DNA from: Rhizophagus irregularis
Taxonomy: Eukaryota
Reading direction: 5' to 3'
DNA: 64,000 bases
NCBI RefSeq assembly: GCF_026210795.1
Contig: NC_089434.1
Span: 2,108,001 to 2,172,000 of the forward strand
The position numbers were made by a program, and so were the translations under genes. The first letter of the stretch is position 1. Every line of letters starts with the position of its first letter. Positions 1 to 64,000 of this stretch are shown here, one piece after another. A model generated the notes under the pieces. The model did no database searches and was not told where the DNA came from. It saw only the letters and a program-made list of their open reading frames with translations.

Positions 1-612
1 ACAATTGATAAAATTTGCTCCCGAATCCCGATATGAACACGCACCACCTCCCGACCTACAATTAATAACTCCCACATTCGGAAATCGGTACAACACGTGC
101 AATCCGTAGTACTAATTAAGAAAAATGAAGCTTTGATCCCATTTTGACCGTAATTATGCGATTAAGTAAAGAGTCACTGTTTACTTTTTACATAATTCAA
201 AAATCAAAAGAAGTATGAAACTCTGGGTAATATTAGGTCAAACTGAAAATATTAACACCTATTCGAAGTGTAAAATCCAGAGTACCGAAAATTGTCCCTA
301 CTTAATTCAGTATCCATGTCTCAAAAACAATATTAATATATGGATTAATTGTTGAAGAAAGAAAGGAAAGAACAATAAAGAATATATCGTAAAGCTTATT
401 TTTTTCATCTAAATGTGTCCCTTTAAATTACAATCAGACACTTTCACTATATCATCCGTATATGTTCTATGCATCATAACCAGCTAAGCTAGCAAACCAT
501 TTTTTATAATTATAGATTAGTAGGATTTAATTTACTATCTTTAAGGAAAAAATGTTATTATCTAATCAACTTCAATTTATTTAAAACTTATTTGAGTTTT
601 TCCTTTAGATTA

Positions 613-617
<5 letters not shown>

Positions 618-645
<28 letters not shown>
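618..645. repeat. (TA)n microsatellite
   Basis: Run of tatata... directly visible upstream of the reductase gene. Confidence 0.9.
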
Positions 646-649
<4 letters not shown>

Positions 650-992
650 CAATAAATTCGATTTAATTCTGATGACATTAATTCAACTTCTCATATTACG
701 GAATGTTGAAATTTTTTTTTTTTTACACTCAATTTTACTATATCTGATATATATATGTGAATTTAGTTATACGTAAAAAAGAATTATTTCAAAGTTAAGA
801 CTATCCCAAGTAAACCTGAATACTCGTACTATGTTTTCATAAAAAAGAGATGTCCTACCAGAATTTCTCCTCTCTCAAAGTTCCATATACCCATAAAATA
901 ATATTATTATATGCATTTAATTAATTTGGTTATTTTATAGATTGAATGATTTGTACTTCAAATAGTAAGATTAACGATTGATTAGTAATTAG

Positions 993-3139
<2,147 letters not shown>

Positions 3140-3299
3140 AAAGAGTATAAATGTTTACTATATTTTGTATTGGTATACAATTAAAATCTCCGCGCCAAGA
3201 TCACATGATTTGTATAAAATTTTACTTCCCCATATTATTTAAATAAAACTATGAAATTATAATCTATATTAAATTTATTAAGAAAATTTCTAATTTTAA

Positions 3300-3468
3300 C
3301 CGGAGGTGCCATGACGAACAAGGTGATAAATAGTTTTAATAACAAACAAATTTTTGTCTTCAGATTAATTAACAAAAATAAAGACCATGGGTTGTGATAA
3401 ATAAACCTAACCCTAACATTATTAACCCTTAACACTAATAAATATTAGGGTAAGGAATTTCCCTCCGG
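3300..3468. mobile_element. Small putative MITE with TTAA flanks
   Basis: TTAA|CCGGAGG ... CCTCCGG|TTAA. The TIR is very short, so support is weak. Confidence 0.4.
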
Positions 3469-4296
3469 TTAAATGTAGTTATTTTCTAATATTTAATTAT
3501 AAAAAAATGATTTATTTATTACTATTTGATTTATTTTAATAAAGACAAATCTAATAAAAAAATTTATATAATATATTATATTGTATAAACAGTTTATTTA
3601 TATCTAATTAAATAATGATAAAATTATCCTTTTATAATTGATATTAATGGAATTATAGTTCAAAAAACATTTAGATTGTTTTGATAAAATAAATCAAATA
3701 GCAATAAAATTATTTCTTTATAATTAATAAAGAATTATAATTTATTAATTTAGTAATTACCATACCATTCTAAAATTAAACAACCTTTTTTAGTATAAAG
3801 TTGTTTAATTTTAGATACTTTTCTTTTTGTGTAAAAAATCCAAAAGAAATGAAGAAATTGTGCATTTAGAGACTTTATATATAATGTAATACAATGTTGT
3901 ATTTAATAAATAAATCATCATTAATTGATTTTATATGCATACTTGTTTTTTTCATTTTAAAAACTTGCTATACAATATATTGCTATAAAGAAATAAAAGG
4001 CAAAATAAAGCTATTGGTAAAAAAACTATTAGTAAACAAGCTATTAAATAACAACTCATATTCTATTAAATAAAAAAACAGGTTGTTACTTATATCAAGA
4101 AAAATGGAATAGTTAAAGCAGTAAAGTCTTTTAAATTTAATAAAAACATAGTTAATTACTGGGTTAATTCCAATGAAAAGTAGATAAATAAACTAAATTA
4201 ATATAGCAAATAAGTTAGCTTGATTAAAAATATTTTTACTTAAAAATTGAAAAAGAACTCTATAATAATTGGATTATAAAATAAAGAAAATAAAAT

Positions 4297-5322
4297 GGGT
4301 CTAGTTCACATTACCAACAATTATATTACTGACAATTATTTTACCGACACTTACTTTACCGACAGGTATATTTTACCAACAATCATATTATCAACAATTA
4401 TTTTACCAACAAAATAATAATATAATTTTAAGTGTGTAATAAAATAAAGTAATATAGAAATAGTTATTTATTTATTTTGTTATTGTTTATTTATTATTAT
4501 TTAAAATAAAACTTTTATTAATTTATTATTTATTATTAATTGAAATAATATACAGTATATTATTATATTTAATTAGCATTTTGAAATACTCTAGAATGCT
4601 TATAAAAAAAGCAAATTATATAAACTAAATTAAGAACAATTCTAAGTACAATATATTATAAAACTGAAATAAATTTTTAAAAGAAAAAATGTATTTGTAA
4701 CAGCCTGTTACATATCTTATTTGTAACATCCTTTTTTTATTTATTTTTTTTTTAATAATAAATTTAAATATGTGTTTCACAAATAAAATTTTTATATGCA
4801 AAATTTAATTTGAAAACCTTTTACTTAATGTACTTAAGACAGTTTCATAGATAAAATTTTAAGTTATAAGTAGTTTCTTAAAATTTTTTAAAAAATTCTT
4901 TTGTCTTAGTTACACGACTGATCTTTTATTTTTGTTTACATTACGCCTGATCTTAAATTTTAATTGGATAAAATTGGTGTTGTTACAAATAAGACGTATA
5001 ACAGGCTATTGCAATTAGATTTATCCTTTTTAAAAAATAAAATTAATAAAATTAAATATTAAATTCAAGTTATTTTATTATATATAAATATCATAGTATT
5101 TTACATTTTGTTATATATTAATCAATTTTTTATTTTATATATTATGGTAAATTCTTTTATATTAAATATATATTATAATTTTATACTGGAGTGGGTAGTA
5201 AAATAGTAATAAATACTATAAGTGTTAATGGTAAAATGAGTATTAATAAAATGAGTATTAGTAAAATGTACTTATCGGTAAAATGATTAGTAATATAATT
5301 GTCAGTAATGTGAATGGGTTCC
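4297..5322. mobile_element. Non-autonomous DNA transposon with imperfect TIRs and subterminal TTTTACC(G/A)ACA repeats
   Basis: Left gggtctagttcacattaccaacaattatattact matches the reverse complement of the right end (ggaacccattcacattactgacaattatattact). No clean TSD. Confidence 0.6.
4695..5014. mobile_element. MITE nested in the previous element
   Basis: ~34-bp inverted repeat ttgtaacagcctgttacatatcttatttgtaaca / tgttacaaataagacgtataacaggctattgcaa. Confidence 0.6.
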
Positions 5323-5359
5323 ATAAAAACTAGGTATCACATATACTGGTCAAAAACTA

Positions 5360-6237
5360 GGCAAACGTGGCATAGTAACCTTTATCTTTATTAAATTTAT
5401 TCGAATTTTACAATTTACAAAAAATAAAAATAAAAATAAAAAATAAAACTAACTAAAAACAAAGCTATATAGTCTTCTAAGAAAAAATAAAGTAAAAAAA
5501 ATTAATCTAAAAAAGAAAAATTGCATTACACTAAATTTTCCCAAATCTTCCCTTTGATATATTCCAACCAAAATAGAAGCAACTATGCTAACAAAATAAC
5601 GAATAGCGAGTCCACTATAAAAATTGATACTCCATCCTGCAAAAGCTGTTATTCAGTAGCACCGTTAGACGACCCATAAAACCCAAAAAGTGATTAAAGC
5701 AAACCAAAATGAAACCATATTTTATCGAGTTCTTCAACCAATCAGTTTCGGAGTCACGTGAATCATGTAGGGTTAGAGGTGGTAAAGATGAGTAAGGTAA
5801 ATATGTAGACTTAAACAAATTTGATGGCTGAGGAGAAGTTTTTAATTTGTAAGTGATATTTATCACGTTTTTCCATCTACTTTTCTCATAAGAACGCGGA
5901 TTCCAAATTCTTTTCCTGAACTTTGTATAAAATTGTTGTGAATAGCAGTGACAACCTTCATCACTGAAGTTCTTGGAATAGATAAATCAATTAACAAATC
6001 GACAAAGAGTTTAGGTAAGCATCCACAAACAAAGTCGTAAAAGGACCAATTTATAGAAGAAAAGGACCAGCATGGAAAAGAAATTAGTTTAGTAATAAAC
6101 GAAGCAGGATCAATATCAGCCAATTTTCCAGCTTCCTGAAGCTTCAATAATCAAATAATTTTTGAGCAAGTATCAACAGGATTCACAGACAGTAATCGAC
6201 GCTTTTTGCACATAAAAAGGTGCATTAAGTCTTCCAA
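5360..6237 (-). mobile_element. 5'-truncated LINE 3' fragment (same family as 39016-48813)
   Basis: ORFs 5615-5866 and 5863-6147 match the C-terminus of ORF 47724-48554 (YLPYSSLPPLT..DSRDS, GFMGRL..LLNNSFCRME). TSD ATACTGGTCAAAA(A)CTA at 5343-5359 and 6238-6253. Confidence 0.85.
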
Positions 6238-6610
6238 ATACTGGTCAAAACTAATATATCAGGTAGCAAATATGTATCAGGTATATACCCGATATGTGTA
6301 GTAAAAATGCAGAAAATTGGGTACCCAATAGATGTAAGATATGTGCAAATACACCTACCTGCCAAAAGTATCCAGACAATTCTAAAAAATAACCATTAAA
6401 TCACATTATTTTGATGTTCAGTGATCAGAATTTAATGATTTATAATTCATTAGATTCGTCTAATTGAGATACATCTAACTGCAGTATTTTCAAGTCTGTA
6501 AGTTTAATAGAACAGAAGTTATTGCTGAATGTCTAAAAACAGTAAAATGCAAATAACTTTTAATCCATCAATTCTAGAGACATGAAAATAATAGATACAA
6601 TGTACCTTAA

Positions 6611-9600
6611 TTGCCAATTCGGATAAGATCGGCACTAATTTATTATAGAAATTCGGGGCAAAAATTTTCCGATTTATTAAGGTAGCACGAATATTACAAA
6701 AAAGGACCTCTTATAACAATGCAAAAAAGTTCCCGGTAACCCACATTTTTCCACGTTACTTACTGCATGAATACATAAGGAAAATAATAATGTCAAAAAA
6801 AAATATTTTTTATTGACTAAAAAAAAACTTTTATTTGCACGCACGTCAGATTCCTGCCTTCTTATACTACCTATGCTATAAAAAAAAATTCTTAATTCAC
6901 AAGTTTCAAAGTAACTATTCCAAATTTTATTAGACAGTAAGTTTGTATACAGGTTTTTAGCATACTTTATGAAATATTATGACGCTTTAGTATTTTCCTC
7001 GTTATGTTTATTATAATATTATCGTACAAATTTGAAATAATAAATTTTATTTTCTTGAATGCGTAAGAAATTTAATTTCTAGGTATGTTCTATTTCTTCC
7101 ATATTCCTAAGAGCCATAGATTGTTTCCATTTTCGTGAAAAAGTTGTAATCCAGTTGGCAATAGTTGACTCCTTTGGAATATCATCCAGGCTAATTTCTC
7201 CTTCATATCCACGGCGCAATAATTCATTTCGCATTTCTTGAGCTGACATTTTTGTTACAGGGGTTAGCCTTGTTACGTATAAATAAATACACGAAGAATT
7301 TTTTTACTTTTTCATTGGTACCATTCTTTTCACTGGTGTTCTGATCTTTTGATTTTCTTTTAGAGCCCATCTTTTATAAAATGATTCATGACTAAAAGAA
7401 TAGTTTGAACGCGTTGGTAATATTTACAGCTTAGAAAATTATATACAAAGAGCGATACCTCTTTGATTTTGGAATAGTATCTGTTGGTGAATTGGTTGGA
7501 ACAACAATTTCTGCACTCTATTTATTAGTTATTATCAATTACATTACCATACCCTAAATGAAACTACTGTATTTTATATAATCAGAAACTACTCACTGAT
7601 TCTTCATTTTCTTTGATTTCAGAATCATCATCATCTGACAAATGTTGGATTATTACAAGAACTTCCTATTTTGAGATGATACAGTTATTGAAACCATACC
7701 TTGTTTTTTGATGCTTGATGTTATCCAAGATTTGTTTGGTTTTGTATGTTGAGTAATTATTGGGTTTGGCTTGACAAAAATCCGTTCTTTAGCAATTTTT
7801 TGTATTTTACTAGGTGAAAATTTATTCCACAAACTAAACCCGGGAAGAGCTCTTCCATATATATAGCCTGCTTCTTCAGTATCATTCGGCCAGACCCATT
7901 CTGCCCAATTTGTAATTCCTTGTATAGTACCCAAAGTACTTTTACGATCTATTTATAATAAAGTATATAATTTTTTTTTGATTTTTAATAATATAGTAAA
8001 TCAATTCAATCACAAACCTTGTGAATGATTAGGTTGAATGTGTGCTACATGAGTACCCGCTAGATCTTTTATTGCATCTTCAATATTTTCGCCAGAAGTA
8101 ATATCATACCCTAGTTTTATGTATCTTTTGATTGCATGAGTTATCTTATAAATAAATGAAATAATTTGATAAATGCTTTGCAAATTTTTTTCAAAATTTA
8201 AAATATCAAGTATCAAATATTTTATTACCTGCGCATGATGAGAGTCTATCGTTGTCTTGGCCTCACCCGCTTCCAAAAATATCCAATTTTTTATGCTAAT
8301 ATTATACCATTCCTTCCAATATGATAATATTATCATCAGTTCAGTATTGTGATAATGAGGTCCGTTATCAGAAATTATGGTAATCCATGATGGCTTCTTT
8401 TTGAGAGTTTCTATCACACCATGTAATGAAGAAGCAGTAAACCAGGCGTCCTGTTTCGTGTCATTGGACTAATGATCGAATGCTTGAATATTTAGATTTT
8501 GTGTTTCAGAATTTTTGGTATAAATGAGTATTGAATGGAGACTCCAGCCACGTTTGCCAAAAAATTCAGATTTCGTTTCTCTTGCACTTTTAGGTAGAAT
8601 CCTCATTTTATAATCTACTATCAACAGAGCTTCATCTGAATCAAGTTGGAGGAGATTTGAATTTAGCTGAGCATTCAAGTATGTTTTTCGGGCATGGTGG
8701 GACATAAAGGATATTAGTTGTTTTTTATATTCTTCAAAATCTTGATAATGCATTATATCCAGATTATTTTGTAATTTCACAAAAAATTCAAATAAACTTT
8801 CACAGCTTTGGCAGATTTTTGGGTGGTCTTGATTACAATCACCAAATGCATGTCGAAGACAATGACTTACACAGGGAATATGAATAGCGTTGCCCATATC
8901 ATCAATTTGTAATTGTTTGGTGTAATCTCTACGAAGGTATTGTTTTAAAATTTGTGAATCATTTACCAATTCTTTCTGTTTTATTATTTATCAATGTTTA
9001 TATTAGTAAAGTGTTGAATTGAATTTTGTATACAATGAAAAAAATAATAGACTTACCCGAATACCTGGATCTGTAACATGACTTTCAATAATTTTTTCAA
9101 TTTTGGCAAATACTGAATAACCACATTCATTACATGTCATACATAGTTCTCCAAGATCTTCATCTAAACGCGTCATAAATGATGTACGTTGCATACCATT
9201 GGGAAATTGCTCATGAAATTTTTTCCATAATGCCTGCTTATGATCTTGAAGATATAATACAGGTAATCCACTTTTATTGTCAGTTTTATATGAGCTCATA
9301 TTTACATTTCTTTTATCTGCGAAAAATGATTCAAATTGACTTAGCATTTCTTCTTTTAGTTTGATACGATGAATAACTGGTTTTTCCAATAGAGGTGCTC
9401 CATAACTATTAATTCGCGCATGTTTTCTAGATTCAGAAATGGTATGTCTTCCAACCTTTCAATATATAATGCAATAATTATAATTACTATACAACTATTA
9501 ATATTAGTTTTTTATTATAAACAATCATTGTACTTACGTTCAAATTTGTTTCTAATTCAGAATAAGAAAATTCATCTGCAATAATTGATAAAACCCTACG

Positions 9601-10955
9601 TTTACCATCACAATTCTGCTTATTATCATCCAATGCACGTCTAAAAGAACTCTAAAAAGTTTTGGTTTTGTTGGGCATGTAAATAGGAGCGCTGGTAAGA
9701 AACCCTATTTTGCTAAGTTGTTGAAGTGTTGCACGATCTTGTTCAGGTTGGGATGACCTAGACCAAAATTGATACTAACAATAATTGTTCGTTAATATTC
9801 AATATTATTTTATATAAAATTAGATGATAGATGTATTACCTCTGATTCTTTATTTGACCAAGGAGTTACATTATGGCTACCAGTATCTCGAAGCATAGAT
9901 TGCCATGCTCTTAATTCTCGATCACCAAATTTATGATTTTTTGGATATAAAATTTGCAACTGTGAATATAGTTCAACGACTGGACTTTCTTGTTCAAGCC
10001 AATCAAGAAAAAACTGATGCCAATTAAGATTTGATATTGTTCTCCGTTTTAAATGGTAATCATAAAGTGATTTCATAATAGAATAATCATTCCAATTTTT
10101 GGGAAAACATGAGGGTAATTTTGCTAAGGTTTGCACCAAAGAATTTTCAAGGCCAAAAAGTTGATCTCCATTATATTTTTTCATTTGCTCTGATTTTTCC
10201 CATACAGCAATTGGTGTTTCGCCCTCAAATTTTTTTTTCATTTGATTATCTTGATAAATTTCAAGAATACATTTATCTTCCTCGATTTTAGATACATAAA
10301 TTGCTTGTTTATTACTGTTAAATTTGTACATGAAAGACGATTTGTATCCAGGACCAGCGTTAAGCCAGTTTGCTTGAGAAGAAATTCCTATTCCGTATAC
10401 AAATATTTTCAGTGAATCAACCAAAATTAAAATAGGAACAAATAAAACATCCTTTAAAAGTTGGTGGATAATGTCTTCATCTTGCCACCCTAATACTAAA
10501 GGACCTGAAAATCGTGTCCCATTTTCAAAAATTTGCGCGTATACCGTAGAAATTGCTTTAGAAGGGTCATTTTCTATTTGACTAATATATGTATCACTTT
10601 GGCACAAATATCCAGGTACCGCAACATTATTTTTGTTTCCAACAACAATAGTTATATAAAAGTCACGATTATTCAGACAAGTTTTTGTTTTTTGACCAAC
10701 ATGTAGGGGAAAGTAAGTACCATTTTCTTTGTCTGTTGTTATTTTCCACCAATAACGAGAATATGGCCCATAGTGAAATTCTTCAATTATTGAACCAAAA
10801 TCAACTAGACTAACTGTAATTGAGCGGTGTTTTGGCATGAATATTGGTCACGCGCGTCAGATTCAGAAAAGCTTTGAATATCATAGTGATAATTATCCCC
10901 AAATTTTATTATTACGTATATAGTCACATGGTGCCGATCTTATCCAGATCATCAA
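6611..10955 (-). mobile_element. Sola3-like DNA transposon with ~25-bp TIRs and TTAA flanks
   Basis: TTAA|TTGCCAATTCGGATAAGATCGGCAC ... GTGCCGATCTTATCCAGATCATCAA|TTAA. It interrupts one arm of the foldback exactly. Confidence 0.7.
7079..10838 (-). pseudogene. Multi-exon Sola3-like DDD transposase with N-terminal FYR-like domains, carrying in-frame stops
   Basis: Motifs IVDYKMRILPKSARETKSEFFGKRGWSLH, ISDNGPHYH, FLEAGEAKTTIDSHH. Cys/His clusters CMTC and HCLRH..C..DH..C..C. FYRC-like NGDQLFGLENSLVQTLAKLP. Stop at 8469-8471 is read through in frame. Confidence 0.65.
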
Positions 10956-11068
10956 TTAATAAGATAAATTTAATGAATCATATTTCATTATTCTAAGTTT
11001 AATAGAGAAGAAAACGTTGTGAAATTTGTATTTGCTAAAGTTTTAAAGATAAAAATGAATTACTTTAT

Positions 11069-11822
11069 CCCTTAAACTGTTTTGCGGGCAAATTTGCCCG
11101 CAATTTCTAAATTAGAATAAATGATGCTATAAAAAATTCTTTAATTTTGGCCAGATCGTCACATAATTTTGCAGCCAAATTGATCTACATTCTGGCCATA
11201 AATTGTATGAGTTAGATATACAGTTGATCATTAAAATTGGATTAAAAATTAACCCGCAAAAATAGTATCGGAATTTTTATATAATAAAATTTAAACTTTT
11301 CCTACCATATTTTTTCTCTATTTGAATATTTATTATAACTTTTTATTTTTATTATAAAAATTTTGCATTATAATAAACAAAATAGAGATAAAAAAAATCA
11401 ATTATTATGAATATATAATTAAAATGCATAATAAAATTTTCATTAAGGTTCTATATAAAGTCAAAATCCTACTTTTAAATATCAAAAATCATATTAACAA
11501 AAGTCGTTTCTCATACCAAATTCTACATATTCTATTAAGCTTTTATATAGCTACAATTAATTATCAATGAAATCGTCGAAGTTAAGTGCAAAGTTTTTTA
11601 AAATTTTGTGATTATCTTAAAATACAACTTTTGACCAATGGGTAATTTTCGATTTTCTAAAATATAATTAATAAATGATAATAATTGCTGCACAATATAT
11701 AATTTAAACTATTTTGGAAAAAAATTTTATTAAAATTGCTTTATTTTTCATAAAATTAGATGAGAGCTGAAATTTGATAAAATTACGGGCAAATTTGCCC
11801 GCAATTGCTTACAGTTTAAGGG
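11069..11822. mobile_element. MITE at the foldback centre, CCCTTAAACTG termini, with a palindrome at each end
   Basis: cccttaaactg...gcgggcaaatttgcccgc at the left and cgggcaaatttgcccgc...cagtttaaggg at the right. Confidence 0.65.
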
Positions 11823-12712
11823 ATAAAGTTAAATCATATTATTTCAATAATCAGTAGACAGAATTTAATTATTTATGATTCAATGAATTCATATTATCAA
11901 AATGCATCTAATTGCAGTGTTTTTATGTCTCTAAATTTGATGGATCAGTTGTTATCCTCAACAGTAAAATGCAAATAATTTATTATTCCTTTTAAAAATT
12001 TAACATATACAAATTTCAAACCGTTTTCTTCTTTATTGAACTTAGAAAAATGAAATATAATTTATTAGATTTATTTTGTTAAAGTATTATTTTCATATTT
12101 CTAGAATTGATGGATCAAAAGTTATTTATATTTTACTATTTTTAGACATTCAGCAATAACTTCTGTTTTATTGAACTTACAGACTTGAAAATACTGCAGT
12201 TAGATACGTTTCAATTAGATGAATTCAATGAATCATAAATCGTTAAATTCTGATTACTGAACGTCAAAATAATGTGATTTAATAGTTATTTTTATATATC
12301 ATATACATATCAAATACTGATATGTATATGATATATACATGATATGTAAACAATATATACAGTATATTTGCATATATCTTACACATATCAGGTATCCAAT
12401 TTTTTGCATTTTTACTACATATATCAGGTATATATCTGATATATACCATCTAGCACTGCATATAGTATCCCCCTTTTTCCGTACCCCCACTTTATAAGAC
12501 CCAGGTATAATTCAATTTTTATTAAGGAAGTTTTACATAAGACCTGGGTATTTTAATAGATTTAAATATTAATTATTGTAACATAACAGTCACCGCGCAT
12601 GTAACATGTAGATCAATTTTATAATAATAAAATTTTGTGTACCCATAATTGAATTACATCATTTAACAATTAATCATCAATTATAATATACAACACCATA
12701 TCAAATAAAGTA

Positions 12713-14593
12713 GAATAAAAAAAAAAACTCTTTCCCGAATACATTTTTTACGAAAATTTCTGCGTAATAATTTTTTTAAAAAATAATCCCCTTTATTAAA
12801 TTTTATTACATAAATATAAAAATGTCTATAGATAAGAGCCGAACACCAAACGAAGAAGCTTTAAACTTCATTTCTAAGTTTAACGAAATTTATTTTCAAA
12901 CTTTTACACACCATTTAAGTTCTTTTGTACAGGATGGTTTCCTCAAGGACTTATTCGAAAAAAACCCCTCAGTACCTAAGGATAAAGCCCAGATACTGAT
13001 AGAGCGGTTTGGCGAAACAGCCAACCCTGCGAACTTCACTTCACAAGCTCAAGCTACGAATATACAACCCACCACCCTTTCGCTAATATTTTCTATAGCG
13101 CTATATGCTGCGTCCAGGTCTTGGGATAATTTTTCAGCCCAATTCTATTGCAATTTTGGCGATACGGGTGATGATAATGATGACGATGATGATGGATCTC
13201 AGAATACTGATGATTATCTGATGGATGAGTCATCTCCGCTAATGCCTGATGAAGATGATCTTATACGCCAAAGATTTATAAAACCACCAAATCCAGTACC
13301 TATCAAGCTTCCATCAATGCCTGATATAGTAATGACCCCTGTTAATCAAACTGTGATACCCGAAAATTCCTGGAAGAAAGATAAACAAAAGGCGCGTGTT
13401 ACAGATGATAAACAAGTTGCGAACCAATCTACAAAGGCAAAACCTGATGTGAAAACATCAGCCAAAAATTCCCAAAAGGGACAGAAATCATCCGAACCAG
13501 AGGCTACACAGATACTGACAGGATACGAAGCTGTCGGAGAGGAGCAAGAGCAAATCCGAGACATTATAGTTTACGATATCCCGTATACCTGGAACCTGCA
13601 GAAAATAATAGCAGAGTTAAAATTTTCAACACAAGTATCAGACTCTTAGAGTCAAGATAGCACTATCCTCATTTGCCCTTCCCCAGTTTAATAAATATTG
13701 GACGACAGACCTGGGAGGTATACCCGTTAGATGGTTCCCTGCAAGTTGGACTTTACGAGAAAGAAAACAACGTGAAAAGTTCCAAGCCGTTATTACGATG
13801 GCTACCTTGTGGATGGACCGTAAACCATGTGAATTTTTGATGAAGTGCGGTGCTAGCTCATTTAAAATCATACAAACAAGTAAAGGAAGGAGGAAACTTG
13901 TGGCCTATTTTGAGAATTGGGAGACCACACTAAGGGCCTTAGATACGCCACAGTTTTTCGTACCTGATGGTAAGGAGTTGAAATGGTGTCGACACTCCAT
14001 TCCTACCTTGAAGAAAGCACAAACCAAACCGAAGGCTAAAAATACACCGAATACGAAAAAGTCAGGTAAGTCTGACAAAAATTTGGAAAGTAAACAGCCT
14101 AAGAAGAAGGATAAACCCACGTCCTCAAAGAAAGTCCCGAAAAATAATAACTAGGAGGAAAAACACCCGAAGAATCAGAAGAAGGCAAAGAATACCTCGA
14201 AGACTAAGGGTGGTAATAAAGATAACAAGATGGTTTTAGCAGAGATTTTAACTTTATTACAGAAACTAGTTTAGCCTACGCTTTAATTAGCGGTTTTATG
14301 AATTTCAGAATTGTATTATTTTTTAGGATAGAATAGGTTTATGTGTATGCACCATAATTTCTTGAAAAGGGGACTTGTCCTTTCCACTTTTTTCCCCCTC
14401 CTTTTTTTTCCCAGTGTGTTCGCCTGGACTTTTATCGGACGTAGTAGTAGTGCAGGTTTTTTATTTTCAAGTAGTTCGGGTCGGCTTTCAGCTCCTCTGG
14501 TAATCGATGGTAGGATTTAGTTGGGTTGTATTACTTCGGAATCATACTCACGTTTATATCCCCTGCCAGCTTCACATAAAATAAATAAATAAA
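12713..14593 (+). mobile_element. ORF1-only non-autonomous retroposon, copy 1
   Basis: 18-bp TSD ACCATATCAAATAAAGTA (12695-12712 / 14594-14611), 3' (TAAA)n tail, near-identical inverted copy at 39571-41455. Confidence 0.9.
12822..14274 (+). pseudogene. LINE ORF1/gag-like nucleic-acid-binding protein (RRM-like segments, acidic tract, Lys-rich tail), frameshifted near 13627
   Basis: RDIIVYDIPYTW.., then the +1 frame QHKYQTLRVKI..GIPVRWFP..KLVAYFENWE runs to LLQKLV*. The TAG at 14152 is CAG in copy 2. Confidence 0.65.
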
Positions 14594-14927
14594 ACCATAT
14601 CAAATAAAGTAATCATATGCGCGTATCATTGTAATTGGGCCTTTTTAAGGCCACTGATCAGCTGATTTCTGCAGCTGTGATTTGCGACTTGGTTTATCAG
14701 CTGATGTAAGTATCAATTTAATACACAAGGAGAAAAAAATTTTTTATGATTAAACCAATCGTTCTAACGTATTTTAACGTATTTTAATGTCTAACCAATC
14801 GTTCCGATGCCAAACCAATCGTTCCAACCTTTGACCAAGTGTTTTTGACAAGTAAGAATATTGAAATTGCTAAAAGTTTTCATTGCTATTTTATATAATT
14901 TTTTAAATATTTTTTTTCACAAAAAAC

Positions 14928-15623
14928 ATGTACACTTTTGTTAATTTCTTTTCTCAAAGTTTCTATCAAAGTAATTAAATAAATTCTATTCCCACTCCAC
15001 CTCCTTTACCAACTACTTCCTCCACTTTACATGAATGTACGGTTTGTAAGGCTTCATACAGAAGTAAATCTGGTTTAACACGACATAAAACTATTGTACA
15101 AAAATACAATACGCGACGTGAAGGGTTGTATACATTACCTCTAGAAGCAATAAACGAGTTCAAAGCACAGCTTGTTCACGTTATTCAAGGTAAACTAAAA
15201 GATCATTTTTCTAAGTCAAGTAGACAAACTATTTCTTTACCTTGTCTGGAAAGTTTATTTTTTGGAGTCTTTGAAGGTTATATTCATTATTATAACTATC
15301 GGACTGGTAGTTATAAATGTTTTTTCTAAGGTCCAGATGCGTATACACAAGTAGCTAATTTATTTAATAATTCAAATTGGGGATGCAAATTTTTTAATAA
15401 TAACCAGCAAACTTTTGTTGTGTTATTTGATGCGCAGGCTGAAGCAGATGCTAATCAAGAAAGTCTTTCTGATCAACATAGTAATCGGGTTCCAAAAAAT
15501 AGGCTAAAAAGATTTAACTTGCCTAAATTAACGGTTGAGTGGAAATATAAGAAAAGTAAAGAAGATGCAAAAAATAATAGAACTTCAGAAGGATATATTA
15601 ATTTAAAATTTTGTGCACAATAA
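14928..15623 (+). pseudogene. C2H2-type zinc-finger accessory protein (two in-frame TAA)
   Basis: One frame from ATG 14928 through HECTVCKASYRSKSGLTRH and ORFs 15126-15329 and 15420-15623. Confidence 0.55.
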
Positions 15624-15759
15624 ATCTGATTATCATAGATGTATATAACATCATATTCATTAGAAAAACTAAAATAGAGTTTTAGAATTTATTATATATT
15701 GTATTTACTGTACATGAATAAAACAAAAAAAATATTTTTTGTACATACATGAAATTTAT

Positions 15760-18008
15760 TTTTTTAATTTTTTAACATGAATATGTTGTGGTTTGGAGTA
15801 TTTATCTATAGTACCCTTTTGAGCAAAATACAACGATCTATTTTCATAATGTAAAATCTCAAAAATAGCTGATTTTCTTTCTATACCCTTTCCGCCATCT
15901 TTCATTATTTTTCAAAAAAATGCAGAAACTACATCGTAATTTTTTTTTTCAACAGGAGCACATGAAAAAGCACTTAATCCAAACTTCTGATGTTGTTCCA
16001 TAAATTTGGGTAAATGGTGAACTAAAACATGCATGTAAGGTGTTACATCTTTTGGACGATATAAACCTATCTTGAAAGTAATAGTATTGGGCTCACCTTG
16101 GAAGGGAGTAAGAAACAAATCTAACCATTGCTTTGCCTGGTCTGCAAAGTGACTTGGATTAATTTTTTGAGATTTCATATTATTATAAAGTTCATAAAAA
16201 TTTCTCCATAATTGGTTGATTAAAAATGCACGTTCTTCAGCAAAAACAACTCGAAAATTAAAGTTTTTTAATACTTTTTCCTTATCTTCTCCCATTAAAG
16301 ATGTATAAGACCAATTTTGCGTTCCCTGTTCCTGCCAAAAATTGAATGAAATTGAAATCCTACGCATTTCGGCAAAAATCTTTGCTCTTGCTAAATCATT
16401 AAATCGATTTTGTGTTTTGAGTTCTTGTAGTACTAAATCCCATAACCTATCCCAAATTCGCAACATTATGTGTAACTCGTCTGGAACATAGTGACTTAAA
16501 GGAATCATTTGAAGTAAAGGAGATTTAACATGCCCTGGTGATGGCTTTAACTTAATTTGATCCATAGTTTTTTCAATAACACAAACCTTGTGTTTATTTC
16601 CAATATTCTCTTTTGTACAAAGGCATCAAGGGCAAAAATGTTTTGAATTGGAAGCATTAAAGCCAAGTACAATTGCCATAAATTTCCAATCACTACTAAA
16701 ATATGGATTGATTGTCCATATTGTACCATTTGAATCTCTTAATCCATTCAATACCAAATCATTTAATTTGTTAGATATTGGTTCTATCATTCTTTGTATT
16801 TATTCATAATTTTCAGTTCCTGGATATAAAATAATTGTATAATGATAATCAAATTTATGCAGGTTCGCAATATCATCTAATATTACACATGTAATAATCA
16901 CATGTTTAACCTTACGTCCTACGTTCCTCCCATCACCAAATATTCGTAAATTAATAATTGGATTATCAGAATTAATAACACGTCGATTTATAAGATCTGG
17001 AAGTATAAAAAGTAAAATATCTGTAATTCTGCGATATCCAGCTTTACCAATATACTTCAAAACTTCCTCTATGATTTCTGGATCATTAATATCCGGATTT
17101 TCATTAATTGGAGTAGGAGATAGTTGATTTGATATATTTAAAATTGATATAGGAATTGTATTATTCATTTCCTCATTAATTCTTTTTTTTGTTTTATAGA
17201 TAGTAGTTTCACATGGTAATTCAGGCTGTAATGCAGCTAGGTTTCGATATGAATCTCGTGCAATAGGCCTCTGATCTATTACTTTAGTAAATGCCTCATT
17301 TCATTGATTTTCTTTTTCTTTATTTTGATTTCCAAAACTAGCTTGAAAGTTTTTGTCTTGAACAGTAAAGCAAATTTTTTGAAGTGTTGGACAATCATCA
17401 GAATGAAAATATTTAGCTGCTGTATTTGTGAAGTTAACTGCCAATTGTTCATTAAACACATATACTCTTTTATTTTCATAGAGTTGCTCAACTTATTAAA
17501 AGGTTTGAGCATATGAGATCTACGTTTTCTTTCACGCTCCCTTTCTAGCTTCTGACTATTAAGGCAAAATACATGTACCCCAGAAAGACGAGCTTGAGTA
17601 TTGGGTTTCTTTATCTATTTGAAAGTTAACATTAATTTAAATATAAAATGGTATCAATATATTTAATTTAATACAACTTACTTGTAAATAAAAATTTGCT
17701 GCCTTTGTTGCTGAGTGTATGGATTCTACACTTGCTTGAAAATTTTCTCCAAATGAAATTTTAAAAACTGGTATTTTCTCTATATAAATAATTCCACATT
17801 GTATTATATGTTTAGAAGAACCTCTGCCCCAACTTGTTTGTATTAAATAGTTATCTGGAATCTTAAACTGTGTGTTATTACATGAACGAGCAGAAGTGTA
17901 ACAAAGTATATCATTTTGAGGATAATATCCTTCTTTAATAATCGTATAAGTATATTGAATACCATTTTGATTAAGTACAATAATGTTAGAGGCAGGATAA
18001 GTAGACAT
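15760..18008 (-). pseudogene. RAG1/Transib/Chapaev-like transposase with N-terminal FYR-like domain; one intron (~17615-17681), frameshifts
   Basis: Ordered motifs IFGDGRNVG, FSSDWKF, NASNSKHFCP.CLC, VPDELHIMLR, TPYMHVLVHH, FSCAPVEKKN parallel RAG1 CDG, YDEK, CTLC, DALH, YFHKTLAH and SEGNESGNK. Confidence 0.65.
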
Positions 18009-18539
18009 TTTAAGCTAGCTAAGTAGAAAAAGTGCGCGTAAATTTATTTATGTTATTATCATTATTATTAAATCATTAAACTATGAAATAGATCAAATTT
18101 TAGTGTATTACAAGATATTTCATATTAACCAATCAAAGAGGTGCCAATTTAAATGACTGCACATGTGGTTGTACTACAAAAATGTGGGGTTATCCCTAAA
18201 AAAATTAGGGTTAGTGTTAAGATACGCGCATATGTTTAATAGATTATCATGTGCTCTATCAGTTTCTTAAATTAGTTTTTCGTTTTACTAATAATTTTTT
18301 TTTTCTTACATATACATGAAGTTTATTTTAAAAAACACACTTTTTTTGAGATCCTTTTAAAGGTAAGAAGAAAAATGTAGTTTTAACAACAGAAATATAT
18401 GTAATTTTGCGAGAAAAGAAAGTTTTTATAAATTCCAATATTGGTTATTCAAACAGATTTTGCATAAACTTTAAAAAATCAAAATTTTATATTATTTCTT
18501 AAGTACGCAAATTTTTTTAAAGTAGTAGTTTTAGCAATT

Positions 18540-19200
18540 TTGACATAAACATATCACCTTTATATATTAAGTAAAAATTGTTCAGCGATATCAAAACTAC
18601 TTGCAACTCAATTTTCATTAAATTTCATTTAATAGTTTGTTAAGTTATTTGTATTTTTATAATAATGCTAACTTTAAATTTGTTATTTTTTCTGTTTAGT
18701 AATTTCAGAGCGTATTTAGGCACTTTATTCATAAGCAAATCGCCTTTGTTTATTAAGTGAAAATTGTTTAGCGAGGTCGAAACTACTTGAATTTCAATTT
18801 ATACGAAATGTTAGCCAATATTTATGAAGCTACTGATGTTATTCATAACACAATTAATTTCAACTTTTTGCACACAATCAGTTACTTCAGAACGTAATTT
18901 AGACACTTTGGTCATAAGATAATCACCTTCGTGTATTAAGTGATAATTGTTTAATGAGGTCGATTCCATATGTATTTCAATTTTCATAAGTTTTTAATCA
19001 GTACTTATGGAAATATTAACGTTCATTTATTATCTATTCATTTAATACATTCAGAGCGTAATTTAGGTACTTTGGTTATAAGAGAATCGCCTTTGTGTAT
19101 TAAGTGAGAATTGTTCAGTGGGGTCGAAACTAATTGTATATTGAATTTTGTTAATTTTCGTTTGATATTTGTGAAGCTATTGATGTTTTACGTAATGGTA
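18540..19200. repeat. Degenerate ~180-bp tandem repeat, about 4 copies
   Basis: Core tc(a/g)cctt.gtgtattaagtga.aattgtt...gg.cga recurs at ~18553, 18740, 18922 and 19087. Confidence 0.7.
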
Positions 19201-19803
19201 TAGATTTTCGAAACTTTATTTTCTTTTATTTGTAATATAAAAAAACATTAATTTCAAATGAAGATCCAACTTGAAAACTCAGTTTGAGTAATGAATTTTT
19301 TTTTAATAAATCTGTAGAAATGATCAATAAGTTTATTTTGCTTTTTAAATTAAAGTGTTATATTATATAAATATAATGTTATATTTGACATGTATTTTTC
19401 TAAATTTAATTAAATTTATGCCGGAATTATGGATTTGGCCAGAATTAAGAAAATTTTGGCCGGAATTACAATTTAAAAATCATCAATTTTAACCAATTAA
19501 AATTAATTTAACCGATTTTAATATATATATATACTAAATATTCAATAAGTAAGCTGTGCCACAATTTTTATTATATCAATCATAATAACAAAAATTAGGG
19601 TGTTACATGCGCATTGGTTGATAATAGAATAATCAAATTTAAATTGCAAAATATAGAAAATAGATTTATTTACATTATTGAATTATCATGTTTTTTATTT
19701 TTTATTAACGGGAGCATGAATTATCACGTTTTTTGTCTTACCAATCTACTTTTAACACGTTTTCTCTCTAAATTTAAATATGATCGTCAATTTAATTCCA
19801 GTT

Positions 19804-21330
19804 TTAAACTATGTTGCGATCTTCATTTTCTTTGTAATAATCGTTTTCACTCTCACTTTCATTACCTTCATCTTCTGATCCACTTTCATCACCTTTATCT
19901 TCTAATCCACTTTCATCATCACTTTTACTTTCCAATTCACTTCCACTTTCTGATTCGCTTTCACTACTATTTTCATTTTCTTCAATACCTTTTCCTCTGT
20001 TATTTATCTCTTGCACTTTATTAAAATCAAAAATTAGGCTATCTTCTGACCCATCCAAAGAATTTGAAACACCGCAACACTTGAATGAACGCCTAATCAT
20101 GTTGGTATCCACAGAATCCCAGCTTTCTTTAATCCAATTTACCACTAATGAATAGGAAGGCCTTTTGATTTTGCCAGATGGGGTGTAATCCTTGATGGCA
20201 TCATTCATCCAATTATTATAAAGATGTCGCACCTATTATTATTTACAAAATTAATTTAATTTATTAAAATAATAATAAAAAATGAATTATCATACCTTAG
20301 ATTTAAAGGACTTGTTCAACGAAACATCAAGTGGTTGTAAATGGGATGTTAAACCACCTGGAATAATGGCTATATCAGTATGTTTTTTGTGAAATCGATT
20401 TTTTACAGCAGACGTTTTATGAGCAGTAAAAGAATCCAGTATTAAAAGAGATCTTGGATTTGCTCCGCATCTTGTGCGTTGTGTCCAAACATTTTCAATC
20501 CACCAAATCATCTCACTTTCATTCATCCAACCTTCTTTATTAGCTCGGATAATCACTCCATCAGGAAACTCCTCACGTGGAACGTTTACAAGTTTGAAAA
20601 TAATTACTGGTGGTAATTTTATTCCATCCGCTGTGCAGGCCAAAAACACTGTAAAATTAGAGCGCTTATGTCCAGTTGATAAAATTGAAATAGTTTTAGT
20701 ACCACGTTGTTCAACTGTAGTATTATTTGGTAAGTTAAAAGACATAGGTGTTTCATCCATGTTTGCAATTAAAGATAATGGATATTGATGTTTTCTTCGA
20801 CGAAATAGAACATAGGACAAAATTCACTTTGCAAACCAACATAATTTTCTGGAAGTTTCTGAGATATTGTTGTTTTTCTTCTATTAACTAAATTATGCCA
20901 GCTCATAAAGCCATCAACCCATTTTTGCGAAAGTTTCACATTCTTTATGTCGGGATACTCTTCTTGATACACTTGCTTTTTAGATAAAGAACGTGCCTTT
21001 GCTTGAATCATATATCACGTGACAACCTTTAATTGACTCTGAGACTCTCTAAACCATTTCATAAGTTCAACTTCAAGTTGTGGATACTTTGGACGTGCAC
21101 CTGTAGTGAGTTTTTGAATATAAGGAGCTGCTTTTAAAAGGCGTTCTTTATTACTAATCTATTCCCGAAGTTGTTTAGGCTCAATATTAAATTTATCTGC
21201 AGTTGATCGTTTGCTGTGACCTCATTTGTAATACGTAATCACCATTAGTTTCTCCTGTGCTGACCACTGGTGACGTCTTTTTGTTATAACATTAGCACGA
21301 CGTTTATGAAAATTTCCATGAACCATATTT
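19804..21330 (-). pseudogene. pogo/Tigger (CENP-B-like) DDE transposase, degenerate
   Basis: HTH-psq RHQWSAQEKL, CENP-B HTH PKYPQLEVEL..IQAKAR, DDE_1 motifs IANMDETP, LLILDSFTAH, LQPLDVSLNKSFK, RRSFKCCG, acidic tail; stops and a frameshift. Confidence 0.9.
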
Positions 21331-22018
21331 CTGAAAATATAAATTTTATAAAAATTTCTTAATGTTTTTCAAAGGTGTAAAGAAATTTCATAAAACATGA
21401 AATTAATAGAAAGAAAATTATATTTCCAACTTTCCTTAAAATAAGATTCAGTTACTATCATGATCTATGCATCTAAATAAATAAAATGTTTAGTTCTAAC
21501 AGTTTTTATAACAGTATTTAATAAATATGATTATTTTCCTTGAACATAAAATAGTCATCCCGAAAATGTAAATTGTAAGTAGTATTATTTCATAATCAGA
21601 TATTTAGCATATTTACGGTATTCCCCCTTTAATGATTATTGAATACAGAATATCAAATCTTTCTAGATTTTTCTGAATAAAAATTTCTCCCAACAATATT
21701 AAAATAAAATCCATTTGTTACGGTATATTATACTTTCAGGATCAGCCATACTGTACGCTTATTTAACTCAATTTTTGTTCACGGTAATAAAACCTCCTTT
21801 TTTTACAATTATTAAATATACTACAAATACCAAGTTATTCTGCAATTTTTCTCAACATAAAAATTATTTTGAGCATGAAAAATCCATAAAAATTGCAATT
21901 GAATAGCATTCATTTGTTTTATATATATTTTAAGATTGGTTGTGTAGCATAAATAGCATAAATAAGTGTTACAAAATACCCCTGAAGTATAATACCCCAC
22001 TTATAGTATCCTACCGTT

Positions 22019-25000
22019 TAGAGGTATGCTCTGAATCTGGTCAATCCGGATATCCGGTCATCCATCCGAAATTTGACCGGATTCGGATTGATCCGGATGA
22101 TTCATTGGATTGACCGGATGGATCATTGGATATCCGGTCAATACTTGCTCACCAATTTGACCAGATGGTTAACCGGATATCTGAATAATCCGGTCAATCC
22201 AGTTTTTTCTACTTAATACTTTTTATTAATATTAATTAACAATTAGAATTTTATAATAATAAACATAGTATTTATTTTTACATTATTACAAATGATTTTT
22301 AACAAATTAGTTGACACAATATTTATAAAAAGTTTAAGATTTAGAAGTCCAAGAAGGTGTCTCCCTAAAAAAAAGAAGCAAAAGGAACGTTAATTACGTT
22401 CCTAAAAATAAAAAAACAAAAATACATTTCCCCCAACTTACCTTTATAACCCATGCTGAAATCCAGGTCCAAGAGGCGTCCTCCTAAAGAATGAAGCAAA
22501 AGGAACGTTAGTTATGTTCCTAAAGACAAAAAAAAAAGATAAAAACCCTTCCCCAACTTACTTTAATAGCCTAAGCCGAAATCCAGGTCCAGGAAGGGCG
22601 TCACCTAAAGAAAAGAAACAAAAGGAACGTTAATTACGTTCCCAAAGACAAAAAAAACTCAAAAATAACCTCCCCAACTTACCTTTATGAAATCCAAATC
22701 CGGGAGGGCGTCTCCTAAAGAAAAGAAGCAAAAGGAACGTTAATGACGTTCCTAAAGACAAAAAAAAAGATAAAACACCCTCCCAACTTACTTTAATAGC
22801 CCAAGCTGAAATCCAGGTCCAGGAAGGGCGTCACCTAAAGAAAAGAAGCAAAAGGAACGTTAATTACGTTCCCAAAGACAAAAAAAACTCAAAAATAACC
22901 TCCCCAACTTACCTTTATGAAATCCAAATCTGGGAGGACGTCACCTAAAAAAAAGAAGCAAAAGAAACGTTAATTACGTTCCCAAAGACAAAAAAAACTC
23001 AAAAATAATCTCCCCAACTTACCTTTATGAAATCCAAATCCGGGAGGACGTCTCCTAAAGAAAAGAAGCAAAAGGAACGTTAATGATGTTTCTAAAGACA
23101 AAAAAAAAAGATAAAACACCTTCCCAACTTACTTTAATAGCCCAAGCCAAAATCCAGGTCCAGGAAGGGCGTCACCTAAAAAAAAGAAGCAAAAGGAACA
23201 TTAATTATGTTCCCAAAGACAAAAAAAACTCAAAAATAACCTCCCCAACTTACCTTTATGAAATCCAAATCCGGGAGGGCGTCTCCTAAAGAAAAGAAGC
23301 AAAAGGAACGTTAATGACGTTCCTAAAGACAAAAAAAGATAAAACACCCTCCCCAACTTACTTTAATAGCCCAAGCCGAAATCCAGGTTAGGAATGGCAT
23401 CACCTAAAGAAAAGAAGCAAAAGGAACGTTAGTTACGTTCTCAAAGACAAAAAAAACCCAAAAATAACCTCCCCAACTTACTTTAATAGCCCAAGCCGAA
23501 ATCCAGGTTAGGAAGGACGTCACCTAAAGAAAAGAAGCAAAAGGAACGTTAATGACGTTCCTAAAAAAAAAATAAGCAAAACACCCTCCCTCAACTTACT
23601 TTAATAGCCCAAGCCGAAATCCAGATCCAGGAAGGGCGTCACCTAAAGAAAAGAAGCAAAAGGAACGTTAATTACGTTCCCAAAGACAAAAAAAAACCCA
23701 AAAATAACCTCTCCAACTTACTTTAATAGCCCAAGCTGAAATCCAGATTAGGAATGGCGTCACCTAAAGAAAAGAAGCAAAAGGAACGTTAATGACGTTC
23801 CTAAAGATAAAAAAAAAACAAAAATTAACTTCCCCAACTTACTTTAATAGCCCAAGCCGAAATCAAGGTCCAGGAAGGCGTCACCTAAAGAAAAGAAGCA
23901 AAAGGAACGTTAATTACGTTCCCAAAGACAAAAAAAACTCAAAAATAACCTCCCCAACTTACTTTAATAGCCCAAGCCGAAATCCAGGTTAGGAAGGGCG
24001 TCACCTAAAGGAAAGAAGCAAAAGGAACGTTAATGACGTTCCTAAAGACAAAAAAAAAAATAAAACACCCTCCCCAACTTACTTTAATAGCCCAAGCCAA
24101 AATCCAAATCCAGGAAGGGCGTCACTTAAAGAAAAGAAGCAAAAGGAACGTTAATGACGTTCCTAAAAAAAAAATAAGCAAAACACCCTCCCTCAACTTA
24201 CTTTAATAGCCCAAGTCGAAATCCAGATCCAGGAAGGGCGTCACCTAAAGAAAAGAAGCAAAAGGAACGTTAATTACGTTCCCAAAGATAAAAAAAAACT
24301 CAAAAATAACCTCCCCAACTTACTTTAATAGCCCAAGCCGAAATCCAGGTTAGGAAGGGCGTCACCTAAAGAAAAGAAGCAAAAGGAACGTTAATGACGT
24401 TCCTAAAGACAAAAAAAAAATAAAAATTAATTTCCCCAACTTACTTTAATAGCCCAAACTGAAATCCAGGTCTAGGAAGGGCGTCACCTAAAGAAAAAAA
24501 GCAAAAGGAACATTAATGACGTTCCCAAAGACAAAAAAAAACCCAAAAATACCCTCCCCCAACTTACCTTTATGAAATCCAAATCCGGGAGGGCGTCTCC
24601 TAAAGAAAAAAAGCAAAAGGAACATTAATGACGTTCCCAAAGACAAACAAAAAATCAAAATTACCCTCCCCCAACTTACCTTTATAGCCCAAGCCGAAAT
24701 TGAGTTCCAGGCAGGCGTCCCCTAAAGAAATGAAGTAAAGGAACGTTTAGTGACATTTCCAAGACAAAAGAAAAAGAAATTTACACTTACTTTTCGAAAT
24801 TCAAGCCGTCCAAGTCGTTCCGAAGTCCAAGTTCAAGTCCATCCTAAAGAAAAAAAGGTGTTTTTTTTTTAAAAAAAAACATTTATGTTAAAAAAAAAAA
24901 AAAAAGTTATGAATTTGACCAGATTATCTGATCAATCCGGTCAATCCGGTCATCCGTGTAACATCTGATCAATCCGATGTTATCCAACGGATCCATCCGG

Positions 25001-25094
25001 ATTATCCGCAATCCGTTCATTCTTAATCCGGATGATCCGTTTTTTGATCGGATCGGATGACGGATTGAACAGATTTCACCAGAGCACACCTCTA
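22019..25094. mobile_element. hAT-like non-autonomous element carrying a tandem array
   Basis: TIR TAGAGGTATGCTCTG / CAGAGCACACCTCTA. Dense subterminal ATCCGG/CCGGAT motifs at 22040-22200 and 24915-25080. No TSD match. Confidence 0.75.
22350..24850 (-). repeat. Tandem array of about 21 units of 110-121 bp, each resembling a micro-exon plus a GT-AG intron on the minus strand
   Basis: Unit gtcacctaaagaaaagaagcaaaaggaacgttaat(g/t)acgttcc.aaagac(a)n...ccccaacttactttaatagcccaagccgaaatccaggtccaggaagggc. Confidence 0.9.
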
Positions 25095-25222
25095 GTCCTT
25101 ATAAAAAAAAATGCAAGGATATCTGATGATAAGGTTACATGGTCATCAGCCCTTGTTGTTGAAAAATACAAAAAAAAAATATAAATCTGCAAGTACAAAA
25201 TGATTACTCCTGTTGAGTATAT

Positions 25223-25627
25223 TCATACCACTCCCAGTCCCCAAGGATCGCCTCCCCATTTTTGTTCACTTAATGCATACTCTATGGTTTCCCTTTCCTG
25301 GGGGTCTACGACCATCCCATTCCTAAGCATTTTCCCCATAATATAAAGCTGATTCTTGGTAAGGCGGTCTATCCATCTTTTATAGAAGTCGTTTACATCT
25401 TCAAACGTTATCCAGTCAATTTCCCTCTTTATATAATGCTTTCCGAGAGCTCGGATTTTTCAGTACACATCCCCGATCATAATGGCATAATTTTTCCACC
25501 TCTTATATGCCTCTCAACAAACCTCCTGCCACCACACACTATCTACTTTACTTGCTGCAATAAGGTCAGTATCCGGGATCTTTGCGACAATGCGTTCGAC
25601 TATTTCTACTGGTAATCGGTCCAACAT
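25223..25627 (-). pseudogene. Small F-box-like protein (two internal TGA)
   Basis: Manual translation MLDRLPVEIVERIVAKIPDTDLIAASKVDSVWWQEV fits the F-box pattern L..LP.EI...I...L...DL.....V...W. Confidence 0.55.
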
Positions 25628-25720
25628 GATGTTATGTTACTTATACTATAGCTATCTTCAATTACTGTATGCCCATTACACATGGATAAAAAATATAAAC
25701 TAAATTCATACAGGAGCCAC

Positions 25721-26191
25721 TTATGCAAGAAGTTCTGCTAAGGTTTTCTCAGCCTCATTCATAGTGACAGCTCGCTTTGGGGGACCTGTTGATGAGTCCT
25801 TAGTTACATTATAATACAACTCGAAGAGAGCTTCAAGTTTGTCTAGAAGAGCTTGTTTATTCTTGTATGATTCATGAATCTTTGCTATCTTAGCAGTATA
25901 TGCTGCATTATCTGGGAAGAGTTTTCTGGCCATGAACTTCACATATGATACAGGAGACTTTGCTGTCTGGATTCTCTTGATATACTTCACATGATCCTGG
26001 ACAAGGTAGCTGGTTTTGCTAAACCCAGATACTAATGCGACTACTATAGTGTCTTTCAATGCACGGATAATCTTGAGGACAGTTTCATCAGAGACAATGG
26101 TGAACTGATTGCGTGTTGCATCATAAATAACTTCATCACTAATGCTGTCAGTGCTGTTAATAATGCTTGCTAATTTGGTATATGTTGACAT
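25721..26191 (-). CDS. Hypothetical 156-aa protein of the pPolB module
   Basis: Intact ORF with ATG, co-oriented and directly downstream of the polymerase. No motif recognised. Confidence 0.6.
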   Translation of the reverse strand: MSTYTKLASIINSTDSISDEVIYDATRNQFTIVSDETVLKIIRALKDTIVVALVSGFSKTSYLVQDHVKYIKRIQTAKSPVSYVKFMARKLFPDNAAYTAKIAKIHESYKNKQALLDKLEALFELYYNVTKDSSTGPPKRAVTMNEAEKTLAELLA

Positions 26192-26233
26192 GATTCCTTA
26201 TACTTTTTTGTACTTTGTAATAAATAGGAATCT

Positions 26234-28124
26234 TCAAATTGACTTTACATTCAAGCAAGAAAAAATATATATACCTGCTGTAAACTCAACCACATGGCAG
26301 TATCCTGCGGTTTCAAACTTGAGAGCTTTCAATGCTTTGGATGCATTTTCTGGACAAGTGATAAGTGTAGGACTACTCGGCTGTTCCTCTAGAATAAATC
26401 CATCTGTATGGATGCGTCGTACTTTATCCTTATATGGTTCTAATAACTCTGAAGTCATTTTCCGTCCATGTGCTAATAAAAATGGAGCGATCCTAGGATA
26501 CTCACCCTTAAAGGGACTACCTGGGTTTGTGAATTGGAATCGCCACTGGTCAGATCCTACTGGTACGATGGAGTCAAGTGTGTGGCCTTCCAGAAACTTG
26601 AATGGATCTGTTTGATCTGTGGTGAGTGTCTTGTAATTGCGTTTCCTCTGGCAGAGTGCTCCCCATAGTGTATTGAGAACTCTCTTTGCAACATGACCGG
26701 CCACGCCACCCTGGTTCTTTACATTGAAGAGAAAGTGGACATTCTCACCAAATATTACAGTCCCAGGAATTCTTGCTTCTCTGTCATATATCAAGGCATT
26801 TGGCTTTCCATCCTGGATTAACTGTATATCGAGACCAAGTTTCTTTGCTCGTTGTAAGTCAATGAATGTATAGACTCCCCTCTTATTCTGTCGGAAGAGA
26901 ATGTCATTACCACTTACCTTAACATGAAATAATCCATACAAGGCATAACCTCTGTGGTCTACAAAGTCTTTGAGTATTTGAAACTTACCTTGTCGGATTG
27001 GATGGAAAGTTTGCATTCGATTGCTGAATACTTGGATACAAACTTGTTACGTCGTATTGTCTTCCATAGCCCTTCCATTCATTATCTGCCCAGATAAGCC
27101 CTCCCATCATAGCATCATTTATCCACTCTGCTTCTATAGGGTCAAGAGGATCATTGGCTGGAACCCCTACACTAAACCGTTCAAAAAGCCAGAGAGCAGT
27201 TTTCTTGTATGACCAGTTGTGGTAAGATAAGTCGATTCCTAGACCGAACTTCTTTGTAGCCTGTAGGAAGGAATCCCGCTCTTCATGTATGGATCCTCTG
27301 GTATGTTTCCTCAAGTGTTTCATATATTCCAGTTTTACGATTCTTCTCAATAGGGATGAAGGAGTAACTATCAGAGTTTTTACCTTTCTGAAACTGTCCA
27401 ACTGTAAGAGACTTAACTGTCTTACCATTGTATATTGTTACTACATTATTAACCCCATCTTTACGATAAACAAAGGGAGACTTTTGTTTTCTATCTAATT
27501 TACTAGGGTGGAGTCTTCCGGGATTCAGTGCAAGAGAGTAGTGGCCTTCAGACAGGATGAGGGTTCGCGTCTATCAGACTTGCTCTTGGAAATTCAAGTG
27601 GAATCCCCTACAATATTAAGTGCAAGGCTTCCTGCAAGTTGTTCAACCTTATCCATATATGAGACTGGAACTGGAGCATCACGATTGAGACCTAATGCCT
27701 TTTTGATATATTCAGGCTTTTTTATAGTCTCGGGTATTTTAGAAAATATACCATAGATATGCTTCAGACATTCATACAGGCAATCATTTAGCTCCCCATT
27801 GCATCCTCCTACAACCGGTGGAGCATCTCTCACATAAATTATGAATCGTTCAAAGTAATCAGGATCTGCATTATCTGGTAGTTGTGCTTTATCATAATGG
27901 TCCAAGAGTGAGAAGAGGCTGGCTGGTTGGTTTCCTGATGTCCATCCACCAGGTTTCCAGTTTTTATAGGGGAGCAGGATCTGAAATTTATGAGTTGGAT
28001 ACCGGGATTGGAGTTGCTGTCCAAGTCTGGCAAAAGCTCCTCTAGAAAATCTTGTGCCTGAATACTGTAGTTCTTTGATATCTGTTCTTGTAGGTAAAGC
28101 ACGTGCAATTTTTGAATAGGCCAT
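26234..28124 (-). pseudogene. Protein-primed family B DNA polymerase, frameshifted
   Basis: MMGG, motif A YDVTSLYPS, motif B KRVLNTLWGAL, motif C RIHTDGF. N-terminal NDCLYECL..EGHYSL Cys/His pair. Split over ORFs 27594-28124, 26985-27428 and 26234-27016. Confidence 0.85.
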
Positions 28125-28207
28125 TTGATATAACTATGAATTGTATTCAATTGTAACATAGGTTTTTTATATAAAAAATATAAGATAACTAAGAGGCGCT
28201 TATCTTA

Positions 28208-31022
28208 TTAAAAGGAGTCAATCATATCACAGGCCTCATCAATATCCAACTCATCTACAAATCCATTAGCAGCCTCCCACTGGCGTTCCATATCAGTCTT
28301 TGGACGCTCCTCTGGGATTTCTCGTGCCTTACCTTTATTCATCTTCATAGTTTCATAACCGGAGGTGGTAGGGATAATCTCGGCATCACGATCCTCCTTG
28401 TATATTCTTATTATATCTGCGAGTTCTTTACGGCTAGGTGTTTTAGGTAAGTTCCCATTATATTCGATCCAGTCCTTGAAGCGGTCTACTACCTCCCTAA
28501 GGTAGTACTGGTACTTGTCTTCAATACGCATTGTGGGACATTCCTCTACTTCAAACGCGAGTATTTCCCAGTCATAGTCATCTGATTCATCTTGGTACTT
28601 AGCCCATAAATCCTTACCTGTATTGTAGAGATTATTGAAAACCTGGTCCTTTGAATTCTTGACCCATGGCTTACGATCCCATCGGTGTCTTTCTTGCCAA
28701 GCCCAGTGTGCTCGAGTACCTTCCTTTGGTTCAGGTCCCGGTCGACTTCTAGTTCTGTGTCAGGTTCTGGGATAGGTTGCTCTTTGAGAGTCAGTTCTAC
28801 TACAGGTTCTGTAGAAGATTTGGAATCTGTGAGGGATTCGGATTTTGCAGAAGATTCTGCAGGAGACTCGGGTTGTTGTTCATGAGCTGGGTTTGTGGTT
28901 ATAGGATCTGAGTCAGATAACAAGTCATCTAAGACGTCGTAGTCATCTGGCTCAGGGGCAGACGGTTTTTTAGGAACTAGATCCTCAGCAGACAGCTCCT
29001 CTTCTTGGTTGGGTTCCTTGTCAGATAGATAACAGTCCGAGAAGTTATCTATAGGTTCATCAGTATCTGACTCTATAGGAGCTGGAGATTCCTCAGGAAT
29101 AGGATCCTCATTGATGACAGGTGCGGGTTTTACCTTCAAGCAATCGGGCTTAGGTGGTACTGGTGGTGGAGTCTTTTTGAAAACTGGTTGCTCTTCAGTA
29201 GGTTTTTCTTCGACAGGTTTCTCAACAACTAGCTCCACTTCCTCTTGATCTACCTGTACATCCTGTATGTCTTGTGTCTCCTGGATTACTCTACTAAAAT
29301 TCTTTGCGATTTTTGCTTTATCTAGTATGTAATAGTTTATTCAAGCACCTGAATGTCTTGGGCGAGTTTTAGGAATGAATTGCTTAATCTCCATACCAAA
29401 CTTATTATCACTAAGTGTTTTGTTTTCACCCTTCTCACTGCACCAATTCTGGTAAGTGCTATAGAAATTTGTACAAGGGATTTCAAGTGTATCACAATTG
29501 TCGGGCCACATTATTTCAAGGTAATATTGTATGAAACGCTGGGGATTTGGAATACTTGCTTCGATTAGCTCCTGTTTCATTTGAGTATCAGGAATAGATC
29601 GGGGATTGAAGATAGTTAAGTCTCGGCTAAGTAGATAGGACATGAAGGAACTGGCTGTATCTGGATTTTCTAATATTTTTACTAGAGAACTGAAGTATTC
29701 TCGATTGCCCTTATATTTGGCTGATACATTGAGAGCATAACAGAAGTTTGATTTCATTGGTTGATCTACAAGGATTCTGATTGGTAAATCAAATTTCATA
29801 AGAACAACTTCGTAACGCCAATCTTGGAGTTTCACAAAAAGCTTTAAAAGAAATGATCATCTCTTCATATTTCAACCTTGCTCACGTGAATATAAAAGGA
29901 TTTTTTGTAAGAAAAAGACCCAAGTTTCATTAATATTTTGGTCTTTAAAAGGTATAAAACCAATATACTGACTTTGTGTAACATGTTCGTAATTCTAAAG
30001 TTCTTCCTAGTAAAACTTGGTGGAATAAAGAGATCATAGAGATAATAATGCATATAATGGTAGAGTAACAGCAGAAATATGTTCTAGTGAAATTTCGCGT
30101 CAAACGGATAGGTCTTTAATGTAGCTTAATATGACACATCATGATTTACTATATGTGCTATTCTATACGCTATATAAATAGTTCATGTAACCAATGATTA
30201 TTTAAGAAACTCTGTTATGCTTACATTGAGGGCTACAAATCTTTCATCTCCCATTTCTATGCGGATTGGCATAGCATGATTACTTAGGATCATGTAGCCA
30301 GCAAAGTCATCAATAACCTTCACATCTATCCCCTTTTCCTCAATAGAGATGTAAGGCTCAGTGATTAAGCTCTTAAGTCGATTATTTGCTTCATGCCATT
30401 CCTTGCCTGTCATATCACATTCATTGAGGATAATGAGTTTTTTGGCACGAACAGCTGCATTGAACCTTCCCATTACATCTTCAAGACGGGTAGTGGAGAG
30501 AAAGTTTTCACGACCAAGAATATGTTCTCTGATAAAATCGGTTAAGATATTCTTACCACATCTGGGGGGACTGCGCATAATATTTGCTGTACCGGGGTTT
30601 TTGTCTGGATTTTGAACCAGTAATGCGAGCCAGTTGAGGATGTATGTGGTTAACTGCTTGTCCTCTGCACACCATACCTCATGAACATGTCGAATGATTG
30701 GATTAACTAGGTTCGGTTTGATGTGCTCAGCGGGTTGAGCCCTGAAACCTAGAAAGAGATTGAAGAATTCAAGATTATACTTTGGTGCATTTGGGGATAA
30801 GGCATGAAATTAACATCTGCTTGAGATCTGCAGCAAACTCGAAGTATATGCTTCCATTATAAGCCTTCTTTTTTCTGATCCACATGCCGGACTTCGTGGT
30901 GATGAAAGCCACATAAGCTGAGATTGCTGAATTGACGCTTTCTTTTGTGTGTGTACCTATAGAAGGTCATCGTAGAAGAAACGGTTGTTGGGGTTAAAGA
31001 TTGCTAGAACTTGGGCAGTCAT
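28208..31022 (-). pseudogene. D5-like SF3 helicase with winged-helix domain and long acidic/Pro-rich C-terminal extension; interrupted by a MITE
   Basis: FNLFLGF.A, Walker A GKN, GRFNA, Walker B LIILNE, LKSLITE..IEEKG, motif C ILSNH..ERF, wHTH FYSTYQNWC..NKFG. ORF 28546-29238 is in frame after the TGA at 29341. Start MTAQV at 31022. Confidence 0.8.
29734..30221. mobile_element. Mutator-like MITE inserted in the helicase
   Basis: 9-bp TSD TACATTGAG (29725-29733 / 30222-30230), TIR AGCATAACAGA. Removing it restores ERFVALNVSAKYKGNREYF. Confidence 0.9.
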
Positions 31023-31239
31023 TTTTTGTTCTATCAAATCAAGTACTAATTTATAGTTACCTAATCTTCAATTGCCGAATATTTTTTCCAAAGATCTGCA
31101 CTCCTACCTGGTTACCCTCCTGTAGTCCTGTAGTCCTGCGGTCCTGCGGTCCTCCGGTCATACCCGGTTATCTTCTAGGGGTAAAAAAAACTATAAACCA
31201 CAAACCTTTACAACTGCTCTAAATCTTCCTTTCCCCTTT

Positions 31240-31689
31240 TCAATCCACATATATCTGAAATCCAAACCGCTCAAGAGCTCCTTTTACTATAGTTAGCTCT
31301 TTTCTAGCATCCGTTAACTCTTTACAAGCCTTTTGATACTCCTTCCATTTAAGCTCATGAAGTTCACGATTTCCAATACCTCCCCCCTCATATGATTGAC
31401 CAAGAGTATCCCCCACTTTTTCCTTCTTTTCTACTGCCCTGTCGTATGCTTCCTCAACTTTCTCATGCTGCTTCCACAACTTGGCTTTACAATAGTTGTA
31501 CCAGAGTCTGTTTATCTTGAGATGCTTTTCGAATTCTTCGACCGGAAGGTTTCTGACCATTTCTGCTACTATGTCCGGGTCATTGAGAGGTGAAGCCTGC
31601 ATTTTGATCCATTTATGGATTCCATAGATGTCTACAAGATCAAGACCAAGGTCTTCGGCAAGAGAAGTGGCTGCGTGTAAGTTCATCAT
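31240..31689 (-). CDS. 149-aa protein with a degenerate F-box-like segment and coiled coil
   Basis: Intact ORF. PLNDPDIVAEMVRNLPVEEFEKHLKINRLW resembles an F-box. Confidence 0.5.
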   Translation of the reverse strand: MMNLHAATSLAEDLGLDLVDIYGIHKWIKMQASPLNDPDIVAEMVRNLPVEEFEKHLKINRLWYNYCKAKLWKQHEKVEEAYDRAVEKKEKVGDTLGQSYEGGGIGNRELHELKWKEYQKACKELTDARKELTIVKGALERFGFQIYVD

Positions 31690-31747
31690 TGTATGTTACT
31701 TATGGTATACCCATTGTTCAATTACTTATTTTTTCTGACGGGGTAGG

Positions 31748-32110
31748 TGGCCATAGTTCAGTGGTCATAGTTCGGCGGTCATAGTTCGGTGTTCCAGGTA
31801 AGTAAATAAAGGGTGGTTATAGTTCGGCAATCATAGTTCAGTGGTCATAGTTCGGTGTCCCAGGTAAGTAGATAAAGGGTGGTCATAGTTTGGTGGCATA
31901 GTTCAGTGTCCCAGGTAAGTAGATAAAGGGTGGTCATAGCTTAAATCGGGTTTTGGAGCCTGAGGGGCTAACTAAGGTGGCCATAGTATTATCATAAGTT
32001 TTTCGAACTGTGGCCAGTACTATGAACGGATATTCTGTCTGATTTTGGCTTTATTCGTGTTTTTATCCACTTTTTAGTAGTCTGGTCATAGTGGTCATAG
32101 TGGTCATAGT
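31748..32110. repeat. Iteron-like GGTCATAG(TTC) repeat cluster
   Basis: More than 10 copies of gg(t/c)catag, three copies of ccaggtaagta.ataaagggtggt, tandem tggtcatag x3 at 32083-32109. Confidence 0.8.
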
Positions 32111-32589
32111 AGTTTTATATATAAGAAAAAATGGAGTAAAAAAAGGAGTTGGAAAGTAGTGTGACCAGCCATGGCCACTGTGGCCATGGTGGTAGTATAT
32201 ATGGGGATGCCTGAGCCCCGTAGGGCCATATAGGTACTGCGACAGGTCGTAGACCTGGAGGTGGGTGGTGCTTGCACCTCCCACATCCAGCCCGACGACA
32301 GTAGTAGTGGTAAGGGGTTTATAATAGTAGCCATTACAGTATCATGCAACAGATTAAAGGACGAGTAGGGTGGTGTTCAGCAGATTCGAAGGCCTTTGGG
32401 TCCCTGAGATATGTCCTTGTGTTTCGGTTGTGGTGTTAAATTGTCCCTGTTAAAGGCGGCAGGGATGGTTACATCATGGCTTAGTGAGGATGATGCAATG
32501 AATGACCTACCTCCATAACCTTCAGTAGAGGGTGCGAAAAGTAGTGGCCACTAAACGTACAATACACTTGTAAAATAATCACCAAATAT

Positions 32590-35500
32590 TTAAAGGCGCA
32601 GATCAAAAAGATTGCTAACACCCTCAGTACTCTTGATGAAACTGTCTCTTGGATGCAAGATACTATCACGCAACACGACTATAGGCTATCTAAGCTTGAA
32701 TCAATGATGAGTTATGATAACCCTGGAGACTCTGATTTGTATCCGCCTCATGATGACAATGATAACCTTTCCTATGGTAATGGATGGGATGATGAACGAA
32801 ACCAGGAAATGAGTTCACGATCCAAGCTTCCTCCCTATACTTCCTCTTCTCTTATGAACACCTCTCCTGATGCTTCCTTCTCAACTCTGGATCCTAGCCC
32901 CGTATTATCTAATAGACATGTCCCCTTACCAGACACCCGACCTAATATTATTGCCCCTGATGCTACTGCTTCCCGTCTACAATTGGAAATTTCTAATGTT
33001 ACTAGTGTACATAAAAATCTTTCTGCCCAACTTGGTTCGATTATGGAAAAATTGGACTCCTTCTCTCCCCCTAACCCTTCCCCTTCTAATGATTGAACAC
33101 CAATTTATATTGGGTGCTACACAGGGATTTCACCCCCTAACAGTGCGATACTTAATCATAATAATTACAATAATCATTCCTTTTCTCCTTTCCCTTTTAT
33201 TAATTTTGGACAAATTAATGTTAATGGTTTGTGTTCTCCTGTTCGACAGTTGCATTTGTTAAACTATTTCCTACACTCTTCATTTGGTGTTTTATCCTTA
33301 AATGATACTCGTCTTACTTCATCTAATGCTAAATTTATTTTTCAAAATGATCACTCCCAATATGATTTTAAGTCCTATTGGGCCCCTTCCCCTTCTAGTT
33401 CACGACCTCATGATGGTGTTGGTCTTTTACTCCGCCATCCTTTACATAAACATGTTCAGAAGATCGATCCTTGGAAAGGTCGTCTTTTAAAATTAGATCT
33501 TTTTTTTCATCAGACAAAAATTTCTTTTATTTCTGTTTATATTCCTCCTTATCATTCTATTCATTACAAAGAACGTGATGCTATTTTTGCACAACTTAAT
33601 TTGTGGCTTGATAAAGCCCGTTCTAATAATTATCATGTCATCATCCTTGATGACTTTAATGCAGATGAACTTTCACATTCACATCTTCCTCAACATCATT
33701 TGAAATTCTTGCGATCACTCTCTTCTCGATATTTTATGGATCATCAATCCCATATTTCTTCAATTTCAGGTTCTAGTTCTACCTTTTACCTGACCACCGT
33801 GTACTTATAATAGCCTTTGACTTTAGTTCTTGTTTTGCTACTTTAGCCAAAGCTAGATTAAAACAGAAAAGCGAACTACGCACCATTTTTCTCTACAAAA
33901 ATTTAAAGGAAGATATTTGGGATTCATTTTCCAAAGAAGTAAATTCACGCCTTGAGGTTTATATGACCACATATCATCCTTCCATATCTGCTCTTCTTTT
34001 GGACAAACTTTGGCACGCTCTTAAACGTTCTATTCTTGGAGGCGCCATTGATTCTTTACCATTTCAACATGTATCCAATACTCATCACCATAAATATTCT
34101 TCTGAGCTTACGATGCTTATTGCTATCAACAAATTTTTGGATCGATTATTGTTTAAATTGACCACGTCTTGGACTAGTCGCCCCGCTCAAATTTCACAAA
34201 TGATTAATTCTTTACCTACACAATTGACTCTTTTGAAATCTCTTTTAACAGATTATACTATACCGATTTATAGTACAACACCAAATTTTTGTGTTCACAA
34301 AAGGCTTTGGTCTCTGCTTATCTTTCCACGCAATTTCATCAACATCGTGTGGATTCCATTGAATATTATACTGCTCTTAGAGATGAACATTTCTCTACAT
34401 CGCCGGGTTCTTTTATTTCTTCAGCTCTGTCAGTGGAACATCGCTCTATCGTTCTTGATAGAGTTTTGGTTGTAATTGACTCCAAACCCACATTACTTAC
34501 TGATCCTTCAGATATCAAACAAGCTGCCGTCAAACATTTCCAATCAGTTGTTACTCCTCCTTTTGTTCAGCATTCTTCCACAGATGAATTTCCTCCACGT
34601 TGGCAAAGAGCATATACTCCTATTTTTGACATTGACTCATCTTTATATAACTCGGTCATGTCTCCTATTCTGGAAGAAGAATGGAAGAACACTATCCAGT
34701 CTATGCCTAACAAAGCCTCTGGTCCTTCCAAGATCTCTTATGAGATGCTCAAACATTTAACTGGAGAAGCTTTCAATTTGTCCCTTATATTAGCTAATGC
34801 CTGCTTCACTTATGGAGATATTTCTGCTGATTGGCGTGAAGCGCTTGTTTATCCCATTCTGAAGCCTCATGAATTTGACGCCCAATTAAAGAATATGCGT
34901 CCTATTACTCTGTTAGAAACTGTACGGAAATGTGTGGTTAAGGTCGTTACAACTCGACTTTCAAAAATCCTAGCTGATAACCAAGTGCTTCAAGGTGGTA
35001 ATTTTGCTGGATTACCAGGCGGTTCCTATTAAGATGCTTGATGCTATTATTCATCAACGCCGCTTTGACAAAACTGATGACCAAGAGTTATGGATTGTTT
35101 CTCAAGACATTTCTAAGGCCTTTGATTCGATTGATCTGAATATGCTTAAATTGGCTTTAATCCGTCTTCATATCCCGCCTTTGTTGATCAAATTTATCAT
35201 TAATCTCTTCACTAGACGTAATAATAAAATTATTACCCATCATGGCAATACTTCTGGATATAGAGTTAGAATTGGTATTGACCAAGGTGAAATAATTTCT
35301 CCGCTATTATGGGTGATTTATTTAGATCCTTTGCTTACAACACTTAATCGAGAAGCTTGTGATCCCTTTATTTTAAAATCCTCTGCATTATTGGATTACT
35401 CTCCGCTTGATTATGAACAACATAATCTTCCTGTCTCTCATATTACATTTATGGTCATCTAAACGAGGAATTGAAGATTGCCTTTCCATTACTGCTGAAT

Positions 35501-38500
35501 TTTATACTCTAAATAATACTCAAGCAAATTCAGCAAAATATATCCTTCTTTCTTCTGAACAATTTTCTCAAACTATAGTGTTTGATCTTTTCCCATTTCC
35601 CCTAATTCCAATCCGTACCTTACTTTAAAAGCATTAGCTTTATCCACGTCTTTTCGTTTTTTAGGTGTTTGGTTTTGTCTTTTGGCCTCTTCTCATTTTG
35701 TTCATAATCAAACCACTTCCATGGTCAAAGACATGGCTGCTTTACTCAGTCCTAAGAAACTTTTAGCCCAACACGTGGCTTACCTTTATAATGTTGTCTT
35801 ACTTCCGAGGCTAGAATTTCGTCTACAAACCACATTATTTGCTGAATCTACCATTAATCGTATGGTTTCTCCAATGCTTTCCCTTATTCGACAGTAGGCT
35901 GGCTTTGCTTCAATCACTCCTCTCCCCGCGCTTTTCACATTATTGCCGTTCTCAATTGAACAAGCGTTTAGCCGATTTTTATCATCTCATGTGGCTTCAT
36001 GGCAAAAAATTTTTTCTCATCCTTTATATAAGGTTTTTGCCAATTATATGATTACTTATCTCCAAGGTTTCTTGGACTGTGATGCCTGTCCTTCTACTAT
36101 CAATTTGGAACCATGGTCACATACCTTTTCCCTGCGAACACATTCTTTGTTCAATTCTTTATTGTTCTTTTCTCGATTGAATATCACGTGGTCTTTATTG
36201 TTCCAACCTCCGAGAAAAGATCTATGTCCAGTGATTCCACTCCAGAATATTTTACCAAAAGACTTATTTATTTCCATGAAAAATGTTCGGAAGAATTTTT
36301 GCACTCGATATCTTGCTCAATTGATTACACCGTGTGGCTCTCGACTTCTCTCATGGAAAGATTTACACTTTCTTAAACGGGTTTCGAACAAAGGATCTGT
36401 GCCTGCTTGGTTTAATTATTTATTTAATCTTTTAAATCAATTATTATTTGAATAAACACATCTATTAAATCTTAATTTCTCAATTAATTCAAAATAAATT
36501 AAATTTTGTTGAGATTCAATTAAAGAAATAAGTTGATTCGTTTCATCATATAAATTTCGAAAATCACAATTGATTAGAATTCCTATTTCTCATACTGTAG
36601 CTTATATTTCTTTTATAGATATTAGTCGTAATTATTTGTTTAACCCTCAATGGGCTATTTCTTTTAATCGTAATACTAACTCTTTCCTAGTTGGCCGTGT
36701 GATTATCACCTATCCTGCTCCGCGAAATGAAGCTCTTATTTCACATTGGATTGCGTCATCTGCTGATGACTTACTTTCTGAGTTTACTGCATGCCGTGGT
36801 TGTGCCTCTGCTATCTCCCACTCCTCTACCTCTAAGACGCTTATTAAACAATGTCCCTCTAAAGAATGTTTTTCTTATGTTCCTTTATCATCTTTGATCC
36901 GTTACCCTACGAAACCTCGTACTTATATACATGCAGATACTCGTTCAGTTTCACTTTCTGCCTCGTTAGGCTTTGCCAAATCTCTTTTATTATTTCATCT
37001 TTTTGCGCCGGCTTGATTAGTCCTTAAGAACAATCAAGTGTCTAGGATTTCTGATGTCCATCTTCCGTCTTCAGTGTCTACACTTTATATTGATGGTTCT
37101 TTCTTTCCTCCTTCTAGTCATCCGACATCTTCGATGGCTTTTGCATGAACTGCTATAGATTCTGATGGATTTATTCTTGAATTCTTTTATAATACCATTT
37201 CTTCTAATTTTCCTTCTGCATTACATTCAGAAGTTTATGCTTTATTGCATGGACTGGACTCCTCCCCCGGAATTCTAAGATTACTGTCGCCACTGATTGT
37301 GCCCAATTAATTTCTTTATGGTCTTCATACGTGGATGCTCCTTTTATTCCTAGAATGCTTAAAGAATCCAATCACCTTTTGTGGTCCTCCGTACGAGCCA
37401 TTGTCTCACAAAAGAATCTGGAGATTACTTTGATCAAGGTTCCTGCTCATGCTGATGACCCTTTGAATAATCATGTGGATGCATTAGCTAAAGCTGCTCA
37501 TTCAGACTCGCGTCTCTCTTCTCAGTCGTTGTCCGAACTTTTCACACCTTGCATTTTACAATTTAATTCCTTATCTGTGGATATGAATATTATGAATATC
37601 CAGCAATTTATTAGAGATATTTTTGACGCTAAGAGTCTATTAACTCTTGCTGTTTTACCAAGATTTAATTCCAATTCTTTTATCTTGGCTATTGATTGGA
37701 CTTGTACCAAGTTTTGTTTTAACAACAATAAGCAAATTTTCTCCCATCGGAATGGCCATTCTGAATTTTGTGCATTCCAAATCAAAATACTATTAGATAT
37801 GCTTCCGATGCTTACAACTCTTCAGCGACGGAAGCCTCATCTCTATGATCCAAGTTGGCTTTGCCCTCAATGCAACTTCTTCCCCGAGACTTTAGACCAC
37901 TTGTGGACTTGTCCTTATATCTTACCCGAATTTAGTCCTTTCACCACCTTTAAAACACTTTTATTGGATCTTCGATCTACTTATCTTGATAAATTCATTT
38001 CCGTGACATCTTTAAAACCTTTACCAGATTTTTTTGCTGCTGAATTCACGGCTATTGACTGTTGGCTTTGTGACCCTCCTTCGTCCTCTTGCCTGAGACT
38101 CGCACGTGGACTTATACCGATATCCTTAACTGGATTTCTTGGAAATTATTTTTCTCCATCCACCATATGGTCTATTTTAGATACACCTTTGCACAACTTT
38201 CATTTTGACCTTTATGTTCAAATCTGGTTATGCCGTTCCATTTTCTTTCATCATTGGGAATCAGCTCAAGGCATCACTAAAAAGATGAAAGGACTTATAC
38301 CGATATCCTTAACTGGATTTCTTGGAAATTATTTTTCTCCATCCACCATATGGTCTATTTTAGATACACCTTTGCACAACTTTCATTTTGACCTTTATGT
38401 TCAAATCTGGTTATGCCGTTCCATTTTCTTTCATCATTGGGAATCAGCTCAAGGCATCACTAAAAAGATAAAATCGTCCACTTTTGGACCTTCTATCATT

Positions 38501-38943
38501 TCTCACCCTTCTCCTAATATCCCTCCTGTCTCTTTGACATCTTCCTTGGCGACAGTTTCCTTGGATTCCTGGGTTTCTTGGGTTTCCTCTTCTATAATCC
38601 GTGGTGGGTCTTGGCTCTCGCACTTGGATTTTTAACGCCGCTTAACAGTTCAGCCTCTACTTAGGATTTCTTTTAGGTAACAGATTGGATCTTAGGGCAT
38701 GCTGGATAGTTGACTCACTCTGGCCTTTGGGTAAAGTTGGGGTATGCGTATTCTGTAATAGTTTAGTTTTTCTTTACTTAATTTTATTTCGTTTAAATTT
38801 CTTTACTTATATGAATCGTGAAGCTAGTTCTTTTTATTTTTTATGTTTATTTTTTATATTTTGTTTGTAATATTGTTCGATTTGCTTATTGTACTTTCGT
38901 TAAAAATTTATAATAAAAGATAAAGTCATAAGACTGTTTGCTC
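32590..38943 (+). mobile_element. 5'-truncated LINE: ORF1 end, then ORF2 with APE endonuclease, RT, RNase H and CCHC; degenerate
   Basis: 15-bp TSD ATAATCACCAAATAT (32575-32589 / 38944-38958). Motifs NVNG, HDGVG, DDFNAD, KASGPS, RPITLLE, QDISKAFD, GIDQGEIISP, YIDGS, KVPAHAD..N..VD.LAK, CPQC..ETLDHLWTC. Confidence 0.92.
38108..38470 (+). repeat. In-frame 183-bp tandem duplication (61 aa) in LINE ORF2
   Basis: GLIPISLTG...GITKK occurs twice, with units starting at 38108 and 38291. Confidence 0.95.
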
Positions 38944-39570
38944 ATAATCACCAAATATGGACTGTCCCAAATGTGTGACTATAAAGAGAGTTGACTGTAT
39001 ATTGTTCGGGGTCCTGTTAATATCCCCCTATCCCTCAATTCTTATAAACCTAAAAGATGGGCCTACATCACTTTTACATCACAACAAATGATGGACACCG
39101 CAATAGAACAAACAATAGCCTTACAAGGTCACAGACTCCAATGGGAATTCCCAGAAAATACCAATAAGCTTTGCCATAGATGCGGCAAACTTGGCTGCAT
39201 CCCTACTGCATACCCATTGAATAACTCTAGAGGTCGCTCACGTACTCGCAACCCTGTTGCACATTTAAAAGAACACTTCCATATTGGCCAATTTAATAAT
39301 AATAACTCTTCTGCTAATCACAGTAGACAACGCTCCTATTCTCAATCCAAGGATCGTTCCAACTCTTGGCAGCGTAATAACTCAGCTAATAATGCCGGAC
39401 GAAATAATAGCAATATTAATAATACCTCCTCACCCAATTCTACTAATTCCACTAATCCCAAACAATTTGCTCAACAGCTTTGATCCAATGAGCGTAAAGG
39501 CAAAGACCATTCAGTTTCATTTTCTACTTCTCAGCACAGTAATACCTCCGCACCTAACTCATCTAACCAT

Positions 39571-41455
39571 TTATTTATTTATTTATTTTATGCGAAGCAG
39601 GCAGGGGATATAACAAAGGGTATGATTCCGAAGTAATACAACCTGAATAGATCCTACCATCGATTTCCAGAGGAGCCGGAAGCCAACCCTAACTACTTGA
39701 AAATAAAAGACCTGTACCACTACCACGTCCGATAAAGGTCCAGGCAAACACACTGGGTAAAAAAAGGAGGGGGAAAGAAAGTGGAGAGGACAAGTCCTCT
39801 TTTCAAGAAATTCAGTACAAACGCATAAATCTATTCTATCCTAAAAAATAATACAATTCTGAAAGTCGTAAAACCGCTAATAAAAGTGTAGGCTAAACTA
39901 GTTTCTGTAATAAAGTTAAAATCTCTGCTAAAACCACCATGTTATCTTTATTACCACCCTTTTTCTTCGAGAAATTCTTTGCCTTCTTCTGAGTTTTCGG
40001 GTGTTTCTCCTCCTGGTTATTATTTTTCGGGACTTTCTTCGAGGATGTAGGTTTATCCTTCTTCTTAGGCTGATTACTTTCCAAATTCTTATCAGACTTA
40101 CCTGATTTTTTCAGATTCGGTGTATTTTTAGCCTTTGGTTTATTTTGTGCTTTCTTCAAGGTAGGAATGGAGTGTCAACACCATTTCAACTCCTTACCAT
40201 CAGGTACGAAAAACTGTGGCGTATCTAAGGCCCTTAGTGTGGTCTCCCAATTCTCGAAATAGGCCACAAGTTTCCTCCTTCCTTTACTTGTTTGAATTAC
40301 TTTAAATGAGCTAGCACCGCACTTCATTAAAAATTCACATGGTTTACGGTCCATCCACAAGGTAGCCATCGTAATAATGGCTTGGAACTTTTCACGTTGT
40401 TTTCTTTCTCGTAAAGTCCAACTTGCAGGGAACCATCTAACGGGTATACCTCCCAGGTCTGTCGTCCAATATTTATTAAACTGGGGAAGGGCAAATGAGG
40501 ATAGTGCTATCTTGACTCTAAGAGTCTGATACTTGTGTTGAAAATTTTAACTCTGCTATTATTTTCTGCAGGTTCCAGGTATACGGGATATCGTAAACTA
40601 TAATGTCTCGGATTTGCTCTTGCTCCTCTCCGATAGCTTCGTATCCTGTCAGTATCTGTGTAGCCTCTGGTTCGGATGATTTCTGTCCCTTTTGGGAATT
40701 TTTGGCTGATGTTTTCACATCAGGTTTTGCCTTTGTAGATTGGTTCGCAACTTGTTTATCATCTGTAACACGCGCCTTTTGTTTATCTTTCTTCCGGGAA
40801 TTTTCGGGTATTACAGTTTGATTAACAGGGGGCATTACTATATCAGGCATTGATGGAAGCTTGATAGGTACTGGATTTGGTGGCATTTGAAATCCTTGGC
40901 GTAAAAGTTCATCTACATCGGGCTCAAGCGGATATGACTCATCCATCAGATAATCATCAGTATTCTGAGATCCATCATCATCGTCGTCATCATCATCACC
41001 TGTATCGCCAAAATTGAGATAGAATTGGGTAGAAAAATTATCCCAAGACTTGGACATAGCATATAGCGCTATAGAAAATATTAGCGAAAGGGTGGTGGGT
41101 TGCATATTCGTAGCTTGAGCTTGTGAAGTGAAGTTCGCAGGGTTGGCTGTCTCACCAAACCTCTGTATCAGTAACTGGGCTTTATCCTTAGGTACTGAGG
41201 GGTTTTTTTCAAATAAGTCCTTGAGGAAACCGTCCTGTACAAATGAACTTAAGTGATATGTGCAAGTTTGAAAATATATTTTGTTAAACTTAGAAACGAA
41301 GTCTAAAGCTTCTTCATTTGATGTTCGGCTCTTATCCATAGACATTTTTTATATTTATGTAATAAAATTTAATAAAGGGGATTATTTTTTAAAAAAAATT
41401 ATTACGCAGAAATTTTCGTAAAAAATGTATTCGGGAAAGAGTTCAATTAGAATTC
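39571..41455 (-). mobile_element. ORF1-only non-autonomous retroposon, copy 2
   Basis: 18-bp TSD CCTAACTCATCTAACCAT (39553-39570 / 41456-41473), (TAAA)n tail, ORFs 40518-41345, 40175-40369 and 39893-40159 match copy 1. Confidence 0.9.
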
Positions 41456-43443
41456 CCTAACTCATCTAACCATAATCTTCCTTTGGTCAATCCCAATTGC
41501 CCCCAAATTCAAGAAATCCTTTCAGTGCTTAAAAGCCTTCAAGAAGATATGGCTAGTGTATGTGTTAAAATACATGCTCTTGAATTGGCTGACCAAAGGA
41601 TGTCTCAGCTAGAACTTCGTGTTTTTAGACATAAGCAAGATGATGTTCTCACACCTGATTCAAATTATTCTCCACACATGCTAGTTGACAATCACCAAAG
41701 CACCCCCTTATATAACACAATCTAACCTGTCCACATCGAACATGTCCTTTTCTGGCCCAGTTCTCCCTCCTCCAACGGTCCCAGTTTCCCACTCCATCAC
41801 TCCCTTCTCTCCCATCCCTGTAACTGCTGATGAAGATACTATTAATAAAGAACACGCTGAAATTTATTCCTTTCAACGATCTTTAGATAACAAATTCAAT
41901 CACTTATTTGGCTCTATTGAAAAATTTATTAGCTCAATTTCTGGTGGCTCTTCCTCAGACCAAGTCAATAAGACTTTGTCTGATTAATTTGTTATCCCAT
42001 CCTTTCACCCTGCAGTTTTTATCATAGTGCAATAATGATAAACAATAATATAGATTATGATACTTTTGTGCAAAACCCCCCTAACCCTGTAGATTTTGTT
42101 AATATTTTCAATGATTCTTTATCTGATACATTATTTTCTTTCTCAACCCCAATTTCCCCCATTTCCAAATCTTTTAATATTTCCTCTTTTAATGTTAATG
42201 GTCTTAAATCCCCTGATCAAGGTTTTTTTAAAATGAACCAAATTTCCTTCTTCTTTTCTCAAAACCATATTTCCTTTGGCGGTATTGTTGATACTCATCT
42301 ATCACCAAACAAATGAAATTTTTATCTAAATGAGTTTGTGATTTTACTTCTTTTCATTCTGATTTGGATTCTACTAAACACAGCCATTCTTCTGGTGGTG
42401 TTTCTTTGTTTATACACAACTCTTTAGCTACCCATGTTCAATTCTATCAATCCCATTCTTCACGAATCCTTTTTGTAGATTTATTTTTTAAAGGCAATGT
42501 TAAATTATGTATTTTTGTTATCTATATCCCTCCTACAAATGATCTTGTTCTCCGTTATGAAGTCATAGATCAATTAATTTCCCTCTTATCTCAATCTTCT
42601 TCACAAAATTTTCACCATGCTATTTGTAGCGATTTTAATATGAATTTGGAAAAATATTATCCTATATTTTTGCACCAACCTCAGGTTGCTGCTAAACGAA
42701 TTCATAAATTATTTCATTATTTACTTTCTCATAATTATGAAGATTGTACCCCCTTAATTTGTCAGGTACCTTAGGTACTTACCACCATTTGGACACTATT
42801 ACCCGCATTGACTTTGTTTGGTCTTGTCTGCTTCTTCATCGTTATATGTTAACAGCAACCATTTTTGATGTCTATGATATACACATTTTTAACTACAATC
42901 CTATTATTATCACCTATTTTGACGCTTCTTTACTGTCAGATGCTATTAAATCTGCTCGTGCTCATCAACTTGGTCGTAATTCTCAACGCATTTTTAAATA
43001 TGATTCTACCTCTACTAAACAATGGACCGCTTTTGCTGAAGAATTAGATATACTATGCCCAATCGATCCACTTGTTTTTGATGCTTGGCCGCTCAACCAA
43101 AAGTGTGAATATCTTCATTCTAGGATTATTAAAGCTGCTAAATCCAAGTTGTTATCCTCTATTGTAGGTAATACTTATACTCCAAAGAAGCCTAAAGACT
43201 TGGAAAGTTTATGCCAGTCTTACCGTTTTTTATCTAAAGTGGCTAAGACTATCCGGTCTCTTTACAAAACCCCTACTTTATATTCTGTTACTTTTGAAAC
43301 CAAATGGTCTTCATACTATATACATCTTAATAATCTTCTTTTTATTCACAAACAAACTTTTGTTACTTCTATTGTTTTTCCTCCTTTCCTTCGTGATGAA
43401 ATAATTGATGATTTTGCTAATTTACTTCAAGTATTAGAGAATA

Positions 43444-44246
43444 CACTGCCCTACAATAAATTACCGGATTTGACAAAATTTGCATAGCAATTTTCATGTT
43501 GCATATAAGTTTACGAATTTTTAATAAAATTCAGCCAGAATTTTTTTATTTGAAAGCTGATCATAAATAGTTTTTATGTATCAAAATAAATAAATATGAT
43601 TAATTATAAATATAAAAAAGTTTTCTCATTGCAAAATAATATAAAAAATTATGAAATTCACACTTTTTTTCAGCAATGGGTCAACTCTTTAAAATTTTAA
43701 AAAATTTTCTTTATTTTTTAATACATGAAAGCTACAATCGATTGGCTTTCAAACAAAAAAAGTTTGACTGAATTTTGTAGAAAATTCGTTAAGTTTCATA
43801 TAGACTAAAATTTGTCAATTATTATTAATTTTACTATGTAATTACAAATTTTTATAAGATTTATTAGTAAAATTGTTTATTTTCGGGCTATATGAAACTT
43901 TATGAATTCTCAATAAAATTTAGTCAAACTTTTTTTATTTGAAAGCCAATCAATTGTAGCTTTCATATATTAAAAAATAAAGAAAAATTTCTAAAATTTT
44001 AAAGAGTTGACCTATTGCTGAAAAAAAGTGTGAATTTCATAATTTTTTATATTATTTTGCAATGAGAAAACTTTTTTATATTTATAATAATTATATTTAT
44101 TTATTTTGATACATAAAAACTATCTACAATCAGCTTTCAAATAAAAAAATTCTGGCTGAATTTTATTAAAAATTTGTAAACTTATATGCAACATGAAAAT
44201 TGCTATATAAATTTTGTCAAATCCAGTAATTTATTGTAGAAGAGTG
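43444..44246. mobile_element. Tc1/mariner-type foldback MITE
   Basis: TA|CACTGCCCTACAATAAATTACCGGA ... TCCAGTAATTTATTGTAGAAGAGTG|TA with arms of several hundred bp. Removing it rejoins LINE ORF2 (LENMTLLLRS). Confidence 0.9.
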
Positions 44247-45997
44247 TATGACTTTGCTTTTGCGTAGTCTGCTTTACTTAAAGAAAAAGAGTTCCAAACC
44301 TCCTCTATTCAAGCCAAAATTGATGCTCAGAATGATAATTTCACAAATGATATTTCTACCTTTATCGATTCTGCTCTGTCACGAACTAGACGGTGAATAG
44401 TTCTTGATCGTATTTTTGTTGATCATCCAACACACCCCACTTTATTAACTTCTCCAGATGCTATTGATCAGGAAGTCATTAATCATTTCCAAAATTTTGT
44501 TCCAATTACTTCCACACCTCCTTCCTCTATTCAGGATTTGTCTGAACGATGGTCTAATGCTTACGCGCCACTCGCCAATGTCTCTCTGGCTATTTTTGAT
44601 TCACTTATGGATTCCCCTACCCTTGATGAATGGTCTTCAACGATTTCTTCCATGCCTAATAATAAGGCTCCAGGACCTTCTATGATCTCGTATGAGATGT
44701 TAAAACATCTTGGACCCTCTGCTTCTTCTCTCCTTCTTAATTTAATTTGCGCATGTTTATCAGATGCAAATGTTCTGGATTTATGGAGGCAAGCTACCGT
44801 CTTTCCCATTCTGAAACCACATGAATGGAAATGTCAACTTAAGAATACACGTCCCATTATTCTATTGGAAGTCATTCGTAAGGCTTTGGTTAAACTTTTT
44901 TATAATTGTTTGGCTCCTTTATTGGCCTCCCATCATGTTCTTCAAGGTGGCAATTTTGCAGGTTTGCCTGGAGGTTCTTGCTGTAATCCCATTATCACTT
45001 TGGAATCCATTATTCACGATTCGGTAGTCACTAAACAGCCTTTATGGATCCTTTCCCAAGATATTTCTAAGGCATTTGATTCTGTAGACCTTACTATGTT
45101 GAGATTTGCCCTTCAATGCTTACGTCTACCACATGCTGCTATTCAATTCTTATTCTCACTATTTATGTCACGTTCTAATCATATCATTACTGCACATGGC
45201 CCTACTCTGCCATACAGAGTACGAATAGGTATAGACCAAGGCGAAGTCATTTTTCCACTTCTATGAGTTATTTATTTAGACCCTTTGCTCACAGTCCTTA
45301 AAGATAAAAAGCACGATCCTTATCAATTAGTCTCTTCAATAGCTCCCTGTACCTCATCGTTAGATTTTTGTCCTTTTGACGTTTTAGAAGTTAATAACTT
45401 GGTGTTTATAGATGATTCTACTTTGATCTCTTTTTCTAAAGAAGAAATGGAACATATGCTGTCTATTACTGAAGAATTTTATTGTTTGAATAACACTTCA
45501 GCCAACCATGACAAATATGTCTTTGCTATTTCTCAAACCTCATCTCCTATAGCTTTTAACTTATTAACCTCGTCGCTTAATAAAACCCCAGTATTACTAT
45601 TACTCCTATCCCTATATCCTCATCTTTTCATTTTTTGGGTGTCTGGTTCAATATCAATAGCTCTAGGAAATTTATCCAGCGACAACTTAAATAAGAATGT
45701 AATTCATTCTCTGCAATACTTCGCCTTGCAAAATTAACTATTCAACAAGTGATTTATCTTTATAATACTGTCTTGATCCCCAAGCTGGATTACTGAATGC
45801 AAGTTATGCATTTATCTGAGGCTGAATATTCTACTATTACTTTTTCAGTTCATATCTTAGTTAAACACAAGGCTAAATTATCTCGTTCTGTTCCTAATGT
45901 GGTGTTATATTTATCACAAGCTTTGGGTTTGATCAATTTATTTTCATTTCAACAACAGGGTCATTTTACTAATTTATTTTTATTAGTAAATTCTATA

Positions 45998-46145
45998 CAT
46001 GCTGCCCAAATTATTTTGGGATGCTATAATTCATTCGGTTTATATATAATTTACTATGTAAAGTGCCAAAATAATTTGGGATGCCATAATTGAATTTAGG
46101 ATTTTACTTATAATTACGGCAGTCCAAAATAATTTGGGTGGCATG
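45998..46145. mobile_element. Small MITE, TA TSD
   Basis: TA|CATGCTGCCCAAATTATTTTGG ... CCAAAATAATTTGGGTGGCATG|TA. Confidence 0.8.
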
Positions 46146-48859
46146 TATAGTATTTATGAAATCTCTTTTCAATTATAGATTGCGGTTTATTCAATTTTAT
46201 TGTTTAATCCCTATTTCCCCTTTGATGGTTTTGGATTGAACTTGTTGGTCTTCTCTTAGAATTTTCAAACAAGATTATATCGCTAATACTTTAGCTTCGC
46301 TGATCTCAACTTCCTTCCGCCTATTACGCGCTAATTTGTCACCTGTGCCTGATTTAACTTACCCTAATGGTCATACTCCCATTTATCAATGCCTTTCTTT
46401 GGATGTGTTTAAGGTTAATTTGGCATGACTTCGAAAACATGGTCTATTTTATTTATCGCAGCTTTTAATGCCTCAGGGTACACATTTACTTTCTTGGCTG
46501 TCATTTATGCTAACTCTATTCAAAAACGTGGTAATGTCTGTATCCCCAACTGGTATCACAATCTTTTTGCTAATGTCACTATCCCGGATAAGTTTGGTCT
46601 GTTGCAAGATCGATTTATGACTGAACAACGACCTTTAAGCCAAATTGCAAAAGAACTAGCTCCTTGTACTTCTCCTCCTGGTTATAAGAAAAACTGGATT
46701 GTCACGTTGAATAACAATGGCCTCCCTTTATTTGGTAAACAGATTCAAATCCAACCCAAGCATTCTACTTGTACTATTGTATATTGGACCTCAGACTGCT
46801 TATTCTGTCCGAACGATTTGATTACCTACAATCTTGTCCTGGCTGTAATTTGAATATAAATAAATCTTCCTACTCAAAGAAATCAGTTGCTACTAGTTCT
46901 GTGGCTTGCTCCTATTCGGTTTTTCTTCTTCAGTCATGGATTTTGCCTATGAAGAAATCATCCATTATGAATCACACATCCCGCTTGTCTGCTACGGTGT
47001 CATGGGCTGAAATTATGGATTATGTTATTTTAAATTGTAATCACTCCGCTTGTTTAGTGCTAGCTGCTGATATTCCTTGTACTTCTATTGGCACCATTGA
47101 TTTGGCTTCACCTGCTTCACCTTTACTCATAGCTGGCGATGTTGCTGCATCAGATTCGCATTATACCTTTACACTAATGGTTCTCTTATTAATTTAGGAA
47201 CTAGTGATGTCTCTATAGGTTAGGGCTGGGTTCAAATTGTTAAAGATTCTGGCTTTCTTAACTCCATAAACTGGGTATTATTCACAATTGGCCTTCCTCT
47301 TTTCAAGCCAAAGCTGCTGCTATTTATGCAGCTTTGTCAGCTTCTCCTGCAAATTCAGTTATTCATATTTATACTGATTCACAGACTTTCATTGAGGGTT
47401 TGAAACATTGCTTTTAATCTGATTATTTAGATTCCCATCTTTATTATAAGACCACCAACTTTGAACTCTGGGCTATCATTCAAAAACTGATCGTTGACAA
47501 AAACCTTTCATGACTTTGCTGACTCTTTAGCTAATACAGCACACATATCTGAGGACGCTGTTCTTATTTCTCGCCTTGACCTAGTCGCAGTTCATGATTA
47601 TATTTTGGTCTACGGTGACGTAGTCTGTGAATCTAATCCAAGGCATTTGTTTAAGCAATATTATCAAATGTTATATATAAAGACCTTTTAGATCTTTCTT
47701 GTTTCCGTTTTATCTCTTTACTAATGGACTCATCTCAGTATCTGGTCAATTGGGCTCTTACTTGGTACACATTAATGTTTCAACCTAAATATGATAACTT
47801 TTTCACTAAGGAAAATGTTTTCAGACATCATACGATGAAATTTCAACTCTTCCTGGAAGATTTACCCACTTTGGAATCCCTCAAAAGGACGCGACCTGAT
47901 TTATATGTAGAAATTCTTACCTGTCGCTCTTGTGAAAACCAACTTAAAGACTTTATGTACTTATTTATGTGCAAGAAGTGCCATTCTAAATTACAACAAA
48001 TCTTGACATCATATCTCAACCATCTTATCCAAAAACTTAAAGAAGCGAGTGATACCGCCAATTGTAATTATTCCTCTCAGATTGATAGGATCACTTCCCT
48101 CCTTTGTTGGACTTTTTCGTCTAGTAACTGGTCCTCCTATAGTCTGGTCCGTGGCTGTCTGCCCACCGCTTTCTTAGAATCCTTTGAAAATTTAGGTATT
48201 CCTCATCTTACCGCCATGAATGTGGTCGCTGCCATTCACAATAATTTTGTCAACAAATTCTGTAAACGAATTTGGAATTCACGTTTGTATAATAAAGGCA
48301 TATGGGAACATGCGATAAACATTACTTCAAAACTTAAACAGTCTTCAAGACCTAAAGGTTTGTCCAAATCTTCTTATTTACCTTACTCATCTTTACCACC
48401 TCTGACCCATGTTGATTCACGTGACTCCAGAACCAATTGGTTAATGAACTCGATGAAATATAGATTATCTTGGTTTAATCATATGTCAGGTTTTATGGGT
48501 CGTCTAATGATGCTACTTAATAACAGCTTTTGCAGGATGGAGTGTCAATTTTAATAGTGGGCGCGTCATTCGTTATTATGTTAGCATAGTTGCTTCTACT
48601 TTGGTTGGAATATATCAAGGGAGGAGATCTAGGAAGTGTTAGTATTAGCGATTTTTCTTTTGAATTTTCTTTTAATTTTAATTTATTTCTAGGAGACTAT
48701 ATAGCTTTGTTTTTAGTTAGTTTTTATTTTATTTTCTATTTTCTTATATATGTAAATTTGTAAAGTTTGATAAATAATTAATAAAGATAAAGGCTGCTAT
48801 ACCATGTTTGCCCGAAAGTGTAACTTATGACCTGTTTTGGAGATATCCGGGGTCCTACT

Positions 48860-49887
48860 AGGACCCTGAACAATATATATAAAGGTAGGTTTTGAGTTTG
48901 CTAAACCAACATATAAAAATTTTTCCTATGTGAGATTTATTATTGCTTATTTGATACCATAATTTTTAAATAGTCAAATATAATTATGCGTAGCAGAGTA
49001 TTAAATTATTAATAGTCAGATATATATTTGCGTAGCAGGATAGATTTTTTTAATATATATATATAATATAATATATATTTACATTTTTTACTATAAACAT
49101 GTTTGTGTAAAAAAAATTTACTATTTTTAATACAAAGAATAAGTTAATTGTATACGTAATACAGGAAACATTTTTAGACGTGATTGTGTAACGTGTTTAT
49201 GATAAAACAAAAAATTATAAATCATATATGTGTCTGTGTAATAGTAAAAAAATATATATTGAAAATGAGAGCAAGAAAAATAAGTGTTTTTCTGTTTTTT
49301 TATAATTTTACACTATAATTTTTGTAATAATCGGTAAAAGTTATTTCATTTTTACTTAGAAAATTTTTTAAAAATATTTTTTTTGACAAATTTTACAGTA
49401 AATTTTAAAAATAAAAATTCCGCATATTGGTGGCGTTACAAAAAACATGAATATATCCATAAATATCTATTCAATCATAATAAAAATTTATATGTAAGTA
49501 GATTCAAACCTGCTAAACAACTTTACTTAAGAAGATTTTGGATGTTTCCTTTGACTAAAGTGCCTAAATTACGCTTTGAAGTCACAGAACAGATATACGA
49601 AATATTAATAAGAAACATTTATAAGTTGTAATATTACAAAAAAATAATAATAGCTTTATCCATACTTTATTTCAAAAATTTTTGTTTTTTTAGTTTTTTT
49701 TATATACATATTTTATAAAAAAAATTATATATAAATATATATATGTCATAAAATAAATTGCTTAGCAATGTAAAAAATTTATGGGTTAGATAAAAGTTTG
49801 CTTAGCAGACATGAAAAATATTTGCTTATTGACCTTAGTAAATTTTGAATTTTTTATCTGACCTATATATATATTGTTCAGGGTCCT
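48860..49887. mobile_element. Non-autonomous DNA transposon, 8-bp TSD
   Basis: 22-bp TIR AGGACCCTGAACAATATATATA; flanks GTCCTACT / GTCCTATT. Confidence 0.85.
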
Positions 49888-51782
49888 GTCCTATTCGATA
49901 TATTAGTTTTTGACTAGTGATATGCAATTGTATGAATTAAAATGCTAGATATTTTAAAGAAACCTACTATAATAAGTTTTTTATAGAGATTAAACAAATA
50001 AATTTAAAACATCAAATCACTGGATATTTGCATTCATAAAAAATATAATTTATTTTAGTAATGGCAAACTAATATTTTACTAAAACTTCTATTATAAACT
50101 AATAAAATAGTGAAAAATTTCTAAGAGTTTGCCATTTACCTTAAAACTGAAAAATTATTTATAATAAATTCTATATATATAAATATAAGTATTATTACTA
50201 AAAAAAACTATAATATTAGAAATCTATACTTGATAATAAAATTAAAGTATTTATAAATCTTTCAATACTTTTAAAAAAGTAAAATTTTAAAAAATAAACT
50301 GGTAATTTTATTTTTCAAAATAAGTACTATTAAATTATTAGTTAGATTTTTAAAATAATATCTATATAAAAAGTTATAAGTATTTAAATTTAGTAATTTT
50401 TATATAATTAAAATAAAAAATTATATAATTTCAATTTTATTTAACTAAATTTTTAATATTCAATTATTAAATAAATTTAAAATAGTAAAATTTATTTCAA
50501 ATTTTAAATTTAACCTATTATCAATTCAATTTTTCAAAATAAATGTTGCATTTTTAGTGATTTTTACTTATTTTATTTAAAATTATTAATAAATTTTTAT
50601 TAGTTATATGATAAACCAAAAATTTAAAATATCATTGAATATATATACTTCTAGTATTATATTAGATTTTCTTCACAAAAAGATTTCTATTTGAAAATTT
50701 TTCCAAATATAATTTTTGATAATATCTATAATTTATCTATTAGACTCATAAGATATATTTGCAGGTAAATAGAATGCAAATTATTTATTATAGGTTTGAT
50801 TTTTGTAATTTTCTCTTTAAATAATTTCTTTTAAGTATAATTAAGAAAAAAAATAATAATTTATTTATTATTTTTTCTATGAAATTATTATCAGTTTGTA
50901 AAATAAAAATTTATATTAAATTTCATTTTATTGGTTTATTATTAATTATTTTTATATTTTGATGATTACATCCTTCTGAGTGAATATGATAGCTTATAAT
51001 AATTTGTTTGTATGGTATATAAACTTAATATCAATAAAGCATATATAAATTATTAAAAAAAAAAAAAAATTAATTATTTTATATAATTTAATGTATTCAG
51101 ATAAACATTTATAAAATTTAATATTGTTATAAAAATAATATTGAATTTAAATGATTTTATTTTTATACTTTAAATATTATTAAATTGGAAAAACATATAA
51201 TTTTATTTTTAATTTTAATTTAAATTCTTAATTATATTTTATCAGATGTAAGCCAAATAATAAAAATGTAATATTGTAAAAAAAACTTAAGAAATTATAT
51301 TAATTAACCTTATTTCTTATTTTTAATATTATATTATTAGTTATTTTCAGAAACTTCAAGTTTTTAAATGATATCATTTTGATATCATTTTGATATTGAT
51401 TCAATATCGATTTAATATCGATATGATATCGAAATAAAATATTATCATTTTAATATCAAAATGATATCAAAATAGTATCAAAATGTAGTAGTACAATCTG
51501 AAATCCAGTCAATTCAGATTGATCTGATCATCTGAATTGAAATTTGAATTACATATAAAAAATCGAAATGATTAATGTCAAAAAAAAAATTTTCATTTCA
51601 CAATTTCATAGTTCAATGTCGACATTCTCACGTTTGTTTATTTAAAGAGATTTTTTTCACATTACTTTTGACTATATATAAATATAAATCATGTTCCTTT
51701 TATCTATGCTCCTTTTTAAAGGTCAAACCTTTTTTCAACCTAATTCTACCCTTCTATTTCAATATCCTACTACCTTCACGAC

Positions 51783-52162
51783 TAAGGATAGTCACCGGTC
51801 CTAGAAGACCGCGGTTTTACCAGTTCTACACCCTAAAAAGATGGACCAGTCTATCTCGCGTAGGACTGTGGTCTTTCAGTCCTGGGCTAATTCTGGCCAG
51901 ATACATAGTGTCGGCTGGAATTACTAAATATGGCAATCACGTAATCCCGGGTAAATAGTTTAGCCACCAGGCAAAAAATTTTTTACTGGTTCTGTCATTG
52001 TAATACAAATTTTTTTGTGTTACACTTACTTGTAATTCTGGCCGGCATTATAAGTTCAGCCTGAATTAACAGCAGGATCGAAAAGACCGAAAAACCACAG
52101 TCTGTCTTAAGACCGGCAGTCCTGGGACCGAATAGAACCAGTAAGACCGATGACCATCTTTA
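51783..52162. mobile_element. hAT MITE nested in B
   Basis: 8-bp TSD TTCACGAC; TIR TAAGGATAGTCACCGGTC / GACCGATGACCATCTTTA; GACCG repeats. Confidence 0.85.
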
Positions 52163-52334
52163 TTCACGACCCTTTGAGAATTTTACCACTTTTTTATCTA
52201 GCAAAAGCCTTTTCTATGGAGAATTTTGATTATTATCCTGGTGAAGATTTTGACTTTAATCCTATTTTGGAACTACAGAACCAGACGTCTGGAAGTTTTG
52301 ATATTCCACATGAAACTTTTTGTTTGCCTGCAAC

Positions 52335-55300
52335 CAGAGTTGTGGTCGTACATGTGTACTAGCAAAATTTTAGTACTCGTATAGTACTCGGACTAGTACG
52401 TACTGTGCTTAGTACATGTCATGTAGTACACTTCTAAGTGGTAGTACATCTGTACGAATCTGATCTAGTACAAAATTAGTACATTAGTACAGATTCGTAC
52501 AATCATTTTTTTGTATAACAGAACGCGACAAAATTAAAAAAAAAATTTATTTTCTTCCTAAATAATTTTTCACTTACGTTATAATGGTAGAAGGCTTAAA
52601 AAAATATATTATTTCAACAAAGTTAAAAAGTGTCGTTACTAATAAATTATGTTATTGTAGAGCATGTTTTAATAAGCTTGACGAAAATTATCCTGAATTA
52701 AAAACAATAGTAGATAAAACTGATAGAATTTTAAAACATTTCAAAAACTGGCAAAACTTTCAAGATTTATATAGTCAACAGGAAAAGGATGAAGTGTTTT
52801 CAATTAATATAACTAATAAACGAGAAAAAACAATTTTGGGTAAACAAATATGTAAGTAATTCTTAATACCTTGTTATTACTGCTATATTAGCCTAAAAAT
52901 AGCATTTTAATGTACTCTTTTAATAGTGAATGATTATAATTCAGACCTTGATTACTCACAAATTTAGTCTTTTGAACGAAGAGAATCATTTTCTTCACGC
53001 TCCTCATTAACCTCTCTGCCTTCTCAATAGTCAAATTATGGACCTATGGACTCACATGTTGCGCGTTCTCTTTCAAGTACAGATAAAGCAAAATTTCATA
53101 TATACTTATTACAAGTCACTATTTCTTGTGGATTTCCATTATCCTGGTTAAATAATCTAGAGGTCATTGAATTATTTAAATTTCTTAACCCACAAATTAA
53201 ACTACCAGACCAAAAAATATTATCAAATGAAATTTTAGACAATGCAGTTAAAGAATTTGATGTTAGGATGTTAGAAAAATTGGTATTAGATAGGATAGGA
53301 ATTACTCTCTCTTTTGATGGTTGGACAAATATTCGTGAACAAAAATTAATGGGAACGGTACTTACATCATCTGATGGACAACCATTCATATGGAAAGCTT
53401 CAGATATAAGTAGTGAAAGAATAACAAATGTTGAAATTAGATCCAAAGTGGAGGAAATGATATCTGAATTAAATGAACTCAAAATTCCTCTTTTAGCAAT
53501 TGTTACAGATAGTGCGCCTGCTTACAATGCAGCAAGGTAAATAATTATTATTTCTTTATATAATTATTTTGTAATATTTTAATTAATTATATATTAATTA
53601 TTTAATTATAGAAAAAGACTACAAACTCAATATCGTAATATTGTATTTTTACCTTGTTATGCCCACCAAATTAATTTGTGTGTAGGCAAAATTTTTAAAG
53701 TTTCATCTGAATTCAAAACTACGTCACAACAAGCTCTAAAACTAGCTGTTTATTTTAAAAATGCAAATAATAAATATTTTATTGGTAAACTCTGAGATAT
53801 TCAAATGGAAATATATGGTAAATGTATTCAACCAGCAGTTTCGGATGACACAAGATGGAACAGCTACTTTAATTGCTGTAAAAGTTTAAATGCTACCAAA
53901 AATGCTTTACGGGTATTTAATTAATTTACTACTTAATTATAATTACAATAAAATAATTTTTACTAATTTAATTTAATTTTTTTTTATATTATTATTAGTC
54001 TTTAGCTACAAAATTTGAACCTCCAACTTCTACAACTAGGAGACGGCCAACAGATCCATTGATAATTCCACATGAAATTTATAATATAATTATGAATGGA
54101 AGTTTTTGGAAATCCTTAACAAAATTTGAACAACTTTTAATTCCTTATTGCGCCATCCTTAATATTTTACAAACTGATAAGGCATGCTTATTTGAAGTCT
54201 TACATGAATTTGCTTATCTTTATCAATTTTGGCAAAAATATCCAAATAGTAACATAGCCAATGGAATTCTAATTAGACTAGAAAAGAGATGGGAATTATG
54301 GGAACAGCCTCTTCTTATTCTTTCTTGACTTTTCCATCCAGCTTATAAATCAAATTATTTTACATCACCATTAAGATCACAAATCAACTATTTACATATG
54401 GTAAATGGTTAACTTATTATTACAAAGCTTGGACCGGAAAAGAACCAACATCTATTCTTAAAGAATTTGATGAATTTTCACAAGAAATTAAATATCCTTT
54501 TGATGACGCATCTGTTGCTCAATTTGAAAATGGAATTCATAAATATTGGTGTTGGGTTCGAAATACTTATCCAGAAATAGGAACTGTTGCAGCACATATT
54601 TTTGGAATTTGTGTTAATGCTGCATCAGTTGAACGATTATGGAGTAGTATGGGTTTTTTTCATACAAAAACTAGAAATCGATTAAAGGTAATTAATAATT
54701 TCATATCAGCAGGTTAATTATATTATTTATTGATTCCATTGTATAATACTAAATAGATCAGCAAATTATATTTCTTTTTATTAAAATGACTTAGTATAAC
54801 GTGATCGATCAACAAATCTTACTTATTAAACCCACTGATATGCTTTTAATTTAAAAATTTTCTTATTACTTAATTTAATAATTTATTTATTATATTATAT
54901 AGTTTTCTCGAGTATTAAATATGGCTAAATTGTGGGTTGATATTACTTATAAATGGCGTAAACAAAAATCTATAGCATTAAAATCAGCCATAAATAATAT
55001 CGAATTAGAACAACATACAAATTTATTAGACAATATAGATAAATAAAATAAGGAAACTGAACCTGATAATAATAATAATAAAAATAATGAAAATGAAGAA
55101 AGTGATGAAGACATGGATGATGAAGAGTTTAATATAGAAGAGGAATTTCAAAATCAAATAGAACAATTTTTAGAAATAGATAGTAATATAAACGATGATG
55201 ATTTTGATTTAGACAATATAAATGTTGAAGGTATTGAACATCCAGCACAAAATAAAGATGCAAAATGGAAATTAGATATTATATTTGAAGATAATTTGCA

Positions 55301-55571
55301 TTGTCCTTTTTAAAAAAAAAAAATAATAAATAAATAAATAATGTGTTTGATCATATTTTATAAATATCACGTGTTTTTATATTTTTGTACTTTGTACGAA
55401 AAGTAAAATTTTAGTACATGTACTAATACTTCGTACAGTCAATAAAATCAAGAAAAAAAATATGATGTCATACGTACTATGTACTAATTCTCAAAATTTG
55501 CGAAGTACAGTACAGTACCAGTACAGTACTAGTATTGTACTAGTACAGTACTAGTACAATTCCCAACCCTG
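52335..55571 (+). mobile_element. hAT transposon C inserted into the transposase of B
   Basis: 8-bp TSD CCTGCAAC (52327-52334 / 55572-55579), TIR CAG(A/G)GTTG, GTAC-rich subtermini. Confidence 0.9.
52584..55313 (+). pseudogene. Intron-containing hAT transposase of element C
   Basis: LSFDGWTN, IVTDSA, PCYAHQINL, DTRWNS, hATC GICVNAASVERLWSSMG, acidic tail; stops and a frameshift. Confidence 0.85.
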
Positions 55572-58500
55572 CCTGCAACTACTAGGAAACCACCTGGTAC
55601 TCAAACAACCCTCTCCTTTTCCACAAATTCTACAAAAAACAAAGGAAAAGGTAAAATTATAATTAATAATAATAAATTATAGTTTCATCTCTATGTACAT
55701 TTATTAATAATTTTCAACAAAAAAGCTGATCATGATAAGAATATATACAAACGAAAAAAACCATCATTTACCCAGGAATATTTTGAAAAGAGTATTAATG
55801 ACAAAGGTGATGAGATACGAATTTGTAAAATTTTAGATGAAAGTGGTAAAAAATGCGACCAAGAATATAAGAATGTTGGAAGTTCAACAGAAAACCTCAT
55901 TGTGCATCTTAGGGATAAGGATGAAATTGTTATGCAGGATGATACAGCTGTTTTAAAAAAAGTATGATAAACATGGCATTGCATGTATCATTATGAATAT
56001 TATATTAATTATATTCATACATTACTACTTAATAATTTTTAGCCATGAAATTCCAAAATTACTAGCTTTGTATGAAATTGTCATCCTCATTCTAAGCATA
56101 TTCAAAAAAAATGCGAAAAAATAACTCTTAAATAGATGTTACTTATGAACTAACCTTTTTCTGCAATTACTAATAAAGCATATAGAGAAAAAATGGCTGA
56201 ATTTGATTCTTCTTTTGTTGTTCCAGGAAAACAGAAGATCAAAATAATGATTGTTAAAAGTTATAACTATAATCAGCAAAATTTTCAAAATCTTCTTACT
56301 GAAACTGCAGAAAGTGTTTCTCTTACAATAGATCTCTGGTCTAGTAGAGCCAAACATGGATATTTGGGAGTCACTGCAACTTGGATCACATCGGATTTTG
56401 AAATTAAAAATGTAATGTTAGAAAACAAATATGTTCCTTCTCCACATTCTAGTGATGTTATTACTAATAAATTTTACAGATGTATCAAGAATTGGAATCT
56501 TGAGCAGCGTGTAACATCAATCACCACTGATAACAAGTCAAACATGGTTGCAATATTTCGTTTATTGAATCAGAAAAGTGGATGTAAAGATGTTAAACGC
56601 CTTTCTTGTACAGCACATACCATCCAATTGGCAATTGGAAAGGGGTTGGCATCTGCAGAGATTTTAGTAGCACGTATAAGAAGATTAATTCATTTTTTTC
56701 AATATTAAAAACAAGTAGAAAGATTAGAGCAGGTACAAAATAAACTTGACTATGTAGATATTATGCGCTGTATTCAAAACGTATCTACATGTTGGAATTT
56801 AACGTATTATGCTTGGGATCATCTTTTCTTTTTAAAAGATGCTATTATCCAACTTCAAGCAGATTTATGCACATCAACTGATCGGGAAAGTAAGAAAGAT
56901 AGCAATAAATTGAAAAGAATCTTACTTTCTGATGAAGAATGGAGTCTGTTAGATCAACTTATTGATATATTAATACCATTTAAGGAAGTAACCTGTGAAT
57001 TTTCTGGCAATACATATGTAACTTTAAGCCAAACCATTCCAACTATTAAGGCAAGAATTTTTGATTTAGCTTCTAAAGTACCACAAAATGTTAATGAATT
57101 TTTGGATGAGGATACTGTATTTGACTTTGAAATTGTAGAAACACGTTTTATTGATTTTGATGATGATGAAGTTATAAGTAATATTACAAAGGAAAGTATT
57201 TCAATTAAAAATTCATTAGATACAACAGGTATTTTAGAGAAAGTAAAGCAAAATATATACAATGCACTAATTTACTACTGGAATATTCTAAATGATCTTG
57301 GTTTAATGGCAGCTTTACTGGATCTTCATTATAAAAACTTGGATTTTATAGAAATTGATACTGAGAAAGAACGAATTATTCAAAAACTCCGTGATGAAAT
57401 TGGTAAAGTAGTAATACCAGAATCTGAAACTTTGAATAACCCAGCTCCATCCATAGATATAGAATCTTCAATACATTCATATAAAGAATATCATCAACAG
57501 CGTAAAAGTAAAACTAAAAAAGCAATTCTGAATATGGTAATTTGTGATGAAGTTATGAATTATTTGTCATTGCCATTAGTATTAAAGACAGAAAATCCTT
57601 TAGATTGGTAGCGAATACGTTCTCAAAATTTTCCAAAACTTGCCAAGTTAGTTCGCAAGTATCTTGCAATACCGGCAACCTCAGTATTAAGTGAACGACA
57701 GTTCTCTGATGTTGGTAATCTCATTAGTGCTAAGAAGACAAGTTTAGATATAAAATTAGCAGGTCAAATGCTATTTTTAAAGAGAAATATTAAAACAATG
57801 AAAGTTTTTGCACCAAAATGGGATGAAAATATTGAGATAAACTAAATTTTATTAAATTTCAATAAAATTTTGATGATTTTATAAATTGTTTTTACAATAT
57901 TTTGAACTGTTAATACATTGAATTTCTAGGTTTAATACCATTTTTTTGTTTTATAAATTTTTAAATTTAATATTTATCTATCATTTAAAATTCTAATAAA
58001 TTTTCAATTTAATGATTACAATAAATAAGTTAATTACTGCAAAATAAACATATACGAAAAACAAACTGATTAAAAAATAATTAGAAGAGCCAGGGGGTTA
58101 TTTTTTTATTATAATAATTTATTATTTAAAAAATATAAATGATTAGTTAATTATATTTTAAAAAAGAAAACAGATTAGAATTTAAAATACGGATGAAATC
58201 TGAATTTGGTTTAAATTTATGGATATCTGAATTGATTTTAGAATCCGAATTGGATCAAATTATGAATTTAAGTGATCATCTGTAAGATTTTTGAATTCGA
58301 ATTATAAACTGGATTCAGTAATAGAAATTCAGATTTGATTCAAATGGCCTCCAAAATATCAGATCAGACCCCTATCAAAATGATATTAAAATGATAATTG
58401 AAATGACATCAAAATAATATATTTAGATGTCATTTCAGATATCATTTCAATATTAATTTAATATCAATTCAATATTAATATAATATCAAAATGATAATAC

Positions 58501-58924
58501 TTTATTTTAATATTACATCGATATTGAATCAATATCGAAATCATGTTAAAACAATACCGTTAAAATAAACTTAACAATATCAATTCTATATTAATTAAAA
58601 ATGTTAAGTTTCTGTAAAGATATAAACTTAATATCAATAAAGTATATATACTGTAAATCATTAAAAAAAAAAAAAAATATTTGATAGTATTTATAATGAA
58701 CTTGAATTAAATACTAATTAAATCAATTTATAATTTTTTTATTTACTTCATGTTTTAATCCTAGATATTAGGACAATTAGGGGCATGCCAGAAATCAGCT
58801 AATTTCTCTCAATTTGTAGCCTTAACCCCATCCCTGCCTGATTGAAATCTGATTGGCTAAAAAAATTATTACTATTAAATATTAAATATTATACATAATA
58901 ATTAGTATTATATAATTATTTTGG

Positions 58925-59222
58925 CTTCTAGTAATTCAATTTGAACAAACTTTTTTTTGTTTTGTAAAGCTAGATTTATAGAACTAAACGAGTATTATAA
59001 ATTAAAAAAAAAGTTTATTAAAATTGGATCACTAGAAGTCAAGATAATTGCATTATAATAATTATTATAATATAAATACAAATATCTTAAATATCTTAAT
59101 TTCTAGCGATTCAATTTGAACAAACTTTTTTTTATTTTGTAAAGCTAGATTTATAGAGCTAAATGAGTACTATAAATTAAAAAAAGTTTATTAAAATTGG
59201 ATCACTAGAAGTCAAGATAATT
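58925..59222. repeat. Direct duplication of ~125 bp
   Basis: ttctag..attcaatttgaacaaac...gatcactagaagtcaagataattg at ~58927 and ~59101. Confidence 0.8.
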
Positions 59223-59456
59223 GGTTTAGTTATTATTAGTTTAGTTATAAATAGATTATCATTATGTCAATAAAATGACATAATGCCAAAAGATGAATTA
59301 TAATGAGTAATGATAAGAGAATAGTAAAATTGAAGGAAATGAATTAATGAAAAGAGAATCAATATTTTGAAAACTAACATTTTGAAAAATAGAATACTTT
59401 CAAAACATGAAGTTAAAATATTCACAAAAGAAAAACTGATTAAAATATTATAATAA

Positions 59457-59762
59457 TAGGGTTTCGATCCAGATCTGGTCGATCCGAATTCAAATTCGAA
59501 TTCCCTTGTTTTTTGGACATCTGGATCTTACTTTTTTGTAACGGATGAATCCGTTTTTATTAATTTGAGCCAGCACTATAAATTTGGCCAGAGTTAGCAA
59601 ATTTTGCAAACAGTTGATCTTTGACATTTAATATTAATTCTGGTTAAAATTATAATTTTGGTCAGAGTTAAGGTCAAATTTAGAATCTGGATTCAATCCG
59701 AATTCGCAAAAGAAGATCCGGATTCTATCTGAATTGCTTTAAAAAATAAGATTGAAACCCTA
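59457..59762. mobile_element. hAT MITE
   Basis: 8-bp TSD TATAATAA; TIR TAGGGTTTC(G/A)ATC. Confidence 0.85.
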
Positions 59763-59816
59763 TATAATAACTCAACCATTATAAACTAATCAATAATAAT
59801 TAGAAATGATTTGATT

Positions 59817-60123
59817 CAGTGTTCGGAAATGACCTGGTCATTTGATCATTTAAATGATTTATAAAATCATTTGTCATTATTCATAATCATTTGTCATTTG
59901 GTCATTTCAATCATTTGATTTTGATTGGCTAATATTTATCACATAAATAATCATGTGACTATAATTAAAAAATAATGAATGTAGTGTAGGCAAAAATCAT
60001 AATGCTGGCCAAAATTACATTCAAATGACCAAGATCATTTGTCATTTGAGCATTGAAATGACATGTCATTTGTCATTTATCATTTGAATCATTTGGTCAT
60101 TTCAAGTCATTTGCCGAACACTG
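59817..60123. mobile_element. hAT MITE
   Basis: 8-bp TSD ATTTGATT; TIR CAGTGTTCGG(C)AAATGAC; TCATTT repeats. Confidence 0.9.
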
Positions 60124-61085
60124 ATTTGATTAATATTAATCAGAAATAATAATTTAAGAATCTTATAATATTCTAAAAACAGATATCTTAAAAGAATATT
60201 TTGAAAACAATATTTGGGAACAAAATATGCTGAAATATTTTGTAAGTATTAAAATTGAGAATAAATATTTAAAAGTGAAGTATTCTTAATAAGACATTTT
60301 GGATAAAAATATTTCTTAGAAAACAAATAAAAATAATTTATTTTTTTTAGAAACAAATAGTAGATAGATTATTTTCTAAAATACTTTAGTTTTGTTTAGA
60401 ATATTTTTAATGTAACTTAAAAAGGTATAAAAGATGGAGGTTTTGGTTTTAGTTAAGTAACACCAAGTTTTGATTTGAAATTGAAAATATTAATGGAAAT
60501 TTAAGAAATAAAAATGGGAATTAATAATTATATTAGTTGTTAATAAAGAGTTATCAATATGGTTTCATATTGAAAACCGTTTAATAATTAATAAAATTTA
60601 ATATTTGAAATAAAATTAATGAAATAAAATAATGATATGAAATATTAATAAATAAAATACATAAAGAGAAGTTATCACCATTTGAAATTATAAGATCATG
60701 AATAATAAAAATTTAAACTAAGCGTAATAATTAAATAAAGTTATGTTTATCAGTATATAGCAGATGTCAGTGATAATATATATAATACAATATCAATTTT
60801 ATTCTAAATTCTGATTGGCTAATATATGTATTACATAATGCTTATGTAATCTAAAATTATTTATGATAAATAGATAATATATTTTTAATTTTATTGAAAT
60901 TAAATTATAGAAATTTTTTTTTTAAAGTTTTTCAAACTTATAATTTATCTAAAAAAAATGTGAAGTTTTAAATAATTTTATAAGTAAAAGCAAAATAATG
61001 ATATGAATTTTAAGGATAATGTCAAGAAAAATTCATTTTAATAGATAAAGTTATAAATAATAAGAATACATATAAATAATAAATA

Positions 61086-61656
61086 CAGTCGCCACTGGTT
61101 ATAATGAACCTGTTTGTACCGAAAACTTGTTGTATTGAACCAAGTTTCACAAAACCAATTTTTTTATAATTAATTGCACTAGATATAACGAAATCACATA
61201 ATAAATTACTATATATTGCATATCGAACTTATTTTAGCCAAATTCGAAAAGTATATCGGTTATATTTTAGTATACTGAACTATCATGTAACTTTAATTAG
61301 TAATATAAAAGAATGGACTACCGGAAAAATTATTTCTGTTAGTATCAGATAAAATTTTCATTTAAATAGCTGGTAAATACTTAAAAAATCGATGAACATA
61401 TAAATTTTAAATAAAATATAGTGTTATCTGTTATAATAAGTCATGTAATCATTTGAACTTTAAATATTACAGTATATGCTGCTATAATTTAATTGGATAA
61501 AATTCATATACCGAACAGTTCAGTATATAATTTAATTGGATAAAATTAAATATTATTTAAAGAACAGTTCATATATAATATGAATATCATATATCGAATT
61601 ACATATCTGAACCAAAACGCTTAGAACGGCAGGTTCGTTATATCCAGTGGCGACTG
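61086..61656. mobile_element. Tc1/mariner-pogo type MITE
   Basis: TA|CAGTCGCCACTGGTTATAATGAACCTG ... CAGGTTCGTTATATCCAGTGGCGACTG|TA. Confidence 0.9.
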
Positions 61657-63461
61657 TACATAAAAATAAGAAAGACAATTCAAGTAATTCTTTCAACTAA
61701 AATTATAAATTTTAATTGAAAAAAGATAAGATAAAGAAGAACTCCAATAATCCTTTCAAAAAGAAATAATAGAATTAAAGAAGATGTTAAAAAAAGTTAA
61801 TGGATAAAATGTAATAATCAGAAGACTATTACTGTAATATTTCACATGAATTTTTAAAATTTGATTTGATTTAAATTTAATTCAGACTCAATTTGATCTC
61901 TAAAAAATATTATCTTGGGATTTAGTAATCTAATTTTGATAATCTTTATTTTAAATTGATAGTGCTCATTAACCTAATTAAAATAAAAAAAGATCATTAA
62001 AATCAGACTGCTAAATTAAAAATTATTTGCACAATATGTTTTTACCCTTCAGGATTAATTAAGGTTATACTATGTCATAAATTGATTTATATGAAACACT
62101 AGTTACCAGTTTATAGAAAATCCTGAACATTTTTTATACAACTTATATTAGAATTTGCATAGAGTTTATATACTAATTCTAATCATAATTGCATATTTCA
62201 AAAGTATTTTCAAAATTTTTTATCTTATATATTCTGTTTTTAAGTGATTTAGTAATTAAATTTTAGCAAATTTAGATTCATTGGATTCATCTTAATAAGA
62301 TGAATCCAATGGTAGTAAAATTATATTTTAGTATTAATATTAATCAAGTTATTGCTAAAAATGCATTTTACTATATCTTTAGTTAATCACTATATAATTA
62401 CATTCATTGAGACCAAAAAAAAATTGGTATAATTATAAAAATATTATATAATATAAATAAAGGGAGGTTTTTAATAAGTATATTAGTAATTTAAACTAAT
62501 GTAAATATACTTATAAAAGAATCTGATTATGTTATTATATTTTTCAGGTTTATAATCTTGCATAGTCTAAACATTCAAACGAACTTGTTTCAACTTATGA
62601 ATATTCTCAAAATCAAGTAATCCTTTGACAATACCTTTCTATGGAACAATTGGCAGTTTTAAGAGGTTATACATATCATATCTTGTATCCTTCTATTTTA
62701 CCTGATAGGCTATAGAGTTAACTGTTTATGGTACTTTTAATTTATCTAATGATAATTTAACTAATATATAGAAAAAAATTATTACTTAATTTTAAATATA
62801 TTGGTTAAATAAAATTAAACTATTTATATTATAATATTTTTGTAATTAATAAATACTTAACTGCATAAAGAAATGCCTGATTTTTTTTTATTATTATATA
62901 TATAAAAACTCATTAAAACTAATAATAATTTGAAAATGTTATATTCTAATATAAATGATAATAAAAAAAAAAAATATTATAAAATAAGGTAATATTATTA
63001 ATATTATTAAACTGAATGTAATTATATTAATATAATTTATCATTAATTTTTATTATTAGTTTTAAATAAGATGATTAATAAAAAAAATAATTACTAAAAT
63101 AAAACTAGTAATAATAAAAATAAAAATAGAACCTAAAATTATAAATCCATTAAAATAATTAATTTTTTTCTATAATGTTCAAATTTATAATAATCGAATT
63201 GGCATAATAATATTTCTTTATTGCCAGAATTAACAGAATTAAGAAATTGGGTGATATATATTTTCTTGATTTTGTTTTGAAATTGCTAACTCTATTACTA
63301 CAAGAAAAATAGCTCATATTGTTAAAATGAATTACATAATAAAAAGAAAAAAAATACAAAATGTATTATATATCAAACTGGGTTAAATATTATATATGTT
63401 ATATATGGTTTTTTGGTTAGTCATACCTTGTCTTAAAAATTACCTTATTTTAACACATTAT

Positions 63462-64000
63462 CTAAGCATTGCCATTTTCTGTTGTTATAGCTGTATCATT
63501 GCCATTCTTAGTAGTCTTTTCCATTTCTTCTTTTTCTTTCTGTTCTTTTTCTTTTTGCTTTCTTCGCTCTTCTACTCTTCGAAGCGCTTCATCTGTGTCT
63601 ATTGGTTTGGCTTCGCCAAATGGATTTGGTTTGGATGATCGCGGTGCAACATTTTCATTTGGGACAGTAGCTGAACTTCGTGGTTTAAGCTCAAGTTTTT
63701 TGCGCATTGGTGGAGATGTATCAGTAGTATCAGTATCAGTTGCTGATGCACGAATATTGTTAGAGTTTTCAGCTTTCGATTCTGGTGATGGACGCATATC
63801 ATATTTTCGCACTGAATTGTATCTTTCCTCAGACTTACGCTCACGAAAACTGCTTGATCTACTATTATTAAAACCTCCACCTCTCCACTCTGTATCTCCT
63901 TTACGTTCGACCTTATCATTTCCTCCACGATCATTTCGTTCAATGCTACGATCCGTTCGATCAAACCTGTCACCACGATCACGTTCACCACGATCGATTC
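63462..64000 (-). CDS. Translation initiation factor eIF4B-like protein, C-terminal part (gene starts beyond the window)
   Basis: Open frame from the window edge: DR/ER-rich repeats, EWRGG, RKKLELKPRS, SKPNPFGEAKPIDT followed by a charged helix, typical of eIF4B/4H. Confidence 0.75.
   Translation of the reverse strand, partial: IDRGERDRGDRFDRTDRSIERNDRGGNDKVERKGDTEWRGGGFNNSRSSSFRERKSEERYNSVRKYDMRPSPESKAENSNNIRASATDTDTTDTSPPMRKKLELKPRSSATVPNENVAPRSSKPNPFGEAKPIDTDEALRRVEERRKQKEKEQKEKEEMEKTTKNGNDTAITTENGNA

Follow-up and report, generated by a model that had tools for sequence, protein, structure and literature searches.

A probable truncated Polinton/Maverick of Rhizophagus irregularis and a predicted Gag-retropepsin gene pair in its relatives

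The window, a 64,000-nucleotide stretch of Rhizophagus irregularis DNA, holds the dead, decayed replication half of a mobile element. This element is probably a truncated member of a multi-copy Polinton/Maverick family that is abundant in arbuscular mycorrhizal (AM) fungi. Its full form is likely to carry, as does the related soil contig L007 (L numbers denote related loci), a packaging-type ATPase, a coiled-coil gene, a predicted Gag, a retropepsin, and an integrase of the rve-chromo type. Taken alone, the window copy is an unremarkable fossil from a class already described; the significance lies in the family. The Gag-retropepsin pair occupies the slot of the Polinton morphogenesis genes and looks new.

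The decayed copy in the window

An earlier note on this DNA had described a decayed, intronless set of five co-oriented genes, richer in GC than its surroundings and with a repeat cluster at one end. Each of the five was confirmed, always on the minus strand (Table 1). At 40.4%, the GC content of the element exceeds that of three stretches flanking it (23.8-28.4%). In intact relatives the genes are single ORFs (617-649 aa for the protein-primed polymerase, pPolB), so 'intronless' is valid for the family. The gene order, as the note had also supposed, is conserved among relatives, which places the gene set beyond chance.

Table 1. Features of the element and its surroundings, in window positions.
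Feature	Position	Strand	Basis
Non-autonomous TIR element, foreign to the Polinton	22020..25093	.	14-bp TIRs, 13 matching; holds 121-bp tandem array
Break point	25094..25173	.	similarity to L001 stops at 25173
F-box-like gene, two stops, last gene before break	25223..25627	-	Pfam F-box E 7.6e-4; family profile E 6.1e-5
Conserved ORF, 157 aa, intact	25721..26191	-	comes after pPolB in many relatives
Mavirus-type pPolB, frameshifted, several frames	28124 to about 26291	-	profile, fold and motif matches
SF3/D5-like helicase pseudogene	28208..31022 (about)	-	DUF5906 E 7.9e-20; Pox_D5 E 2.9e-6
MITE in helicase gene, 488 bp	29734..30221	.	TIRs of 11 bp; target duplication of 9 bp, copies at 29725 and 30222
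F-box-like ORF, 150 aa, intact	31240..31689	-	family F-box profile E 2.7e-7
Non-coding upstream region, iterated motifs in both orientations; likely subterminal/origin region	31700..32560	-	repeat and 7-mer counts; 51-66-bp tandem repeats at 31746-31939
Decayed LINE-like retrotransposon, foreign to the Polinton	32545..38635	+	approximate junction; ORFs judged by eye

The helicase lacks a primase domain, has a winged helix and a long Pro/acidic tail, and aligns along the R. irregularis protein P0017. Its lesions are stops, a 121-bp loss at 30819/30820 and the MITE insertion, at which contigs from three of four sequencing runs skip 497 bp. The pPolB gene has indels near 27565, 27285 and 26999 and lacks the final codons present in other copies, with loose ends at 26291. 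Family checks had been proposed for the two small intact ORFs. The upstream one is F-box-like: a profile built from the relatives' F-box genes ranked it top of 1,269 window segments, with no Pfam F-box match and no homologue among the fetched related loci. Profile search assigned no family to the 157-aa ORF, which has matches in 17 of 74 related loci and a homologue fused to pPolB in seven NCBI gene models. Homologues of the F-box-like gene next to the break are found in L001, L002 and L030. Outside 25.1-31.8 kb, 450 ORFs of related loci gave no match in the window. Ten module proteins and eight candidate capsid/protease ORFs used as queries detected no homologue of an ATPase, integrase, Gag, protease or capsid in the window, in agreement with the reported absence of Polinton partners.

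In the upstream region two 7-mers occur eight times and two seven times, against a maximum of four in 200 shuffles; comparable iterated motifs lie 5' of the helicase in L021 and L023 (eight and six times). At the other end, the TIR element adjoins the truncated Polinton, and positions 25105-25156 are a single unit of a 53-bp repeat that is tandem elsewhere. The 121-bp tandem array was ruled out as part of the Polinton because it sits inside its own TIRs. The ORFs of the LINE-like element we take, by eye and from their motifs, to be endonuclease/reverse-transcriptase-like. A 1.5-kb inverted repeat (12818-14352/39815-41349) was rejected as a giant TIR, since one LINE ORF1-like protein is encoded by each of its arms. 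Neither the termini of the element nor the long TIRs and 5-6-bp target duplication typical of Polintons were detected; a search for AGTAGT-type termini gave no clear end, and no contig spans both ends. Contigs of four runs cover all 30 bins, with no common start or end among the loose ends listed.

A mavirus-type polymerase

The pPolB of the window is 93-96% identical to R. irregularis proteins. Its fold resembles those of the phi29 and mavirus pPolBs, and the catalytic motifs are present in the family. The best fold match was the mavirus enzyme (E 8.6e-42, TM 0.69), the next full-length matches having E values of 1e-12 or weaker; the pPolB profile had no sequence match among solved structures. 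The model predicts a TP-vOTU-palm layout lacking an intact exonuclease (domain names follow the available text of PMC11161782), and the vOTU residues Cys114 and His194 reach a conservation of at least 95% across 41 sequences. In a midpoint-rooted FastTree phylogeny of 80 rows, among them the first 45 representatives left by a length filter, the R. irregularis pPolBs group with L007 (support 100) in a clade with L023, L037 and L020 (97-100). Against viral contigs, the window fragment gave no match, the pPolB profile found three distant loci among 44 candidates, and Gag, integrase and ATPase found none; a prokaryote genome scan returned one weak 54-residue match among 37 candidates.

The note's gene identities, pPolB and the SF3 helicase among them, are upheld, as is its proposal of a self-replicating element. 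The replication genes place this Polinton/Maverick family of mycorrhizal fungi in the mavirus-type replication group, even if no particles form. Mavirus and EMALEs likewise have a compact TP-vOTU-palm pPolB with a remnant exonuclease and a separate SF3 helicase (available text of PMC11161782), an rve integrase (available text of PMC8547959) and an A32 ATPase. The fungal element differs in having no virophage major or minor capsid or cysteine protease, and instead a Gag-like gene and a retropepsin; its host is a fungus, and no giant-virus dependence is evident.

Genes beyond the break in relatives

The earlier note had inferred an integrase-less element, either plasmid/transpoviron-like or a reduced Polinton-like virus. 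The integrase-less and plasmid/transpoviron-like readings do not survive comparison with L007, in which the block of pPolB, orf158 and F-box gene is followed by an A32 ATPase and an rve-chromo integrase. Fungal linear plasmids and transpovirons differ from a family that has an integrase, no RNA polymerase ORF, and a helicase of SF3 rather than SF1; the Polinton/Maverick likeness lies in pPolB (frameshifted in the window) and, in relatives, the rve integrase and A32 ATPase. The ATPase is present in six of the eight close loci with at least 1.9 kb beyond pPolB (50 close loci in total), and its Walker A motif is intact in L007 and L023. The integrase is 33-39% identical, over its length, to those of L051, L054, L073 and L074; judged by sequence, the family integrase is mavirus/PLV-like. 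Distant relatives (26-31% pPolB identity) share the trio of helicase, integrase and pPolB.

In R. irregularis itself, integrases make up about 49 of 120 rows listed and are 58-68% identical to that of L007. Adjacency was read from the accession numbers of annotations, with one pair's contig inferred. Where pPolB rows had a listed integrase on the same contig, the two lay 5-15 accession numbers apart in 10 of 16 (5-8 in nine of these) and 22-3,041 apart in the other six. The closest named pPolB homologues (96%, 94% and 91%) have an integrase 5, 5 and 7 accessions away, P0001 being the one that is 96% identical to the window pPolB. On a 25-kb contig the distance is 8, as the gene order of L030 plus that of L007 predicts. 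For 11 of 27 pPolB rows none of the listed integrases was on their contig, and in the GBC series none of six was close to one. Some pPolB rows were picked partly for an integrase on the contig, so chance estimates of adjacency are too favourable. On these alignments and gene neighbourhoods, the integrase belongs to the family of the window's element. The presence of ATPase, Gag and protease in R. irregularis itself is inferred only, as is that of Gag in the window's own subfamily.

In L007 three genes lie between ATPase and integrase: one for a coiled-coil protein, one resembling a Gag capsid gene, and a retropepsin gene that follows an A9 run and is read in the -1 frame. The integrase is encoded on the other strand. 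L023 has the same ATPase/Gag layout as far as the protease start, including the -1 frame, and the Entrophospora gene model P0272 joins ATPase, Gag and protease. No hairpin was found 3' of the slip site (z 0.2 and -0.5). The Gag assignment rests on several weak, concordant matches: ESM Atlas gave Retrotrans_gag (0.94; 17 of 30 matches; 126 of 256 features shared), Pfam gave a weak match to Retrotrans_gag (E 0.03), the PEG10 capsid domain matched at E 0.14, and Foldseek ranks 1-6 were Ty1 capsid C-terminal domains, none with E below 0.2, for a model with pLDDT 43. The L023 Gag halves had no Gag Pfam match. We refer to a predicted Gag-type capsid gene. The protease matches three aspartyl-protease Pfams (E 4e-6 to 4e-5) and has the catalytic Asp. 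Between L007 and L023, Gag is 47% identical (capsid part), pPolB 51% and ATPase 49-66%; the divergence of Gag resembles that of pPolB and ATPase. A Gag search restricted to proteins of 593-2,000 aa gave one match among 6,465 candidates, from Entrophospora. Two short Gag tblastn matches, in L006 and L041, lie at another position and are outside these counts.

A jelly-roll capsid was found in none of the close relatives, in line with the earlier note. That note had also considered that fuller copies might reveal an ordinary Polinton; L007 does carry integrase and ATPase, and in place of a capsid there are the Gag-like gene and retropepsin. Neither L007 510-10890 nor L023 1074-10599 has a candidate ORF or a gap for a jelly-roll capsid or penton, and Pfam scans of the L007, L023 and L037 ORFs detected no Adenain/Ulp1-type maturation protease. 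The large ORFs of L051, L054 and L073 were rejected as capsids, having no capsid profile match.

Competing explanations and comparison with known systems

In the probable account, linear DNA, excised or copied, would be replicated by the mavirus-type pPolB, priming from its own N-terminal terminal-protein domain, which its vOTU protease would free. Unwinding would be the task of the SF3 helicase, for which the iterated motifs 5' of its gene are the probable loading site, and the chromodomain integrase would insert the product into chromatin; L021 and L023 are observed to share a left boundary with differing flanks. The jelly-roll capsid, penton and cysteine protease of the ancestor would have been lost and a captured retrotransposon gag-protease pair taken up in their stead, which would make these elements a probable cross between two unrelated types of mobile DNA. 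Gag and a minor Gag-protease are predicted to arise by a -1 slip at the A9 run, the layout being seen in two elements. Gag most likely would form a shell or nucleoprotein around terminal-protein-capped DNA and integrase, and may aid movement between nuclei of the coenocytic hypha, while the F-box-like proteins may redirect host ubiquitin ligases.

It is unlikely that in the same truncated Polinton the gag-protease pair is a passenger, either an LTR retrotransposon remnant or an accessory (for integration targeting, or for LTR retrotransposon interference as with Ty1 p22), leaving a capsid-less transposon. In its favour, restriction factors derived from the Ty1 capsid are among the top fold matches, three Gag types show no visible CCHC knuckle, and an A32 pump is not known to have a role with a Gag lattice. 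Retrotransposons with Gag-like ORFs also insert into endogenous mavirus-like elements (available text of PMC8547959). Against a passenger, L007 has no reverse transcriptase, RNase H or LTRs, its protease-integrase spacing is 25 bp, and intergenic gaps of at most 132 bp in L007 and 229 bp in L023 leave no room for an LTR; position and frame layout recur unchanged between elements with a pPolB identity of 51%; many full-length proteins occur in two clusters, which have 120 and 11 near-identical members; and the ATPase Walker A is intact.

The window copy could instead be a self-standing five-gene replicon with neither integrase nor capsid, or a short non-autonomous subfamily, ending naturally at about 25170. 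The similarity of L001 (86% nucleotide identity) to the window likewise stops at 25173, its 238-bp tail having no visible next gene; many R. irregularis pPolB rows have no nearby integrase, and left-bin contig depth, which is not a copy number, is high in four of four runs. Past 25173, however, L001 and the window differ, so that no common end sequence is seen, the foreign TIR element adjoins the break, L030 runs on from its F-box gene, homologous to the window's, into the next module gene, and the closest named homologues lie near an integrase as given above. We consider this replicon improbable. An ordinary capsid-bearing Polinton or virophage, with jelly-roll genes in unseen parts or too divergent, is very improbable. 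The shared trio of the distant relatives, the Sputnik-type major and minor capsid matches in L074, the open 3' end of L007 (which is without the helicase end) and the interpretation of fungal A32 ATPases as viruses in the available text of a 2026 preprint speak for it. Yet L001-L050 elements have no unassigned ORF of at least 250 aa besides a TBP-like one (L029) and a host-transposon-like one (L044), the longest contigs with these family proteins (13.3-15.5 kb) are almost filled by known genes, and neither listed Glomus element has a capsid or penton (PMC4028283).

Those elements bear on the note's suggestion of a possibly undescribed family. Capsid-less Polintons of Glomus intraradices (Rhizophagus irregularis) were already listed by Krupovic (2014; PMC4028283 Table S1): Polinton-1_GI / P_Gi1.1 (11,954 bp), listed without an ATPase, and P_Gi1.2 (11,019 bp), which has one. 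Compared by description rather than sequence, they have the same host, a similar size and no capsid, penton or cysteine protease; the available description differs in making no mention of Gag, retropepsin, F-box genes or a mavirus-type pPolB. Available texts report that Mavericks are expanded in Glomerales (PMC11952901) and D5-like helicases abundant in R. irregularis (PMC11296320), and fungal Polintons are a standing case of a missing capsid (PMC7805220). Our literature search found no description of Gag or retropepsin in Polintons; Repbase, bioRxiv supplements and subscription papers (Kapitonov and Jurka 2006, Pritham 2007) were outside it and may mention it.

Ty3/Gypsy-type LTR retrotransposons offer a parallel to the predicted Gag and the retropepsin: in them a helical, capsid-like domain precedes a retropepsin read in another frame. 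They differ from the present elements, which lack reverse transcriptase, RNase H, LTRs and a CCHC knuckle and have an integrase of Polinton type on the opposite strand. As a tentative and rather doubtful extension, Glomeromycotan Polintons may be hybrids with protein-primed linear dsDNA, in which Gag and retropepsin, made via -1 frameshifting, replace the jelly-roll capsid and cysteine protease, and DNA, integrase and perhaps the A32 ATPase would enter Gag-type particles with no reverse transcription. If true, such an element would resemble a DNA virus whose capsid has the retroviral fold, and would answer why fungal Polintons showed no capsid. Bidnaviruses have a parvovirus-like capsid, a single-stranded genome and no integrase. 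They provide an earlier case in which a Polinton pPolB was combined with an unrelated capsid (available text of PMC11161782); if Gag is the capsid, jelly-roll-capsid DNA viruses and reverse-transcribing elements would be comparably joined in one genome, and mycorrhizal fungi would have a means of carrying DNA between nuclei and between strains. The family also explains many misnamed R. irregularis gene models such as 'chromobox protein' and 'poxvirus D5'.

Gene content and edges of the window copy

The five genes that an earlier note had described as co-oriented and decayed were found as such, all degraded and on the minus strand, and the claimed GC richness was borne out (40.4% in the element vs 24-28% in the flanks). 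The CpG observed/expected ratio was 0.49 in the element stretch vs 0.75-0.83 in the flanks. The left edge, at position 25173, adjoins a separate element with 14-bp TIRs, for which no matching target duplication was seen by eye; the missing duplication is consistent with a one-sided deletion. To the right, a LINE-like element starts near 32545. The MITE within the helicase gene is presumably Mutator-like, judged by the length of its target duplication. No homologue of ATPase, integrase, protease, Gag or capsid was found anywhere in the 64-kb window. The window copy is a truncated, dead fragment of a known class.

Repeats and mobile-element features in and around the element
Feature	Position	Details
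Non-autonomous TIR element	22020-25093	14-bp TIRs; subterminal repeats rich in GGATC; 121-bp tandem array (20.5 copies) inside
53-bp repeat, single unit	25105-25156	forms high-depth tandem arrays on other contigs
MITE inside helicase gene	29734-30221	488 bp; 11-bp TIRs; 9-bp target duplication
LINE ORF1-like region, two inverted copies	12726-14593 and 39574-41443	94% over 1.5 kb; 25 kb apart

The inverted pair was considered as TIRs and rejected, both copies being a LINE ORF1-like region. Elsewhere, a glutathione reductase-like host gene with introns was read by eye at 993-2756, and the remainder of the window is mostly decayed DNA transposons and LINEs.

The suggestion of a possibly undescribed family is not supported, capsid-less Glomus Polintons having already been tabulated: two without capsid, penton or protease, one of them with an ATPase (PMC4028283 Table S1). 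Other reports mention missing capsids (PMC7805220), Maverick expansion in Glomerales (PMC11952901), and D5 helicases (PMC11296320) and A32 ATPases (bioRxiv 10.64898/2026.06.19.733378) in Rhizophagus.

Integrase and downstream genes in relatives

The integrase of L007, which like L023 is one of the fuller relatives, was used as a query and gave 319 proteins. R. irregularis accounted for about 49 of the 120 matches listed (58-68% identity), many of them isoforms. Among the matches listed, 16 of 27 pPolB protein entries had an integrase on the same contig, the choice of entries having favoured contigs already holding one. The gap between the two accession numbers, a stand-in for gene neighbourhood, was 5-15 in 10 of the 16 and 22-3,041 in six; for entries 96%, 94% and 91% identical to the window it was 5, 5 and 7, respectively. 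All-gene annotations placed the pair 8 apart on a 25-kb contig and 7 apart on a 99-kb contig, and none of six pPolB entries in the older GBC series was near an integrase. Because the spacing is tight and repeated, an argument given more weight here than p-values, which such a choice of entries would flatter, the family is an integrase-bearing Polinton of which the window copy is truncated. The earlier reading is thus supported in part: it holds for this copy, which lacks integrase and capsid, and fails for the family, given L007 and the accession spacing. A short subfamily may exist, since the close relative L001 diverges at the same point as the window copy; set beside the integrase spacing, a natural five-gene element nevertheless seems improbable.

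Of 71 metagenome loci, 50 formed the closer set, L001-L050. Eight of these run at least 1.9 kb past pPolB: six reach an A32 ATPase, and two are pPolB fragments amid other transposons. The order in L007 is pPolB, orf158 (a conserved ORF), 2-Cys-adaptor-like, Zn/winged-helix, F-box, ATPase (minus), coiled coil, Gag-like, retropepsin, rve-chromo integrase (minus) and DUF5679; that in L023 is helicase, pPolB, Zn/winged-helix, F-box, ATPase, coiled coil, Gag-like and the start of a protease frame. The slot behind pPolB holds varying accessory genes. Loci L021 and L023 represent one family with two integration flanks. Contig sizes shared between entries (13,806 bp by Gag and integrase, 13,337 bp by Gag and pPolB) suggest complete elements of about 13-15 kb. 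Within the sequenced spans, the gaps between genes were too small to hold a reverse transcriptase, an LTR or a gene for a jelly-roll capsid; a capsid of that type present but unseen is considered very improbable.

The putative Gag-protease pair

The Gag-like protein was assigned to Retrotrans_gag in 17 of 30 ESM Atlas matches (0.94), with Pfam Retrotrans_gag at E 0.03 and the PEG10 capsid domain at E 0.14. Foldseek of its model (pLDDT 43) gave Ty1, Arc and RSV capsid domains, ranks 1-6 all being Ty1 (E 0.2-0.6). Each match is weak; together with the adjoining retropepsin (E 4e-6) they agree on a capsid domain. L007 and L023 share one frame layout: an A9 run closes Gag, and the protease lies in the -1 frame, which opens a few codons upstream of the Gag stop; the 50 codons of that frame covered in L023 contain no methionine. 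No stimulatory hairpin was found behind the putative slip site. After a proline-rich tail, the end of the coiled-coil gene runs 16-19 bases into the start of Gag (L007:7215-7230, L023:9283-9301). In Entrophospora sp. SA101, which also has a related integrase, a single gene model joins ATPase, Gag and protease, there on the same strand.

Between L007 and L023, identity was 47% for Gag (capsid part), 51% for pPolB and 49-66% for ATPase, a similarity of divergence as expected of a putatively long-resident gene. That the pair is an accessory or a relic we consider unlikely. The family seems to represent a new variant, in which gag-protease would replace the jelly-roll morphogenesis genes beside a mavirus-type replication module; Gag, protease and ATPase were read in relatives, not in R. 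irregularis itself. Literature searches, with a scope outside the 2006-2007 original descriptions, returned no Gag-bearing Polinton, and none is described in the accessible parts of PMC3671162, PMC4409740, PMC11075540, PMC5751038, PMC6431247, PMC10120064, PMC8547959 and 10.1101/2025.06.16.659975.

Alongside the observed gene content and order, catalytic residues and iterated motifs (the last upstream of the helicase), we infer that the linear DNA would be replicated by protein priming, the helicase assisting. Insertion, for which two flanks were read in L021/L023, would be by the element's integrase, and the frame layout would allow Gag and Gag-protease to be synthesised via slippage. Gag would assemble as a shell or nucleoprotein around linear DNA; that such particles carry the element's DNA is a tentative proposal, somewhat doubtful in our own estimate.

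Polymerase, helicase and host range

The structure model, made from an intact pPolB relative (pLDDT 89), matched phi29 polymerase at E 7.6e-11. Its match to mavirus pPolB was far stronger and spanned the full length (E 8.6e-42, TM 0.69). PMC11161782 describes the mavirus enzyme as consisting of terminal protein, vOTU protease and palm, plus an exonuclease remnant, and the SF3 helicase as separate. Across 41 pPolB sequences, Cys114, His194, Asp356 and Asp572 were at least 95% conserved. A profile search gave 2,186 clusters at 50% identity; this pPolB type is therefore widespread. Distant loci (26-31% identity) carry helicase, rve integrase, pPolB and A32 ATPase, and the virophage contig L074 combines Sputnik-type capsid genes with mavirus-type pPolB, helicase and rve integrase. 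In a FastTree analysis of 80 rows, fungal and soil pPolBs formed a separate clade (support 94-99), and those of R. irregularis grouped with L007 within a clade also including the loci L023, L037 and L020.

A pPolB fragment search matched 158 proteins among 938 candidates. R. irregularis proteins ranked first (93-96% identity), and matches from R. clarus, Diversispora epigaea and metagenomes followed, to a low of about 40%. Contigs of four runs left none of the 30 bins uncovered, with 1,060 to 11,698 pieces per run; the family is therefore divergent and multi-copy. Merged gene models in R. irregularis and R. clarus preserve the helicase-pPolB and pPolB-orf158 orders. When the window helicase (28208-31022) was compared with the database proteins P0365 and P0017, its tail was 96% identical to P0365 and its ATPase domain only 31%; one tail common to two helicase types points to probable module swapping among R. 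irregularis Polintons.

The Zn/winged-helix ORF (L023:5659-6252) also matches the helicase C-terminal region in L021/L023, suggesting a putative duplicated DNA-binding domain. A TBP-like gene lies directly behind pPolB at L029:1644-2402 and L043:4104-4430 (Pfam TBP E 1.7e-6 and 7.3e-6), where pPolB is 42-44% identical to the query; L043 branches deep in the pPolB tree, whose rows exclude L029. In two close relatives, an IQ-motif-like ORF follows pPolB (L016:984-1478, L045:420-893; weak Pfam matches).
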